Assembly (NCBI GenBank): GCA_017991475.1
Contig: JAGOQK010000004.1
Location: forward strand, 7,227 to 70,549
Source: Minisyncoccota bacterium
Lineage (GTDB): Bacteria; Patescibacteriota; Minisyncoccia; Phycocordibacterales; PALSA-1337
DNA length: 63,323 bases
Reading direction: 5' to 3'
Shown here: positions 1 through 63,323 of the stretch, in pieces
Layout of the letters: the number at the start of each line of letters is the position of its first letter
Position numbering within the stretch: position 1 is the stretch's first letter
The notes under the pieces: model-generated
Databases searched by the model: none
Told to the model about the DNA's origin: nothing
What the model saw: only the letters and a program-made list of their open reading frames with translations
Program-made: the position numbers and the translations under genes

Positions 1-289
1 GAGCTGCGCTCCTCATAAATATGCTCAAGGTCTTCGATTCCTCGACATGAGCCGCGCAGGCGGCTCGTTATCGCCCATACTGTTTAATGAATATATAAAG
101 TGCGTGGCGGGCGATCGAGGAATCGAAGCTTACAGCTTCAGTACACCTTTCGCATTTCTTCGGAGCTGCGCTCCTCATAAATATGCTCAAGGTCTTCGAT
201 TCCTCGACATGAGCCGCGCAGGCGGCTCGTTATCGCCCATACTGTTTAATGAATATATAAAGTGCGTGGCGGGCGATCGAGGAATCGAA
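1..289. repeat. Tandem direct repeat, 162-bp period, made of the tRNA-Trp 3' end plus a structured trailer; at least 2 units, truncated by the window start
   Basis: 1..127 is identical to 163..289; each unit contains tggcgggcgatcgaggaatcgaa, the reverse complement of the tRNA-Trp 3' end. Confidence 0.95.
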
Positions 290-340
290 CCTCGGACAGC
301 GGTTTTGGAGACCGCAGTTATGCCACTTAACTAATCGCCC
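267..340 (-). tRNA. tRNA-Trp(CCA)
   Basis: Minus strand: GGGCGAT/ATCGCCC acceptor stem, anticodon loop CTCCAAA, GGTTCGATTCC T-arm, encoded CCA end. Confidence 0.97.
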
Positions 341-407
341 AAAAAAAGAAGGTAGAACTAATCCTACCCTCTTTTTCATCGTTATGCAAAGCTTCAGACG
401 TGTAGGC

Positions 408-563
408 TTACTTCTTGGCCTCCTTGAAGACTACGTGCTTGCGCAGAACAGCGCTGTATTTCTTGAGCTCGATCTTGCGCTCGACAAGCTTCTTGTTCTT
501 GCGGGTCCAATAGGTCTCGCCAGTCGACTTATTCTTGATTTGTATGAGTGAATCCTGTGACAT
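408..563 (-). CDS. rpmG: 50S ribosomal protein L33
   Basis: MSQDSLIQIKNKSTGETYWTRKNKK...IELKKYSAVLRKHVVFKEAKK; start set to the ATG at 563. Confidence 0.95.
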   Translation of the reverse strand: MSQDSLIQIKNKSTGETYWTRKNKKLVERKIELKKYSAVLRKHVVFKEAKK

Positions 564-602
564 ATGGGTAAAAATGAATGTGGGAACACTATAGCACGGA
601 AT

Positions 603-635
603 AAAAAAGACCGCAACGATTGCTCGTTGCGGTCT
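603..635 (-). terminator. Intrinsic terminator after the 330-aa gene
   Basis: 12-bp perfect stem agaccgcaacga/tcgttgcggtct followed by a T-run on the minus strand. Confidence 0.85.
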
Positions 636-660
636 ACTGAATTCACATGTCAATCAAGGT

Positions 661-1653
661 TTAGCCTTTGCCCCCCGTATACAAGAACTGGGGCTGACCG
701 AATTTGGACCAATTGAACTTGAGACGGTACTTGCCCGTATGGAACAGCACTGGAGTCGCTGCACTGGCATCCAGCACAACTGTGCTGACTTCTTCAGTCT
801 GCATATTCGTTACCTCGACAGCGATAGGCCGTTCGAAGTGGGCTTTGCCGTCCTGAATAAGGCCCAACACATCGATAGTCACCTCTTGCTTGCCTGCAAG
901 ATCGAGGAATGCGGTCGGAAGGGTCCATGTTTCCATGATCTTCAGAGTCACGTCCTTGGCTGATGATTTGAGCATGTAATGACCATTAATCGAATACTTA
1001 TCCGATCCATAGACCACTTCCGGCGTATTCGCGACTGGCTTGGACACATTGTAGGTCAGAACGACACCATCGGTAAAAGTGACCGACAGCATCACGTTGT
1101 AATACCCCGACATCCATGTTGGCCACATGATTTGGCCATACTGATTGACCTCGAGGTCTCGAATTTCGGTTGTCTGACCTTTCTCATCGAAGATGAGTGC
1201 TTGGGCATTCGAAACCCCCGACAAGATTGGGATGTTCTGCATCCAAATCCCCGTATGGATTCCATTTGTCTCATTGAGGTCCTTCGCGATCGCACTGCCG
1301 TATCCGAAGAAGAGTAAGGTCCAGTTCGTATCGTACGCGTACGCGTACGAACTAACCTGATCCAACGGATTGAGCACGCGGTAGTTGAAGGGTACCGAGA
1401 ACAGCTGATCGAACAACTGTTCACCATAAGCCGCGTTTGTCTCCGTGTAGCGGACGGTATTGGTGTAGCTCCAGTCCATACTGGGGCTGTACACGTAGCG
1501 GCCCCCTTGCGTGGCGATGGAGAGCGCGTAATTGCGGAGACTATCCTCGCTACGAATTTGCGGTAACAGCGCAGGATGATCTCCTGCAAAGGCCGCGCAC
1601 GCGAGTGTGGTAACTGCACCGATAAGTGCAGCGAGAGTATACTTAAGTTTCAT
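661..1653 (-). CDS. Secreted hypothetical protein (330 aa)
   Basis: Signal-peptide-like N-terminus MKLKYTLAALIGAVTTLACAAFA; beta-rich body; ends in TGGKG. Confidence 0.85.
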   Translation of the reverse strand: MKLKYTLAALIGAVTTLACAAFAGDHPALLPQIRSEDSLRNYALSIATQGGRYVYSPSMDWSYTNTVRYTETNAAYGEQLFDQLFSVPFNYRVLNPLDQVSSYAYAYDTNWTLLFFGYGSAIAKDLNETNGIHTGIWMQNIPILSGVSNAQALIFDEKGQTTEIRDLEVNQYGQIMWPTWMSGYYNVMLSVTFTDGVVLTYNVSKPVANTPEVVYGSDKYSINGHYMLKSSAKDVTLKIMETWTLPTAFLDLAGKQEVTIDVLGLIQDGKAHFERPIAVEVTNMQTEEVSTVVLDASAATPVLFHTGKYRLKFNWSKFGQPQFLYTGGKG

Positions 1654-1718
1654 AGTTCAGTTCTTTCTTTTCTCTGTTTTGTTTGTTGTGCGTTGTGTTT
1701 GTTTATCTGCGGTACGAA

Positions 1719-2135
1719 TTATTTCTGAGCTTCAGCCATTCGTTGTTGTGCCTGAATGAGCTCACGGATTTGCGCTTCTGGAATCACCGCCGGCATCCGA
1801 TTTGACGACGACACTGACTCAAAAGTGAAGTTCCCTTTTTGCCCCGTAACGGTGACCGCGGTATCGGCAACTTCCGTCAATTCTGCAGGCAAAAATGCCT
1901 TATGTTCCACCGGAACCTGGCTATTCTCATCTGGCGTTTCCGCCGGGATGTTCTCGATTACCGGCGCTTGTTCAGCGATCGGTTCGGCAGCCTGTCCAGG
2001 CTGATGATTCTTATTCTCAGCGGAGCGCTTGATCATGGGGACCAAGATCGCACCGAGAATGATAAGCAGAAGTATGCTGAGCGCGCGGACAGTCCAACTG
2101 GATTGTCCCGTGGAGCCATTGGAGTTATAGTTCAT
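1719..2135 (-). CDS. Single-pass membrane hypothetical protein
   Basis: SD-like agagga before ATG 2135; TM segment ALSILLLIILGAILVPMI. Confidence 0.75.
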   Translation of the reverse strand: MNYNSNGSTGQSSWTVRALSILLLIILGAILVPMIKRSAENKNHQPGQAAEPIAEQAPVIENIPAETPDENSQVPVEHKAFLPAELTEVADTAVTVTGQKGNFTFESVSSSNRMPAVIPEAQIRELIQAQQRMAEAQK

Positions 2136-2282
2136 ATCGTTTCCTCTGTTCCGAAGCACCCAACAAAACACACTCTTTCGCACACGCGAAAGAAAGTCAT
2201 GAATTTGATTGACATATGTGGTTTGCAAGGAGCTTTATTCAAGATAAAAAGCCCAAAATTGGGCCCTTATTTAGCTTGATAT

Positions 2283-2311
2283 AGTATAGCACATATGAGT
2301 ATAAAAGTCAA
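2283..2311 (-). promoter_or_regulatory. Sigma70-type promoter for the two-gene accessory unit
   Basis: TTGACT, 17 bp spacer, TGc-TATACT (extended -10) on the minus strand. Confidence 0.75.
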
Positions 2312-2364
2312 TACCCTGTAAGTTGTATCCTTGAAATACGGCTCTATTAAGGTACAATACCCTT

Positions 2365-3564
2365 ATGAAAGGCCTCCTTACCTGGCTCTCCCGCCGTCGA
2401 TACCCCTACCAGCCACTCATCACGGTTACTATCTCCCGTCGACGCATTGTCGAAAACCTCCACCGATTCATGGAGATAGCTCCAAAGCATACAGTCGCTC
2501 CTGTACTCAAAAGCAACGCCTACGGACATGGCCTGATAGAGGTTGCCAAAATACTTGAGATGGAGCATCGCAGACCGACCTCCTCAGAAGGCATAATTCC
2601 CTTCTTTGTGATCGACTCATATTTTGAAGCGCTGGCGCTCCGTGCAGCGGGCATACGCACGCCTCTACTAGTCATCGGGTATACGCGCCCCGAGATCATT
2701 GCTCACGCCCGTCTGAGGGGTGTATCTTTTGCCATCACGAGCATAGACACCTTGCGTCATGTCGTGAATTTCCAACCATCACTCCTCAACCTCACTGCAC
2801 GCACGCGCATCTCTGTACACCTCAAGATAGATACGGGCATGCGACGCCAGGGCATCCTCCCCGAGGAATTGTCTCAGCTTGGCGAGATCCTCAGGGTCAA
2901 TCCATCCATTGTTGTGACGGGTATATGCTCACATCTTTCGGACGCAGATAACGCAGATCCATCCTCTACCGAATCTCAGCTCGCTATCTGGAATGAGGTA
3001 GTGAAAAAATTGACCGCAGAGTACACAACCATTAAACACATTCACATTAGCAACACCGATGGCCACCGCTTCGCAGCAGACGCGCACGCCACTCTTTCAC
3101 GCCTCGGCATCGGCCTCTACGGGATCGCAGACGCTGGATCGATCGGTGCACACCTCCGTCTCGAACCCGCACTACGTATGGACACGATCATCACTGGCAT
3201 CAAGAAGCTCAAGCGTGATGAAACGGTGGGATATGGCAACACATTCAAGGCAGAATCTGATATGACTATCGCCACAATACCGGTCGGATACTATGAAGGC
3301 ATCGACAGACGACTATCGAATATCGGCACCGTTCTTGTTGGACCAGAAGATGTTCCCTGTCCAATACTCGGTCGTGTCAGCATGAATATCACCGTGATCG
3401 ATGTGACGCATGTTCCCGACGCAGAGATCGGCATGAAGGCGACCGCTATCAGTGATGACCCCGACGCTACAAACTCTATCGTGAATATGGCAAAGAAGTG
3501 TAAGACGATCCCCTACGAGATCGCTGTGCATATCCCGGGACAACTGAAGCGCGTCGTGAACTGA
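2365..3564 (+). CDS. alr: Alanine racemase
   Basis: PLP motif VLKSNAYGHG, HLKIDTGMRRQG, PVGYYEG, GRVSMN. Confidence 0.96.
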   Translation: MKGLLTWLSRRRYPYQPLITVTISRRRIVENLHRFMEIAPKHTVAPVLKSNAYGHGLIEVAKILEMEHRRPTSSEGIIPFFVIDSYFEALALRAAGIRTPLLVIGYTRPEIIAHARLRGVSFAITSIDTLRHVVNFQPSLLNLTARTRISVHLKIDTGMRRQGILPEELSQLGEILRVNPSIVVTGICSHLSDADNADPSSTESQLAIWNEVVKKLTAEYTTIKHIHISNTDGHRFAADAHATLSRLGIGLYGIADAGSIGAHLRLEPALRMDTIITGIKKLKRDETVGYGNTFKAESDMTIATIPVGYYEGIDRRLSNIGTVLVGPEDVPCPILGRVSMNITVIDVTHVPDAEIGMKATAISDDPDATNSIVNMAKKCKTIPYEIAVHIPGQLKRVVN

Positions 3565-3581
3565 AACTCGAGACTGAACCT

Positions 3582-3800
3582 CTATAACTTCTTAAGATAC
3601 TCTTCACGAGTAATTCCTAAAATCTTCAAATTATTTAGAATTATGAACTGGGGTAATTCTTTCTCCCTTGGAATGATGACTGGACGTAAAATTCCTGGTT
3701 TATGATACTTACGATGATCCCCTTCTTCAGAAGCGAACACGCAACCAACAGACAAAAGAAATTTTTCAAACTTTCTCCAGTGAATTCGTCCAAGCTTCAT
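3582..3800 (-). CDS. hicA: HicA-family toxin
   Basis: 72 aa; F-x-x-x-x-GDH motif followed by PVIIP and I-L-x-x-L-G-I helix. Confidence 0.85.
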   Translation of the reverse strand: MKLGRIHWRKFEKFLLSVGCVFASEEGDHRKYHKPGILRPVIIPREKELPQFIILNNLKILGITREEYLKKL

Positions 3801-4097
3801 TTAAGCAAATAGAGGAACCTTGAGATTGACCGACCTTACCTGTGGAGGCGTCCACTGAGATTTGCGTGTACGAGTAGGTGATGATTTAGTCCAACCAAGC
3901 TCTGTAAGTACCTGTGTAGCCACATTCCTTTCAGTGATATCCTTCATAAAAATATGCACTAACTCCTCAAAGCGTTTTCGCGCATGTTCCTCTGTCCTGC
4001 CAACTGTAGAAATATCAAGTGCAGGAGAATAGGCAATAACCTGTTTACGATCTTTTATAAAATTAACAGTAAGTTTTAATGATGGTATTGTGAGCAT
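3801..4097 (-). CDS. HicB-like antitoxin (short, no obvious DNA-binding domain)
   Basis: IAYSPALDISTVGRTEEHARKRFEELV matches the HicB RNase H-like N-terminal domain; abuts hicA. Confidence 0.8.
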   Translation of the reverse strand: MLTIPSLKLTVNFIKDRKQVIAYSPALDISTVGRTEEHARKRFEELVHIFMKDITERNVATQVLTELGWTKSSPTRTRKSQWTPPQVRSVNLKVPLFA

Positions 4098-4145
4098 ATA
4101 TTTCGCATCTATATTATTACACTATACTACGATAACGATATGTCT

Positions 4146-4231
4146 TGGTGCGCCGTGCTGGACTCGAACCAGCGATGCCCATAGGGCCGGGGATTTACAG
4201 TCCCCTGGAATAGCCGCTATCCGAACGGCGC
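4146..4231 (-). tRNA. tRNA-Tyr(GTA)
   Basis: Minus strand: GCGCCGT/ACGGCGC acceptor stem, CTGTAAA loop, long variable arm, encoded CCA. Confidence 0.96.
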
Positions 4232-4325
4232 ATTTTTCGATAACTTACTGATTCTAGCAGTTTTTTGATTTATCACAAGAGTAAACGAAAAAGCGCCCAT
4301 GTGATGAGCGCCTTTTGTTTGCTTA

Positions 4326-7025
4326 CTACTTCTGTACAAGAACGCTCGGCATCACGATAGGACTCTCACCTTTTTGCTTTTTCTTGACCTCGAAAGTAAA
4401 TGAGGGCTGAGTCTCATTCTTACCTGCCGGCTTCACTCCCACCTCTATCGTGCCACCCTTACTGACCGACTGTCCGATGAGCAGATTGGCGACCGGTGTG
4501 AGTATCTTGGTCTGGATGAGACGCTTGAGCGGTCGTGCTCCATACTGAGGGTTGTAGCCCTCCTTGGCGAGATACTCATAGACTGCAGGAGAAATATTCA
4601 AGGTGATATGCTTCTCTGCGAGACGCTTGACTACATGTTCTACCTGGATCCTGACGATATCCTTGATCGCCTCCGGTGTGAGTATATCGAAGATGATGGT
4701 GTCATCGAGACGATTGAGGAACTCCGGCCTGAAATAATCCTTGAGCGATGACATGATCTTGTCCTTGGCTTCAGTATAATTGCGGGCGTCGCGGTTGTCA
4801 TTGTCGCGGGCGAAGCCGAGTTTCTCCATGCGCTCGATGTGCTGAGCACCGATGTTGGAGGTCATGATGATGATTGTGTTGCGGAAATTGACCATGCGAC
4901 CCTTGGAATCAGTAAGACGACCATTGTCGAGCACTTGGAGGAGTACGTTGAACACCTCTGGATGTGCCTTCTCGATCTCATCGAAAAGAATGACGGCGTA
5001 CGGACGATGGCGAACCATCTCAGTGAGGCCTCCTGACTCGTCATGACCCACATATCCTGGAGGCGCACCGATGAGCTTGGCGACGCTATGCTTCTCCATG
5101 AATTCGGACATGTCTACACGGATGAGCGCCTTGTCATCATTGAAGAGGAATTCTGCGAGTGCTTTGGTAAGCTCAGTTTTACCCACACCAGTAGGACCGA
5201 GGAAGATAAATGAACCGATTGGTCTATTTGGATCAGCGATTCCTGCACGTGAACGACGAATGGTATCAGCTATCTTGGTGACCGCCTCATCTTGACCAAC
5301 AATACGCTTCTTGAGCTCTTCTTCCATACGAGTCAGCTTGATTGCCTCTGATTCCAACATTCTCGAAACAGGGATACCCGTCCAGCGCGAGACTACGCCC
5401 GCGATATCCTCGGCATTGATTTCTTCCTTGAGGATGCGACGAGAAGACTGGAGCTTCTTGAGACGCTTGGACTTCTGATCGAGCTCTTTCTCAAGCGCAG
5501 GAATGGTGCCATAACGAATCACCGCAGCCTTGGAAAGGTCTGCGCGCGCTTCTGCCATCTCAGCTTCCACACGGAATGATTCTAGATCCTTCTTGATACG
5601 TTTGATCTCACTGATAGTCTCCTTCTCGTTGGTCCACTTGAGCTCAAGCTCTGAAGTGCTCTCCTTGAGGTCGGCAATCTCCTTCTCAATCTTTGCCATG
5701 CGTGCTTTGGCATCTTTGTTGGTCTCTTTCTTGAGAGCTTCGCGCTCTATCTCGAAACGCATAATCTTGCGACGAGTCTCTTCGAGTGCAGGTGGCATGT
5801 TTTCAAGCGAGATACGGAGACTAGAAGCGGCTTCGTCGATAAGGTCGACGACTTTGTCTGGCAAGAATCGGTCAGTGATATAACGGCTCGCGAGACTGAC
5901 CGCAGCGACAATAGCATCATCGGTGATACGAACGCCGTGGAAAAGTTCGTACTTCTCTTTGACTCCTCTCAAAATCGCAACAGCGTCATCTGACGACGGT
6001 TCATTGACATGCACTGGCTGGAAACGGCGCGTAAGTGCGGGGTCTTTCTCGATATACTTCTGATACTCCTTGAGCGTCGTAGCGCCGATAGCGCGAAGCT
6101 CGCCGCGCGCGAGCGCTGGCTTGAGCATATTGGAAGCATCCATAGAACCCTCTGATGCGCCTGCTCCGACGAGCGTATGGATCTCATCAATAAAGAGGAT
6201 GATTTTGCCGTCAGACTTCTCGACTTCCTTCAAAATATTTTTGAGGCGCTCCTCAAATTCACCACGGTACTTGGTACCTGCGATGAGCGAGCCGAGATCG
6301 AGTGAGACGAGCTCCTTGTCTTTGAGCGACTCAGGAACATCTCCTTGGGCGATGCGGAGTGCAAGACCTTCAGCGATAGCGGTCTTACCTACGCCAGCCT
6401 CTCCGATGAGGATTGGGTTGTTCTTGGTGCGGCGCGAGAGAATCTGGATGATACGCATGATCTCCGCGTCACGACCGATAACTGGGTCGAGACGATTTTC
6501 CTTGGCGAGCTTGGTGAGAGAACGAGCATACTTGAAGAGTGTGCGGAGCTTCTTGGGCTCGGCATCTTTTACCGTCGGATCCTTCTTGAGCTCATCGATG
6601 ATCTTGGCGACGGCGTCGCGTTCGATCTTGAAACGAGAAAGTATATCACGCGCGATACATGGAGTATCGAAAATGGAGAGGAAGAGGTGCTCAGTGGAGA
6701 CAAACTCATCCTTGAGTGTCGTGGCGACGCGCATAGAATTGTCCAGGATCTGTGCGAGATCCGGGGTGAGATATATTTGATATGACGGCGAAAGGACATT
6801 GGATCCCTCAGGGGCCTCAATCTGTTCCAGGACGACATCGAGCATCATTGGCGTGTCGACCTCCATCTTATCGAGTATCGAAGCGACCATACTCTCTTCC
6901 TGCAACATGAGAGCGCACAGGAGGTGCGCAGGATTGACGTGATTTTGACCACGTTCGATCGCAAGCTCGTGCGCACGGCGCAGAGCTTCGCGGGCCTTGG
7001 TTGTGAGCTTATTCATTGGAGGCAT
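4326..7025 (-). CDS. clpB: ATP-dependent chaperone ClpB
   Basis: Clp N-domain; two AAA+ modules ([15 protein letters not shown]; [18 protein letters not shown]); long coiled-coil M-domain. Confidence 0.93.
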
Positions 7026-7218
7026 AAATATATAGTACTATAAAAATAGGTGCTTAGTCAAACATGTTGCCTATCTTACTTGTCACGACGCGACATTCGC
7101 AGATTTCTTACGATTGAGTCGCCGAGGCACGCTCAAAGTGTACTAGGTATCAGGTTAAATTGAAAGTTGCAAAAAACCCATCGTCCGAAAACGATGGGTA
7201 TGTAGCGTGCGCGAACAT

Positions 7219-7782
7219 TCACGCATGTGCTGGTTGAGGAGCGGTAGATGGAACTCTGGCACACGCGATCGTGCGTGCGCGAGCACACTCTTCTTCCCCT
7301 CGAGCCATGATATAACTCATCACACTGAGCACGATATGGTCGCTTCCTCTGCCGGACTGGATGTTATTCGGCATCCGACATCTCACCACAGGCTCCATTG
7401 GACCCTGCATGATATCGCCTCGAGGACATTCCGAGCAATCCATCGGACACATGTTGGCAGTCGCATACAAATGCACGATGCGCTTTGGGTGCGTCAGGTC
7501 GAGCGGTAAACGCGCGCATTCTTCAGGAGAGATTATCTCGAGACAGCCCGCATCGCTCGAAAAACTGAATGGACGAATCGTCTCGTCGATCCACTTGAAT
7601 ACAATCCACAGGCCTGGCGCACCCGCAAGAGGGGCTATCAAAGCACTGGTGTAGTGCGCATCGGCGAAACTTAGCGACTCGATCATGCTAGTCTCAGCGA
7701 AGCGGTGAATAACCTCCCTCTGAAGGATGGAGCGCGCAGGATTCACGGAAACCGACTTAACTTTCGGTTGGGTATCACTCAT
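7219..7782 (-). CDS. Hypothetical protein with a Cys cluster
   Basis: 187-aa ORF in the smc-clpB gap with a downstream hairpin near 7171-7198; CPMDCSECP motif. Confidence 0.65.
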   Translation of the reverse strand: MSDTQPKVKSVSVNPARSILQREVIHRFAETSMIESLSFADAHYTSALIAPLAGAPGLWIVFKWIDETIRPFSFSSDAGCLEIISPEECARLPLDLTHPKRIVHLYATANMCPMDCSECPRGDIMQGPMEPVVRCRMPNNIQSGRGSDHIVLSVMSYIMARGEEECARARTIACARVPSTAPQPAHA

Positions 7783-7867
7783 AGGTAACAGGGGTATATG
7801 GTTTTACGTAACTCTACTTTGAACAGTACTACCGCATAGACATATTTGTCAAGTGTGTTGTGGTGTA

Positions 7868-16341: not shown

Positions 16342-16385
16342 AGGTTGACATAGCATATTTTTCATGCTAATCTCTTTTTTGGAAT

Positions 16386-16712
16386 ATGCACAAACTAAAT
16401 ACCTCATCAGGCACTACCCCACCCAGCACCTCGAGGCGAGTACTCTTCGTTACCCCTCCAAGATTGTGCGAGTACGGCATGACGGTCGTCGACCAAGTCC
16501 TTGACCGTCTCATACAGGCAGGAGAACAGGTGGTCCACGTTGACTCACCGAAGGCGGCACTCACTATCCTCAGTGATCCCCACTTCAGTGACATTCATCT
16601 CATTGCATCAGAAACCGATGCGATTCACGATGCCATCATCGCGCTCTTGGAGCGCAGGAACCGGATCGGACAGCTTGTGTTCACTCCGTATAGCGCACCG
16701 CAACCTGCCTGA
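16386..16712 (+). CDS. Small hypothetical protein, possibly a degenerate receiver-like fold
   Basis: 108 aa, alternating beta/alpha pattern (RVLFV...GEQVVHVDSPKAALTIL...IHLIA); TTGACA-17-TAATCT upstream at 16345..16373. Confidence 0.6.
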   Translation: MHKLNTSSGTTPPSTSRRVLFVTPPRLCEYGMTVVDQVLDRLIQAGEQVVHVDSPKAALTILSDPHFSDIHLIASETDAIHDAIIALLERRNRIGQLVFTPYSAPQPA

Positions 16713-16804
16713 CGATCATCACCCCTCAGCCACACCGGTTTCAATCACCAGTGTGGCTTTTTTGCATCTCCACGGCCATGTTAAGCTGTATCCTGCATAT
16801 GGTA

Positions 16805-16833
16805 TTGACTTTTTATATATATAGTAGTATAAT
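16805..16833 (+). promoter_or_regulatory. Sigma70-type promoter
   Basis: TTGACT, 17 bp spacer, TATAAT. Confidence 0.8.
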
Positions 16834-16908
16834 TATACTTAGATACTGTCTTACAGAAAGTGCTGTTTGACAACACAATACACCGCAACCCGAAAGGACT
16901 CCCCCCCT

Positions 16909-19605
16909 ATGGAAACCGAAACCGCAGTAAAAACGGGCGTTTGGATCGAGGATGAACACTTCATCTGCTGGAATCTGGAGCGCGACATGCGCCACCTGAT
17001 CATCCGTACCAAACCGACAAACAAGGTTGATTGGATAATCGAAGAGCATCAGGCTGTCTTCCCCATCTCGGGCGAGCAGGGGCGTTACGATTTGCGTAAC
17101 GAATTCCCGTTCGTAATCGAGATCAATCAACCAAAAGCAACGAAGGGCTCTCTGCAGCCTGATATGGAAATACCCTTCTTGGTTGCCCTCATGCCAAAAG
17201 TTTACGGCACGAAGGATGGATCGAACGGACTGCAGCAGGTGCTCGACAGAGATCCTGAACCTGAAGAAATGATCGACTTGGAATGGCACCGGATCACTAT
17301 CAAAGATCCGAATGCCTATCTACCGGAAGAACAACCAGGCACCAACGGAATGAACCGTGCCACGCATACGCAGCAACGGCGAACGAGAGTTCAGTGGGCG
17401 ACAGCTTGCCGAATGGCATTTTCCACACTCGTCCAAATTCCGCGCTGGTTCTCGGCGCCTCGAAACAACTCCTTGAATGGAGTTTCATCCCAAACCACAA
17501 CGACAGACAATCTAAACAAACCAGCAACGATAAAAAACGAAAGCAACGAAAGCAAACCTGATATGAATACCCCAGAAAAATACTCGGTCTCACGGGCCGG
17601 GAGTACCCTCACTGCAAGCAATATGCCGCCGACCGTCGTCGACGTGTCAGTGCGCCTCATGTGCGGAACGAGCGTCACAAGCGCTCCCTTCCTGGCGACA
17701 AGCCAGGGCGGCATCCTCATCACCAACGGATCGTTGACGATTGATGATGTGTTCCGGAAGATGAATCTGTTTCCGGGTCAATATGACGGGAAGCAGTTCG
17801 ACCTCGTCGTGACTCCGATGACCTCGGATGCCTCGACGATCGAAGAGACGCGGATACTTGTACAAGGTGACGAGTTGGTCAAACTACTCGCCCCTACGGC
17901 AGGTTCCTCGACTCCTCCGATCAGCGACCTCGTGCCTCCTCAGCCTGCTCCGAAACCCGCACCCACCCTCCCTCCTCCGGCTCCTGAAAAGTCGCCAGAA
18001 GAGAAGTTGTTGGATGCACAGCGGAGCCGGCTCGAACTCCTCAAGGGAGACCTGAATCCAGACTTGCCGAATGGCAAGAAGCTTACGGAACAGGAATGGT
18101 CATGGCTGTCGAATGCCTATGGTACAGCCAAAAGCATTCTGTATACCCTGCAGAATTCACCCTTCGCCAACAGCGAACATACCCAGAAGCTGATCGCTGA
18201 GACGGCCGAACTCCAAAAAGAGATCAACCGTACTCGGATCGGCAAGTGGGGCAAGTGGCCTGAGCTGCGCGATTTGCTCAAGGACCTCGGTCATCGCATC
18301 CATACACTTGGAGATACTGAAGGTCAGCCGGGATTTGCCCTCAAAGGCGAGCTCCAGCAGATCGAAGACTCGGTGCACAATAAGCACTGGGACTCACTCG
18401 AAGTGGGTGCGCTCTTCAAGGCACTCTGTGCCGGCGAAGCACTTGGCATCAAAGTGGTGAAGGCTGAAGACGAAGCAATCGCACGGTCCGCACAGATTGC
18501 TCAAGAAGTTGAGCGTCAGCGGGCAGAGAACAAACGGCAAACTGAGGAGAACGAAAAACTCCGCAGCGAGGCCGCGAAGCAAGCCGAGGAAAATGCTCGG
18601 CTCCAAGCAGAATTGGACGAGGCTCGGAAGAAAGCGGCTCAACCGCCTTCCCCGAATACTCCTCCAGCTCCGAAGGTAGAAGATCCGAAAGCTTCTGTGA
18701 TTGATGCGGTCGAGGTCCCGCCTACCCCGGCTCCTGAAAAGGCAGGGGTCAAGCCGCCCTCAACGCCAGAAAAGTCCCACAGCAGCCAGGGAATCCTGAT
18801 CGTATTGATCGTCGCGGTCATCCTACTCGTGCTCCTGAACATCATGAGCCTGTTGAATGATCGGAAATGGACATCGGACACAGTGCCAGGTGGCACCGTC
18901 GCTTCGATGAATCCCCTGCCGATGGGGTCTCAGTCAGCATTGCTGGCAGATCCGCGTGCACGAGCCTTCTTTGAGGCTTTTGCTCAGGCAGGAATGGTGG
19001 GTGTAACGAACACAGCGTCATACAACCCGCATTCCATCATGAACAGCAACAGTATCGGGGGTCACAACCTCGTGAACGGCAGCATCATGATCAACTACAC
19101 GATGCCGCAGACCAATCAGCCGATAATCATCTGGACGAACAGTCCGGTGACGGCCACGAATGCGGCGGTGGCTCCGGATAAGGCTCCTACAAAGTGTGGA
19201 CCATCCTGTCACCAGGACCACACTATCAAGAAACACTGCTCGTACGATGCATCACCGATCCCCGGTGCGACACGCACTGCGGATGGGAGTTGGATCTTCG
19301 AGAAGGTCTTCCAACCTGGTGATGATACGTTCGAATACAGGGTTGACCCTGACGCGTACAAGGTCACGGTATCCTACACATCATGCGCCGACCCGTCACT
19401 GACGGTATTCGACGCGATCGATAGGCAGGGTTCTTACATTCCCATCCCTATCGGAGTACACGACTACCTGCTTCCCGCTGGTATGCTCGGCCACCGATGT
19501 GGCGTGCAACGGGGTGCCGGAGGTACATTCCGGCTGACGCTAATCGCACAACCCAAAGTATGGAATACGCCTGGCAACATTACACTGGCATCCATCACTC
19601 GTTGA
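16909..19605 (+). CDS. Large membrane-anchored hypothetical protein (coiled coil, Pro-rich linkers, one TM); possibly two fused genes
   Basis: SD gaaagga before ATG 16909; KE/QA coiled coil; TM ILIVLIVAVILLVLLNIMSLL; second in-frame ATG at 17563. Confidence 0.75.
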   Translation: METETAVKTGVWIEDEHFICWNLERDMRHLIIRTKPTNKVDWIIEEHQAVFPISGEQGRYDLRNEFPFVIEINQPKATKGSLQPDMEIPFLVALMPKVYGTKDGSNGLQQVLDRDPEPEEMIDLEWHRITIKDPNAYLPEEQPGTNGMNRATHTQQRRTRVQWATACRMAFSTLVQIPRWFSAPRNNSLNGVSSQTTTTDNLNKPATIKNESNESKPDMNTPEKYSVSRAGSTLTASNMPPTVVDVSVRLMCGTSVTSAPFLATSQGGILITNGSLTIDDVFRKMNLFPGQYDGKQFDLVVTPMTSDASTIEETRILVQGDELVKLLAPTAGSSTPPISDLVPPQPAPKPAPTLPPPAPEKSPEEKLLDAQRSRLELLKGDLNPDLPNGKKLTEQEWSWLSNAYGTAKSILYTLQNSPFANSEHTQKLIAETAELQKEINRTRIGKWGKWPELRDLLKDLGHRIHTLGDTEGQPGFALKGELQQIEDSVHNKHWDSLEVGALFKALCAGEALGIKVVKAEDEAIARSAQIAQEVERQRAENKRQTEENEKLRSEAAKQAEENARLQAELDEARKKAAQPPSPNTPPAPKVEDPKASVIDAVEVPPTPAPEKAGVKPPSTPEKSHSSQGILIVLIVAVILLVLLNIMSLLNDRKWTSDTVPGGTVASMNPLPMGSQSALLADPRARAFFEAFAQAGMVGVTNTASYNPHSIMNSNSIGGHNLVNGSIMINYTMPQTNQPIIIWTNSPVTATNAAVAPDKAPTKCGPSCHQDHTIKKHCSYDASPIPGATRTADGSWIFEKVFQPGDDTFEYRVDPDAYKVTVSYTSCADPSLTVFDAIDRQGSYIPIPIGVHDYLLPAGMLGHRCGVQRGAGGTFRLTLIAQPKVWNTPGNITLASITR

Positions 19606-19622
19606 AGTAACAATGTAATCAC

Positions 19623-19666
19623 ACGCCCCGCTCTATGTGGAAACACATGGAATGCGGGGCGTTTTT
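19623..19666 (+). terminator. Intrinsic terminator
   Basis: acgccccgc ... gcggggcgt stem followed by a T-run. Confidence 0.8.
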
Positions 19667-19727
19667 AATTCTCGATACTAATGCCAATACGAGCGCTCCA
19701 CTGAGCCACCCTATACCGTGCCAAAAC

Positions 19728-19757
19728 TTGACTTTTACATATAAAGTGTGCTATAAT
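19728..19757 (+). promoter_or_regulatory. Sigma70-type promoter
   Basis: TTGACT, 18 bp spacer, TGc-TATAAT. Confidence 0.75.
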
Positions 19758-19821
19758 ATATACAGAAAGAACGGATGTTCCTTGTGGAATATCCATTGAA
19801 AAATCAACACAAAGGTTAACT

Positions 19822-20889
19822 ATGAACGCAAATCCAGCCCCTATTCGACCTGAGGACGAAGTGCCCCAGACCGAATCACCAACCCTATCTCCCTTCGGAC
19901 ACCCGCTCACCATTACAACCTTCTTCGGAAGCATTGGACTGGTACTACTTGGACTCTTCTTAGCTTTCGGAGAATACTGGCTCATCGGCATCGCGCTCGC
20001 AACTATCGGTGCTGCAGTATTCATCTTCGGACGAGTCTATCACTCACCAAGTAAACCCCTTGAAGGTGGAATCGTGAGCTTCATGGATGCACCGTTAAAA
20101 ATCGGTGGTAAGTACATCACCGTCGGTGGAACTCCTATCCTGGCGCCGTACCTCAGGCTCAGCAGCATCAAGGTAAATATGGAAACGGTCAACTCTGAAT
20201 TTACGATGACCGTAATCTCAAACCAGGATCCCGATGGAAAAAGAAACATGCCTCTCACTGGCAAGGTCAAGGTTACCTGGCACCCCAATCCGAATGACCT
20301 CATTGACTATAACCAGGTGGGTAATGACCCAAAAAAGGTCGAGGAAATTCTCAACGACCACGTGTTCCCTGAGACGCAGAGAATCATTAAGGAGGGCAAA
20401 ATCTCTCCTATTGATATCTGTCAGAATGGACCACTGATATCGGACGAGTTGAATAAGTCCATACGCAACGGACTTTTCAATCGTAAACGGCTCGGCATTG
20501 TGCTCGAGCATGTCAAAGTCGAATTCCCTCTTCCAAATGAAATTCGGGAGGAGATGGTCGGCGTCAACAAAGAACAATACCAGCGCGAGGCAGAACGACA
20601 AGAATACGAAACGGTCCGCATCGCCGCCCTTGAAATGCAGCAAGCGGCTGCAATACAGCAGATACCGAATGCTGCCTCGCTCAACCAGAGTACACTGAAC
20701 GGGATGATTGGGGAATTGGTACGTTCAAAAGTTGTCAACGACCTTAACTGGTACATCGAGCAAGTACGTAGCCTTCGTCTCGTCAAAGATGGCATGGTTG
20801 CCCGTATCGAGGGTGGTAATGGGACCGTAAACCTTGCCAGCGTTGACGTACAGTTCGGTGCCAAGAACAAGCAGAAAGGAGGTAGGTAA
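19822..20889 (+). CDS. SPFH/band-7-like membrane protein
   Basis: Two N-terminal TM helices; SPFH-like core ending in RLGIVLEHVKVE; coiled coil EQYQREAERQE. Confidence 0.65.
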   Translation: MNANPAPIRPEDEVPQTESPTLSPFGHPLTITTFFGSIGLVLLGLFLAFGEYWLIGIALATIGAAVFIFGRVYHSPSKPLEGGIVSFMDAPLKIGGKYITVGGTPILAPYLRLSSIKVNMETVNSEFTMTVISNQDPDGKRNMPLTGKVKVTWHPNPNDLIDYNQVGNDPKKVEEILNDHVFPETQRIIKEGKISPIDICQNGPLISDELNKSIRNGLFNRKRLGIVLEHVKVEFPLPNEIREEMVGVNKEQYQREAERQEYETVRIAALEMQQAAAIQQIPNAASLNQSTLNGMIGELVRSKVVNDLNWYIEQVRSLRLVKDGMVARIEGGNGTVNLASVDVQFGAKNKQKGGR

Positions 20890-20894
20890 AACTT

Positions 20895-21314
20895 ATGGCT
20901 GAAGACAAGAAACCTGCGCCTAAGCAGAAACCATGGAAAGCTGTTGTCGCTGTTGCAATCATAGCTACCATTATCGCAATGATTGGCGCATTTACCCGAA
21001 AAGGTAAGAACAGTACACCATCACCATATGCACACGCAGCTCCCGAGATGCACACCCAAATCATCGGGAGCGAGCGGATCGAGATCAAAATCCCCTTCGG
21101 GATGAGGATTAACTTCCAACCGAAAACCGAAAATGTATCCTGGTGGGTGATGATTGACAGAGACGAAGACCGTAAACACCTTCGTCCTCCAGTCAACTCC
21201 CCTGAGTACAAGAGTCGGGATTACGGAAAGGATCCGAGGTATGTGACCTTCTGGGCAGAGCGTGGTCAGGCTTACACCCTGAGCTACTACTTTGTTCCGG
21301 CATCGTCACGATGA
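20895..21314 (+). CDS. Membrane-anchored hypothetical protein
   Basis: N-terminal TM AVVAVAIIATIIAMIGAF, small beta-rich domain; SD ggaggt upstream. Confidence 0.8.
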   Translation: MAEDKKPAPKQKPWKAVVAVAIIATIIAMIGAFTRKGKNSTPSPYAHAAPEMHTQIIGSERIEIKIPFGMRINFQPKTENVSWWVMIDRDEDRKHLRPPVNSPEYKSRDYGKDPRYVTFWAERGQAYTLSYYFVPASSR

Positions 21315-21323
21315 CACAAGCAC

Positions 21324-21354
21324 AAAGCCCGCGAAGCAATTCGCGGGCTTTTTT
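21324..21354 (+). terminator. Intrinsic terminator, probably bidirectional
   Basis: aagcccgcgaa/ttcgcgggctt stem plus a T-run between convergent genes. Confidence 0.85.
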
Positions 21355-21381
21355 AATTCAAGGAAAGATAGACCACCGCCC

Positions 21382-21666
21382 TTACTTCCCTATCTCAAAA
21401 ACCGTATTTGATATCACATAGATAATGCCCCATGCCGATGTCATGATGAACATACCGATGACACCACCAATCATGCTTTTCTTGCCTGCCTCTCGGGAAT
21501 CGTCCTTACCCCAAACTACCTGGAATACGCCATATGCGAATACAAGGATAGCCACAACGAACATCAAACCAATGATCGGCTGAATAATGTTCGATATTAT
21601 AGGATTGAGCACATTACCGAATGCAGTAGCATCAACCTTGGCATGAGCTGTGGATACAAGATCCAT
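21382..21666 (-). CDS. TrbC/VirB2-like pilin
   Basis: Two hydrophobic helices with a GKK linker; IIYVI end. Confidence 0.75.
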   Translation of the reverse strand: MDLVSTAHAKVDATAFGNVLNPIISNIIQPIIGLMFVVAILVFAYGVFQVVWGKDDSREAGKKSMIGGVIGMFIMTSAWGIIYVISNTVFEIGK

Positions 21667-21671
21667 GGATG

Positions 21672-22031
21672 CTAGTTGACTTGGTCAGGATACTGAACTC
21701 GAGGATACTGGTTGACTGGAGCAGTAGTGTCGGTACGGAAGGTGTTGGTGAGGATACGTACGAGACCCCAGATAGAGAGGATGACGAAGAGTCCAACGAT
21801 ACCCCAAAGGATACCACCCTGATATCCTTTGCGCTTGTCAGCATCATCTCCGCTCATGATGAATCGAACAACATTGAGGATGATCCAGATGACTGCGAAC
21901 GCGATGAGAATCTGAATGAACGTGTTACCGAGGTTGGTAAGCTTGTAGGTGAGCGTGTTGACGTCAGTGATCGCCTGAGCTGAGGCAATCGACGGCAAGA
22001 ATGGTACGAGGGCGAAAATAATCTTTTTCAT
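21672..22031 (-). CDS. TrbC/VirB2-like pilin
   Basis: Signal ending in ASAQ; two TMs; WGIVGLFVILSIWGLVRIL. Confidence 0.8.
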   Translation of the reverse strand: MKKIIFALVPFLPSIASAQAITDVNTLTYKLTNLGNTFIQILIAFAVIWIILNVVRFIMSGDDADKRKGYQGGILWGIVGLFVILSIWGLVRILTNTFRTDTTAPVNQYPRVQYPDQVN

Positions 22032-22102
22032 GGTAATGATATGTTAATAAGTGGACTAATTATACTCTATTGGACCTAGACCTGACAAAGGGCCTCTGTG
22101 GA

Positions 22103-22615
22103 CTATTGTTCCCCGTCACCTGAGTTAGGATCGTTCCAAGCAGGATTGTAGTCAGATGTTGCAGGCTGATTGCTGCTGCTGCCAGAATACGTTCGCGAAG
22201 GCTGATTGCTGCTGCTACCTGAGAAATTTGCTCCTCCCGTAGGACTCGACCCCCCTCCGGGGAATATGTTAGTGAAGGACTGCCATCCCGCAGGCCTATT
22301 GGTATCATTCTGGAGCCCGAAGGTATTCTGGAGAATGTTGACGAGACCCCACATCGAGAGGATTACGAAGAAGCCTACCAAGCTCCACATGACATACGGC
22401 GCGGCCTCCTTCCTCTCAGAATCAGCCAGAATGAAGTATTTGATGACATGATAGACGAATGCTACCACCGCAATACCCATCATGAGGACGAGAACTTTGT
22501 TCGCATAACTGATGATGAGGTCGATGACCGATGAAAGTGTCTTACTGGTCGCGGCGGATGCGACGACGGGGAGCAATCCTGAAACTATCGCGAAAAGAGC
22601 TATTTTTTTATTCAT
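22103..22615 (-). CDS. TrbC/VirB2-like pilin with Ser/Gly-rich tail
   Basis: WSLVGFFVILSMWGLVNILQNTFG; repeated SGSSSNQP tail; start set to ATG 22615. Confidence 0.8.
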   Translation of the reverse strand: MNKKIALFAIVSGLLPVVASAATSKTLSSVIDLIISYANKVLVLMMGIAVVAFVYHVIKYFILADSERKEAAPYVMWSLVGFFVILSMWGLVNILQNTFGLQNDTNRPAGWQSFTNIFPGGGSSPTGGANFSGSSSNQPSRTYSGSSSNQPATSDYNPAWNDPNSGDGEQ

Positions 22616-22634
22616 GATATTTAATATTAATTGT

Positions 22635-23087
22635 TTATGGTGTTCTAAGCGCATTCTCGGCACTCTGGATGACGCGCTGATCTACAACACCGCTCGCCGA
22701 CAAGGTGTTGATCACCACCTGGATGATGATGCGTGCACCGATCACTACAGCCACACCGATGATGATGTAGAAGAGCCATCCCTTGAGCTCATTCATCTTC
22801 TTCGGATCGCCCCGAGCAAGGATGAACTGAAGGCCGACCCAGATAAGCGCGAGGACTGCGCCAAGAACTACAATGTAGCTGAAAATTTCAACAAAACTCT
22901 GAATAAGACCTCCCACAGAATCTACTTTGAGCGGGTTGGTAAGCTTGATTAGACTTGTATTGGAAGCAGTGTCACCCTCGTTACTAGCTGTATCTGCTCG
23001 AACAATGTTCACTGAAGAAACATTGGCTGCAAAAAGCGTAACAAGGAGAAGTGTGAGCGCAATCAATTTCAAAAAGGATCTTTTCAT
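22635..23087 (-). CDS. TrbC/VirB2-like pilin
   Basis: LTNPLKVDSVGGLI, ARGDPKKMNELK, YIIIGVAVVIGARII. Confidence 0.82.
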   Translation of the reverse strand: MKRSFLKLIALTLLLVTLFAANVSSVNIVRADTASNEGDTASNTSLIKLTNPLKVDSVGGLIQSFVEIFSYIVVLGAVLALIWVGLQFILARGDPKKMNELKGWLFYIIIGVAVVIGARIIIQVVINTLSASGVVDQRVIQSAENALRTP

Positions 23088-23092
23088 ATATT

Positions 23093-23626
23093 TTAAGGAT
23101 TTCCCAGAAGCGTCTTGAACGCAGCGTTATCAGTCAACCAACTCAAGATCTGATACACGATGAACCACGCCGATAGCATAATTATAAACCCTGTGAAGAC
23201 TTTAGGGAAGATTTTGTGCGCCTCCTCCTTCTTCTTGGGATTGCCGCTAATATAGAGCGCTCCTGCCCAGGAAAATGCGCCTATGGATGCAAAGACTCCC
23301 AAAACCATCATGATATTGATGAGGTGCTGTATCTGGAGCATGATGCCGTTGAAGTCGCAAGGTACATACTTGGGATCTTTTGTAGTATTTGCACCAGCTG
23401 GACCATCACAGACGACAATTCTAAAGCTTGACTTGGTCGGGTCAAGTTCGGGGCTGGTCGGCAATGAAGAATTGAGCGTGCGAGTCGTCTGCTGAGCAGA
23501 AACGGGTTGTATCCAGCATATCATTGGGGTAACCACCAGAGCGATTGTTACTATAGATAAAAAGACTGTTCCAAAACTGTGCGGGCGGTACTTTTTGATT
23601 TTTGACATTTGATTTTTGACTTTCAT
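23093..23626 (-). CDS. TrbC/VirB2-like pilin with a Cys pair
   Basis: VVCDG...VPCDFN, SGNPKKKEEAHK, GFIIMLSAWFIV; start may be 23608. Confidence 0.8.
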   Translation of the reverse strand: MKVKNQMSKIKKYRPHSFGTVFLSIVTIALVVTPMICWIQPVSAQQTTRTLNSSLPTSPELDPTKSSFRIVVCDGPAGANTTKDPKYVPCDFNGIMLQIQHLINIMMVLGVFASIGAFSWAGALYISGNPKKKEEAHKIFPKVFTGFIIMLSAWFIVYQILSWLTDNAAFKTLLGNP

Positions 23627-23629
23627 ACG

Positions 23630-24928
23630 CTATTTGACTGCATTCATAAGCACCACGTCGTATTCATTCCCCGCATCCTGAAGCGCCTGGATCATCATCT
23701 TGCGTCCGCTCGAAATAGACTCCGTCATATCCGCGAAGATGCGTCCCGATGCGGCGGGATCGGCGTCGACCCAGGTCTTGCTAATGAGCGCAGCCTGATT
23801 GAATATGGTGATATACGGATCGGTAGATCCCTGAGCTATAACATCCCTGCGCACCGTCGGTAGATACAGTGTACTGTTGAGACTGGCGAGGTTGGCAGGA
23901 TCAGTAAGGATGGACATGACCTGGAACATTGCATTCGGGACCTGTGAAGAACGAACTATAGAGAATCCATTGAGACGAGCATAGGCCGCCTTGACCCCAC
24001 CCGTGCGTACCTGCGGAAGTGGAGCAATGTCGAAATTCAAGTTCGGATTCTTGGCACGAATATCACTGATTTCAGATGCAAAGCCGAAATATGTCGCGAG
24101 TATGCTCGAGAGAAATGCCGATTTGGCGGGAGGTAGTCCCCTGTTCCAGGAATAGTCCGCGTTGGTCGGATCGATAAACTTGGTGAAAAACTCCAGGGCT
24201 GGGGTCGGATTTGCTGCAGCGTTAACCTTGAGCGTGCTTTCCGCATACCCATCGCTGTTCACGACTGTGATCGGATTGCCGACCTGCAACATGAGTGTCC
24301 CGAGTATTTCGCGCGCATTCGTGAGATTGGTGAAATCACCGAGCGCGATGGCCGACTTGCGAATGTTGCCATTCTGGTCTTTGAGCGTCAGACGCTGGTT
24401 GAGTGTGGTGAACTCATCCCAATAGCGTGGATATGCAGCAATACCTGCAGCATTGAATGTATCCCTATTCCAGTACATCATGAGAGGATCGACCGTGAAT
24501 GGTAGCGCCAAAATGCCGTTGTCATTGAGGTATATCTGCGCCTCATCAATATAACTATCCATGAATGTGCGCTGCGGAAGTGCGGTATACGGAATGAGTG
24601 CAAGCTTGTCATAGTGTGGCAACAGCATATCGACAGGTATCAAGATGCCATCAGGACCGGTACCACGCGCAAGAGCCGCAACGAAGTCCTGAGAGAAATT
24701 CGAAGCCGTCTTCTGGACATATGTCACTGAAATGGGCTGTACGAGAGCTGTATTAATCTTGGATACATAGAGGTCAAATGTTTCCTTGGGGAATGTTCCC
24801 CATACCGTGACCGCGGGTATAGTTTGATCAACCGTCGAACCCTTATAGAGTGCAAAAGCCGTGACTCCGCCAATTAGAAACAGAACGAAGAGCGCGAGTG
24901 TGATGATTTGGAATTTGCTGATCTTCAT
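23630..24928 (-). CDS. Extracellular solute-binding protein (ABC sugar-binding-like)
   Basis: N-terminal anchor; VTVWG, LAxGTGPD, ALPFTVDPLMMYWNRD, FDIAPLPQ. Confidence 0.88.
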   Translation of the reverse strand: MKISKFQIITLALFVLFLIGGVTAFALYKGSTVDQTIPAVTVWGTFPKETFDLYVSKINTALVQPISVTYVQKTASNFSQDFVAALARGTGPDGILIPVDMLLPHYDKLALIPYTALPQRTFMDSYIDEAQIYLNDNGILALPFTVDPLMMYWNRDTFNAAGIAAYPRYWDEFTTLNQRLTLKDQNGNIRKSAIALGDFTNLTNAREILGTLMLQVGNPITVVNSDGYAESTLKVNAAANPTPALEFFTKFIDPTNADYSWNRGLPPAKSAFLSSILATYFGFASEISDIRAKNPNLNFDIAPLPQVRTGGVKAAYARLNGFSIVRSSQVPNAMFQVMSILTDPANLASLNSTLYLPTVRRDVIAQGSTDPYITIFNQAALISKTWVDADPAASGRIFADMTESISSGRKMMIQALQDAGNEYDVVLMNAVK

Positions 24929-24968
24929 AAATAGGTCAAAAGTTAAAATTCAAAAGGCAAAGTTGCGA

Positions 24969-25487
24969 TTAATTCCGGCTGAATATCAGTCCATAATGGT
25001 GATCACCAGCATTGAATGAATCTTCAAGTTTAAATCCGCTTTTCTCGAAAAGCTGCTGGGCCTTGGCGGACGGGACCAGTTGCTGAGGGCTCATGGCACT
25101 CGCTTCGCTCCAATCAATGATGAGAACTTTGCCACCCGGTTTCAATATGCGCTTGAGTTCGAGGCAAAAATCATCAGGTTTCTCAATCTGGAAAAGAACA
25201 TTCGAGGCGATGACGCGGTCTGCAATCGATTCGCGGAGCTTGGTACCGCCTATTTTCTCGGCATTGCCCCACACGACCTCTATATTCCTGACGCCCTGAT
25301 TCCCTGCGACGGTACGCAGGCGCTCAAGCAGGTCCTTCTGTACATCGACTGCATATATGCGACCGCTCGAACCGACTCTTTTGGCGGCTTCTATGCTATA
25401 AAATCCTGATCCGGCGCCGATATCGACCACCTTCATGCCGTCAATAAGGCCGAATTTCGCCAGGTTTGCAGCTGGGTCAGAAAACAT
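24969..25487 (-). CDS. Class I SAM-dependent methyltransferase
   Basis: VVDIGAGSGFY, YAVDVQ, ILKPGGKVLIIDW. Confidence 0.93.
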   Translation of the reverse strand: MFSDPAANLAKFGLIDGMKVVDIGAGSGFYSIEAAKRVGSSGRIYAVDVQKDLLERLRTVAGNQGVRNIEVVWGNAEKIGGTKLRESIADRVIASNVLFQIEKPDDFCLELKRILKPGGKVLIIDWSEASAMSPQQLVPSAKAQQLFEKSGFKLEDSFNAGDHHYGLIFSRN

Positions 25488-25574
25488 AGTCTTATTATAC
25501 GACCAAAAGCCCCCATCACGAAATGGGGTTTGGGGACATCCCGTGAGCTTGAGAACGAGGACAAAGGTGTGTGA

Positions 25575-26396
25575 CTACCGCGACACTTTCCTGCGGAAAA
25601 GATACGCTGCAAGAGGCATGAATATCGCGATGAGCGCTACGCACCAGATGACGGCTGCAACACCATGGTTGCCCATAGGAGTACCTACCATCAGCGAACG
25701 CATGGCCTCGATAACATGTGTGACGGGTTGATTCTCAGCGAACAAACGAAGATACTTCGGCATCGTGTCAGTCGGTACGAAAGCAGCACTTGCAAATGTG
25801 AGAGGAAATACGAGTACAAATCCGAACCATTGAACCGCCTCAATACTCTTGGCCATCAAACCGACGACCGCAGAAATCCATGAAAATGCCAAGGTAAACA
25901 GAAGAAGAAGTCCTGCTATGTAAAGCCAGTCAGTGAAAGATGCACTCGGACGAAAATCGACGAGCAGCGCCACGAGGATCATCACGACCGAAGAAATCAT
26001 ATTTCTCACAAGATCGGCAACGACGTGACCTGTCAGGACAGCTGAACTCATGATTGGCAATGACTTGAGACGATCAACGATACCGCGTGTGAGATCAGTA
26101 GCGACTGAGAGCGATGTAGTAGTCGCACCGAACGCAGCAGTCTGGATCAGAATTCCTGCCACCAGGAAATTCACATAGCTTGTTCCTCCTGTTTCGATCG
26201 CCCCACCGAATACATAGCGGAAAAGGAGCATGAACATAATCGGCTGCAGGAAGAGCGACAGAAGCTGATCCACATTCCTGAATATGTGACGGAAGCTTCT
26301 CTCAATAAGTATCGCGGAGTCGACAAAGCCCCAATAGAGCTTGGAATGCTTCTTGATACGCTCATCCTTGGTGATGGAAAGTAGTGTGTCGTTCAT
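25575..26396 (-). CDS. ABC-2 (DrrB-like) permease
   Basis: QPIMFMLLFRYVFGGAI, DRLKSLP, FASAAFVP, ENQPVT; start set to ATG 26396. Confidence 0.92.
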   Translation of the reverse strand: MNDTLLSITKDERIKKHSKLYWGFVDSAILIERSFRHIFRNVDQLLSLFLQPIMFMLLFRYVFGGAIETGGTSYVNFLVAGILIQTAAFGATTTSLSVATDLTRGIVDRLKSLPIMSSAVLTGHVVADLVRNMISSVVMILVALLVDFRPSASFTDWLYIAGLLLLFTLAFSWISAVVGLMAKSIEAVQWFGFVLVFPLTFASAAFVPTDTMPKYLRLFAENQPVTHVIEAMRSLMVGTPMGNHGVAAVIWCVALIAIFMPLAAYLFRRKVSR

Positions 26397-26400
26397 ATGA

Positions 26401-27342
26401 TTATTCTGAATGATGGCCTGTAAGACGCATAAAAACATCATCAAGGGTTGGTTTTCTAATAGACATAGTCTCTATCTCTATATTCGATTCTTCGAATATA
26501 TTGAGGACTCTCTTCGCATCGTGCATACCCTTTTCTATCGGCACAATGATGGTACGATCAGCCTTGTTTCCCGAAGCACCATTTCCCGCGATCTTAAGTG
26601 CACGGTCATAGTCAGTCTCATTCACGATAATGAGTTCGAGCTTGTCATTACCAACCTGAGACTTGAGCTCATCTGGTGTACCTTGTGCGATGATCTTGCC
26701 ATGATCAAGCACGGCGACTCTGTCCGCGAGCTTATCAGCTTCTTCGAGATACTGCGTCGTGAGCAGGATGGTGACTCCATCATCCATGAGTTTCTCGATG
26801 ACATTCCACATAGCGAGACGGGCGCGTGGATCGAGGCCGGTCGTCGGCTCATCGAGGAATAGTACCGGGGGTGTCGCAACAAGGGAGAGCGCGAGGTCAA
26901 GGCGGCGCTTCATGCCGCCACTATAGGTCTTGGCCTTCCTGTTTCCCGCCTCCACGAGATCAAACTGCTGCAGGAGCGTCGTTGCTCTTCGCACACTCTC
27001 TGCTTTGCCCAGATGATACAGTCGTCCCATCATGACGAGGTTCTCCATACCCGTAAGCTGCTCATCGACAGCTGCGTACTGACCGGTCAGTCCGATGAAT
27101 CCACGAACCTTCTCACCTTCACTGACGACGTCAGCACCTTCGATGCGCGCTTCGCCTGCGTCAGGCTTGAGAAGCGTCGAGAGTATGCGGACGGTCGTCG
27201 TCTTGCCGGCACCATTAGGGCCAAGAAGTGCAAGCATAGTACCCTTGGGTACGACGAAGTCGATGCCATCAAGAACTTTTGTATCCTTGAATGACTTGGT
27301 GAGACCTTTGACTATGATTCCGTGTTCTGATGATGTTGACAT
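26401..27342 (-). CDS. ABC ATP-binding protein (DrrA-like)
   Basis: GPNGAGKTT, YSGGMKRRLDLA, FLDEPTTGLDP, PTLDDVF. Confidence 0.95.
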   Translation of the reverse strand: MSTSSEHGIIVKGLTKSFKDTKVLDGIDFVVPKGTMLALLGPNGAGKTTTVRILSTLLKPDAGEARIEGADVVSEGEKVRGFIGLTGQYAAVDEQLTGMENLVMMGRLYHLGKAESVRRATTLLQQFDLVEAGNRKAKTYSGGMKRRLDLALSLVATPPVLFLDEPTTGLDPRARLAMWNVIEKLMDDGVTILLTTQYLEEADKLADRVAVLDHGKIIAQGTPDELKSQVGNDKLELIIVNETDYDRALKIAGNGASGNKADRTIIVPIEKGMHDAKRVLNIFEESNIEIETMSIRKPTLDDVFMRLTGHHSE

Positions 27343-27384
27343 GATGTGTAGTGAGGCTCTTCTGATTACTTAATTGCGTATCGG

Positions 27385-27471
27385 CGGAGGATAGGAGATT
27401 CGAACTCCTGATACCCGTTAAGGTATGCCACCTTTCCAAGGTGGTGCACTAGACCACTATGCGAATCCTCC
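27385..27471 (-). tRNA. tRNA-Ser(GGA)
   Basis: Minus strand: GGAGGAT/ATCCTCC stem, TTGGAAA loop, long variable arm; CCA not encoded. Confidence 0.96.
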
Positions 27472-27499
27472 ATAGGGACTCTTACGATACCAAAGTAAT

Positions 27500-28408
27500 C
27501 TACCACCGTCCACTCGATCCTCCACCACCCGACGAGCCCCCACCGAAACCTCCAAATCCCCCGCCACCGCCAAATCCTCCACTATGGCCGCCGCCAAAGA
27601 ACAGGGGCCAGAATCCTCCCATACCACCTTGTCCACTGCTACCTGGAGGCCTCTTGGAAACAATGAAATCGAAAAGAAGTCCGAGAACAGTGAACAACGC
27701 TATTGCTCCAAACCCCATTGGTACAAACCCCATAAATATACCAACAATACCACCAGCGATTGCACCCAGGACTCCACCGAGCCACCATGATTTCGTCTTT
27801 CCAAGAAGACGACTCAGTGCGTTTATGACGATAATCACGAGGAAAAAAGCTCCAGCGAAATCGAAATTTCCTTCAGAAGTACTGTTGGAACTCTGCTCCA
27901 CCGAATACTGTGCCGCCTCGGGAGATTTGGTAATAATTGCATTCAAAGCATCTACCGCACCAGCGATCCCCAGACCATACTTTCCATCTCTGAACTGCGG
28001 CGCCATAACATTCCTGATAATATTGCCCGCCTGAATGTCCGTCACCGCACCCTCGATACCGTATCCGGTCTCGATCCTCATTTGACGATCAGCTACTGCA
28101 ACTAGGAGTAGGACTCCTGTATCTTTCTTTGCGTCTCCAATCCCCCATTCCTGGAATAATTTCTCTGCATAGGTCTCGATGGTCTCATCTGTACCAATAG
28201 TCTGAACAGTTACGACAGCGACTTCCGCACCTGTCGTCTGTTTGAGATTTGTAAGTTTCTGATCAATAGTTTGCAGATCCTGCGCCGAGAGCACTCCAGC
28301 GAAGTCATTGACCATACCAGTGGGTTTGCCGGGACTGGTGTAGGCGAAAGTAAGAGATCCGGAAAGGAAGAAAAAGATAGATAGTGTAAGTAGAAATGTT
28401 TTTTTCAT
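27500..28408 (-). CDS. TPM domain-containing protein (YgcG family)
   Basis: VNDFAGVL, WGIG...DTGVLLLVA...RIETGYGIEG, Gly-rich tail GGGSSGGGGSSGRW. Confidence 0.93.
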   Translation of the reverse strand: MKKTFLLTLSIFFFLSGSLTFAYTSPGKPTGMVNDFAGVLSAQDLQTIDQKLTNLKQTTGAEVAVVTVQTIGTDETIETYAEKLFQEWGIGDAKKDTGVLLLVAVADRQMRIETGYGIEGAVTDIQAGNIIRNVMAPQFRDGKYGLGIAGAVDALNAIITKSPEAAQYSVEQSSNSTSEGNFDFAGAFFLVIIVINALSRLLGKTKSWWLGGVLGAIAGGIVGIFMGFVPMGFGAIALFTVLGLLFDFIVSKRPPGSSGQGGMGGFWPLFFGGGHSGGFGGGGGFGGFGGGSSGGGGSSGRW

Positions 28409-28412
28409 AACA

Positions 28413-28512
28413 AAATCTTAAACTCTAAATCCTAGACAAATTCAAATATCAAAACTCAAAACGCATACCGTTTTTGATTTCTGATTTCGATATTGTCTAG
28501 GATTTAGGATTT
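28413..28512. repeat. Heptad-periodic inverted repeat (aaatcct family)
   Basis: taaatcctagacaa ... ttgtctaggatttaggattt. Confidence 0.8.
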
Positions 28513-28526
28513 CGTGCTTCTGTAGC

Positions 28527-29084
28527 CTATATCAACTCCACTTTCACTGCATTCTCAGCCCCAGTCTGTGCCTCGAAATACTCTACGACATCAAAACCGA
28601 ACATTGAGGCGAGTAGATTCTTCGGGAATTTCTTGATAACCGTGTTGAATGACTTAACAGTCTCATTGAAGCGACTGCGCTCGACAGCGATCCTGTTCTC
28701 ACTACCTTCGAGCTGCGTCATGAGATCTCTGACGGTGTCAGACGACTTGAGAACGGGGTAATTTTCCATAACGACCAAGAGACGACTCAGTGCAGACTCC
28801 ACCTGGGTTGCTGCGGTCGCCTTGTCACTGACCGACTGTGCTCCAGAATAGCGAGATCGTGCATCTGCGATATCAGCGAACACCTTCTGCTCCTGGACGA
28901 GGACGGCTTTGGTCGCATTTACGAGACCGGGAATAAGGTCAAAGCGACGCTGATAAACAGTCTCAACCTGTTGCCATTGAGCTGTAACTCCTTCACGGAG
29001 TGTTACAAGACCATTGTAGGAAGACCAGGCATAGAGGGCGAGAATAACGACTATGGCTGCAATTATAATGAGAGTTTTTTTCAT
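28527..29084 (-). CDS. LemA family protein
   Basis: YNGLV, QRRFDLIPGLV, ENYPVLKS, ENRIAVER. Confidence 0.95.
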   Translation of the reverse strand: MKKTLIIIAAIVVILALYAWSSYNGLVTLREGVTAQWQQVETVYQRRFDLIPGLVNATKAVLVQEQKVFADIADARSRYSGAQSVSDKATAATQVESALSRLLVVMENYPVLKSSDTVRDLMTQLEGSENRIAVERSRFNETVKSFNTVIKKFPKNLLASMFGFDVVEYFEAQTGAENAVKVELI

Positions 29085-29133
29085 GCTTTGAATTTTGAGA
29101 TTAGAATTTGTTTAGTGCTTAGGGTTTAGGGTT

Positions 29134-29808
29134 TTATTTCTTGACTGGACTTACTGTCGTCTCATCCTTACCCTGAGGACCAGTAACGAATGTGAATGAC
29201 TTGATCATGTCAGTAAAGGCTGCATCCGTAGAAGCTACGATTGCCTTGTTGTTATTCTGTGCCTGAGTAATATTTGATCCCGTCAAACCCTTACTTGCAG
29301 GATCGAGTGTGATCGATGAGAAACTAAACATATAACAGACACCTTCTTTCTGAAGAGAATACATGCGGTTGAAATAGGTGCGACCCTGTACCAAGTTGCT
29401 CATAGAGATGGTATTGAGAGTATTTTCTCCCACCTTGATAGTGCCGCGATCCTTGATGGTAGTAACTGGCGGGAATGAACACTTGCCTGAGAAGACATTG
29501 ATATCAGACTGAAGCTTGGCGACTGTAGAGACCTGCGCCTTGTCTATCGGAATGATGAATGATACGCCAAGGTCAGCCTCAGCCCTCTCCCAAACCGTAG
29601 GATACTTGACCGAGAAGCCAAGCTCAGCATTCTGGTATTCAGATGTCTGGCTTGATACTTTGGTAGTCTCTGAAACTGGAGCAGATGCTGTATCATCATC
29701 GGATTTTGATGACGAAGGAGCTTTGGTGTCGCTCGATGCTCCACGGAAATAAGTGACTGCAACGACCGCAAGGATAATGATAACGATGCCAATGATGAGT
29801 TTCTTCAT
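29134..29808 (-). CDS. PsbP-like membrane-anchored protein
   Basis: TM anchor, Ser/Asp linker, YQNAELGFSVKYPTVW, final MIKSFTF strand. Confidence 0.7.
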   Translation of the reverse strand: MKKLIIGIVIIILAVVAVTYFRGASSDTKAPSSSKSDDDTASAPVSETTKVSSQTSEYQNAELGFSVKYPTVWERAEADLGVSFIIPIDKAQVSTVAKLQSDINVFSGKCSFPPVTTIKDRGTIKVGENTLNTISMSNLVQGRTYFNRMYSLQKEGVCYMFSFSSITLDPASKGLTGSNITQAQNNNKAIVASTDAAFTDMIKSFTFVTGPQGKDETTVSPVKK

Positions 29809-29960
29809 GATGGGATAGCGCACAAGGGCGCAGGCTTATAAATAAAGTCATCTCAGTATACCATGTACAGAGCAATCAATACATATTGACATAGATGCAA
29901 GTAATATTATGTAAACATACTCACTTGCATAAACCTGCGGGTATGCTACGATACTCTGCA

Positions 29961-30182
29961 ATGAAGTCTCTCCTCCCCTATATACAGATCATCCTGTCGG
30001 TGCTTCTGGTCGTTGCTATCCTGATACAGCGTACAGGCGCACAGGTAGGTGGAGCGTTCGGTGGTGGTGACAATTTCAGCTCCGCATTCCACACCCGCCG
30101 CGGATTTGAGAAGAGTATCTTCATTGCTACTATCATTATTGCAGTACTGTTTGCAGCATCAGCACTAGTCAATTTGCTCTAG
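29961..30182 (+). CDS. secG: Preprotein translocase subunit SecG
   Basis: ILIQ...GGAFGG...TRRGFEK, two TMs. Confidence 0.93.
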   Translation: MKSLLPYIQIILSVLLVVAILIQRTGAQVGGAFGGGDNFSSAFHTRRGFEKSIFIATIIIAVLFAASALVNLL

Positions 30183-30222
30183 TATTTTATTTACTACATT
30201 TTACTACTTAACTCTATATTAG

Positions 30223-30341
30223 GAAATTCGAAATCCTAAAACCTAAACAATTTCTAAATTCAAATTACCGAAATTCGAGGAATCACACTGTTTTTGAATT
30301 TCGATATTCGTATTTGTCTAGGATTTAGGATTTCGAATTTC
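30223..30341. repeat. Heptad-periodic inverted repeat (aaatcct family)
   Basis: gaaattcgaaatcctaaa ... tttaggatttcgaatttc. Confidence 0.82.
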
Positions 30342-30355
30342 TTTCTACTCCTCTC

Positions 30356-32092
30356 GTGACCGATATTTCTCAAAAAGAATTCCGCTGGAAACGCGGCCAA
30401 CACATAATCAATTATATTAAACGCTTCTCATCTACGGAGAAAGCGATTTTTGGCTTTTTCTGCATAGCAGCAACCGTGACCGCTCTAGTTATGGCCCATT
30501 CCATCAATACTCGTTTTTCAATAAAAGTTCCTGCACGTGGAGGCTCAATCACCGAGGGACTCATCGGCTTGCCCCGCAATATCAACCCAATACTCTCAAT
30601 TACCGACGTTGATCGAGATATTTCAAGCCTCGTCTATTCCGGACTCATGAAGTACGCAGATGGAAAGATCGTGCCTGACCTTGCACAATCATACGAACTA
30701 TCCGACGACGGACTCGTCTACACGTTTAAACTCAAACCGAACACCTCATTTCATGATGGCGAGCCACTCACTACCGAGGACATCGCTTTTACCATCCAAA
30801 AGGTCCAGGACCCCGCGCTCAAGAGTCCACGCCGCATCGACTGGGCTGACGTATCGGTGAATGTCATTTCCAACACCGAGATACAGTTCGTTCTGAAACA
30901 GTCTTATACTCCATTTCTTTCGAACACTACACTTGGTATTCTTCCCAAACATATTTGGGGATCTGTCAGTGATGATCAATTCATTTTCAGCCAATACAAT
31001 ACAACTCCGATTGGGTCTGGTATTTACAAGATATCTTCAGTCTCATACGATTCAGGTGGCATACCAACTTCCTACGATCTTGTTTCGTGGCGTGGATACT
31101 ACAACCAAGCACCGTATATTCCCCGTATTTCCTTCCACTTCTTCACCGACGAAAAGGAAGCTTTGACAGCACTCGACCAAGGATATATAGATAGCATCCC
31201 TTCACTATCACCATCTGCAGCACATGTACTGGCCACGAATAAAGCTCAGGCATATGATGTGCTTTCGACACCTCTTCCTCGCATATTCGGCGTATTTCTA
31301 AACCAGAACCAAGCGACCATACTCGCGGACAAAGTCGTGCGACAAGCGCTCGACATGTCGATAGACCGTACAGCGCTCATCGAAACCGTGCTCAAAGGAT
31401 ACGGAACACCTATCAACGGGCCAACCCTCCTTTCACTTTCAACAAGTTCACCGTCTATCGCTTCATCGAGTGGTCTCGTAGCTGCCCAAGCACTTCTCGT
31501 CAAGAATGGTTGGAAGCACGGGGATGACGGTACTATGAGCAAGAAACCTGCCAAAGCGACCGCAAGCACGACTATTACATTTACTATTTACACAGCCGAC
31601 AGTCCAGATCTCAAGCAGGCCGCCGAACTCGTGAAGGAAACCTGGAATGCTATGGGTGCACATGTTGATATCAAGGTGTACGAGCAAAACGACCTCTATC
31701 AGAATATCATCCGCACTCGTAAGTATGATGCCCTTCTTTTCGGTGAAGCTATCGGGAAAGACCGTGATCTGTATGCTTTCTGGCATTCATCACAGCGCAA
31801 CGCTCCAGGACTCAATATTGCCATGTACGCCAACAGTAAAACTGACAAGCTTCTCGAGGATATGCGCACTACAAGTGACGAGAAGGAACGCGCATCCAAG
31901 TACGCCCAGTTTGACCAGCTTGTCCGCGTCGATATTCCCGCAATATTCCTCTATGTTCCCGACTTCATCTATGCCCTACCAAAATCAGCGAGCGGTATAG
32001 ATCTCGGATCGATATCGACCCCTGCCGATCGATGGAGCTCCATCGGAGACTGGTACATAGAAACCGAGCATGTATGGAATATTTTTAAATAA
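30356..32092 (+). CDS. ABC peptide/nickel-type substrate-binding protein (family 5)
   Basis: SLVYSGL, PDLAQSY, FHDGEPLTTEDIAFT, PIGSG; GTG start. Confidence 0.92.
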   Translation: MTDISQKEFRWKRGQHIINYIKRFSSTEKAIFGFFCIAATVTALVMAHSINTRFSIKVPARGGSITEGLIGLPRNINPILSITDVDRDISSLVYSGLMKYADGKIVPDLAQSYELSDDGLVYTFKLKPNTSFHDGEPLTTEDIAFTIQKVQDPALKSPRRIDWADVSVNVISNTEIQFVLKQSYTPFLSNTTLGILPKHIWGSVSDDQFIFSQYNTTPIGSGIYKISSVSYDSGGIPTSYDLVSWRGYYNQAPYIPRISFHFFTDEKEALTALDQGYIDSIPSLSPSAAHVLATNKAQAYDVLSTPLPRIFGVFLNQNQATILADKVVRQALDMSIDRTALIETVLKGYGTPINGPTLLSLSTSSPSIASSSGLVAAQALLVKNGWKHGDDGTMSKKPAKATASTTITFTIYTADSPDLKQAAELVKETWNAMGAHVDIKVYEQNDLYQNIIRTRKYDALLFGEAIGKDRDLYAFWHSSQRNAPGLNIAMYANSKTDKLLEDMRTTSDEKERASKYAQFDQLVRVDIPAIFLYVPDFIYALPKSASGIDLGSISTPADRWSSIGDWYIETEHVWNIFK

Positions 32093-32128
32093 TCAATCAC
32101 ACAACATTAACACAGTAACTAGACTAGA

Positions 32129-34216
32129 ATGAACAATATCACCCCACCAAACAACCAAAAGCCAGCAGAGCATACAGGAGCCCCTGGAGGTTCTCCCCGC
32201 CCCCGTTTCCAATATAGAGGTCACCGTCCAGGCAGCCACACGCGCACACTGAGAAGTGATGGTGCACCACGTCCCCACCAGCACGGCAGACCATCTGCCG
32301 GTGCACACTCCTCAAACTCACTTCAGCAGCATCGCGTCGTACTAGGTCGTGGTGCCCACAAGCACCCAGGAACTCTCCCTACAGGCAAGACTACTGGTAA
32401 GCACGTCGCAGGAGCGCGCATGCAGATCGTCCGTCCTGATGCCGCAAAGCCTATGCGTCGCGGACCGGCTTCCAAGCCGCTCATACGCCGCGAGGGTGAC
32501 AAGATCCCTGCACTCGCCGCTGACTCGATCCGCATCATTCCGCTCGGCGGAGTCGAAGAGATCGGCAAGAATATGACCGCCATCGAATATGGTGATGATA
32601 TCATCGTGGTCGATATTGGCATCCAGTTCACCAACGAGAATACTCCGGGTGTCGACTTCATCCTACCCAACACGCACTACCTCGAGGAGCGTCAGGACAA
32701 GGTACGCGCTGTCCTCATCACTCACGGTCACCTCGACCATATCGGTGCCATACCGTACATCATGCCTCGCATCGGCAATCCACCACTCTATACTCGTCTC
32801 CTCACTTCAGTTTTGATACAGAAGCGCCAAGAGGAATTTCCTCATGTACCCAAACTCGACATCCAGGTCGTCGAGAAAAACAGCACCATTACGGTCGGTA
32901 AGCTCAAGGTTCGCTTCTTCTCAGTGACCCACACTATCCCTGATGCCATGGGACTCATCATCGAGACTCCGTACGGCTCTATCGTGCACACCGGAGACCT
33001 CAAGCTCGACCACATGGACGGTATCGTCTCTGACGAAGAGACTGCTGAGTATGATCGTGCGTTCCCCGAAGTTGGCGGACCAGCCGGCAAGACCAATGTG
33101 CTCATGCTCATGGCTGACTCGACCAACGTCGAGAACCCAGGCTTCTCTATGCCTGAGAAGACCGTACACAAGAACCTCGAGATGATCATCCAGAATATGC
33201 AGGGTCGCCTCATCATCGCGACATTCTCGTCACTCCTCGAGCGCCTCCTCAAGATCACTGAATATGCCGAGAAATACGGCAAGAAGGTCATCGTCGAGGG
33301 TCGCAGTCTCAAACAGAACATCGAGATTTGTAAGTCTCTCGGTCTCGTGAAGGCCAAGAAGGAGACATTCATCTCCGTAGATGATATCGAGAATTACCCA
33401 CCAGAGCGTATCGTTATCCTCTCAACAGGTGCACAGGCCAACGACTTCTCAGCTCTCGTACGTATGTCCCAGAAGAATCATGCCAAGATCAAGCTCACCC
33501 CACGCGATACGGTCGTCCTCTCGTCATCAGTGGTACCGGGCAACGAACGTGCCGTCCAGACCCTCAAGGACAATCTTTCTCGCCAGGGTGTAAAGATCCT
33601 CCACTATCGTATTGCTGATGTTCACTCATCTGGTCATGCCAACCGCGATGAGACGGCCTGGATACACCGCAAGATCCAGCCCAAGTTCTTCATGCCACTC
33701 CACGGCTATCACTACATGCTCCGTGCACACTGTGATATCGCAAAGGATACCAACGGCCTCGCTGAGACCGATGTGGTGATCCCTGACAATGGTTCAGTCG
33801 TCGAGATTCAGGCTGCTGGTACCAAGATCGTGAAGCTCAAGGAGAAAGCACCGTCAGGACTCGTGCTCGTCGATGGATTCTCCGTCGGAGATGTGCAGGA
33901 AGTGGTCATCCGCGACCGTCAGGCGCTGGCTCAGGATGGTATCTTCATCATCTTCGGTATCGTCAACGCCCAGACTGGCAAGCTCCGCAAGTCACCAGAT
34001 ATCATCTCCCGTGGTTTCGTCTATCTCCGCGAGTCTCAAGAGCTCCTCCACGAGGTACGCATCCTGATCAAGGATACCGTCGAGAAGTCATCACATGGCC
34101 AAAATCCAATCAATATGGATGTGGTCAAAGAGAATATCACCGATGCAGTTTCGAGATTCCTGATGCAGCAGACCGCCAAGAGGCCGATGGTCATACCCGT
34201 ACTTCTCACGATTTAA
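32129..34216 (+). CDS. rnj: Ribonuclease J with a long disordered N-terminus
   Basis: LGGVEEIGKN, THGHLDHIG, HTIPD, HTGD, DSTN, HSSGH, SRGFVY, RPMVIP. Confidence 0.96.
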   Translation: MNNITPPNNQKPAEHTGAPGGSPRPRFQYRGHRPGSHTRTLRSDGAPRPHQHGRPSAGAHSSNSLQQHRVVLGRGAHKHPGTLPTGKTTGKHVAGARMQIVRPDAAKPMRRGPASKPLIRREGDKIPALAADSIRIIPLGGVEEIGKNMTAIEYGDDIIVVDIGIQFTNENTPGVDFILPNTHYLEERQDKVRAVLITHGHLDHIGAIPYIMPRIGNPPLYTRLLTSVLIQKRQEEFPHVPKLDIQVVEKNSTITVGKLKVRFFSVTHTIPDAMGLIIETPYGSIVHTGDLKLDHMDGIVSDEETAEYDRAFPEVGGPAGKTNVLMLMADSTNVENPGFSMPEKTVHKNLEMIIQNMQGRLIIATFSSLLERLLKITEYAEKYGKKVIVEGRSLKQNIEICKSLGLVKAKKETFISVDDIENYPPERIVILSTGAQANDFSALVRMSQKNHAKIKLTPRDTVVLSSSVVPGNERAVQTLKDNLSRQGVKILHYRIADVHSSGHANRDETAWIHRKIQPKFFMPLHGYHYMLRAHCDIAKDTNGLAETDVVIPDNGSVVEIQAAGTKIVKLKEKAPSGLVLVDGFSVGDVQEVVIRDRQALAQDGIFIIFGIVNAQTGKLRKSPDIISRGFVYLRESQELLHEVRILIKDTVEKSSHGQNPINMDVVKENITDAVSRFLMQQTAKRPMVIPVLLTI

Positions 34217-34241
34217 GAAATAATGAGATAGATTCCTGCGA

Positions 34242-35678
34242 TTACTGCAGCTCATTTATCATGCGCTGGATCTTCTCCGCATTTGCCATTGCACTATTAC
34301 CATAGGTCAGTATCCATCCAGAGCTTGGACATGCCTTACCTGAGAAATACTTACATGCGGCATTGCGCTCAGTCGTATATGTTTGTCCTGCTGCGCCATT
34401 ATCCTTGAGAAGCATCGACGCAGCCATGAATGCATGCGCTGGATTCCACGGGCTCGGCATCGTTGATATGCCCAATGCCGCCCTCAGACGATCCACATAC
34501 AATATCCATGTAGATGGGATGAACTGCGCAGGTCCCATAGCACCACCCCAGCCTATCGACTCACCAGTTACATTGTCGTATACCGGCTGCCAACATGAGA
34601 CGCGCGTCGTACTCGGATCTCCATTGAGCGCTTTTACGATGGTCAAGAATGGTGGTACGTCGCGCGTTGGATGCATGACGCGAGATTGGGTACTTCCTGT
34701 ATTTGCTCCGCGACCATTGCCCGTGACAGGGTCTGTCATGTAACAAGATCCTATCTGCTTACCGAAGGTAGCATCATCATCCAAGCTCGATTCTTGAGCG
34801 AATATACCGAGAAGAAACGCGGCTCTCACACCCGTCTTCCTCTCTGCCTCTACTGCGTACGCGTAGGCTGTGCCGAATGGTATCGGGTCCGAACCACGCA
34901 ATGGGAACAATGCTGCTCGTATCTCCGCTGCCCTGAGACGCTTCTGGGCAAGATCTGCCTGATATGCTGCTTCATTTCCCTTACTAATCGTGAGGAGGCG
35001 ACGCTTCTCAGTTTCATCACCTTTTATATTTTTCTCTTCCTGCTGGATAGTGTAGCGTGCATCGGTCTCAGTATTACGACGCTTCTCGAGAGTGCTTTTC
35101 TCAGCTTGAGTCTCTGATTTGTCAGACCTGATCTGTTCAAAAGTAGACTTGAGACTTTCTTGGACAGAGGCGAGTGTATCGAGGTCATTCAATACTCCCG
35201 AAACCGTCGACTGTGCCAAGAGGACCTCGGGCAAGCTATATGAACCAACTTCATTGGTTTTACGCATAATCACCGCGAGCGTGTCTCTGCCACGCTCGAT
35301 ACGCTCATCGAGAGTACCTATGTGAGCTTCTTTGCTCTTGATATCCTTGCCAAGGCTTTCAATAAGAAGATTCTTGGCCTTGATGTTAAGCTGTGCAACC
35401 TTGATCTTTGCGTCAAGAACGGCTATATCTCGCTGGAGCGATGAACTCTGTGCCTGAGCACTTGAGAGAGCTACTTCCGCCAGCTTCTGCTCTGCCTCGA
35501 CTTGCGCGAGCTCCTTTTCGAGCTTGGCTTTCTGTGCAGCGGTCAATTCTTGGGCATGAGCAGTGAGATAAGAGGTGGAGTGTGGGAAGTACGAGGAAAA
35601 AATAGCTAGAACTGAAAAAATACCTACGGAGGCAACAAAGAAAACAGCGTATTTTGACCTATTCCACGGGATTTTCAT
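34242..35678 (-). CDS. Coiled-coil protein with a C-terminal lytic transglycosylase-like domain
   Basis: TM anchor, long coiled coil, catalytic-type QES, GGAMGPAQFIPSTW, PWNP. Confidence 0.88.
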   Translation of the reverse strand: MKIPWNRSKYAVFFVASVGIFSVLAIFSSYFPHSTSYLTAHAQELTAAQKAKLEKELAQVEAEQKLAEVALSSAQAQSSSLQRDIAVLDAKIKVAQLNIKAKNLLIESLGKDIKSKEAHIGTLDERIERGRDTLAVIMRKTNEVGSYSLPEVLLAQSTVSGVLNDLDTLASVQESLKSTFEQIRSDKSETQAEKSTLEKRRNTETDARYTIQQEEKNIKGDETEKRRLLTISKGNEAAYQADLAQKRLRAAEIRAALFPLRGSDPIPFGTAYAYAVEAERKTGVRAAFLLGIFAQESSLDDDATFGKQIGSCYMTDPVTGNGRGANTGSTQSRVMHPTRDVPPFLTIVKALNGDPSTTRVSCWQPVYDNVTGESIGWGGAMGPAQFIPSTWILYVDRLRAALGISTMPSPWNPAHAFMAASMLLKDNGAAGQTYTTERNAACKYFSGKACPSSGWILTYGNSAMANAEKIQRMINELQ

Positions 35679-35713
35679 GTAGAGACATTATAGCAGAATT
35701 AAACTTGAGATTG

Positions 35714-35772
35714 GTAAACAGTAAACCGTAAACAAGATCATCGCAATGCGACCCTCCTGTTTACGGTTTACT
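35714..35772. repeat. Heptad-periodic inverted repeat (gtaaaca family)
   Basis: gtaaacagtaaaccgtaaaca ... tgtttacggtttac. Confidence 0.78.
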
Positions 35773-35793
35773 AATATCTATTTACTTGTAGCT

Positions 35794-36483
35794 CTATTTC
35801 TTCTCCTTCTTCTCAGGAGCCTTGGCATCGCCCGCAGGAGCAGCTGCACCAGCTTCACCCTCGACTTCAGCCTTGCCCTTCTTCTCTACTTCGATAGCCG
35901 ACATGTCGATAGCGACAGGAGCCTCCTCGACCTCTTCCTTGGCAACAGCGATAGAAGCGACGACCTCTTCAGGATTGATCTTGAGATCAACACCCTTAGG
36001 GAGTGCGAGATCACCCGCCTTGATAACATCAGTGAGTTCAACAAGCTTGGAGATATCGACGGTGATATCGTGCGGAAGATCACGCGGAGCTGCCTCGATC
36101 TCGAGCTCGCGGTGAACCTTCACGAGGATACCGGCCTTGTCCTTGACTGCTGACGAGACTCCAGAGAACACGAGAGGAACCGCAACACTGACTTTCTTAC
36201 CCTTCTCAATCACATAGAAATCAGCATGACGAGCTTCGCCCGACAAAGGATGAACATCTACTTCATGAATGAGAGCTTCATGCTCCGCACCAGCTGCATC
36301 CTTGAGGATGATAACTGATGACTCACCTGCCTTCTTCCAGACCTTAGTAAACTCCTTTGCATTGATAGATATAGCGGTTGAAGCTTCCTTGGGACCGTAA
36401 AATACCGCTGGCATAGCGCCAGTAGCACGCACTTTCTCAGGCGTGAGCTTCACATCGCGCTTCTCGATGGTTAATGACAACAT
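35794..36483 (-). CDS. rplY: 50S ribosomal protein L25/Ctc
   Basis: MPAVFYG, HADFY, VAVPLVF, EIEAAPRDLPHDI, acidic Ala-rich tail. Confidence 0.96.
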   Translation of the reverse strand: MLSLTIEKRDVKLTPEKVRATGAMPAVFYGPKEASTAISINAKEFTKVWKKAGESSVIILKDAAGAEHEALIHEVDVHPLSGEARHADFYVIEKGKKVSVAVPLVFSGVSSAVKDKAGILVKVHRELEIEAAPRDLPHDITVDISKLVELTDVIKAGDLALPKGVDLKINPEEVVASIAVAKEEVEEAPVAIDMSAIEVEKKGKAEVEGEAGAAAPAGDAKAPEKKEKK

Positions 36484-36523
36484 GTGGGCTATCTTACACT
36501 ATTTCTAGGAAAATGCAAGGGAA

Positions 36524-37405
36524 TTATGGCTGCCATGAGACTGAGTCGGATACCATTCCTGAGGAGCTATTGCACCCAACTGATACAGTTACACTGCCAT
36601 TGCCACCATCTGCATCAAAAAGGGCCGAGGGAATATTAATGGGTATAGCAGAAGTTTGATTAAGTCCACTATCATAGGATCCCGGTTCAACCTCCTCTAC
36701 ATATCCGCTCGGATTGGTTGTGATCCAATATCCGCATCCAGTTATGGTGCCTGAAGATGTCCATGTAAGATCAAATGAATGATATGGTCCATCTGCTCCC
36801 GTAAAAGACAGCGAAGTAGTAACCGATGCACCTGGCTCATTATTCCCACTTGCGACCGTACCTTCGCACGCACCAGCATCCTCATTGAGCACAATGCCTC
36901 CTGTAGTTGCTGTGTACTTACCGCCCTTCGCGTCCTGACAGATGAATCCCCCTGTTCCGATCGGCTTCAGGGCTGAATATATCGCATAGTCTGTAGGTAT
37001 ACTGCCACACGCAGTGGCGTTGGTCGTGATTGCGACGCCTGCTGATGTTAGACTGGGATTGAGATTTCCCGAAGCACAGTTGCCAGCACCACCTACATAC
37101 CCGGTTGCAGCATCAGTACCTTGTTGCTTCAGGATATCATCAACAACCGCCTTCAAGTCAGCTGACAAGTTCCCATAAAAAGCAAACCCGTCTCCGCTCG
37201 ACTGGAGTCCCGAATACCCCATAGTTGTTCGAGTAAGCTCCAGAGCATTGCGCGCCTGACCAGTCGCCTGTAATATACGAGCCTTTAGCGCCTTATCACG
37301 TGCACCCTGAAGACTCACAAGCACCACGCTTGAAAGAAGACCAATAATCGAAATGACGACGAGAAGCTCGATGAGGGTGAATCCTTTCTGTGTATTGGTG
37401 TGCAT
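36524..37405 (-). CDS. Type IV pilin-like protein (prepilin N-methylation motif) with an extra C-terminal domain
   Basis: KGFTLIELLVVISIIGLLSSVVL, ARDKA. Confidence 0.93.
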   Translation of the reverse strand: MHTNTQKGFTLIELLVVISIIGLLSSVVLVSLQGARDKALKARILQATGQARNALELTRTTMGYSGLQSSGDGFAFYGNLSADLKAVVDDILKQQGTDAATGYVGGAGNCASGNLNPSLTSAGVAITTNATACGSIPTDYAIYSALKPIGTGGFICQDAKGGKYTATTGGIVLNEDAGACEGTVASGNNEPGASVTTSLSFTGADGPYHSFDLTWTSSGTITGCGYWITTNPSGYVEEVEPGSYDSGLNQTSAIPINIPSALFDADGGNGSVTVSVGCNSSSGMVSDSVSWQP

Positions 37406-37417
37406 GAATGATATAAA

Positions 37418-38272
37418 TTACTTAACTTGAGCTAATGTGTGCGTAGAGAGTCCTTGAGCATATATTTGCTCTATATCCGATGCCGCGAGAGCTTGTGTGT
37501 AAATTACCGCATCATCAATCAATCCCTTAAAATTATACGATGAATTCGATGGGATTTTTCCTACACCAAGCGAGGAAACTGATCTGTTTGCAAGTAGCGT
37601 TGACCCCTGGGGTGTTCCAACTCTCCTCCCATCAACATACATACTAATAGTTGAACCATCATATGAACATGCGACGAAGTGCCATTTTGCAACAGCAAGG
37701 AGACCGCCGACCTGTGTATTTGTACTTGACTGACCACATTGTATATATCGATTTGTCTGATCATATATAAGAAGGCTCGCCAAAACCCCCCCAGCTCCAG
37801 GAACTCGAATGACAGTGAGTCCATTTGCGGTAACATCAGTTGCATTCTTAATATAAATCCAACCTCCAATTGTCCAGCTACTAGGGAATGAAGGAGCAGT
37901 GACAAAAGATGCTATTTCACATCCACCCGTACCACTAAAATCGCCTGAATAGCCACTGTTACCCGGCTTCGTATCTGAGCTGATGAGACCTGTGCAGGTT
38001 AAATTTCTATTACTCCCAGAGAAATCGAAAAGTGATGAAATTGTACCTGCTGTCGAATTAAAATCATACTGCGCAAATGCATCCGCACCAAAAGCCCTAT
38101 ATGTATGCGTCGCAAATGTCAGACCAGCACCAATCCTCCCCTTATCACGCGCGCCGCTGAGACTCACGAGCACCACGCTCGATAGCATACCAATGATGGA
38201 TATGACGACGAGAAGCTCGATGAGGGTGAAGCCTCGTTCTCTAGCGTGCCTTGAAATGTCATTTGTATGCAT
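37418..38272 (-). CDS. Type IV pilin-like protein with a LamG domain
   Basis: RGFTLIELLVVISIIG; WHFVACSYDG, YVDG, GLIDDAVIY. Confidence 0.93.
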   Translation of the reverse strand: MHTNDISRHARERGFTLIELLVVISIIGMLSSVVLVSLSGARDKGRIGAGLTFATHTYRAFGADAFAQYDFNSTAGTISSLFDFSGSNRNLTCTGLISSDTKPGNSGYSGDFSGTGGCEIASFVTAPSFPSSWTIGGWIYIKNATDVTANGLTVIRVPGAGGVLASLLIYDQTNRYIQCGQSSTNTQVGGLLAVAKWHFVACSYDGSTISMYVDGRRVGTPQGSTLLANRSVSSLGVGKIPSNSSYNFKGLIDDAVIYTQALAASDIEQIYAQGLSTHTLAQVK

Positions 38273-38290
38273 AAATAAAAAGTACAGAGC

Positions 38291-38404
38291 CTAAAGGAAA
38301 TACTTGATAATGACGACAGTGGCGACGATATTTGCGATGACGGTCATACCGAATACGACATAGATCGAGCGAGGAAGCTTGGAGTGATGGGTTTTGATCT
38401 TCAT
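38291..38404 (-). CDS. Small membrane protein (37 aa, absent from the ORF track)
   Basis: MKIKTHHSKLPRSIYVVFGMTVIANIVATVVIIKYFL; ATGA overlap with the upstream gene's stop. Confidence 0.65.
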   Translation of the reverse strand: MKIKTHHSKLPRSIYVVFGMTVIANIVATVVIIKYFL

Positions 38405-38652
38405 AGCAAAAAATACTTGATTACCGCAAATGTGATAATAATGTTGACAATAACAAGACCAACAAGCACTATCTGTGCACTATTGGATGATTTGACGATA
38501 CCCTTCCTCATGAGCCACTGAATCATTCGCGGCTCATTCCCTCCCATTTGTTGGCCAGGAAATGCAGATGGTTGACCTTGCTGAAAACCGCTCGCCGTCG
38601 GACGACGCGCATACTTCAGATTATCTTCGTCAAATTCTACGCCTGATGACAT
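38401..38652 (-). CDS. Small C-terminally anchored membrane protein
   Basis: 83 aa; MIQWLMRKGIVK then a TM helix. Confidence 0.8.
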   Translation of the reverse strand: MSSGVEFDEDNLKYARRPTASGFQQGQPSAFPGQQMGGNEPRMIQWLMRKGIVKSSNSAQIVLVGLVIVNIIITFAVIKYFLL

Positions 38653-38700
38653 AATTGTATGTTAATTATAGCAAATATACGCCAGACAAAGGCACGCCAA

Positions 38701-39564
38701 TTATGTGGATAGTATGATCTTAAGCTTCTCTTCCACCACCTTTTGCATGGCCAATTTCGCTGATTTGAGATACTTATATGGTGCAACCTCGTCAGGATTT
38801 TCAGAAAATGCCCTGAGCAGACCTGATCTATATGCGATACGAAGCTCGGTATTGACATGGACGATAGTGACACCCGCTTTGATCGCAGCACGAATATCCT
38901 CTGCGCTATTGCCCGAAGCTCCGTGTAGAACGAGTGGAATATGTGCTGATTGGAAAATTTCACCCACACGCCCAGTATTGAGCGCAGGATCACCCCCTTT
39001 GACTACCCCGTGAATATTTCCGACCGCCGGAGCAAGCAGATCAACGCCCGTCTCCTGTACAAATCGCGCCGCATCCTCAGGTGTAGTCATGGCAGCATCG
39101 CCAACAACAGCACCTTCGGGTATAGCATCCAGAATCTTGGATGACGTACCAATGAATCCAAGCTCACCTTCGATAAGCACATCGCGACCACAGGCTCGAG
39201 CATATTCGACGCATTTCTTTGCCTGAGCAACATTTTCTTCGAAGCTGAGTTGTGCACCATCGAAAATAGCTGCGTCATAACCAGCATCTATAGCCTCCTT
39301 AACGCGTTCGAACGAATAGGTGTGATCGGCATTCAAAAATACAGGCTGTCCGCGCTCTTCACGGATACTCTTCACAACCGCCGCAATCTGGCGTACGCCA
39401 ACATAGTCACGCTCACCTTCAGACACGCCGATGATGACTGGAACACCGAGCTCTTTTGCTGCATCAACGACCGCCCAGACACCATCAAGCGTCGAAATAT
39501 TAAAATGACCTATGGCGACCCCATTCTTTTTCGCCTCGGCGATGTATTCTCGTAGTGTTTTCAT
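38701..39564 (-). CDS. fba: Class II fructose-bisphosphate aldolase
   Basis: NADHT, EGELG, APAVGNIHG, LVLHGASG, VNTELR; start set to ATG 39564. Confidence 0.93.
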   Translation of the reverse strand: MKTLREYIAEAKKNGVAIGHFNISTLDGVWAVVDAAKELGVPVIIGVSEGERDYVGVRQIAAVVKSIREERGQPVFLNADHTYSFERVKEAIDAGYDAAIFDGAQLSFEENVAQAKKCVEYARACGRDVLIEGELGFIGTSSKILDAIPEGAVVGDAAMTTPEDAARFVQETGVDLLAPAVGNIHGVVKGGDPALNTGRVGEIFQSAHIPLVLHGASGNSAEDIRAAIKAGVTIVHVNTELRIAYRSGLLRAFSENPDEVAPYKYLKSAKLAMQKVVEEKLKIILST

Positions 39565-39604
39565 AAATATCATTATAGCATACGCAAACTAGTGGCCCGG
39601 CATA

Positions 39605-39708
39605 TGGGGTGCGGCATGTGTATTTTGAGTGTGCTTCGCAGAACGGTTCACCAAAGTGTAGTGTACAAACACAACGAAGCACACTCAAAATACACATGCC
39701 GCACCCCA
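39605..39708. repeat. Perfect 34-bp inverted repeat around a 36-nt core (cruciform element, copy 1)
   Basis: 39605..39638 is the exact reverse complement of 39675..39708. Confidence 0.95.
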
Positions 39709-39745
39709 CCTGACGGGCAAACCATTTTCATGATAAAATAAATAC

Positions 39746-40744
39746 ATGTTCAACAAGAAGCTCGACCTCATCACTATCGGCGACATAACCACCGATGCGT
39801 TCATTCGTCTCAAGGAAGCTGAAATTCATTGCAAGATTGACCATGGTTCATGCGAGATCTGTATGCCTTTTGGCGACAAAATCCCATTTGAATATGCAAA
39901 AGTCGTGAAGGGCGTCGGCAACGCCGCAAATGCCGCAGTTGCAGGTGCGCGTCTCGGCCTAACCTCGGCACTCGTCGCAAATATCGGCGACGACCAGAAT
40001 GGCCGCGAGTGCAAACTCGAGCTCCAGAAGAACGGCGTCATCGATTCATATGTCAAAGTCAACAAAGGTAAAACAACCAACTATCACTTCGTACTCTGGT
40101 ACAGTGATGAACGCACGATACTCGTCAACCATGTTGATTATCCATACGAACTCCCCAAGAAGCTTCCCGCGCCCAAGTGGCTCTACCTCACATCCATGGC
40201 CTCCAATACATTCCCGTACCACATGGCGATCGCTGACTATATCGAAGCCCATCCCGATACGCGTCTCGCATTCCAGCCAGGAACATTCCAAATGAAGCTC
40301 GGGTTCGACGAGCTCAAACGCATCTACGCCCGCACCGATGTATTCATCGTCAATGTGGAAGAAGCTCAGCGCATGCTCAAAACTGACAATCGTGACGTGA
40401 AGGAGCTCATGAAGAAACTCCGCGAATATGGTCCCAAGCTCATCCTGATCACCGATGGTCCAAAAGGCGCCTATATGTTCGATGGCGATCATTACTACTT
40501 CATGCCGATATATCCCGATCCCAAGCCTCCGATCGAGCGTACGGGATGCGGTGACGCTTTCGCTTCGACCTTCGTATGTGCGCTTGCTCGAGGCAAATCG
40601 CCTCTCGAAGCCCTGACCTGGGCGCCCGTCAATCCGATGTCTGTCGCACAATTCGTCGGTGCCCAAGAAGGACTCCTTACTGAACAGCAGATAGAGTGGT
40701 GGCTCAAGCAAGCTCCGAACGACTACCGAGCGCGGGAGATCTAA
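39746..40744 (+). CDS. PfkB-family carbohydrate kinase
   Basis: GNAANAAV, ITDGPKGA, ERTGCGDAF. Confidence 0.94.
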   Translation: MFNKKLDLITIGDITTDAFIRLKEAEIHCKIDHGSCEICMPFGDKIPFEYAKVVKGVGNAANAAVAGARLGLTSALVANIGDDQNGRECKLELQKNGVIDSYVKVNKGKTTNYHFVLWYSDERTILVNHVDYPYELPKKLPAPKWLYLTSMASNTFPYHMAIADYIEAHPDTRLAFQPGTFQMKLGFDELKRIYARTDVFIVNVEEAQRMLKTDNRDVKELMKKLREYGPKLILITDGPKGAYMFDGDHYYFMPIYPDPKPPIERTGCGDAFASTFVCALARGKSPLEALTWAPVNPMSVAQFVGAQEGLLTEQQIEWWLKQAPNDYRAREI

Positions 40745-40806
40745 ATTTGAGGCAAAAAAATCCGCGTAGACCTCAGAGAGATCTACGCGGGTGAAAAGAA
40801 CTGCTG

Positions 40807-42285
40807 TTATGGCGGCGTCAAACGGAGCCTGAAGAATCTGCTTGGCTCGCCAGAGTTTATGGACGTTGTGTTGGTACGCCAACCTGAACCGACCAGTGTC
40901 GTACCTGGGACATCGTACCATTCTCTCGAAGAGAGATTCGTCGAATACTGAATCGTGTACGTCGCGTTGGTCGAGGTGTAGTATCCGAATTGAACCTCGT
41001 TTCCTTCTTGCTGTGCAAAGGAGGCAACTGAATTCGAAACGCCTGTGAAAAAGCCGTAGCTATCCCACACGATTGGAAACAGTTGTCGACTTCCCTCGAT
41101 AGGCAAATGAACCCCGTCTGCAGCTAGGTAACCCATCGACGAGAACCATAGGTATGACACACACTCATTCAAGCAATCAATAAAATCCTTCTTCGCTTGA
41201 ATGGCGAACTCGCGGATGATTTCGTTATGCACAACTGTGATTGTATCAGTAGTCAAATAGTCCACATCAGATGATGTCAGTGGCGTACCGATATACTTGA
41301 ACAAGGCATTCGGCAAGGAATTTGACCAAGCCAGATCACACTCGATAAGACCATCGAGAGTTGACTGGTCAGCAAACTCCTTCATGTGCCATAGAAGCGT
41401 GACATTTGTCCTATTGCCCGCATCCGACAATACCTTGAAGATCGGGTTGCGGATGTTGACGGACACATTTGTCACTGATCTGAGCGCAATACCACCCTTG
41501 TCGATAAATGTCGCGACGATCCCTGGCGCAGTCGTATCCTCGATGTAGGGACCAACCACTATGTTGTTTCCCGTGATTCCATCGATCTTCATCCGATAAT
41601 AGTTCGGGGGTAGATCAATGAGCACAGGAAATCCTTCACCTTCAGCATTCGCCGTGTATGTGTTCGTGACGAGCACTACTCCGAACGGTCCACCGTTGGT
41701 CGAAATGGAGATAGCGATATCGCCGCCCGCAATGTTCTTTGCCATCAATGGACCAAGTCGAGTGCATCGTAATCCCCACGGATTATGCTGATTGTTCCAG
41801 GTCATGCTCCCGCCAGGAGTGACCAGACCGAAGTCTGTAAACCAGTACTTGCTCCAAGCAAGTATGTTGGAAGAATATGACATGTTGATCCACTGCGCTC
41901 CGCCAGACATGACGGACATGGTGTGGTTACGATAATTATTCATCGCGTACCCAGCGACCCCATATTTCTTAATGAGCGCATCCACCAGACAAGCTCCAAA
42001 GGACCGATATGAGTCAGCCATGCTATCACCGAAAACGATTACGATGACACGATCTATCGGCGACCCTTCTCGGAAAGCCGTAGAAAGCGGATGCTCGTAG
42101 CTCACCGTGGTCAATAGATGATGAGTCGGCGGACCACCGATCGAGGCCGTCGAGAGTCCAGGTTCGAGAACATGGAAGTCCTGAATCTGAGCCGATTGTT
42201 TGGGGGGCAAAGGCCCACCATCTGCACTGCCGCAAAAAAGGAGCGCTGCCGCTCCAAGAGACATTAGGGACATCGTGGTATTCAT
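40807..42285 (-). CDS. Secreted SGNH-hydrolase-like protein with a C-terminal QYSTNL..W..RFFRL module
   Basis: Signal peptide; FGDS, KGGI, ADGVHL; C-terminal YTIQYSTNLSSREW...RFFRL. Confidence 0.78.
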   Translation of the reverse strand: MNTTMSLMSLGAAALLFCGSADGGPLPPKQSAQIQDFHVLEPGLSTASIGGPPTHHLLTTVSYEHPLSTAFREGSPIDRVIVIVFGDSMADSYRSFGACLVDALIKKYGVAGYAMNNYRNHTMSVMSGGAQWINMSYSSNILAWSKYWFTDFGLVTPGGSMTWNNQHNPWGLRCTRLGPLMAKNIAGGDIAISISTNGGPFGVVLVTNTYTANAEGEGFPVLIDLPPNYYRMKIDGITGNNIVVGPYIEDTTAPGIVATFIDKGGIALRSVTNVSVNIRNPIFKVLSDAGNRTNVTLLWHMKEFADQSTLDGLIECDLAWSNSLPNALFKYIGTPLTSSDVDYLTTDTITVVHNEIIREFAIQAKKDFIDCLNECVSYLWFSSMGYLAADGVHLPIEGSRQLFPIVWDSYGFFTGVSNSVASFAQQEGNEVQFGYYTSTNATYTIQYSTNLSSREWYDVPGTTLVGSGWRTNTTSINSGEPSRFFRLRLTPP

Positions 42286-42502
42286 TCGTTATTCCTTCAT
42301 TTTGTTGTTTTATTGTCAAAGAATCCACTTATATCTATAACAAATATAATTGGACTTGTCAATATTAGGTGTTGACATGCTGTGAAAATAGGTTAATATC
42401 GAGAAGAACGCTCTTTGTTATATCTGAAGAAAACGGGGTTAGATAAGCCTCATCCAGATGTTTCTGGATACCTCAGACCATACGAGAAAGCGAGTACTGA
42501 AC

Positions 42503-43939
42503 ATGAAAACGATCGATAGTCCCTTGAAACGAATGTACACCGCAGCTTGCATCTGCCTTCTGATTGCATTCATCATGACAACGCCGGCATCACGGGCTGA
42601 AACATTCTATCTTGCCTCGAAGTGCAAGGAGAAAGTCCAGCTCAGCCCCCCGCTCCCCGGTAATCAATACCCAGGAGCATCTCTTCACCGGGTCATTCCC
42701 GACGAAAGCATCTGGGTCATCAACGACTGCGGCATGACCGAAAAAGAAATTGGCGACATCGTTGACAGGGTCGCAACCCACATCACCGAAGTCAGGATCC
42801 TGAATGCGCTCGAAGAGCTCAACAAACCGGTCAAGCAGCCCGTCGTGATTCCTACGCCGCGTCCCGCATTCACGAACTTCTACAACCGCACCAATATGAA
42901 TATCGGCGCGGGAATCGCTCTCATGGAAACCATGAGGCCCGGCATCAGCACAAACTTCACAAAGGAGCAGCGCGCTGTCAGAACCAACGAAACGCTCAAG
43001 ACAAAGAAGATGCAGATGCTTCCGCCGCACATCCGTAAGAGCAATCCGGAATACAAGAAGCTCCTCCATGAGTTCATGCAGGAGCGCAAGCAGCAACAAC
43101 CCAAAGAAGAGAAACAGCGGGGCCAAGGTGACGGCGCAGGCGAAATATTTGAGGATACCTCATTCTTCGCAATCCACCTCAAAACACTCGCCGCACCTAC
43201 TCCGCAGAAGTATCCCCTATGGGACGGAACGAACCTGACTATCTGGCAACAATTCAAGCCAGGCGTGTCGAGGTACAGCCAATTCGTGGGAGGAACAAAC
43301 GTCTACACGGACTTCAAGGATAGCACCGATGTTGAGCTCATCGAATCACCGTTCTTCAATCTCGCGCTCCGATATCCAGACACTGTCGCGCGTGAGGTCA
43401 ACCACTGGCCTTGTGCCGAAGTCAACTTCTATGGATTCTGCGACTATGGAACGGAATTTGACGTAACGAATCGAATGCACATGCTTCCTTATGGAGTATC
43501 CTGTGGATGGGATGTTGCTCCAGATCCGTTCTGCAGCATGGCGCTTCCTCACATCGTGCTGGTTCCGATATCAATGAATGGACCGGATGATCCGCCATTC
43601 TTCTTTCCGACTCCGCAGGGCGATCCTCATATCCAAAAACCATTTGGTCAACCCCCAAGGCTACAAATACAGTCGGGCGGACCAAGCTTCAGCACAATCG
43701 AAGTCCAAGAAACCGGCGATCTCGCATCCACCGCATCATCGAGCAGCTCAATGATGCGTGCGGGACAGATGGAGGGATTATCATCGATGAGTCTTACCGG
43801 CTTCGACTACGGAGTAACATGGACCCATGTCACAAATGCGACAACTGACGCAACAGGAATGATGCGTGTTGAGTTGCCCATGACGAGCGATTCTCGTTTC
43901 TACCGAGTTATTGGGACCAAGACCAATGTAGTTGACTAA
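42503..43939 (+). CDS. Secreted hypothetical protein with a related C-terminal W..RFYRV module
   Basis: Signal ending in SRA; C-terminal TWTHVTN...SRFYRV; start set to ATG 42503. Confidence 0.78.
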   Translation: MKTIDSPLKRMYTAACICLLIAFIMTTPASRAETFYLASKCKEKVQLSPPLPGNQYPGASLHRVIPDESIWVINDCGMTEKEIGDIVDRVATHITEVRILNALEELNKPVKQPVVIPTPRPAFTNFYNRTNMNIGAGIALMETMRPGISTNFTKEQRAVRTNETLKTKKMQMLPPHIRKSNPEYKKLLHEFMQERKQQQPKEEKQRGQGDGAGEIFEDTSFFAIHLKTLAAPTPQKYPLWDGTNLTIWQQFKPGVSRYSQFVGGTNVYTDFKDSTDVELIESPFFNLALRYPDTVAREVNHWPCAEVNFYGFCDYGTEFDVTNRMHMLPYGVSCGWDVAPDPFCSMALPHIVLVPISMNGPDDPPFFFPTPQGDPHIQKPFGQPPRLQIQSGGPSFSTIEVQETGDLASTASSSSSMMRAGQMEGLSSMSLTGFDYGVTWTHVTNATTDATGMMRVELPMTSDSRFYRVIGTKTNVVD

Positions 43940-43948
43940 CCTCTATTC

Positions 43949-43985
43949 AAGCGCGTGACGCCCTGTGCATCACGCGCTTTTTTTA
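43949..43985 (+). terminator. Intrinsic terminator between convergent genes
   Basis: aagcgcgtga/tcacgcgctt stem plus a T-run. Confidence 0.82.
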
Positions 43986-44006
43986 TACAAATTTTTATAT
44001 AGTGAT

Positions 44007-47000
44007 TTATTGAGATGCCTCTTGTTCGTCGTCCGCAACCGCAGCATTTTCAACTGGCACTGACTCCTCTTCGAGGTTATCTTGCTCGCTTTGTTCATCT
44101 GTCTGATCAGCACCTGAATCAGATGAATCAACCACATCAGTTGCTCCTATGTCGTCCTCGTCGGCTACTGCAGAATCAGCCTGATCCGATTCATTCCCCT
44201 CTTCAGTATCATCGACTGATTCAGTGTCACCCTGGGTAGCCTCTTCATCATCTCCCGAAGTCTCAGGGGTTGTCGTAGAGACATCCTCATTATCATCGAC
44301 AAGAACGGGGGTGGTTGTTGCTTGTTCATCATCCAACTCAGATGATGCATCATCGTTCGCAACTTCATTATTATTCTCGTCGTTATTAGGCACGACCTCT
44401 CTCGTCCGACCGCCCGCGTCAATAAGAAGAGCTTTGAATTGGTCTTTGGTTACACAGACATCGTCGACACACACATCATTCTGCACCGTAAGCGTATTCC
44501 CGACAAACCATGCGAGAATCGAATTGACCTTACTGATCAATTCTTTGAGCGCCTTCACGAGGACAGAGAGCACCGCACGATCATCGATACCACTCAACTT
44601 ACCATCTGCAGCATAGGTGACGAGATGCTCATCGACATTCTCTGTGTCTTCTGCGATAAATCCATAGCGAGTGCGCTGATCGCCGTCATTATAAACAAAT
44701 GAGGTCGGCTCGAGATCCGCTACAATACCCAGAGCATCGAGATCCAGGGCTTCGATATCATGCTTCGTGTCACGGAGCGAAGGGAGACATGCGTCAGTTC
44801 CCGCGTTGTAGACGAGCTCACCAGCCGTAGTAAGACATACTGAGCCGGCACCGGTCGATGCGGTAAGACCGCTGAATGCCGCCGTACCCGCGACTGAGAG
44901 CGAGCGCCACGGCGAGGTCGTAGCGACGCCCACATTTCCTCCTCCGTTGAACACTGCGTCATAATTGTTAGTTCCCCCTGTCACCGCAGAAACATATAGA
45001 CCTATATTGCTTGCCGTCGCCCCGGACCATGTACCCGTGGATGATATGTTGATACCTGATTTTATAATATTTGACGTAGACGTCGCGGTATTGTTGACAG
45101 AGATACCACTGAATGCAGAAGTCTTGGCTGTAGCGCTCGATGAAAGCGCAATATCAAGAATGTGAGATGGCGATGTGTCATTGATGCCAATATTACCGAC
45201 ACTATCGATAGTCATTCGTGATGTTCCTGTGGGCGTATTTGTTGCTGTGGCAGTATAGAAATCATGTTGCGTTGCTGACTGCAAAGTTCCCGTGCCACCT
45301 CCCCAGGTAATGACATTCGACGTACTCAAAGATGATGCCGAGAAAAATGCTACCGGACTTGCTGAGGTCAGATACGGTGCAAATGATACCTTTGCAATCT
45401 TGGTGGTGTAGTTCGTCCTTGTGGTAAGGTTACTTTCCGCACCGAGAATAAGAGTTGCTGGCGCTCCTCCATATGCGACATCGAGTCCTCCGTAGTGTTC
45501 TCCTGAAAATCCGAACCCTGCGGATGAACCTCCGATTTGTACTGCGCCAAACTTACCAATACTCAACCGAGTTGCGAGAGTTCCATCAGCAACTCCAGAG
45601 CTTCCAGGTGACATCGTCTTGAAATCGATCATCGAATATCCGCTTCCAGTTGATGTTCCAGATTGTAGGACAAGAGTTCCTCCGTTGCTATTTGTCAGGC
45701 CAGCCTTGGCTCCACCAGCTTGAATAGTCAGATTTCTTCCGCTTGTTGTCGTATTCCTCTCCACTGTTATGCTCCGCGCAGCATTGCCGCCAAACGAAAT
45801 GTCGGAAAGGGCACTCGTCGTCCCGATACCAAGACGAGTGTTCGTATTGTCCCAGAACAGACCAACTGCCTCAGAAAGTGTAGTGCCAGATGAGCCATAG
45901 TATGGTATGTATCCCGCCGTTCCACTCGTGACTGTGCCTGATCCTCCTCCTGCCGATATACAGGTACCGTTCACCGCAAAACAACCCGTTCGAATATTTA
46001 TACCGCTACCAAACGTTGATGTGGCTGTAGGCGAAAGATTGATAGTATCATTACCCGTAGCCCCAAGCGAGAGATGGGTACCCGGAGTAGTCGAACCTAT
46101 ACCTATATACCCTGCGGCAGTAACCACCGAGAGAGCTGTCCCGTTCACGCCCCATCGTTGCAAATTACCCGTCTTTCCTGAGACACCATTAACATAGAGG
46201 TCGATAAGCGTACTGTTTGCCTCTTGCACTTCGAGACGAGCGAGCGGAGCGACGCTCGTCGGAGAATCAGCGATCTTCATGCGACCTCCTGAAGTCATCG
46301 CTAAGCGTGCGTTGCTGCCAATACCCCAATACATACCATACGGATACACGGCATCATTACCCGGCATTGAAACAACACTCAGTCTCTGCGTCTGACCAAC
46401 ATCGCCGAGAACAAGCTCCTTATAAGAATTCTTGTGTCCATATATAAACCAACCCGCTCTTCCAAGTGTGGAGTCTGTACTTGGATTCATGACACCTTTC
46501 TGATTGTAAGTCTGAGTCGTTTGACCCGAAAGTATAAACTGGGGAAACATTGCACCACCAGAATTGTTCCAAATCTTGGACTGGAACTGACCGATCGATT
46601 GTTCAAATAGTATATTCGAAGCATAATCATATCCCTTGGCAGTAAGGTGCACACCAGGTGCATCAAGATATGCGTTCGCGTCCATCATCGTTGCATCTGG
46701 AAACAAATCGAAAAGATCGAAATACGCATGATCGTTATCGTTTGCGTACTTCTTCATATTGGCATTAGAAGCGATCTGTATTGTCGTATAGAAATCGCTA
46801 CGGTATGGTGATGACCCAATGAAGAACCAATCCGTCTCAGTGGTTCCTGCATCGAATTTCGCCTTGAGGCTTGGAAAATATGTGTTAAATATAGCTGAAT
46901 CATCCTTGGTTTCTACGAAAAGCAGATGCGGAGCAACATCAGCTATGAATGGTTCCACGATAGCTTGCGGCGTTTGATCATTCTCATCAAAATCTATTCC

Positions 47001-48581
47001 TCCTTTTGAAAAATCGATAAGAATGAATCCTCTCTCATTATTAGTATAGGCTGCACCGCTCACGATCTTCGAGGTACCAGAGAGTCCAACAACTCTAAAA
47101 CGATAATTCTGAGTCGTCGTCGATATCGTCAATATGCTTCCAACAGCCGTACCTCCATTGTCAGTGTCCGTAGTCGATCCTGACACATCAAAGAAATCAC
47201 CAGACTCCTCTATGTCTGCCTGAACCTTGAACGTTCCTCCTCCATTCTGACTAATGTAGTAGACCTTGAATGTGTTAGATCTGATAGTATCGGTGCTGTT
47301 GTTGCTGAACGTCACAGTTCCAGAAGTCGGCACACTGTATGTGGCACCAGTAATCCAATGGGTATAGTCTGTAGTATTGAAAGTTGTCCCATTACCAGCG
47401 AGAGCATTTATTCCCCCAAAACCAAGTCCAGCCAATCCGTAATACTGCTGAAACAAGGCGAGTAAATATGTCCTCTTTCCCTCTATAACTGAATCTCCGA
47501 AAATACCCACCTTAAGATTCAGACCATTCAACGAGTCGTAGATTGCGCCAGCTGTATTATAGAGCCCGTATATTCTGTTTTTAATACAATTAGTCCCATC
47601 AGTCGAGAAACATGGTGCTGTCGTGGTCGCGGTAAAATATCCCCCTCCAGAAACTGAAAGTTTCGCGGAAGGCGATGTAGTACCGATGCCGACATTTCCG
47701 CTCGCATTCCAGACTCCTCCTGGGAAATACGCAGCTTCGGATACCGACACCTGGGTCGTCGACGCATTCGCCAAGGTCTGTAGTGCGGTGAATGTGTTGG
47801 CGACATACAGCTTCGGAATAGTTGTTGACGCTGCGACATACGCATCTACGTCAGAGTTACCATATGTACCGCTGCCCCCGACGATACCGAGCGACGATGT
47901 TGAGACCAATTCATAAGCACCTGAAGCCGTGCCGAGCAAAAGCTGACCGTATGACGGAGCGCTGGACAAACCCGTTCCACCGTTCGAGGGTTGGAGAGCT
48001 GTACCAGACCAATCCTCATCGTTCACCGATGATTGACTAGCCAGTGTACCGAGATCTGATATATCATCTGCCTCCAAATTGGTGACGGAATTGCCGATAC
48101 TATTGAAAACTCTATCAGTCTGAATATCTGCCTTCGCCTTGTATTGATAAAATTCTGCACGGAGCGCATCGATAGCATTCGCCATATAGTCTGGCGTGAT
48201 TCCCGCATCGGCAGCAACAGTCATGACGGATACTGTGCGATCGAGAAACGTATCGTTTGATACCGGCGGCCTTGAAAAATCGAGATTACTGGTAGAAACG
48301 CGCTCAAGTTCAACACCATCTTCAACCACCTCCTTCAAAATGGGTTCTTGAGAAATATCCACATCGGCTGGACGCGCGCAATAAGAAGGACCTTCAAACG
48401 GTGAAACTGCAGGAATAATCGTACACACAAACATGCGCCATCCCGTCTGCGCAGCAGCTATGTTCAGTCCGAAGGAGAATGCCTGCACTGATTTCGGATA
48501 CGGAGCCACCAATAGTGCACCCAAATAAGCCACTATGCCCATGCATAGCAAAGCTATTTTCCGGTTCCCCGAAGTATTCAT
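44007..48581 (-). CDS. Giant secreted tail-fibre-like protein (SGNH module, GNVGIGT repeats, S74 chaperone domain, acidic tail)
   Basis: N-terminal TM/signal; FGDS...GVHL module; PSLRDTKHDI, RYGFIAEDTE; D/E/T-rich C-terminus; start set to ATG 48581. Confidence 0.88.
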   Translation of the reverse strand: MNTSGNRKIALLCMGIVAYLGALLVAPYPKSVQAFSFGLNIAAAQTGWRMFVCTIIPAVSPFEGPSYCARPADVDISQEPILKEVVEDGVELERVSTSNLDFSRPPVSNDTFLDRTVSVMTVAADAGITPDYMANAIDALRAEFYQYKAKADIQTDRVFNSIGNSVTNLEADDISDLGTLASQSSVNDEDWSGTALQPSNGGTGLSSAPSYGQLLLGTASGAYELVSTSSLGIVGGSGTYGNSDVDAYVAASTTIPKLYVANTFTALQTLANASTTQVSVSEAAYFPGGVWNASGNVGIGTTSPSAKLSVSGGGYFTATTTAPCFSTDGTNCIKNRIYGLYNTAGAIYDSLNGLNLKVGIFGDSVIEGKRTYLLALFQQYYGLAGLGFGGINALAGNGTTFNTTDYTHWITGATYSVPTSGTVTFSNNSTDTIRSNTFKVYYISQNGGGTFKVQADIEESGDFFDVSGSTTDTDNGGTAVGSILTISTTTQNYRFRVVGLSGTSKIVSGAAYTNNERGFILIDFSKGGIDFDENDQTPQAIVEPFIADVAPHLLFVETKDDSAIFNTYFPSLKAKFDAGTTETDWFFIGSSPYRSDFYTTIQIASNANMKKYANDNDHAYFDLFDLFPDATMMDANAYLDAPGVHLTAKGYDYASNILFEQSIGQFQSKIWNNSGGAMFPQFILSGQTTQTYNQKGVMNPSTDSTLGRAGWFIYGHKNSYKELVLGDVGQTQRLSVVSMPGNDAVYPYGMYWGIGSNARLAMTSGGRMKIADSPTSVAPLARLEVQEANSTLIDLYVNGVSGKTGNLQRWGVNGTALSVVTAAGYIGIGSTTPGTHLSLGATGNDTINLSPTATSTFGSGINIRTGCFAVNGTCISAGGGSGTVTSGTAGYIPYYGSSGTTLSEAVGLFWDNTNTRLGIGTTSALSDISFGGNAARSITVERNTTTSGRNLTIQAGGAKAGLTNSNGGTLVLQSGTSTGSGYSMIDFKTMSPGSSGVADGTLATRLSIGKFGAVQIGGSSAGFGFSGEHYGGLDVAYGGAPATLILGAESNLTTRTNYTTKIAKVSFAPYLTSASPVAFFSASSLSTSNVITWGGGTGTLQSATQHDFYTATATNTPTGTSRMTIDSVGNIGINDTSPSHILDIALSSSATAKTSAFSGISVNNTATSTSNIIKSGINISSTGTWSGATASNIGLYVSAVTGGTNNYDAVFNGGGNVGVATTSPWRSLSVAGTAAFSGLTASTGAGSVCLTTAGELVYNAGTDACLPSLRDTKHDIEALDLDALGIVADLEPTSFVYNDGDQRTRYGFIAEDTENVDEHLVTYAADGKLSGIDDRAVLSVLVKALKELISKVNSILAWFVGNTLTVQNDVCVDDVCVTKDQFKALLIDAGGRTREVVPNNDENNNEVANDDASSELDDEQATTTPVLVDDNEDVSTTTPETSGDDEEATQGDTESVDDTEEGNESDQADSAVADEDDIGATDVVDSSDSGADQTDEQSEQDNLEEESVPVENAAVADDEQEASQ

Positions 48582-48652
48582 GCAGCAATTATAGCACCCC
48601 ACTGAGGCAATCGAGATTGCTTCAGTGGGGATAAAACGCTCAAGAATCGACC

Positions 48653-49912
48653 CTATCCGAGCACCGAGCTCTTGAACTCCTTCCAGGTACCATTAATGAT
48701 AGCTTTTCGAGCATTCTTGGCTAAATGCACCAAAAAATACAAGTTGTGAATCGACGCGAGCGTTGCCGCAAGCATCTCTTTTGCTCGAAAAAGATGTGCG
48801 AGGTAAGCCTTGGTGTAATTTTTACAGGTATAACACCCACATTCCGCCTCGATTGGCGTAAAATCCGCCTTAAACTCCGCATTTAACAAATTTATAGTAT
48901 TCTTGCCTTTTCTCACATATACCGCCCCGTTACGTGCGATCCTCGTCGGAGCAACACAATCGAATGTGTCGATACCATTCTCAATACCAAGAATGATATC
49001 TTCAGGTGCGCCGATGCCGAGCAAGTGTCGAGGTTTTCCTTCTGACAATTCGTCAACAACCCAGCCGACCGCCGTTGCAATATCCTCCTTCTCAAATGAT
49101 CCGCCGATGCCGAAGCCGTCGAAATCCATCGCGCCGATCGTACGCGCGCTCTCTTTTCGCAAATCCTCATGGCGACCTCCCTGCACGATGCCAAAAAGCG
49201 CTTGGTCCTTCTCGTTCGTCTTCTTGTGATGTTCGAGCGAGCGAGCAGCCCATCTATGCGTCCTGTCCATAGCCTCCTTCTGATATTCGTGGTCCGCGAG
49301 CGGCGAGGTGCACTCATCGAACGCAAACATGATGTCAGCTCCGATCGTGTGCTGTATATCCATTGAGCGCTCAGGCGTGAAGAAGTGTGTACTTCCATCG
49401 AGAATCGATCTGAATTCGACTCCATCCTCAGTCACTTTTGCAAAATTCTGTGCATGACTAGTTTGCACGTCACTCAAATCATCCTTTGATTGCCCCTCGA
49501 CTGCATAACGTGTCTCCTTATATTTACCCGCATCATCGAGCACTTTCTCCCGTCCACCACGCTGACCAATCTTCGATGCAGTCTTATTGAAGGCAGCTCC
49601 GAGCGAAAATGCCTGGAATCCTCCCGAGTCCGTGAATGTGGGTCCCTTCCAATTCATGAATGAAGGAAAACCGCCCGCCTTCTTGAGAATTTCCTCACCT
49701 GGCTGAAGATACAGATGGTAGGTATTCGCGAGCACAGCCTGAGCGCCGAGCGACGAGATCTGCTCGGGGGTCAGTGCTTTCACTGTCGCCTTGGTCCCAA
49801 CCACGATGAAAGCCGGCGTTTCTACTGCGCCGTGTGAGGTCTGAATGGTCCCCGCACGGCCACGACCGTTGGGAAGTTTGGCATGAATGTCGAATGAGAG
49901 CATGTAGGTCAA
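48653..49912 (-). CDS. tgt: tRNA-guanine transglycosylase
   Basis: LANTYHL, TDSGGFQ, FDECT, GIVQGG, FDCVAPTR, CGCYTC zinc site, SIHN. Confidence 0.96.
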   Translation of the reverse strand: MTYMLSFDIHAKLPNGRGRAGTIQTSHGAVETPAFIVVGTKATVKALTPEQISSLGAQAVLANTYHLYLQPGEEILKKAGGFPSFMNWKGPTFTDSGGFQAFSLGAAFNKTASKIGQRGGREKVLDDAGKYKETRYAVEGQSKDDLSDVQTSHAQNFAKVTEDGVEFRSILDGSTHFFTPERSMDIQHTIGADIMFAFDECTSPLADHEYQKEAMDRTHRWAARSLEHHKKTNEKDQALFGIVQGGRHEDLRKESARTIGAMDFDGFGIGGSFEKEDIATAVGWVVDELSEGKPRHLLGIGAPEDIILGIENGIDTFDCVAPTRIARNGAVYVRKGKNTINLLNAEFKADFTPIEAECGCYTCKNYTKAYLAHLFRAKEMLAATLASIHNLYFLVHLAKNARKAIINGTWKEFKSSVLG

Positions 49913-49933
49913 GGATACGGAATTATCGTGGGG

Positions 49934-50055
49934 AGCGCAAGCACTGGCGCCGCATGTGTGTTCTCACCATGCTTCGTTGTATTTGTACACTACGCTTTAG
50001 TGAACCGCACTGCGAAGCATGGTGAGAACACACATGCGGCGCCAGTGCTTGCGCT
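49934..50055. repeat. Perfect 43-bp inverted repeat around a 36-nt core (cruciform element, copy 2)
   Basis: 49934..49976 is the exact reverse complement of 50013..50055. Confidence 0.95.
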
Positions 50056-50118
50056 TTGTACGCTCTTGCGGAGCAACGAGTTGCTACGCGCCTTCTGAGC
50101 CGTTATAATGTGCACACT

Positions 50119-50811
50119 ATGCATAACGAACACACTGGCCCACTTTCGCGCAAGGACATCCACGCTGACACAACCAAACGTCATCTCGAGCAGATTAATA
50201 AAGAGTTTAAGGACGGATTCGACTTTCTACACAAATATCCAAAGTCGGTCACCATATACGGATCTGCGCGCACCAAGCATGGCAGCCATGAATGGAATCA
50301 GGCAGAAGAGCTTGGTCGCAAAATCGTGAAGGAACTCAAATACGCCGTCATCACGGGCGGAGGTCCGGGCACCATGGAGGCCGCGAGCAAGGGCGCCAAG
50401 GATGCGGGCGGTCACGCTGTCGCGCTCGGCATCGAGCTACCACACGAGGGCAACACAAATCCATTTGCGACTGATCGCTTGCAGTTTACGTATTTCTTCT
50501 CGAGGAAAACCATGCTCAACTTTGCAGCCGAGGCATATGTATTTTTCCCCGGAGGATACGGCACCTTCGATGAGCTCTTCAGTACGATGACCCTCATCCA
50601 GACACGCAAAATACCGTCAGTGCCTGTCATTCTTGTTGGATCGAAATTCTGGAATGGCATCGCCGATTTCATCACAAAAAATATGCTTGAGCAGCAACAA
50701 GCTATCTCGGACTATGATATGGACATCTTCAAGGTGACCGACGATCTAGATCAGGTCATCGATATCATCAGATCGGCGCCCGTCTCTGAATGGTGGAGAA
50801 GTATCAACTAG
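50119..50811 (+). CDS. LOG-family protein (TIGR00730-like)
   Basis: VTIYGSAR, TGGGPGTMEA, FFSRK, PGGYGTFDEL. Confidence 0.94.
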   Translation: MHNEHTGPLSRKDIHADTTKRHLEQINKEFKDGFDFLHKYPKSVTIYGSARTKHGSHEWNQAEELGRKIVKELKYAVITGGGPGTMEAASKGAKDAGGHAVALGIELPHEGNTNPFATDRLQFTYFFSRKTMLNFAAEAYVFFPGGYGTFDELFSTMTLIQTRKIPSVPVILVGSKFWNGIADFITKNMLEQQQAISDYDMDIFKVTDDLDQVIDIIRSAPVSEWWRSIN

Positions 50812-50814
50812 ACA

Positions 50815-50888
50815 AGTAAACAGTGGCCAGAGATTAGTAAACAGAAAAGCGCACAATAACTGTGCGCTTTTCTGTTTACTGTTTACAG
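50815..50888. repeat. Terminator-like hairpin extended by gtaaaca heptads
   Basis: agtaaacagaaaagcgcaca/tgtgcgcttttctgtttact between convergent genes. Confidence 0.82.
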
Positions 50889-50911
50889 TTTTCGAATTTC
50901 TCCTCAGGCTA

Positions 50912-51163
50912 TTATGCCTTTGGGCGAGCCTCTGAGACGACGATCTTGCGACCATCGAGCTCTGAGCCATTGAGCTTCTCGATAGCTGCTGATGCTGATG
51001 CATCATCTGCCATCTCGACGAAACCGAAGCCCTTTGAGCGGCCGGACATCTTGTCCATGATAACTGCTGCCGACTCTACGGCACCTGCCTGTTCGAAGTG
51101 TGACTTCAGGGTCTGGTCAGTAGAACCCCAGGCAAGACTGCCTACGAAAAGTCTCTTTGACAT
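50912..51163 (-). CDS. Single-RRM RNA-binding protein
   Basis: LFVGSL (RNP2), KGFGFVEM (RNP1), LDGRKIVVSEARP. Confidence 0.96.
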   Translation of the reverse strand: MSKRLFVGSLAWGSTDQTLKSHFEQAGAVESAAVIMDKMSGRSKGFGFVEMADDASASAAIEKLNGSELDGRKIVVSEARPKA

Positions 51164-51350
51164 TTTCTTTGATTACCCGCACAACGAATCACTTGCGTAA
51201 CGCGCTAGCGGAACTCTCGTACATTATGCTAACGCGTGGAAGTGACGAGAAACTTACACATATACTAGTATAGCACAGTTTGAACCAAAACACAAGCCCC
51301 TTGCGAGGGCTTGGTTGAGGCAAATTATTTGATTTTGAGAACTGAAACTA

Positions 51351-54300
51351 CTATTGATATACACACCCTATCACTCCTCCGACAGTACCTTGTGGACACT
51401 CGTATGCTCCGACATCCCATACCCCATCAGCACCTCGGGTCTTTCTTGCTGGATCTAGATTAAAATCAGTAACTATTGATGTTCCATCTGGATTCTTAAG
51501 AACGGTGGGCACGTTCGATACTGGGATTCCTGGTGCCGCAAGTCCTGATACCTTAAGAGGAGCTGCAAGCTTGAATGTTCCTGCCTGGAATGGATCGGTC
51601 GACGCTGTGTAATTGTTGCTTGCGTTTACCGGAAGATATCCGATACCTCCATTTGCGACATTGTAGACGAGGTTGTTCCTGACGACACTATCAGCTGACC
51701 AGTACACGGTGGTGTCACCGCGGGTGATAGCTGCCCAGGAATTGGTGATGGTGTTGTTATAGACATAGAATGGACCATGAGTGACTGATCCTGAGTATGA
51801 ACGGAGCTCGAGGAAGCGATGTGTACTACCATTCTTGCCCCCGATACCGTCGTGGAAGACGTTGCCGTAGACATACCAGTTCCTGCTGGTGCTGCCCCAT
51901 GGATAGAGACCTTCCACCTGCCAGTTGTAGACCTCGTTATTGCGGAATATCATACCGTCACTACCGTTGACGATCATGAGGTTGCCGTGCCACTGTGCGG
52001 AGTTAGCAGCACCATTGTCGTAGATCTTGTTGTTCTCGATAGTGATATTGCGTGCACCAGCGAACCAGAACTCGTTTGGATGACCGCGGACGCGACTATT
52101 CTTGATGGTGATGTAGTCAGCACCTGGATTTGGTGCGTAGCCATATCCGATCATCATACCACTACCGTCACCAGAATGACTCACAAGAGCTGTACCGATA
52201 GACTCACCGTTAATAGCCTTGGCTGAATTGGGACCAACAAGGTCGACCTTGTTCAAGGTAATATATCTACCGCCTGTAGCGTCATATGAAGTTGGGAGAC
52301 CACCTGAGTTTGAAGAAACAAAGCGGAGACCCATATCCTCTTGTCCATCAATCTCAACATACGAGACTGGGGCTCTAAGAGCTGCGCTACTAGTGAAAGT
52401 TGCTCTCGAATCATATGCCGGATCCCATCCTGTAGATGATGTAGGAATAGTGTCAGTAGAGCGAACTCTCTTAATTCTTATAGGGTTTGCTGCGGTACCA
52501 CTACTGCCAACAGAGAGCCCTGTAGTATAATTTCCTCCTGCAATCCAGAGTGTATCTCCTGGTTTGATATTGCTCCATATGATACTGCTTGGAGTATTCC
52601 ACGCTGTTGCCCATGACTGTCCATTGCCAGAAGTTCCTGCTGCTGCATTGAGGTACCAGTTACCACCTGCTGCACCGATATTGATTGTAACACTCTTGAC
52701 TACAGAAGTACCTACAGCATTTGAACAAGTTATAGCGAACGTCGTTGGGGCTGTGAGTGTTCCTGTGGATACATCAACACCAGATACCCCAGTCTGCCAT
52801 GCTGAACTATTCTTGGTCACACTACATGAAGTTGCGTCCACTGATTGCCAGGTGATGAGTGCTGCCTGACCTGATAATACACTGATCTGATTTGCACTAA
52901 TAATAGCTGCTGGAGCGCCGAGCTGAGCTGTACGTGTATTAACGACTGTTGCCGCACCCTGATTTCCTGCTGCATCATACGCAGAAACACTGTAGCTATA
53001 CGCTGTGTCTGGTGTGAGTCCTGAGCTCGTGAATGTTGTTGCTGTTGAGTTTGGATTGTTCTGCAAAACTCCATTCATAAACACTCTGTATCCTGTAACG
53101 GCCTTATTATCGGTTGACGCATTCCAGTTGAGTGTAATCTGAGTTGATCCACCTACTGTTGCAATGAGTCCTGTGACAGCCTGTGGGGCCGTTGTATCAA
53201 GAATGTGTGCATCGAGACCATCCTGACCTACCCAACCATTTACACCTGAAGCAAAATCAACATTCCACCAGGTATAGGTTACTGTACCGAGAGTTGCCAC
53301 CTGAGGACCACCTGTAGTTGTAGCGACCGATCCTAGAGGTTGCGTAGTTTTTATCGCTCCAGCAACTCCATTTACAGGAGCCTGGCGCACATTGACCGTG
53401 GCGTTAGTTTCAACCAATTGAGGAATAGTGAACTTGCCCGGAGTCGTTACCGATCCGACAGTAACACTCGCTGAACGTGCATTTGAGACATTGCCTGCAG
53501 CGTCCTTTGCCCAAGCATAGAGAGTCTTGGTTCCTGCTGAAGTAAATGTGTATGCTGTTGGAGCATTCGTTGTCCATCCTGCTGCAGTAGCTGATGGCTT
53601 TGTAGCTGATTCGTTGACCATGTATCCTGTGACGGCTACGTTGTCAGTTGCACTGGTCGAGAGAGCTACGGTGAATGATGATCCAGAAGCTGTTGCTGTG
53701 AATGATGAGACGACAGGGAGAGTTGTGTCTGCTGTAACAATAGGAGGTGTTGTTGCGGAAGCTTCATTGGATAGAACAGATGTATTACCTGCTGCATTAT
53801 ATGAACTTACCGTATACTTGTAGGTTGTTCCTGAAGCTACAGTAGTATTCTGGAAAGAAGTAGCCGCTGGAGTAATGTTTGCAATTTGAGATCCATCTCT
53901 GAAGACCTTATACCCAATGACACCATTCAAAGGAACTGGTGCATTCCAAGTAAGGTTAACCTGTAATTGTGGAGAAGAAACTACTACAGCACTAAGTCCC
54001 GTTGGTGCCTGAGGAAGAGGATTTGCTACCGATCCGACAGTAACACTCGCTGAACGTGCATTTGAGACATTGCCTGCAGCGTCCTTTGCCCAAGCATAGA
54101 GAGTCTTGGTTCCTGCTGAAGTAAATGTGTATGCTGTTGGAGCATTCGTTGTCCATCCTGCTGCAGTAGCTGATGGCTTTGTAGCTGATTCGTTGACCAT
54201 GTATCCTGTGACGGCTACGTTGTCAGTTGCACTGGTCGAGAGAGCTACGGTGAATGATGATCCAGAAGCTGTTGCTGTGAATGATGAGACGACAGGGAGA

Positions 54301-56153
54301 GTTGTGTCTGCTGTAACACCAGTATCTAGCTTGAAATTATCTTGGCCAGTATAGCCTATTACACCATTTGCATACTTGATATACCACCAGTAGAAACCAT
54401 CATTTTGATTCTGTGCACCCCCACCAATAATCTCACCCTTTGCACCGAGAGCTTGAGTTCCTTTGAGAGTACCAGTTAGCGCAGCAATTGAACGAACATT
54501 TGCCTGTGCGGTAGTTTGGATTTTATCACCTATCCTGAATGCGCTAGACATGACCGCTGGCTTGAGGTTGTCCTCTCCAACATATCCATCAGCACCTGTC
54601 TCGAAGTCGAGTTTCCACCAGAAGAAATTGTCAGAAGTATTTTTCACACCTTCAGGTCCAGATGTATCGTCAACAACTGTCGCGAGAGAACTTGTGTACT
54701 GAGTACCTGCGGTCTTTGCAGAAAGAGCTCCTGCCTCGCGAACATTACTGAGATTGAGAGTTTGCACTTTATCACCTATCCTGAACTTGCTTGAGGTTAC
54801 CACCGGAACTGCTGTTATGGTGATTTTAGCTGAAGCTGAGGGTGTAGAAGCGCCAGTATTGTCTGTAGCGCGCGCAGTAACTGTATAGGTACCTGCTACT
54901 ACACCAGTCCATGAGTATGAGTATGGAGCTGTAGTATCAGTACCGAGAAGTGTAGAGCCGTTGTAGAAAGATACTGATGATATTGTTCCGTCAGAATCTG
55001 TTGCTGATGCAGTGAGAATGATCGATGCTGGTGCGGTAGCTGTAGTCGGAGCTGAGATGCTGACGACTGGAGCTGAGTTGGCAGGAGCATCAGTCTTAAA
55101 TGTTCCGTTTGCTGAACTTGCTGAGTTGCCTGCCACATCCTTGGAGGTCACCTTATAGTGGTAGAGTGTGCCCGGCTGTAGTTTCTGAGTAGAATCAGGA
55201 ATAGTCTGAGAGTGGGAGGTGGTCATCGAAGATCCAGTGTCCTTGAGAGTCGTGTTACTTCCATATGATGAAGTAACGCCGTACGACACATAGGTATCAG
55301 AAGCCTCATTGGTAGTCCAGGTTACGGTAGCCTGATTCTCCTGAATGCTGGAAACTGAAACATTTGATATTACTGGTGCCGTTGTATCCCCTGCAGGAGC
55401 GCCTGTGTATGCGTACAGATTTTCTACCTCAGTGTCTGATAGCTTCTTATTATATATACGGAAGTCATCGACAAGTGCTTTGCCGAATGATGAACCGAAG
55501 TTGCCGTAGTGACCGATGTGTACTTCATTCAAGAAATCATCAGGCTTACTTGCATTTGAACTTGCAACCTCACCACCATCAACATATACCTTTACTGCAC
55601 CAGCACTAGTGTAGGTCATGACGACGTGATACCACTTATCTGAATCGATTGTCTTTGCGGTGACATTTGGGAATGATCCACCGAATTCCCAGCCGAGCTT
55701 ACCATTACTATTCACGCTGAGTGTCGGTGCACGCTGAGTGCCCGAACCACCCCAACTTCCGGTGAGGACGCCGTTGGCACTCTTCTTGAACCAGAATGCG
55801 ACCGATCCGCCTGATGTAGAGTACACCTGGTTTGGGATCTTCACGTAGTTGGAACCGTCGAATGAAGCGGATCCATTCCCTATTTTGCCAGAGGAGAAGG
55901 CTGAGCTGCCGGTCCATGTACCGCTGTTGCCATTGCCTGATGCATCACTGAGAGACGAATTGTCGAAGGTCAAGTGAGCAACAAGACCTGACGGGAGTGT
56001 GGCGTTCGAAACTTGTGCGACCTGCGTGCGACTTTGTATAGGCACAACCGAAAGCGGTGAGCTTGGGGTTGCATTGAACACTATATAGCCGAGTGAAAGT
56101 GCTGTTACGCAGAGTGCGGCGATCAATAATACGGACACAGGGAAACGCTTCAT
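51351..56153 (-). CDS. Giant secreted mosaic protein (LamG, FN3-like, Ig-like, SH3-like, beta-helix)
   Basis: Signal/TM; WYHVVMTY...VDDFRIYN (LamG); DTTAP/DTTLP-initiated Ig/FN3 units; WWKLDF/WWYIKY/WWNVDF SH3-like units; Asn-rich parallel beta-helix C-terminus. Confidence 0.88.
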   Translation of the reverse strand: MKRFPVSVLLIAALCVTALSLGYIVFNATPSSPLSVVPIQSRTQVAQVSNATLPSGLVAHLTFDNSSLSDASGNGNSGTWTGSSAFSSGKIGNGSASFDGSNYVKIPNQVYSTSGGSVAFWFKKSANGVLTGSWGGSGTQRAPTLSVNSNGKLGWEFGGSFPNVTAKTIDSDKWYHVVMTYTSAGAVKVYVDGGEVASSNASKPDDFLNEVHIGHYGNFGSSFGKALVDDFRIYNKKLSDTEVENLYAYTGAPAGDTTAPVISNVSVSSIQENQATVTWTTNEASDTYVSYGVTSSYGSNTTLKDTGSSMTTSHSQTIPDSTQKLQPGTLYHYKVTSKDVAGNSASSANGTFKTDAPANSAPVVSISAPTTATAPASIILTASATDSDGTISSVSFYNGSTLLGTDTTAPYSYSWTGVVAGTYTVTARATDNTGASTPSASAKITITAVPVVTSSKFRIGDKVQTLNLSNVREAGALSAKTAGTQYTSSLATVVDDTSGPEGVKNTSDNFFWWKLDFETGADGYVGEDNLKPAVMSSAFRIGDKIQTTAQANVRSIAALTGTLKGTQALGAKGEIIGGGAQNQNDGFYWWYIKYANGVIGYTGQDNFKLDTGVTADTTLPVVSSFTATASGSSFTVALSTSATDNVAVTGYMVNESATKPSATAAGWTTNAPTAYTFTSAGTKTLYAWAKDAAGNVSNARSASVTVGSVANPLPQAPTGLSAVVVSSPQLQVNLTWNAPVPLNGVIGYKVFRDGSQIANITPAATSFQNTTVASGTTYKYTVSSYNAAGNTSVLSNEASATTPPIVTADTTLPVVSSFTATASGSSFTVALSTSATDNVAVTGYMVNESATKPSATAAGWTTNAPTAYTFTSAGTKTLYAWAKDAAGNVSNARSASVTVGSVTTPGKFTIPQLVETNATVNVRQAPVNGVAGAIKTTQPLGSVATTTGGPQVATLGTVTYTWWNVDFASGVNGWVGQDGLDAHILDTTAPQAVTGLIATVGGSTQITLNWNASTDNKAVTGYRVFMNGVLQNNPNSTATTFTSSGLTPDTAYSYSVSAYDAAGNQGAATVVNTRTAQLGAPAAIISANQISVLSGQAALITWQSVDATSCSVTKNSSAWQTGVSGVDVSTGTLTAPTTFAITCSNAVGTSVVKSVTINIGAAGGNWYLNAAAGTSGNGQSWATAWNTPSSIIWSNIKPGDTLWIAGGNYTTGLSVGSSGTAANPIRIKRVRSTDTIPTSSTGWDPAYDSRATFTSSAALRAPVSYVEIDGQEDMGLRFVSSNSGGLPTSYDATGGRYITLNKVDLVGPNSAKAINGESIGTALVSHSGDGSGMMIGYGYAPNPGADYITIKNSRVRGHPNEFWFAGARNITIENNKIYDNGAANSAQWHGNLMIVNGSDGMIFRNNEVYNWQVEGLYPWGSTSRNWYVYGNVFHDGIGGKNGSTHRFLELRSYSGSVTHGPFYVYNNTITNSWAAITRGDTTVYWSADSVVRNNLVYNVANGGIGYLPVNASNNYTASTDPFQAGTFKLAAPLKVSGLAAPGIPVSNVPTVLKNPDGTSIVTDFNLDPARKTRGADGVWDVGAYECPQGTVGGVIGCVYQ
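53448..54318. repeat. 292-bp exact intragenic direct repeat (579-bp period)
   Basis: 53448..53739 is identical to 54027..54318 by eye. Confidence 0.92.
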
Positions 56154-56517
56154 ATGATTAAATTGTTATTCGTGCTTTTATAATGTAATAAAAGAGATGT
56201 GATGCATCTCACCTGTATAGTATATCGCGACACACTTTATATGTCCCTGTGGAGAACTGCCTTGCAGGGATGCGACACTACACGAAGTCAGGTGTGACGA
56301 TCTTCCGACAGAATTATTACATTGCATATCACATGATCGTCATGGTGTAGTACTTTCACCGCTTTCGACCGAATCACACACTATGACAGTCCGCGCAACC
56401 GTCACTGTACTAATATATAGAGTGTTTACTATTCAACTACTAGATAGTTACCCTGCCACGCCACCTACGAATTTAAGCCATATTCCAGAAATTAATATGT
56501 GCTTTTATCAATGTTTA

Positions 56518-59500
56518 TTAAGGTTGTACATCTGTAGTAGAAGTATCCGCCTCAGGGCTATCCGTGGTTGCAGGCTCTACTGCTTCGACAGTTTCTTCTG
56601 TCGTACTATCTTCGGCCTCTGAAGGAGTAGTCGTGTCACCTGACTGAGTATCTGTACCCTCGGAGACTTGAATTTCATCTCCCTCGTCGACTACAGGAGT
56701 AGTGGTGGAATCATCAGCCGGAGCACTCTCCTCTGTTGTTGCCGTAGTATCCTCTGTTGATGCAGTATCCTCAACTATTTCCTGCTGTGGAGTCGACGTA
56801 GCCGTACTATCGGTTGTGGTTGGCGATTCTTCTGGTACTACCTCAGGATCTGACTCCGGTGTCACAGGTGCTGCTGGAGACGCAGGCACTGGTGATTGTA
56901 CCTCTCCGCATGCACCTAGATCCTTGAGCCAATCTCCTCCACTGATTCTGACGCAGTAGACCTGTCCGGTAGCCGCATCTGTCATCTCGAGACCATTCGA
57001 AATTGCCGCAACCTGCGTCTCGACGCGATCAGCATAGACGATACGTGCAGTGAGCTTATCCATTGTCCATTCGCCAATAGACCTGATCATGTCAGTCACT
57101 GCGCTCGCGATAGTGGTAATGAACGGTGTCGAGGTTGCGAGACGCTCCTCTGTAGTTGAAGCGATGATATCTATTGTCGTACTTGCGATGCGTGCGGAAG
57201 TAGATGAGACTATAGCATCGATGAAGGATTCGTCCGACGAAATGGTCATGCTGACTTCCGATATGTCTATCTCGACATCCCTGAGCGCGAGCTCCTCTGT
57301 CGTGCTTGCGAGAGCAGATACCTTCTGATCAATAGTGGCGATAGCGAGGTTCGAGGCGTCGATAGCAGATGCGAGAGATTGAAGTGTCTGCTTCGATGAT
57401 GCGAGGTTGGTGACCGCATCAACCTTCCAGTTCTCGAGACCTATAGTGCTCGAGGCGATATCCCCTATCTGTACCTGCTGCTCCTTGACCGCGTTGACCA
57501 CGACCGCGACCATATCCTCATAGCGCACGCCGCGCGGTGTCGTACCATCTGCTTCGGTGAAGATGAGACGATCGTCTACCTGACCAACCTCCTCAGCGAT
57601 GAAGCCGATACGCTGATCGTCGCTGCCGTTGTACTTGAATGATACAGGATTGAGTGTCTTGAGTGCCTCGAGGCCGATGGAGAGCGGTCCGATAGAGTTC
57701 TTGAAGCGAGCTGAGGAGACTGTACAAGTTTGCGCACCCGTATTGACGACCATCTCATTATTAGCTGAGAGACAGAGCGCATCACCAGAAACTGAAGCTG
57801 CCGTAAGACCATTGAAGGCGGCAGTACCAACAACTGAGAAGGTTTTCCATGGTGATGTGGTACCGATACCGACATTTCCTTGTATTATCGCTCCGTTCGA
57901 TGGACCAGCAGTCGTATAATATGATGCTCCGAGTGAGAAGCTTCCATTATCATGAAACTTTGCCATGGCCGCCGCATCACCTGTTCTAAACAAAATATCA
58001 TCATTTGCATTCTGTGTGCTGATATAGAGATTCTGATCATTATGAGACCATGAGAGCTGTGCGCCGAGATTGTCAGACGGAGAACCGAAATAGATTGTCC
58101 CGAAATTGGCATCAGGCGTAAGGAGAGAGAAGCCGCTGTTGCCGCTCGCCTCCATCACGATGGTATTGGAGTTTGTATTTGCAGTAACGGATCCGGCAGA
58201 ACCATTTTTTACGTGAAGTGTTCCCTCTGGGCTGGTTTCGCCGATACCGAGCTGCGGCGTGCCACCAGAAGTCCCCTGTCGAAGACGCATAAGTTCATTT
58301 GAGCCAGTTGATTGCAAATCACCACCCGCATTCCACGTAAAGCGATTGGCAACCCCATTGGTCGAGAAGAACTGCATCTCCCCCGCATTAAGTCCCCAAC
58401 CCCAACGATTTGTTGCTGAACCTGGATTGTAGAGAAGTAATGCTGGTAAGCCATAATTTCCCCCAAAATCAATCGTTGAGTTCCCTCCCGGCGACGAACC
58501 TTTTGAAAGCATATTAATATTATTGAATGTTGAGGTTGCCGATGATGTTGTTGCGGTGAATGTTCCCGCGAGAGCGTTGGTACCCAAATCGGATGAACCA
58601 TTGACCGACAACATACGCCACGGTGATGTGGTACCGATGCCCACATTACCTGTGTATGGGATTGTGAGTACGGGCACTGCGGTCGGAGCAGCTCCAGAAC
58701 CTGTACTTGATGAAACCTGGAATATATTCTTGACTGAGCCAGGGAAATCAAGGACTGACAGCGCTGCAGAAGGATTGACTGCTGCGCCGCTAAATGAAGC
58801 CACGTACCCGTTACCAATACCTACGCCAACGTTATGCACTATAGCAATGCTTGTTGATGCAGCAGCACCAGTCAAGCTGTCGGATGGAGTCGTCGAGAAG
58901 AACATGTTCTGCGCTCCATATGCAGATCCGCCTGGGATATTACCGAAGAAAATATTGTTTTGTGTGGCCGAGGTGAAATCGGCTGAGAATATCGCAATGT
59001 TGTTATTTGGGTTCGAATACGAAGGAACAACGATGCGTCCAACCTTTCTTGTCGAATTACTCAAGGTTCCCGCAGCATTCACATTGGCGCCAAAACGAAT
59101 TGCACCAGTTCCAGCTCCCGACAGGAATGAACCAACTCCCGCATTTGAAACAGATGCAGCCAGCGTCGAACCGGTAGAATCATAGACTGATATTGTTCCT
59201 GTAGCTGTGACTACACCACCAAGATACGTGCTGCCTGCGACGCTTAGCTTAGATACTGGAGATGTGGTACCGATACCTATGTTCCCATCAACAATTAATG
59301 AATCTGCCGTTCTTATCTGATCAGCTGCCCCGCGATACAATTCCGTATCAATAGTTGTGCCAATTGCACCACTTGCCCACGACAAGCGACCCGTTGATGA
59401 GAGTGCGAACTGTGTTCCTCCCCAAGATGCAAAGTCAGTTCCATTGGAACTAAATCTCCAGAAACCATCCGCCACATTCCTAAATCCAGTATTTGTGTCA

Positions 59501-62500
59501 TTTGAAGTCGTTATTACTGGAGTAGATGCAGTACCAGAAGAAGTGGCCATAAAGATATCCGCAACAACATTTCCAGCGACTGACAGATTGGCATATGGAG
59601 ATGTGGTACCGATACCTATGTTTCCTGTATTCGCCATGAATAGGCTCGAGGTTGCAGTAAGAGTTGTACCGTTTGCCGCATAGTACGGAATCTGACCAGT
59701 GGTACCCGAACCGACTGTGCCCGAACCTGAACCACCGACACAGACACCGTTGATGGCATAACAACCGCTCGAAATATCAAATCCTGTTGTAGAAGTCGTC
59801 GTTCCTGCGGCATTGATCTCAAGTATGTTTGCGGGTGTAATTGTAACGTCGTTTCCCGCATTCAAAAGGACATTTCCTGTACCACTTGTCACATTCACAT
59901 TTACCACATCAGTACTTAGGCCGTTACCATCCGCATCAAGCAGGCTCACGCTATCAGTCAAGGTGAGTTGCGCTGCATCCTGAGTCAACCATGAGAAATA
60001 CGCACTGTTTCCGGAGAAGATTGAATCCGGTTGATCTCCAGTGATATTGAAATTCTTGACGGTTGCTGCAAATCTTCCAACTGCGGGTTCGAAGAAGAAT
60101 GGGGCTGTCGATGTAGCTGTCGACCCGATCGAAACCGCCCCTTGGTTGAAATATATGCCGTCCAACGAGTTATCGATCCATTGCGTATTGACCTGCGGAA
60201 GATCTGACACCATCGTCACGCCATCTCCGACTTTGGTATCATTCGTATCCGTCACATAAATCCTTTGACCCGAAAGCGGCACCACTGCGGCCAAATTCGA
60301 CGATGTATCCTGCAAAGGCAACACTATACCATAGGCATTATTGAAAGAAATATCACCAGCGAACGTACTGGTAGCGGTCGTGGATGTGGCCGTAAAGTAT
60401 TCCGCAACTGTTTCTCCAACGACAGACAGCTTCGCATATGGAGAGGTCGTTCCGATACCAATATTTCCATTTGCAGCGATGAAGAGGCTTGAGGTTGCAG
60501 TGAGGGTTGTGCCATTTGCTGCATAGTATGGAATCTGACCGGTGGTGCCTGCCCCGATAGCAGAAGAGCTCATGAGGCCAAGTGATGATGTTGCAGTGAG
60601 CGTATACCCCGTACCATTCCCCACAAGGAGCTGACCATATGATGGTGCGGCGGTGAGTCCAGTACCTCCATACAAGACGCCGATTGAACTGGTTGCTGAT
60701 ATCACTCCATTATTTGCCTGAAGTGGTCCGTTCAGCGATCCAAGGGTGAGTGCGTTAGTAGTAAGACCTCCAGTGAATGTCTGAAGTGCTGAGAACGTGT
60801 TGGCGGTGTATACCTTCGGGATGGTGGTGGATGCGTGGATGAAGGCGCTGACGCTCGTATCGTCATAGACGCTATTGGTGATGCATGTTCCATTTACTGC
60901 GAAGCAGCCATCGAGAAGATTTATTCCTTTTGAAAAAGTTGAGGTAGCGTAAGGTGATATGTTTACATAGTCAGTACTTGATCCGATAGCGAGCATCGTG
61001 CCTGGAGTTGTTGTTCCAATACCTAGACTTGATGAATTTACCGTTAATGTAGGCAAAGAAGAATACCCGACCATGAAACTATTTGCGATATCATTCTCGA
61101 ACCCTTTACCAAAGCCAGTAGCAAGATTTGCTGATGATGTACCTGCAGAACCGAAGAAGAATGAACCTTGCCCAGAAGACGTAATACCACCAGTACCTGC
61201 TCTACCTCCGGCAAATGCGCCTTGGCCGGAAGCGGTAATTTTTCCTGACACAGCATAACCGAGCGCAATAGATCCTGAACCGCTTGATAAAAGTGTGTGC
61301 GTTTCTGCAGCAGAACCAAGAGCAATAGAACCAACTCCTGACGCAGTCATAAATCCTCCAGGAGATGATGCAACACTTCCAGCCACAAATGAACCAAAAC
61401 CAGACGATGTAATAGCTGAACTATTGAATATCGAACTAACATATCCAAAAGCACTTGAACCCTGACCCGATGCTGTTATTGTATCGACGTTTGTACTTTT
61501 ACCTACCGCAATAGAATTGTTAGACGCGTAAGTTCGAGGACCTCCAATAGAAACATTTCCCCTTAATGTAGTGGTTGCTGTCGATGATGCGGCCGTAAAA
61601 TAATCAGAAAGAACTCGACCACCGACAGCGAATTCAGCGGCTGGAGATGTTGTTCCAACCCCAACATTACCGGCCAAAGTATAGTAGATATTTGCAATTG
61701 GCTTCAAACTCCCTACAGAGGTAACCCCATCTCCAATCTTCGTATAGGTTGTATCTGTTTCGTATATCAGCTCACCTGACAACGGAACTACACTCGCAAG
61801 GTTTGCAGCTGTATCCTGGAGTGGCAAAACTACTGCATTGAGGTTACCATCGGAATCAATAAGCACATCGTTTCCGACATAGAAAGTCTTACCCTCTGCA
61901 AGGGCAAAGCCACTTGATGTCGTTGTAGCAGTTACTAGAAGGTTTCCATTGAAAATGGTATCACCAGCAACTGACAGCTTGGCATATGGTGAAGTGGTAC
62001 CGATGCCGACATTACCCGTAGTGTAGTAAATATCTGAGGCATTAGTCGTCCACTGTGACGATGTGATGCCCAATGAACTCGTAGCTGTCAACGTATATCC
62101 TCCTGAAGAGTTGCCAAGAAGGAGCTGACCATATGACGGCGCAGCAGTGAGTCCGGTACCTCCATACAGTACTCCGATTGAGGTCGTAGCTGAGACAACG
62201 CCATTGTTAGACTGGAGCGGGCCGTTGAGAGATCCGAGAGTGAGAGCGTTCGTGGTAAGACCGCCAGTGAGAGTCTGAAGTGCAGAGAAGGTGTTTGCAG
62301 TATATGTCTTCGGGATAGTTGTAGATGCGTGGATGAAGGCGCTGACACTCGTATCGTCATAGACGCTATTGGTGATGCATGTTCCATTTACTGCGAAGCA
62401 GCCTGCTGAAATATCGATGCCGTTCGTGAATGTGGAAGATGCGCTAGCCGTGCTAACGATCGGAGTTCGTACACGAACATCAGTAGTAGTAATGGTGACC

Positions 62501-63323
62501 TTGCTAGAATTACCAACTCCGAGATCCAGAGATTCTGCAAGAGAATTTGTCATAAGTTGTCCGATCGCGAACGTCTGGTTCTCTGTAAGTGAAAGACCTT
62601 TACCGAATGCGAACTGGATCCCGTCGCCATCGATAGTGTTTTCTGCTCCATAGATACCTGCGGAATCACCAGATCCTGTTACCGTGTTGTTTGTACCGAC
62701 GATCGTATGCTTCGATCCCCTGCCAATATTATTGTGACCGAAGATATATGAATCCTCTGCCTCAAGGAGCTGGTTTCCGAAGCCGAACACGCCGCCAACG
62801 AGAGTATCCACGGTATTATCATTTCCAACGACAGCTGCTTCAAAAGTGTTTGAATGAAGGTTGTTCTTGAATCCAACAGAGAATGCTCCATAATTTGTAT
62901 CCCCCGCTACACCCGTCCAGTTTCTGATAGCCAAATTCTGATTATCCGTATTTCGCGGAGTCCCGATCATTAGCGGAGCGGCGATCGTACTTGATGCCGT
63001 CGTCGATGTTGCTGTGAAATAGCTCGCCACAACTTGCCCAGCCACTGCGAGTCGAGCATACGGCGATGTCGTACCTATGCCTACATTACCTGTAGTGTAG
63101 TAAATATCTGAGGCATTAGTCGTCCACTGTGACGATGTGATGCCCAATGAACTCGTTGCAGTAAGTGCATATCCTGATCCAGTACCAAGAAGAAGCTGAC
63201 CATATGATGGAGTCGTTGTGATACCTGTACCACCACGAGATACCGCGAGTGTACCTGTGGTATCTCCGAGTGCGATGTTGAGTGTTGAGGTCGCAATGGT
63301 GCCAACTGCCCCGTTGGTGCCAT
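56518..63323 (-). CDS. Giant tail-fibre-like surface protein, 5'-truncated by the window (over 2260 aa)
   Basis: Frame is open to the window edge; many GNVGIGTTSP repeats; two Mtd-N-like modules; VSSARFKNSI and RIGFIAEEV (S74); coiled coil; acidic Thr/Glu/Pro tail. Confidence 0.9.
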   Translation of the reverse strand, partial: GTNGAVGTIATSTLNIALGDTTGTLAVSRGGTGITTTPSYGQLLLGTGSGYALTATSSLGITSSQWTTNASDIYYTTGNVGIGTTSPYARLAVAGQVVASYFTATSTTASSTIAAPLMIGTPRNTDNQNLAIRNWTGVAGDTNYGAFSVGFKNNLHSNTFEAAVVGNDNTVDTLVGGVFGFGNQLLEAEDSYIFGHNNIGRGSKHTIVGTNNTVTGSGDSAGIYGAENTIDGDGIQFAFGKGLSLTENQTFAIGQLMTNSLAESLDLGVGNSSKVTITTTDVRVRTPIVSTASASSTFTNGIDISAGCFAVNGTCITNSVYDDTSVSAFIHASTTIPKTYTANTFSALQTLTGGLTTNALTLGSLNGPLQSNNGVVSATTSIGVLYGGTGLTAAPSYGQLLLGNSSGGYTLTATSSLGITSSQWTTNASDIYYTTGNVGIGTTSPYAKLSVAGDTIFNGNLLVTATTTSSGFALAEGKTFYVGNDVLIDSDGNLNAVVLPLQDTAANLASVVPLSGELIYETDTTYTKIGDGVTSVGSLKPIANIYYTLAGNVGVGTTSPAAEFAVGGRVLSDYFTAASSTATTTLRGNVSIGGPRTYASNNSIAVGKSTNVDTITASGQGSSAFGYVSSIFNSSAITSSGFGSFVAGSVASSPGGFMTASGVGSIALGSAAETHTLLSSGSGSIALGYAVSGKITASGQGAFAGGRAGTGGITSSGQGSFFFGSAGTSSANLATGFGKGFENDIANSFMVGYSSLPTLTVNSSSLGIGTTTPGTMLAIGSSTDYVNISPYATSTFSKGINLLDGCFAVNGTCITNSVYDDTSVSAFIHASTTIPKVYTANTFSALQTFTGGLTTNALTLGSLNGPLQANNGVISATSSIGVLYGGTGLTAAPSYGQLLVGNGTGYTLTATSSLGLMSSSAIGAGTTGQIPYYAANGTTLTATSSLFIAANGNIGIGTTSPYAKLSVVGETVAEYFTATSTTATSTFAGDISFNNAYGIVLPLQDTSSNLAAVVPLSGQRIYVTDTNDTKVGDGVTMVSDLPQVNTQWIDNSLDGIYFNQGAVSIGSTATSTAPFFFEPAVGRFAATVKNFNITGDQPDSIFSGNSAYFSWLTQDAAQLTLTDSVSLLDADGNGLSTDVVNVNVTSGTGNVLLNAGNDVTITPANILEINAAGTTTSTTGFDISSGCYAINGVCVGGSGSGTVGSGTTGQIPYYAANGTTLTATSSLFMANTGNIGIGTTSPYANLSVAGNVVADIFMATSSGTASTPVITTSNDTNTGFRNVADGFWRFSSNGTDFASWGGTQFALSSTGRLSWASGAIGTTIDTELYRGAADQIRTADSLIVDGNIGIGTTSPVSKLSVAGSTYLGGVVTATGTISVYDSTGSTLAASVSNAGVGSFLSGAGTGAIRFGANVNAAGTLSNSTRKVGRIVVPSYSNPNNNIAIFSADFTSATQNNIFFGNIPGGSAYGAQNMFFSTTPSDSLTGAAASTSIAIVHNVGVGIGNGYVASFSGAAVNPSAALSVLDFPGSVKNIFQVSSSTGSGAAPTAVPVLTIPYTGNVGIGTTSPWRMLSVNGSSDLGTNALAGTFTATTSSATSTFNNINMLSKGSSPGGNSTIDFGGNYGLPALLLYNPGSATNRWGWGLNAGEMQFFSTNGVANRFTWNAGGDLQSTGSNELMRLRQGTSGGTPQLGIGETSPEGTLHVKNGSAGSVTANTNSNTIVMEASGNSGFSLLTPDANFGTIYFGSPSDNLGAQLSWSHNDQNLYISTQNANDDILFRTGDAAAMAKFHDNGSFSLGASYYTTAGPSNGAIIQGNVGIGTTSPWKTFSVVGTAAFNGLTAASVSGDALCLSANNEMVVNTGAQTCTVSSARFKNSIGPLSIGLEALKTLNPVSFKYNGSDDQRIGFIAEEVGQVDDRLIFTEADGTTPRGVRYEDMVAVVVNAVKEQQVQIGDIASSTIGLENWKVDAVTNLASSKQTLQSLASAIDASNLAIATIDQKVSALASTTEELALRDVEIDISEVSMTISSDESFIDAIVSSTSARIASTTIDIIASTTEERLATSTPFITTIASAVTDMIRSIGEWTMDKLTARIVYADRVETQVAAISNGLEMTDAATGQVYCVRISGGDWLKDLGACGEVQSPVPASPAAPVTPESDPEVVPEESPTTTDSTATSTPQQEIVEDTASTEDTTATTEESAPADDSTTTPVVDEGDEIQVSEGTDTQSGDTTTPSEAEDSTTEETVEAVEPATTDSPEADTSTTDVQP

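Follow-up and report, generated by a model that had tools for sequence, protein, structure and literature searches.

The window, meaning the whole analysed stretch of 63,323 nucleotides, began within a tandem repeat attached to a tRNA-Trp gene. The gene was placed downstream of rpmG (about 397-565, minus strand) and was followed by copies of a 162-bp unit, here called a cassette. An earlier note on this DNA had described a tRNA-Trp followed by 162-bp tandem units that contain its antisense and regenerate its 3' end, and every sequence element listed there was found in place. The following features were assigned:

267-340, minus strand: tRNA-Trp(CCA) gene with encoded CCA (ARAGORN; Rfam tRNA model, 64.3 bits)
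267-289, minus strand: direct-repeat copy 1, the final 23 nt of the tRNA-Trp itself, T54 to A76, TTCGATTCCTCGATCGCCCGCCA
105-266, minus strand: tRNA-proximal cassette, one complete 162-bp unit (R1 covariance-model match at 106-238, 121.6 bits; predicted folds)
239-266, minus strand: AT-rich spacer of 28 nt, without a terminator
232-238, minus strand: P1 5' strand, GGGCGAT, identical to the tRNA acceptor 5' strand and complementary to ATCGCCC
211-228, minus strand: P2 hairpin, GAGCCGC-CTGC-GCGGCTC (predicted fold; family covariation)
195-207, minus strand: P3 5' strand, TCGAGGAATCGAA, exact antisense of the T-loop and T-stem 3' strand (T54 to A66; inverted repeats I6 and I8)
141-194, minus strand: conserved core consisting of P4, an internal loop with tandem G-A, and P5, a long hairpin capped by a GCA triloop
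125-139, minus strand: P6 mini-hairpin, GAAGCT-GTA-AGCTTC; the GTA triloop is invariant, and the 3' strand of P6 continues into the regenerated T-loop
105-127, minus strand: direct-repeat copy 2, TTCGATTCCTCGATCGCCCGCCA, a regenerated tRNA 3' end with which the proximal cassette closes
1-104, minus strand: first 104 nt of the second, tRNA-distal cassette, 100% identical to 163-266
C13:7069-7091, beyond a scaffold gap at window base 1: direct-repeat copy 3, the third copy of the 23-mer, joined to unique flank

Read in tRNA sense, the proximal cassette was ordered as spacer, P1 5' strand, P2, P3 5' strand, P4-P5, P6 and regenerated tRNA 3' end. By its position in this layout, P2 was the stand-in for the D arm, anticodon arm and variable region of a tRNA. 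The GGAGC-GCA-GCTCC hairpin was located inside 153-185 (minus strand). P4 of the Trp unit was ACCTT/AAGGT, a flipped form of the AGGYT/ARCCT typical of the family. The segments 105-127 and 267-289 were identical in sequence. With a period of 162, positions 1-130 equalled 163-292 with a sole mismatch at the border, and the direct repeats around the Trp units comprised 23 (+2) nt. No ORFs were present in the 162-bp unit. Tandem Repeats Finder did not detect the repeat in the window because fewer than two full copies fall inside it.

In predicted folds of the Trp unit, the antisense arm paired with the sense copy and enclosed the structured core. The stems closing this clamp were an acceptor-like helix of 7 bp and an elongated T-stem, and the structure ended in GCCA; folded as DNA, the unit had a z-score of -6.7. 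This fold and the recurrence of the architecture behind 6-8 tRNAs of the source genome go well beyond what would be expected by chance. The conserved parts were the three-way-junction core (P4/P5, P6) and the P2 hairpin, clamped by the antisense and sense copies of the stretch from T-loop to 3' end. The suggestion that each unit folds into a tRNA-like form ending in CCA agreed with this predicted clamp and with the RtT RNA of Escherichia coli, which ends at the regenerated CCA. When tRNA and unit were folded together at minimum free energy, a purely thermodynamic prediction, the antisense arm took the real tRNA 3' half and the spare copy completed the cloverleaf. Sequestration of the real tRNA 3' half by the unit, also proposed earlier, may therefore be possible.

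Window base 1 directly abutted a scaffold gap of 100 Ns (C13:7127-7226). Beyond the gap, the last 34 nt of the second unit were present (C13:7093-7126). From this leftover unit end and the third 23-mer left of the gap, the array was therefore reconstructed as flank, 23-mer, unit, unit and tRNA. Measured as assembler word depth of Logan contigs, and not from raw or long reads, a 169-nt unit contig of the source run X1 had a depth of 23.4, compared with 12.6 and 11.7 for its flanks. It passed through the junction that holds the gap and ended at the branch expected for two units. The R1 covariance model scored a complete unit across the Ns (L001:7070-7302, 94.6 bits). The approximately twofold contig depth and the model match spanning the Ns point to an array of exactly two units and to a gap without further DNA. 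A hidden island in the gap was rejected, as the unit contig at twice the flank depth runs through it and the model spans the Ns. An 'empty site' joint in X1 (7089 to 7495, depth 2, 20-nt side) was dropped because it was too short and its coordinates were inconsistent.

A single unit could have been duplicated by assembly or scaffolding when contigs were joined across the N gap. The 100 Ns interrupt the second unit exactly at the unit-phase boundary, and many family members are located at contig ends in MAGs; both observations speak for an artefact. Against this, the window holds one complete unit and 104 nt of a second without a gap between them, the unit contig in X1 had about twice the depth of both flanks and stopped at the two-unit branch, and tandems of the cassette family recurred in independent assemblies. 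An artefact, which the earlier note had named as a possible refutation, is therefore highly improbable; neither the contig depths nor the covariance-model match across the Ns supported it. The cassette units do break MAG assemblies at tRNA genes, the N gap at tRNA-Trp being an example.

Copy number differed in related samples. A relative of approximately 92% identity in runs X3 and X4 had one unit. In the sister sample X2, a contig with a depth of 3-4x led from the unit into the tRNA without a branch into a second unit, which suggests that X2 carries one unit. No excised circle was seen, nor a tRNA-Trp site cleanly lacking the cassette in a strain identical in all other respects. The identical Trp doublet would most likely be recent: the 25-bp repeats may have recombined unequally or by strand slippage, or a unit may have re-inserted into the regenerated site.

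The same architecture was recognised 3' of six tRNAs in the source genome (about 6-8 overall). The copies numbered about 7-8, and the covariance model gave 8 hits. A covariance-model search across CPR genomes, as the earlier note had put forward, found cassettes in 31 of 41 related genomes, at most 14 in any one genome, and in none of the 100 other Patescibacteria searched; within the order, 12 of 17 genera had them. More than 115 loci with the exact pattern were found, nearly all from Paceibacterota/Parcubacteria MAGs. As a family, the cassettes are specific to this order of Paceibacteria-type CPR bacteria; their docking site is the 3' end of a tRNA or tmRNA gene. Fifty-four of 72 copies were located at most 60 nt 3' of a same-strand tRNA, spanning 26 anticodon types, and three further copies followed tmRNA. 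The orientation was fixed relative to the tRNA and the arms were matched to each host tRNA. The exact direct repeat had a median length of 20.5 nt, started at T-loop positions 54-58 and ended 0-2 nt past the discriminator. With a size of roughly 135-165 nt and no genes, a cassette left the tRNA intact and placed a spare tRNA end approximately 160 bp downstream.

Searches elsewhere returned no further members. Viral contigs of IMG/VR scanned with the exact core pattern held none, and a first JGI metagenome scan for more tRNA-Trp cassettes found none. A second JGI scan yielded 91 loci, which were discarded as chance matches because none of the 80 listed matched the covariance model. The literature contained no relevant description of such cassettes in Patescibacteria that we could find. 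Among the Rfam 15 covariance models, only the tRNA model matched, and all others stayed far below their gathering scores. The possibility of an already described Rfam or REP family, raised earlier, thus found no support. A hammerhead or other known ribozyme, a riboswitch and an sRNA were likewise rejected for want of an Rfam match, and by inspection the order of junction-strand lengths was unlike that of a hammerhead.

The fold was conserved while the sequences changed. Among six copies within the source genome, 35 of 46 pairs showed compensatory changes. Across 74 copies, 44 of the 46 base pairs covaried and 94.2% of cells were paired, compared with 64.7% in shuffles. P2 was paired at 97.8% across the family and all of its nine pairs covaried (9/9). 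Pair counts for the family were 2847 Watson-Crick, 79 G-T and 48 A-C, a G-U share of 2.5%. The triloop of P6 was invariably GTA. A GCGAAGC mini-hairpin motif was enriched 16-fold and restricted to the sense strand. The idea that the antisense arm is a mere copy of the tRNA 5' strands was rejected, as several arms also complement the discriminator and 4-5 trailer bases; the G-T wobbles of the arm against the 3' strand also counter it.

Presence at any one tRNA was sporadic. Only one of 20 tRNA-Trp loci in relatives carried a cassette (G003), or 2 of 21 genomes with the source genome included. The cassette in G003 had a different core, and its arms fitted the T-stem variant of G003 itself. The remaining 19 of the 20 loci in the genus were cassette-less and their flanks were not conserved. 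In G065, tRNA-Trp was followed by a 45-nt deletion remnant with a 10-nt repeat. The 11-mer ACTTTATATAT of the Trp spacer also occurred in the native trailer of tRNA-Trp in the nearest relative without a cassette, so that perhaps only part of the unit was inserted. Tandems recurred in relatives and some combined unlike units (L036, L074). In mutated spare copies, the antisense arm still fitted the tRNA at 6/6 interior sites, and the spare copies decayed without compensating changes. Patchy presence at orthologous tRNAs, stacking and variation in copy number between close strains indicated that cassettes are gained and lost at the DNA level. Among the earlier suggestions, a tiny tRNA-targeting mobile element fitted best, given the patchy presence, the at least 26 tRNA types, the mixed tandems and the copy-number differences.

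No minus-strand terminator was found in the array. As no terminator lies between them, the units are probably co-transcribed with tRNA-Trp. In RNA run X16, represented by metatranscriptome contigs with possible DNA carry-over, one 163-nt contig covered the leader, tRNA-Trp and 51 nt of the trailer and unit without a mismatch. At the tRNA-Leu cassette, X16 contained nothing from the source organism. Terminator-like hairpins between tRNA and module were present in at least 11 of 54 spacers. If E. coli RtT is a guide, the units may be excised as CCA-ended RNAs, perhaps as a by-product and not as their raison d'être.

RtT (tyrT-tyrV, rttR, RF00391) is a real, stable RNA in E. coli. To our knowledge, its role is still poorly understood, and the 178-bp repeats, known since the late 1970s (1978), have been given no convincing origin or role. 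The mode of action of RtT is called unknown in a preprint (10.1101/2024.07.17.603846). In the MG1655 sequence, RtT units lie directly 3' of the tRNA on the same strand, as do the cassettes. In each unit, a spacer leads to an antisense arm, GGGGAAGGAT, which is complementary to the end of the T-loop and the T-stem 3' strand. The core has several hairpins with many GNA triloops and GCGAAGC motifs, and a 19-nt sense copy AATCCTTCCCCCACCACCA of the tRNA end from T-loop to CCA comes last. The predicted fold of RtT is again a clamp of antisense and sense arms around the core. The 178-bp units are arranged in tandem, with 3.14 copies downstream of tyrV and a single copy between tyrT and tyrV, and the annotated E. 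coli RNA ends exactly at the regenerated CCA. Unlike the cassettes, RtT has a single antisense arm of 10 nt, lacks the acceptor-strand arm and the P2 hairpin, and contains the tpr ORF in its units. Its known site is tRNA-Tyr; the CPR family, with arms re-fitted to the host gene, follows at least 26 types of tRNA as well as tmRNA. RF00391 gave no match at E up to 10 in window 1-700 or at E up to 1 in cassettes L002 and L013; its gathering score is 45 bits, and the four E. coli units used as positive control reached 133-138 bits. Conversely, the R1 model scored only 10 bits on RtT. The CPR cassettes share the RtT design without any detectable homology and are not members of the RtT family by covariance model. 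Neither the parallel to RtT nor the scaffold gap appeared in the earlier note.

Other systems shared single traits. Islands that target tRNA or tmRNA genes likewise show a repeat from T-loop to tRNA 3' end, an intact tRNA, use of tmRNA and tandem stacking at the regenerated site. The cassettes differ by the absence of integrase and cargo, a whole element of about 140-165 bp, a covarying core, an inverted copy of the target and at least 26 target specificities within one family. With integron attC and CTX attP(+), they have in common that structure is kept while sequence changes and that stems are almost purely Watson-Crick. CTX-type hairpin integration leaves a sense site, the remainder of the element, an antisense site, a loop and a sense site, and the cassette layout follows this order. 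In contrast to attC and CTX, no IntI or dedicated Xer partner was identified, and the mimicked target is the end of a tRNA gene and not attI or dif. The scarcity of G-T pairs and the strand-specific GNA and GCGAAGC hairpin motifs would be indirect signs of a single-stranded substrate. REP/REPIN elements and quasipalindrome correction offer short, gene-less, intergenic hairpin repeats with arms that stay complementary while copies diverge. Cassettes differ in being tied to tRNA ends instead of randomly dispersed, in arms that copy the neighbouring gene and in showing no co-occurrence with RAYT/Y1.

A direct repeat from the T-loop to the 3' end of a tRNA or tmRNA is classically shown by integrase target sites. 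With this signature at their borders, the units could be leftovers of integrase-driven tRNA islands, either att scars or miniature cis-mobilisable derivatives, perhaps acting as spare att sites that absorb islands. Large serine-recombinase genes adjoined tRNA ends in many relatives, and in L096 and L101 such a gene adjoined the spare tRNA end of the cassette. G011 held an 18.5-kb copper-resistance island between tRNA-His and its cassette. In the alignment, however, this island stopped before the cassette and its end was shared with a cassette-less island in G019, so that island and cassette in G011 were regarded as separate entities. At least 12 serine-recombinase islands had no module within 10-20 kb, and cassettes and serine recombinases did not co-occur; the only serine recombinase of the source genome was encoded on contig C10 and not in a cassette. 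That the module forms the distal end of serine-recombinase islands had seemed promising in G011 and G014:C51 but was rejected on the G019 alignment, the module-less islands and the missing co-occurrence. Scars, moreover, would not retain a covarying three-way-junction core or an antisense arm, and the exact core pattern did not occur in the IMG/VR viral contigs. The spare tRNA end is usable as a landing site, as islands adjoined it in L096 and L101; in two other relatives they adjoined the genuine end. The decoy that blocks integrase att sites, proposed earlier, is possible, the usable landing site being the part of it that was observed. Serine-recombinase islands are independent of the cassettes and sometimes land at the spare tRNA end; an origin of the units from such islands is improbable.

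Alternatively, the cassettes could primarily be RtT-type RNA genes in the tRNA 3' trailer, with DNA gain and loss as a secondary matter. Their P1/P3 clamp would mimic the cognate acceptor/T minihelix, and RNase P, RNase Z and the CCA-adding enzyme would release a CCA-ended RNA. Such an RNA might tune tRNA maturation, either itself or through an alternative pairing of its antisense arm with the 3' half of the real tRNA, act as a decoy for factors that bind tRNA ends or serve as a stringent-type signal. The order of parts is that of a tRNA: acceptor 5' strand, one hairpin in place of the body, T-stem 5' and 3' strands, acceptor 3' strand, discriminator and (C)CA. Structural covariation was strong across genera, G-U exceeded A-C pairs (79 compared with 48) and the strand was fixed relative to the tRNA. 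A joint fold of tRNA and unit at minimum free energy swapped the 3' halves, the RNA-run contig extended from the tRNA into the unit, and E. coli rttR is an annotated RNA of 171 nt that runs from +8 to the regenerated CCA. Set against this, G-U accounted for only 2.5% of pairs, a much lower share than in typical RNA families, and terminator-like hairpins separated tRNA and module in at least 11 of the 54 copies. Cassettes were sporadic at any one tRNA (2 of 21 genomes for Trp), spare copies decayed without compensation and unlike units were stacked in tandem. The sole RNA run was a metatranscriptome, maybe with DNA, and had nothing from the organism at the tRNA-Leu cassette. We regard a primary role as RNA genes as unlikely, while giving it some weight. 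If the cassettes were tRNA-coupled RNAs, they would form an unannotated RNA class in genomes that afford little non-coding DNA.

The locus is best explained, with moderate confidence, as a two-unit tandem of a gene-less structured cassette that is gained and lost at the DNA level and probably co-transcribed with its tRNA. The tRNA-sense DNA strand may fold as a single-stranded hairpin in which one arm templates the other. Upkeep of the arms would then be a quasipalindrome-type template switching with the selected tRNA sequence as master. Hairpin folding and templated arm copying are proposed because the stems are nearly pure Watson-Crick and the arms track each host tRNA. New copies could arise by site-specific insertion at the T-loop, where the folded P1-P3 stem might mimic the duplex end of a tRNA gene in the manner of the CTX-phage attP(+) hairpin and integron attC. 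If insertion were specified by base pairs or structure without a gene of the element itself, the cassettes would be a new kind of mobile DNA.

Several observations did not favour mobile DNA. Large serine recombinases were absent from the cassette-rich, nearly complete genomes G029 and G035-G038. The IS200-type Y1 transposase PF01797 was absent from G000, G011, G029, G035 and G028, which carry 5-11 cassettes each, and occurred in several genomes that have no cassettes. An IS200/RAYT-type driver was rejected, since such enzymes did not co-occur with cassettes. No simple known reaction would adapt the two halves of the antisense arm, located on either side of P2, to a new tRNA, which counts against mobility. 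The excess of G-T over A-C pairs, the fixed orientation and the mimicry of an acceptor/T minihelix would fit a selected RNA equally well.

A more general proposal is that RtT and the CPR cassettes are two instances of one unrecognised kind of self-retargeting element. A gene-less mimic of the tRNA end, formed by the folded strand, would home to the T-loop of tRNA and tmRNA genes, re-template both arms from the tRNA at which it inserts and be released out of the tRNA transcript as a CCA-ended tRNA mimic. This generalisation is tentative and rather doubtful at present; if true, it would give a first mechanistic handle on the RtT repeats. In a distant, ultra-reduced lineage, the cassettes replace a single-locus curiosity by a comparative system with hundreds of copies, at least 26 tRNA types and tmRNA, re-fitted arms and visible gain, loss, stacking and decay. 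The comparison revealed the constant parts, namely the three-way-junction core, the GTA triloop and the repeat boundary in the T-loop, the other parts being copied from the target.

The elements of the tRNA-Trp locus in the window (C13:7227-70549 of G000, the 771-kb source genome of 17 contigs) are listed here in tRNA sense.

267-340, minus strand: tRNA-Trp(CCA) with encoded CCA, downstream of rpmG
266-239, minus strand: AT-rich spacer of 28 nt, directly after the CCA of tRNA-Trp
238-232, minus strand: GGGCGAT, the acceptor 5' strand of tRNA-Trp itself
228-211, minus strand: hairpin GAGCCGC-CTGC-GCGGCTC
207-195, minus strand: TCGAGGAATCGAA, exact antisense of T54-A66
194-141, minus strand: core, a 5-bp stem ACCTT/AAGGT around a long hairpin with a GCA triloop
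139-125, minus strand: mini-hairpin GAAGCT-GTA-AGCTTC
127-105, minus strand: TTCGATTCCTCGATCGCCCGCCA, a new copy of the tRNA-Trp 3' end

Every element of the array described in the earlier note, tandem 162-bp units regenerating the tRNA 3' end and containing its antisense, was located in the sequence and was correct. At a period of 162, positions 1-130 match 163-292 except for a single mismatch at the border. The spacer (239-266) shares ACTTTATATAT with the native trailer 3' of tRNA-Trp in the closest cassette-free relative (L004, G024:C43) and may be either native trailer or element DNA. In the genus (L004-L023), the tRNA-Trp genes of G000, G003 and G049 encode CCA; those of most relatives do not and end in ...GCCCGC.

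A scaffold gap of 100 Ns immediately precedes window base 1. Left of it, the unique flank is followed by a further 23-mer, the third copy (C13:7069-7091), and then by the 34 nt missing from the second unit, giving a plus-strand layout of flank, 23-mer, unit, unit and tRNA body. Sequencing run X1, which held 94% of words, is probably the source sample. Its Logan contigs flanking the array had depths of 12.6 and 11.7, and a 169-nt contig comprising the whole unit including the gap junction had a depth of 23.4. This contig stopped at the end of the 23-mer, the branch point required of a two-unit array. The covariance model built for the cassette family, R1, recovered a complete unit across the Ns with 94.6 bits. 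Based on assembler word depth, not raw or long reads, the array therefore consists of two units, with nothing hidden in the gap. The tandem is genuine, and an assembly artefact, which the earlier note had wished to see excluded by read mapping, is highly improbable. The sister sample X2, from the same study, had identical sequence; its contig passed from the unit directly into the tRNA body without a branch, suggesting a single unit in this sample as well. A relative of about 92% identity in runs X3 and X4 carried one unit on an 8-kb contig. The second N100 gap of G000 (C14:104940-105039) falls within repetitive protein-coding sequence and has no connection with the cassettes.

Further cassettes were identified starting from a 27-nt match on contig C3, followed by a scan of all tRNA genes in the genome. 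Six tRNAs of G000 (Glu-CTC, Ile-GAT, Arg-GCG, Trp, Leu-TAG and Leu-GAG) showed the same downstream pattern, with the antisense copy 50-67 nt and the sense copy 136-162 nt from their own 3' end. The six copies were alignable and alike in fold, with the following stems.

P1: acceptor-like stem
P2: hairpin in place of the tRNA D arm, anticodon arm and variable region
P3: T-stem lengthened by pairing with the 3' half of the T-loop
P4/P5 and P6: stems on a three-way junction

Compensatory changes occurred at 35 of 46 pairs among just these six copies; they include P4 of the Trp unit, which is flipped entirely. With 74 aligned copies, covariation was detected at 44 of 46 pairs, and 94.2% of cells were paired; shuffles gave 64.7% and slid partners about 40%. 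The covariance-model search across CPR genomes proposed in the earlier note returned 8 copies in G000. Of 41 related genomes, 31 had copies, with a maximum of 14 in one genome, and 12 of the order's 17 genera were represented. No copy turned up in 100 further Patescibacteria genomes spanning 90 genera. An exact-pattern scan of GTDB species representatives gave more than 115 loci; nearly all of those listed were in MAGs labelled Paceibacterota, Parcubacteria, Nomurabacteria, Taylorbacteria or similar. A full-text literature search on such repeats downstream of Patescibacteria tRNA genes gave no relevant result. The Trp array is a real two-unit array of a publicly undescribed cassette family resembling the RtT repeats of Escherichia coli.

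For comparison, RtT was analysed in the MG1655 sequence. It comprises 3.14 units of 178 bp after tyrV and one diverged unit between tyrT and tyrV. Within each unit, a spacer leads into the antisense GGGGAAGGAT and then into a core of several hairpins, which includes GCA and GAA triloops and the motif GCGAAGC; the sense copy AATCCTTCCCCCACCACCA follows. In the predicted fold, the two arms hold the core between them as a clamp. The rttR RNA is annotated as starting at +8 and ending at the regenerated CCA. RtT and the CPR cassettes share the same design, including the tandem habit. With the Rfam RtT model RF00391, the E. coli units reached 133-138 bits and the CPR cassettes gave no score, and R1 reached 10 bits on RtT; homology was not detectable. 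Exonuclease-resistant DNA coverage of the rttR region is reported to increase under stress, with the mode of action called unknown (2024 preprint, 10.1101/2024.07.17.603846).

Docking was surveyed for 72 copies in 60 fetched loci. Of these copies, 54 lay on the same strand within 60 nt 3' of a tRNA, representing 26 anticodon types, and three followed a tmRNA 3' end; the rest comprised second units, copies at contig ends and a few orphans. The exact tRNA-end repeat had a median length of 20.5 nt, started in the T-loop at 54-58 and ended mostly 0-2 nt past the discriminator, with longer repeats representing partial or full second units. One cassette was located behind an ARAGORN-called CUA-anticodon, i.e. 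amber-reading, tRNA ('Pyl'; L068, G014:C54:6469-7270). The spacer of a tRNA-Leu(TAG) cassette (L086, G017:C1:109900-111500) comprised 225 nt against the usual 7-49 nt, so extra DNA can sit in the spacer.

Presence was patchy between species. At the tRNA-Trp loci of other species of the genus, a cassette was present in 1 of 20 (G003). Its core was unlike that of the Trp units in the window (P4 AGGCT/AGCCT, P6 CCCCT-GTA-AGGGG), and its arms matched the T-stem of G003 itself (CTTCC), one of the pairs being a G-T wobble on the tRNA-sense strand. Where the spare copy of a cassette differed from the tRNA in the interior, the antisense arm agreed with the tRNA at all six sites. In G065, tRNA-Trp is followed by a 45-nt insert (L008, G065:C13:22750-24000) with a spacer resembling that of the G003 cassette and the 10-nt tRNA-end repeat GATCGCCCGC at its end, then by the native promoter-like flank ACTTGACA of the empty relatives. 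The insert appears to be what is left of a cassette after a deletion. Tandems recurred in G016, G006, G028, G036 and G038. The paired units were identical at L028 and L075 and unlike at L036 and L074; the unlike pairs require successive insertions and not duplication alone. In several cassettes, a second small insert of 25-50 nt ending in CGCCTACTGGGT breaks up hairpins or the regenerated tRNA end (G000 C12:~7480-7510, Arg-GCG, and C16:~12440-12490, Leu-GAG; L074, G014:C90) and may be a nested mini-element.

A DNA-level element gained and lost in dependence on its hairpins is the reading we consider fairly probable. Its arms would be copied from the host tRNA as template, hairpin folding would be the basis of gain and loss, and the Trp doublet would stem from slippage or re-insertion. 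GNA triloops and d(GCGAAGC) form exceptionally stable DNA mini-hairpins. Signs of DNA were near-pure Watson-Crick stems (2847 pairs, with 79 G-T and 48 A-C; 616 with 5 G-T in P2), the invariable GTA triloop of P6 and the GCA apex of the Trp P5, and a 16-fold enrichment of GCGAAGC, confined to the tRNA-sense strand. A perfect hairpin with a T-run between tRNA and module, found in at least 11 of 54 spacers, was also counted for DNA. Fold stability of the unit is similar on the two DNA strands (z = -6.7 and -6.3). The main rival, a selected tRNA-coupled RNA, is possible, if doubtful. The excess of G-T over A-C pairs, the tRNA-like layout and the lack of a terminator between tRNA-Trp and its units were counted in its favour. 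In the RNA run X16, a 163-nt contig without mismatches, possibly from DNA carry-over, spanned the leader and tRNA-Trp and extended 51 nt into the trailer; for the tRNA-Leu cassette, nothing from the source organism was present in this run. In the minimum-free-energy fold of the tRNA with one unit, the antisense arm pairs with the tRNA's own 3' half and the spare copy completes the cloverleaf. The sequestering of the tRNA 3' half considered in the earlier note is therefore thermodynamically possible.

That the cassettes are island scars or decoy att sites is quite unlikely. One orphan copy, in G011, has the end of a tRNA-His, and the true tRNA-His lies 18.5 kb upstream. Located between the two are a large serine recombinase of 528 aa, the stop codon of which overlaps the tRNA-His end, and copper/heavy-metal resistance genes. 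Aligning this island to its related counterpart in G019 placed the island end at ...GCGACCACGCGACCCC, just before the cassette, which G019 does not have there, so the island landed between tRNA-His and a pre-existing cassette. At L096 (G014:C54:12000-20369) and L101 (G018:C3:1-10100), the recombinase gene ends at the spare tRNA-end copy rather than at the genuine tRNA, making the regenerated end an alternative landing site for islands. Large serine recombinases were absent from cassette-rich, nearly complete genomes, and IS200-type Y1 transposases did not co-occur with cassettes.

The G011 island (L089, G011:C3:58000-77400) is headed by the recombinase and encodes two P-type ATPases, HMA, DsbD, DUF305 and thioredoxin. 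Large serine-recombinase genes abut many tRNA 3' ends in the lineage (His, Asn, Lys, Gln, Gly and Leu; L089, L090, L091, L092, L094, L095, L103, L105, L106, L108 and L109), with Resolvase, Recombinase and Zn_ribbon_recom domains and the stop codon often within the tRNA end. The sole homologue in G000 (C10:300-1541, 32% identity, 439-aa open frame) is on a 6.7-kb contig that may be a separate island or phage piece. Beside a serine-recombinase gene at L085 (G014:C51, ~31,050-31,330 in contig coordinates), a tRNA-like 3' end, GGTCACAGGTTCGAATCCTGTCTCCGGAGCC, received no ARAGORN call; with a long structured stretch in front, it may be an interrupted or degenerate tRNA.

What the first reader, a model, noticed from the sequence alone, without database searches (positions are those of the whole stretch)
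41055..47515. One SGNH esterase-like module occurs both standalone and inside a tail-fibre-like giant protein
41055..42050 and 46590..47515 align by eye over about 300 aa: FGDS / YGxAG / WxT / NYxxxxxGxxG / KGGI / IGxP / NxxxxxxA / GVHL. The layout is an SGNH domain with an inserted beta-sandwich. Established: this resembles Ape1-type peptidoglycan O-acetylesterases and SGNH deacetylase tailspikes of phages. The embedded copy has PGVH instead of DGVH. Inference: the epibiont displays a glycan de-O-acetylase, or an inactive binder, on a trimeric fibre to engage the host envelope, and the module is shuffled between scaffolds.
Basis: partly seen in the sequence, partly recalled or inferred. Interest (0 to 1): 0.65.

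Follow-up and report, generated by a model that had tools for sequence, protein, structure and literature searches.

The report
Ape1-like esterase: free and fibre-borne
A tiny candidate-phyla-radiation (CPR) bacterium carries two distantly related copies of a sugar de-acetylating enzyme module, one in a secreted protein and one built into a phage-like surface fibre. The two genes stay neighbours in related genomes, so they are probably tools for working on another cell's envelope.

Summary
Residues 79-411 of the 492-aa protein (40807-42285, minus strand) and 363-671 of the 1531-aa protein (44007-48602, minus strand) align colinearly at 22% identity. The Smith-Waterman z-score is 8.4, profile-profile E is 2.6e-47, and an HMM of the embedded type hits the standalone ORF at E 1.1e-30.

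Both AlphaFold2 models (pLDDT 84.5 and 88.6) match the peptidoglycan O-acetylesterase Ape1 best (4K3U, 8GKD; E about 1e-15, TM about 0.7). Both have the same beta-sandwich inserted between Block I and Block II.

The copies are not a recent shuffle. The embedded one belongs to a family found in phage tail-fibre proteins. The standalone one belongs to an unannotated, mainly Verrucomicrobiota family.

The host protein is a fibre with a Peptidase_S74 domain, like phage fibres and Bdellovibrio MAT (mosaic adhesive trimer) proteins.

New points:
- Fibre and esterase genes are also linked on two related contigs.
- Both families carry Lys where SGNH enzymes carry the oxyanion Asn.
- The fibre copy's Block V Asp is lost in all four orthologs, while Ser and His are kept.
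- The genome lacks the AT3 and MBOAT acetyltransferase families, which points to a foreign substrate.

Enzyme activity, substrate and host are inferred, not shown. I class this as a new variant of a known kind, of moderate interest.

The parts
40807..42285 (-). Standalone protein P0001, 492 aa. It has an N-terminal signal-like peptide, the Ape1-like esterase module, and a C-terminal beta-sandwich ending in FFRLRL.
   Evidence: ORF and translation. 92 homologs with no Pfam domain. No Pfam, NCBIfam or PHROG hit. AF2 model pLDDT 84.5.
41055..42050 (-). Esterase module of P0001 (aa 79-411). It is an SGNH core interrupted by a beta-sandwich at about aa 110-250 (41536-41958).
   Evidence: DSSP of the model. 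Foldseek top hits are Ape1 4K3U and 8GKD, E 1e-15, TMt 0.66-0.71. hhalign to the embedded copy.
42022..42033 (-). Block I FGDS of P0001, with the putative nucleophile Ser88.
   Evidence: G86, D87 and S88 are nearly invariant in 37 family members. Coordinates.
41377..41391 (-). Block III loop WHMKE of P0001 (aa 299-303). Lys302 sits where SGNH enzymes have the oxyanion Asn.
   Evidence: W299, H300, K302 and E303 are at least 90% conserved. The loop follows strand 295-300 in the model.
41107..41121 (-). Block V ADGVH of P0001, a canonical DxxH with Asp390 and His393.
   Evidence: D390 is nearly invariant and H393 invariant.
40810..41028 (-). C-terminal beta-sandwich of P0001 (aa about 420-492), shared with the Verrucomicrobiota homologs.
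   Evidence: Model strands 422-490. tblastn of this piece hits the Verrucomicrobiota loci at 30-38% identity.
42458..43939 (+). Intervening hypothetical gene P0255 (493 aa) on the opposite strand, between the fibre and esterase genes. It is not part of the module.
   Evidence: No family hit. Absent from the equivalent slot on L039 and L040.
44007..48602 (-). Fibre protein P0002, 1531 aa from the GTG start. The collection records a 1511-aa form starting 20 codons downstream. Order of parts: N-terminal hydrophobic segment, shaft repeats, esterase module, conserved 661-1200 region, S74 domain, acidic tail.
46590..47515 (-). Embedded Ape1-like esterase module (aa 363-671). Its beta-sandwich insert spans about aa 390-520.
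   Evidence: AF2 model of aa 340-680 has pLDDT 88.6 and pTM 0.88. Foldseek top hits are Ape1 4K3U and 8GKD, E 8e-16, TM 0.69-0.73. Top BFVD hits are phage tail-fibre proteins, TMq 0.67-0.76.
47490..47501 (-). Block I FGDS of the embedded module, with Ser371.
   Evidence: GDS is kept in 98 of 99 family members and in all four fibre orthologs.
46899..46913 (-). Block III loop ETKDD (aa 564-568), with Lys566 at the expected Asn position.
   Evidence: In the family this position is K in 50 of 99 and R in 9 of 99, followed by D or E in 87 of 99. It aligns with K302 of P0001.
46647..46661 (-). Block V APGVH (aa 648-652). His652 is kept and the canonical Asp is replaced by Pro649. Asp647 lies five residues before the His.
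   Evidence: In the family His is kept in 99 of 99 and Asp in 75 of 99, with Gly in 7 and Pro in 6. The four orthologs have P, P, V and A at this site, and all keep YLD.
44619..44771 (-). Peptidase_S74 intramolecular chaperone / autoprotease domain (aa 1278-1328). The candidate Ser1275...Lys1280 pair (SLRDTK) lies at 44763-44780.
   Evidence: Pfam E 3.4e-8. 40% identity to the S74 region of the 2209-aa neighbour. Motif position. The S..K spacing follows PMC10769870.
44010..44432 (-). Acidic C-terminal tail (aa 1391-1531, 35% Asp+Glu). It would be released if S74 self-cleavage occurs.
   Evidence: Composition. Cleavage is inferred.
56518..63147 (-). Second S74 fibre paralog (2209 aa, Mtd_N + Peptidase_S74). 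It shares shaft repeats and the S74 domain with P0002 but has no esterase module.

Best explanation
The two segments are homologous copies of one two-domain module: an SGNH-type serine esterase core with a CBM35-like beta-sandwich inserted after the first helix. This is the architecture of the peptidoglycan O-acetylesterase Ape1.

Shown:
- The copies come from two old sister families. The embedded copy is of a type found in proteins that otherwise carry phage tail-fibre domains.
- In this genome the embedded copy sits inside a chromosomal fibre protein that ends in a Peptidase_S74 domain.
- The standalone copy belongs to an unannotated family found mainly in Verrucomicrobiota, with one Patescibacteria sub-clade.
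- The fibre gene and the esterase gene are linked in the window and on two related contigs.

Inferred:
- The fibre is exported and trimerises with help of its S74 domain, which then cuts itself and the acidic tail off. It carries three laterally placed esterase modules, as in the phage epsilon15 tailspike.
- Both enzymes remove O-acetyl groups from a glycan of another cell's envelope (capsule, O-antigen-like polymer or peptidoglycan). This would expose a receptor or make the polymer open to attack. The free enzyme would either complement the fibre-borne one in specificity or act at a distance.
- The fibre copy probably works as a Ser-His dyad, or with Asp647 as a displaced acid.
- In both families a conserved Lys probably replaces the usual Asn of the oxyanion hole.
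For: Homology.

Fold and insertion point. For comparison, CjApe1 has CBM35 inserted between helix alpha2 and strand beta14, with residues S73, G237, N270, D367 and H369 (bioRxiv 10.1101/2021.09.23.461501). There is also a direct sequence link: the embedded-type HMM hits Ape1 4K3U at E 1.9e-6 and 8GKD at E 0.0018.

Phage-type ancestry of the embedded copy:
- 421 cluster representatives match at E <= 1e-3, in proteins of about 180-1400 aa, with the module at varied positions.
- Partner domains in relatives are K1-lyase_C, Mtd_N, Peptidase_S74, BppL_N and many tail-fibre PHROGs.
- Five IMG/VR contigs carry it. In one, the gene lies just upstream of an endolysin, after other PHROG-family genes.
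- Top BFVD matches are tail-fibre or minor-tail proteins of Klebsiella, Arthrobacter, Rhodococcus and Proteus phages.
- SGNH receptor-binding proteins are proven esterases in Klebsiella prophages, phage G7C and phage epsilon15 (PMC13123978; bioRxiv 10.64898/2026.07.31.742079).

Fibre scaffold: S74 domain, repeats shared with the second S74 fibre, similarity to the Bd3182 MAT fibre tip 8OJN at E 0.0036 (PMC10769870).

Linkage:
- On L039 the fibre P0096 is followed after 115 bp by the standalone-type P0009.
- On L040 the fibre P0097 is followed after 76 bp by an esterase 81% identical to P0001.
- In the window one gene lies between them.
- Genome G340 holds both genes on separate contigs.

Selection: the module is 82-97% identical among fibre orthologs whose N-terminal 180 residues and most C-terminal S74/tail regions are only 20-38% identical. 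Ser and His are kept in all four orthologs.

Foreign substrate: the 94.8%-complete genome has no Acyl_transf_3 and no MBOAT gene, while the control genomes do. The module is absent from 24 same-genus and about 300 same-class genomes, so it is not core wall metabolism.

Precedent for variant active sites: Ser-His dyads in CE2 enzymes, SASA enzymes that lack the Block III Asn, and an Arg-based oxyanion hole in BcPatB1 (PMC9487903).
Against: - No activity, substrate, localisation or host is shown.
- The canonical Block III Asn is absent in both copies. The Block V Asp is absent in the fibre copy and unconstrained among its orthologs (P, P, V, A). A paralogous fibre, P0134, has even lost the Ser (GDG). 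A purely binding role for the fibre copy therefore remains open.
- I could not superpose the models on Ape1, because no coordinates or residue-level alignments were available. The Lys-for-Asn equivalence rests on sequence position and predicted secondary structure only.
- Linkage is not universal. In G339 (L001), L041, L043 and on contig G340:C4 the two genes are not adjacent.
- Cytoplasmic acetyltransferases of other families were not excluded, so a self-made acetylated glycan is still possible.
- The signal peptide and trimer state were judged by eye and from domain content, not predicted with a dedicated tool.
Confidence: 0.6

Rival explanations
1. The fibre-borne copy is a catalytically dead lectin. 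The esterase fold would be kept only as a glycan-binding head on the fibre, and only the standalone enzyme would be active.
For: The Block V Asp is replaced by Pro, Pro, Val and Ala in the four orthologs, so it is not under constraint. The paralogous fibre P0134 has GDG in place of GDS and also lacks the Asp. Neither copy has a canonical Block III Asn.
Against: Ser371, His652 and the Block II Gly are kept in all four orthologs. The module is among the most conserved parts of the protein (82-97% against 20-38% in the N-terminal 180 residues). In the wider family 24 of 99 members lack the Asp, yet 98 of 99 keep Ser and 99 of 99 keep His. That pattern is expected if a Ser-His dyad is enough, as in many CE2 esterases (PMC9487903).
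Confidence: 0.22
2. One or both copies do the classical Ape1 job. They would de-O-acetylate the bacterium's own peptidoglycan so that its lytic transglycosylases can act during growth.
For: Ape1 is the best structural match for both copies. The homolog on L002 lies next to a Mur ligase gene. In Verrucomicrobiota the standalone family sits in a conserved housekeeping context, between a POT transporter gene and a purF-like gene (GATase + Pribosyltran domains). That fits a self-directed role there.
Against: The own genome has no MBOAT (PatA-type) and no Acyl_transf_3 (OatA-type) gene. The module is missing from 24 same-genus and about 300 same-class genomes, which does not fit a core wall function. 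One copy is built into an extracellular phage-like fibre.
Confidence: 0.08
3. The modules are lipases, phospholipases or acyltransferases rather than glycan esterases. They would attack host membrane lipids or transfer acyl groups, as some GDSL and PatB-type enzymes do.
For: SGNH/GDSL enzymes include lipases and O-acetyltransferases. PatB structures appear among the weaker fold matches (TM 0.34-0.50 on the core only). Some phage relatives are annotated as 'lipase'.
Against: Ape1 is the only whole-module match in the solved-structure library. Many weaker matches to the inserted domain alone are carbohydrate-binding modules (CBM6, CBM29, CBM61, CBM86). The characterised SGNH receptor-binding proteins of phages are polysaccharide de-acetylases (PMC13123978).
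Confidence: 0.08

Closest known systems
Ape1, peptidoglycan O-acetylesterase of Neisseria meningitidis (4K3U) and Campylobacter jejuni (8GKD, 8GLD)
   Same: It has the same two-domain build: an SGNH core with a CBM35-like beta-sandwich inserted between the helix after Block I and the Block II strand. It is the best solved structural match for both copies (E about 1e-15, TM 0.66-0.73). A weak direct HMM match also exists (E 1.9e-6). The Ser, Gly and His positions are present.
   Different: Sequence identity is only 11-19%. Lys stands where Ape1 has the essential Asn (N270 in CjApe1). The fibre copy lacks the Asp. There is no patA/patB partner in the genome. One copy is embedded in a 1531-aa fibre, and the other carries an extra C-terminal beta-sandwich. 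The substrate is unknown.
SGNH esterase receptor-binding proteins of phages (G7C gp63.1, epsilon15 gp20 'petal' domain, Klebsiella prophage SGNH tail fibres)
   Same: An esterase module is carried on a trimeric fibre or spike, sometimes with an S74-type chaperone. The embedded copy's sequence family occurs with tail-fibre domains and on viral contigs. Its best viral fold matches are tail-fibre proteins.
   Different: Here the gene is chromosomal in a 771-kb CPR genome, among housekeeping genes, with no other phage genes nearby. tblastn finds no match in 50,697 deposited phage genomes and no PHROG covers the module. A second, free esterase gene is linked to it.
Mosaic adhesive trimer (MAT) fibres of Bdellovibrio bacteriovorus, S74 subgroup (Bd3182; PMC10769870)
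   Same: Both are cell-encoded, phage-like surface fibres of a bacterium that lives on other bacteria. Both have an N-terminal export signal, a long repetitive shaft and a C-terminal self-cleaving S74 chaperone with a Ser...Lys pair. The region before the S74 domain resembles the Bd3182 tip (E 0.0036).
   Different: The MAT paper describes binding tips (beta-helix cleft, TNF-like, C-type lectin) and does not mention any esterase (0 occurrences of the word). This fibre carries an enzyme module mid-shaft and an acidic tail. The MAT N-terminal domain was not tested here.
CE2 carbohydrate esterases (CtCE2, CjCE2A/B)
   Same: They combine an SGNH esterase with a beta-sandwich carbohydrate-binding domain. 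Many work with a Ser-His dyad and no Block V Asp (PMC9487903). They rank next after Ape1 in the fold search of the embedded copy.
   Different: The beta-sandwich is N-terminal, not inserted. The whole-module TM-score is only about 0.3. CE2 enzymes keep the Block III Asn.

Membership tests
SGNH hydrolase superfamily | alpha/beta/alpha fold with a central parallel sheet | tested here: met
   AF2 models have pLDDT 84.5 and 88.6. Foldseek matches many SGNH/GDSL structures on the core.
SGNH hydrolase superfamily | Block I GDS(x) with the nucleophile Ser at the end of strand 1 | tested here: met
   FGDS at aa 85-88 (P0001) and 368-371 (P0002). Nearly invariant in both families.
SGNH hydrolase superfamily | Block II Gly (oxyanion hole backbone) | tested here: met
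   KGG at aa 263-265 and 533-535, after the second core strand. G is invariant in the standalone family and present in 89 of 99 of the other.
SGNH hydrolase superfamily | Block III Asn (oxyanion hole side chain, GxND) | tested here: not met
   The loops read WHMKE and ETKDD. Lys (at least 90% in one family; K or R in 59 of 99 in the other) occupies the expected place. A 3D superposition could not be done.
SGNH hydrolase superfamily | Block V DxxH | tested here: inconclusive
   Met in the standalone copy (D390-G-V-H393). In the embedded copy His652 is kept but Asp is replaced by Pro649. Asp647, five residues before the His, is conserved in the four orthologs.
Ape1-type peptidoglycan O-acetylesterase | CBM35-like domain inserted into the SGNH core between the helix after Block I and the Block II strand | tested here: met
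   All-beta segments at aa 110-250 (P0001) and at model residues 51-180 (P0002 aa 390-519) lie between the first helix and the Block II strand. Whole-module TM to 4K3U and 8GKD is 0.66-0.73. Insertion point as in bioRxiv 10.1101/2021.09.23.461501.
Ape1-type peptidoglycan O-acetylesterase | Full set of catalytic residues Ser, Gly, Asn, Asp and His, each required for activity | tested here: not met
   Asn is missing in both copies and Asp is missing in the fibre copy.
Ape1-type peptidoglycan O-acetylesterase | Partnership with a peptidoglycan O-acetylation system (PatA/PatB or OatA) in the same organism | tested here: not met
   No MBOAT and no Acyl_transf_3 match in the own genome, which is 94.8% complete. 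The controls were positive.
Ape1-type peptidoglycan O-acetylesterase | Hydrolysis of the 6-O-acetyl group of MurNAc | not testable with these tools
   Needs an enzyme assay.
Phage SGNH receptor-binding proteins | Esterase module carried in a fibre or spike protein with phage-type shaft or chaperone domains | tested here: met
   Peptidase_S74 at E 3.4e-8. Relatives carry K1-lyase_C, Mtd_N, BppL_N and tail-fibre PHROGs. BFVD matches.
Phage SGNH receptor-binding proteins | Encoded in a phage or prophage and part of a virion | tested here: not met
   Neighbouring genes encode TGT, LOG-like, FBP aldolase and PfkB proteins, plus tRNAs. No phage structural genes were found. No hit in deposited phage genomes.
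MAT fibre superfamily (S74 subgroup) | C-terminal S74 chaperone/protease with a Ser...Lys catalytic pair | tested here: met
   Pfam hit at aa 1278-1328. SLRDTK at aa 1275-1280 has the S-x4-K spacing, though Leu replaces the usual Asp (PMC10769870). Cleavage itself was not tested.
MAT fibre superfamily (S74 subgroup) | Signal peptide followed by a conserved beta-rich N-terminal domain of about 130 aa | tested here: inconclusive
   A hydrophobic N-terminal segment with a VQA|F site is visible. The region aa 1-180 is poorly conserved even among orthologs and was not compared with MAT proteins.
MAT fibre superfamily (S74 subgroup) | Trimeric beta-helical tip before the S74 domain | tested here: inconclusive
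   aa 1125-1249 align with the Bd3182 tip (8OJN) at E 0.0036.

The most novel reading that the evidence does not exclude
A lineage of Patescibacteria has domesticated a phage receptor-binding cassette as a two-part host-engagement tool. One part is a self-processing surface fibre carrying an Ape1-like de-O-acetylase. The other is a linked, secreted second esterase captured from Verrucomicrobiota, which may even be the host lineage. The two would strip acetyl groups at different positions or on different polymers of the host envelope. Both would belong to an undescribed 'S-G-K-H' branch of the SGNH superfamily, in which a conserved Lys replaces the oxyanion-hole Asn.
Probability: 0.25. Interest if true: 0.72.

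Novelty: new variant of a known kind. Interest (0 to 1): 0.5.

Why it matters
How CPR/Patescibacteria epibionts recognise and open up their host cells is largely unknown, and almost none are cultured. This locus offers a concrete, testable pair of candidates: a phage-like fibre with a built-in glycan esterase, and a linked free esterase. It extends the 'phage fibre reused by a bacterium that lives on bacteria' theme from Bdellovibrio MAT adhesins to CPR bacteria, and adds an enzyme to what has so far been described as binding tips.

It also defines two sizeable protein families that current domain libraries miss (92 homologs of the standalone type and 421 clusters of the embedded type; no Pfam or NCBIfam match above threshold). 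Both have the Ape1 architecture and an unusual Lys in the oxyanion-hole position, which is of interest for SGNH enzymology and for annotating phage receptor-binding proteins. The Verrucomicrobiota affinity of the free enzyme is a lead, no more, towards the host.

Tried and rejected
- Plain BLASTP between the two proteins is only marginal. Profiles and a shuffle test were needed.
- Pfam, NCBIfam and PHROGs give nothing for P0001. For P0002 they give only a sub-threshold Lipase_GDSL_2 hit besides the S74 domain.
- phmmer of P0001 against PDB sequences finds nothing useful.
- tblastn of the embedded module against 50,697 phage genomes gives no match.
- The region-restricted homolog search found only the three fibre orthologs, because of the length filter. 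The profile search with A3 returned only 2 proteins.
- The search for related loci with A3 failed for lack of a conserved stretch. A 4-sequence alignment worked but gave only 5 viral and 5 metagenome loci.
- I tried to obtain a residue-level alignment of Block III with Ape1 from the combined alignment A5. Ape1 did not appear among the reported matches.
- Recent duplication or a shuffle between the two window genes is rejected: about 20% identity, and separate families and histories.
- A prophage origin of the locus is rejected: the neighbours are housekeeping genes.
No BLAST similarity was found, and P0255 has no counterpart on related loci.
- Conserved synteny of the standalone gene across Patescibacteria is rejected: contexts differ on L001, L002, L041 and L043.
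- Expression evidence: only wastewater, aquaculture and freshwater DNA metagenomes hold the sequence well, and one RNA run holds 4% of the words. I did not pursue this.

Full report
**What is there.** The finding spans three genes. On the minus strand, ORF 40807-42285 encodes a 492-aa protein (P0001) and ORF 44007-48602 a 1531-aa protein (P0002). Between them, on the plus strand, lies a 493-aa hypothetical gene (42458-43939, P0255). All the listed motifs are present in both, in the same order, including ADGVH against APGVH.

The surroundings are cellular. They encode TGT, a LOG-like protein, class II FBP aldolase, a PfkB kinase, five tRNAs, pilin-like proteins, and two more giant surface proteins. 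The window lies on a 70.5-kb contig of a 771-kb, 17-contig genome estimated 94.8% complete. Earlier notes of this scan call it a Paceibacteria (CPR) genome. I did not test that label.

**Is the similarity real?** BLASTP alone is marginal but colinear (E 0.018 and 0.061). A single local alignment covers 287 positions at 22% identity, with score 83 against 37 +/- 5.5 in 1000 shuffles (maximum 66; z 8.4). P0001 has 92 homologs, all without Pfam domains. A profile of 37 of them (A1) matches the embedded segment at 98.9% probability, E 3.6e-17. The embedded segment has 421 cluster representatives at E <= 1e-3. A 16-sequence profile of them (A3) matches A1 at 100% probability, E 2.6e-47, over 314 columns. 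A3 also finds the standalone ORF in the genome at E 1.1e-30. The genome has exactly these two copies, plus one ordinary 225-aa GDSL_2 gene elsewhere.

**Fold.**
- AlphaFold2 gave confident models: P0001 has pLDDT 84.5, and P0002 aa 340-680 has pLDDT 88.6 with pTM 0.88.
- In both, a first strand and helix (Block I) are followed by an all-beta insert of about 130-140 residues, then by the remaining alpha/beta core.
- The five best Foldseek matches in the PDB are, for both models, chains of Ape1 from N. meningitidis (4K3U) and C. jejuni (8GKD, 8GLD). E-values are 8e-16 to 1e-14, TM 0.66-0.73, over 370-393 columns, so both domains are covered.
- The next matches cover only one domain or have TM about 0.3. 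They include CE2 esterases, small GDSL enzymes and CBM6/29/61/86 modules.
[quoted passage not shown] The insertion point is the same here.
- The A3 profile also reaches Ape1 by sequence: 4K3U at E 1.9e-6 and 8GKD at E 0.0018.

**Active-site residues.**
- Block I GDS and the Block II Gly are conserved in both families.
- Block V is a canonical DxxH in P0001.
- In the embedded family His is kept in 99 of 99 members and Ser in 98 of 99. The Asp is kept in only 75 of 99, with Gly in 7 and Pro in 6.
- The four fibre orthologs have Pro, Pro, Val and Ala at the Asp position. All keep GDS, His, and an Asp five residues before the His.
- Neither family has the Block III GxND. The loop after the third core strand reads H-M-K-E in the standalone family (W299, H300, K302 and E303 at least 90% conserved). 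In the other family it reads E-x-K-[DE], with K or R in 59 of 99 and D or E next in 87 of 99. The two Lys residues align with each other.
- The SGNH review records Ser-His dyads in many CE2 enzymes, loss of the Block III Asn in SASA enzymes, and an Arg-based oxyanion hole in BcPatB1 (PMC9487903). Such variants can therefore be active. Whether these ones are is not shown.
- One paralogous fibre (P0134) has GDG in place of GDS. At least some fibres may therefore use the module only to bind.

**Two families, two histories.**
- Relatives of the embedded copy are about 180-1400 aa long and carry the module at varied positions. They also carry K1-lyase_C, Mtd_N, Peptidase_S74, BppL_N, C1q or CBM_5_12 domains, and hit 91 different PHROGs, many of them tail-fibre families.
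- Five IMG/VR contigs encode the embedded type. In L020 the gene follows a protein of over 1000 aa and other PHROG-family genes, and lies just upstream of an endolysin.
- In the BFVD library the best fold matches are tail-fibre or minor-tail proteins of Klebsiella phage Sin4, Arthrobacter phage Thunderclap, Rhodococcus phage ReqiPoco6 and Proteus phage Mydo (TMq 0.68-0.76).
- SGNH receptor-binding proteins are experimentally confirmed esterases in Klebsiella prophages and phage G7C (PMC13123978). In the epsilon15 tailspike the SGNH domain is a monomeric 'petal' protruding from the trimer (bioRxiv 10.64898/2026.07.31.742079).
- The standalone family is different. Its members are about 430 aa and are labelled hypothetical.
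- Of 19 genome loci, 12 are titled Verrucomicrobiota and 2 Patescibacteria. The other 5 are titled 'uncultured Bifidobacterium' but are nested among Verrucomicrobiota sequences in the tree.
- In Verrucomicrobiota the gene often sits between a POT transporter gene and a purF-like gene (GATase + Pribosyltran domains).
- The window protein groups with L001, L002, P0005, P0008 and P0009 in one clade (SH-aLRT 99) beside Verrucomicrobiota branches. The contexts of P0005 and P0006 look like small CPR genomes.
- This fits one old transfer between Verrucomicrobiota and a Patescibacteria lineage. The direction is likely but not proven.

**The scaffold.** P0002 has a Peptidase_S74 domain (aa 1278-1328, E 3.4e-8). 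It has a Ser1275...Lys1280 pair at the spacing given for S74 proteases (PMC10769870), followed by a 141-aa tail that is 35% Asp+Glu. It shares GNVGIGTTSP-type shaft repeats and the S74 region (40% identity) with the 2209-aa protein at 56518-63147, which has no esterase. These are the only two S74 genes in the genome. Residues 1125-1249 resemble the tip of Bd3182, an S74-type 'mosaic adhesive trimer' fibre of Bdellovibrio (8OJN, E 0.0036). Among fibre orthologs the esterase module and the following 540 residues are 75-97% identical. The N-terminal 180 residues are 20-37% identical. The S74 region and tail are exchanged between variants: 97% identity to P0097 but 32-38% to the others.

**A linked pair.**
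- On contig L039 the fibre P0096 is followed after 115 bp, on the same strand, by P0009, a standalone-type esterase that is 38% identical to P0001.
- On contig L040 the fibre P0097 is followed after 76 bp by an esterase 81% identical to P0001, then by a 414-aa gene and a second, 771-aa S74 fibre.
- In the window the same two genes are separated only by P0255, which has no counterpart on those contigs.
- A further Patescibacteria genome (G340) has both genes on different contigs. G339 has only the esterase.
- The flanks differ: rplT-infC-PLD on the relatives' contigs, and TGT and PfkB genes in the window. The pairing therefore survives rearrangement.
- The pairing is not universal.

**Self or foreign substrate?** The genome has no Acyl_transf_3 gene (the family of OatA and many surface-glycan acetyltransferases) and no MBOAT gene (the PatA family), although the control genomes score. 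Neither module type occurs in 24 species of the same genus. In about 300 genomes sampled across the class, the only other hit is a partial, weak one (E 2.5e-7, 65 residues of the SGNH C-terminal part) in one genome. A housekeeping role in the cell's own wall is therefore unlikely. A role on another cell's envelope is the better reading, but it is an inference.

**Verdict.** The similarity and the Ape1-like fold are established. The fibre nature of the large protein is well supported by sequence. With respect to known systems this is a new variant. SGNH esterases on phage fibres and phage-like fibres on predatory bacteria are both known. The combination in a CPR chromosome, the linked free esterase of Verrucomicrobiota type, and the Lys-type Block III were not found in the papers searched. 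Interest is moderate (0.5). The locus gives testable candidates for CPR-host contact, but every functional step still needs experiments.

Noticed in passing
window 42458-43939 (+): P0255 is a 493-aa hypothetical protein with an N-terminal hydrophobic segment and a C-terminus ending in ...SRFYRVIG. It sits between the fibre and esterase genes. It has no Pfam, NCBIfam or PHROG hit and no counterpart on L039, L040 or the other loci. BLAST finds no similarity between its C-terminus and that of P0001.
   Followed up: partly
P0002 aa 1261-1531 (window 44010-44822) versus P0096, P0097 and F340 (L037:5703-10451): The S74 chaperone region and acidic tail are mosaic among otherwise 75-97% identical fibre orthologs. 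P0097 is 97% identical over aa 1261-1320, while P0096 and F340 are 32-38% identical. This suggests recombination that swaps the C-terminal cassette.
   Followed up: partly
protein P0134 (1411 aa, from the representative library): This paralogous fibre has the same N-terminal 50 residues as P0096. Its esterase module is only about 30% identical and reads GDG in place of GDS, with PPVH in Block V, so it is probably non-catalytic.
   Followed up: partly
L006, L007, L008, L019 (Verrucomicrobiota-type loci), about 4000-8800: In these genomes the standalone-type esterase gene lies between a divergently transcribed upstream gene (a POT-family peptide transporter in L007 and L008, where Pfam was run) and a 486-aa gene downstream. 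In L007 and L008 the 486-aa gene carries glutamine amidotransferase and phosphoribosyltransferase domains (purF-like). This looks like a conserved housekeeping context that hints at vertical inheritance there.
   Followed up: partly
L003, L006, L015, L017, L019: Five MAG contigs titled 'uncultured Bifidobacterium sp.' carry proteins that nest among Verrucomicrobiota sequences in the tree. The organism labels are probably placeholders or errors.
   Followed up: no
L040:8412-10727 (+): Two genes downstream of the fibre-esterase pair lies a second, shorter fibre gene (771 aa, Mtd_N + Peptidase_S74). The slot 3' of the fibre gene varies between relatives: esterase only (L039), esterase plus two further genes including this fibre (L040), or nothing (G340:C4).
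   Followed up: partly
window 36524-38272 (-): Two adjacent genes encode proteins with prepilin-type N-terminal methylation motifs. One also has a Laminin_G_3 (concanavalin-like lectin) domain. They lie a few kb from the fibre-esterase locus.
   Followed up: no
window 51351-56153 (-): A 1600-aa protein with Laminin_G_3, Big_7, PKD and fn3 domains and repeats matching an exoglucanase CbhB model far below its cut-off. It is another large surface protein between the two S74 fibres.
   Followed up: no
G000:C14:90719-91168 (+): This is the only canonical small SGNH gene in the genome (225-aa ORF, Lipase_GDSL_2, E 9e-25).
   Followed up: no
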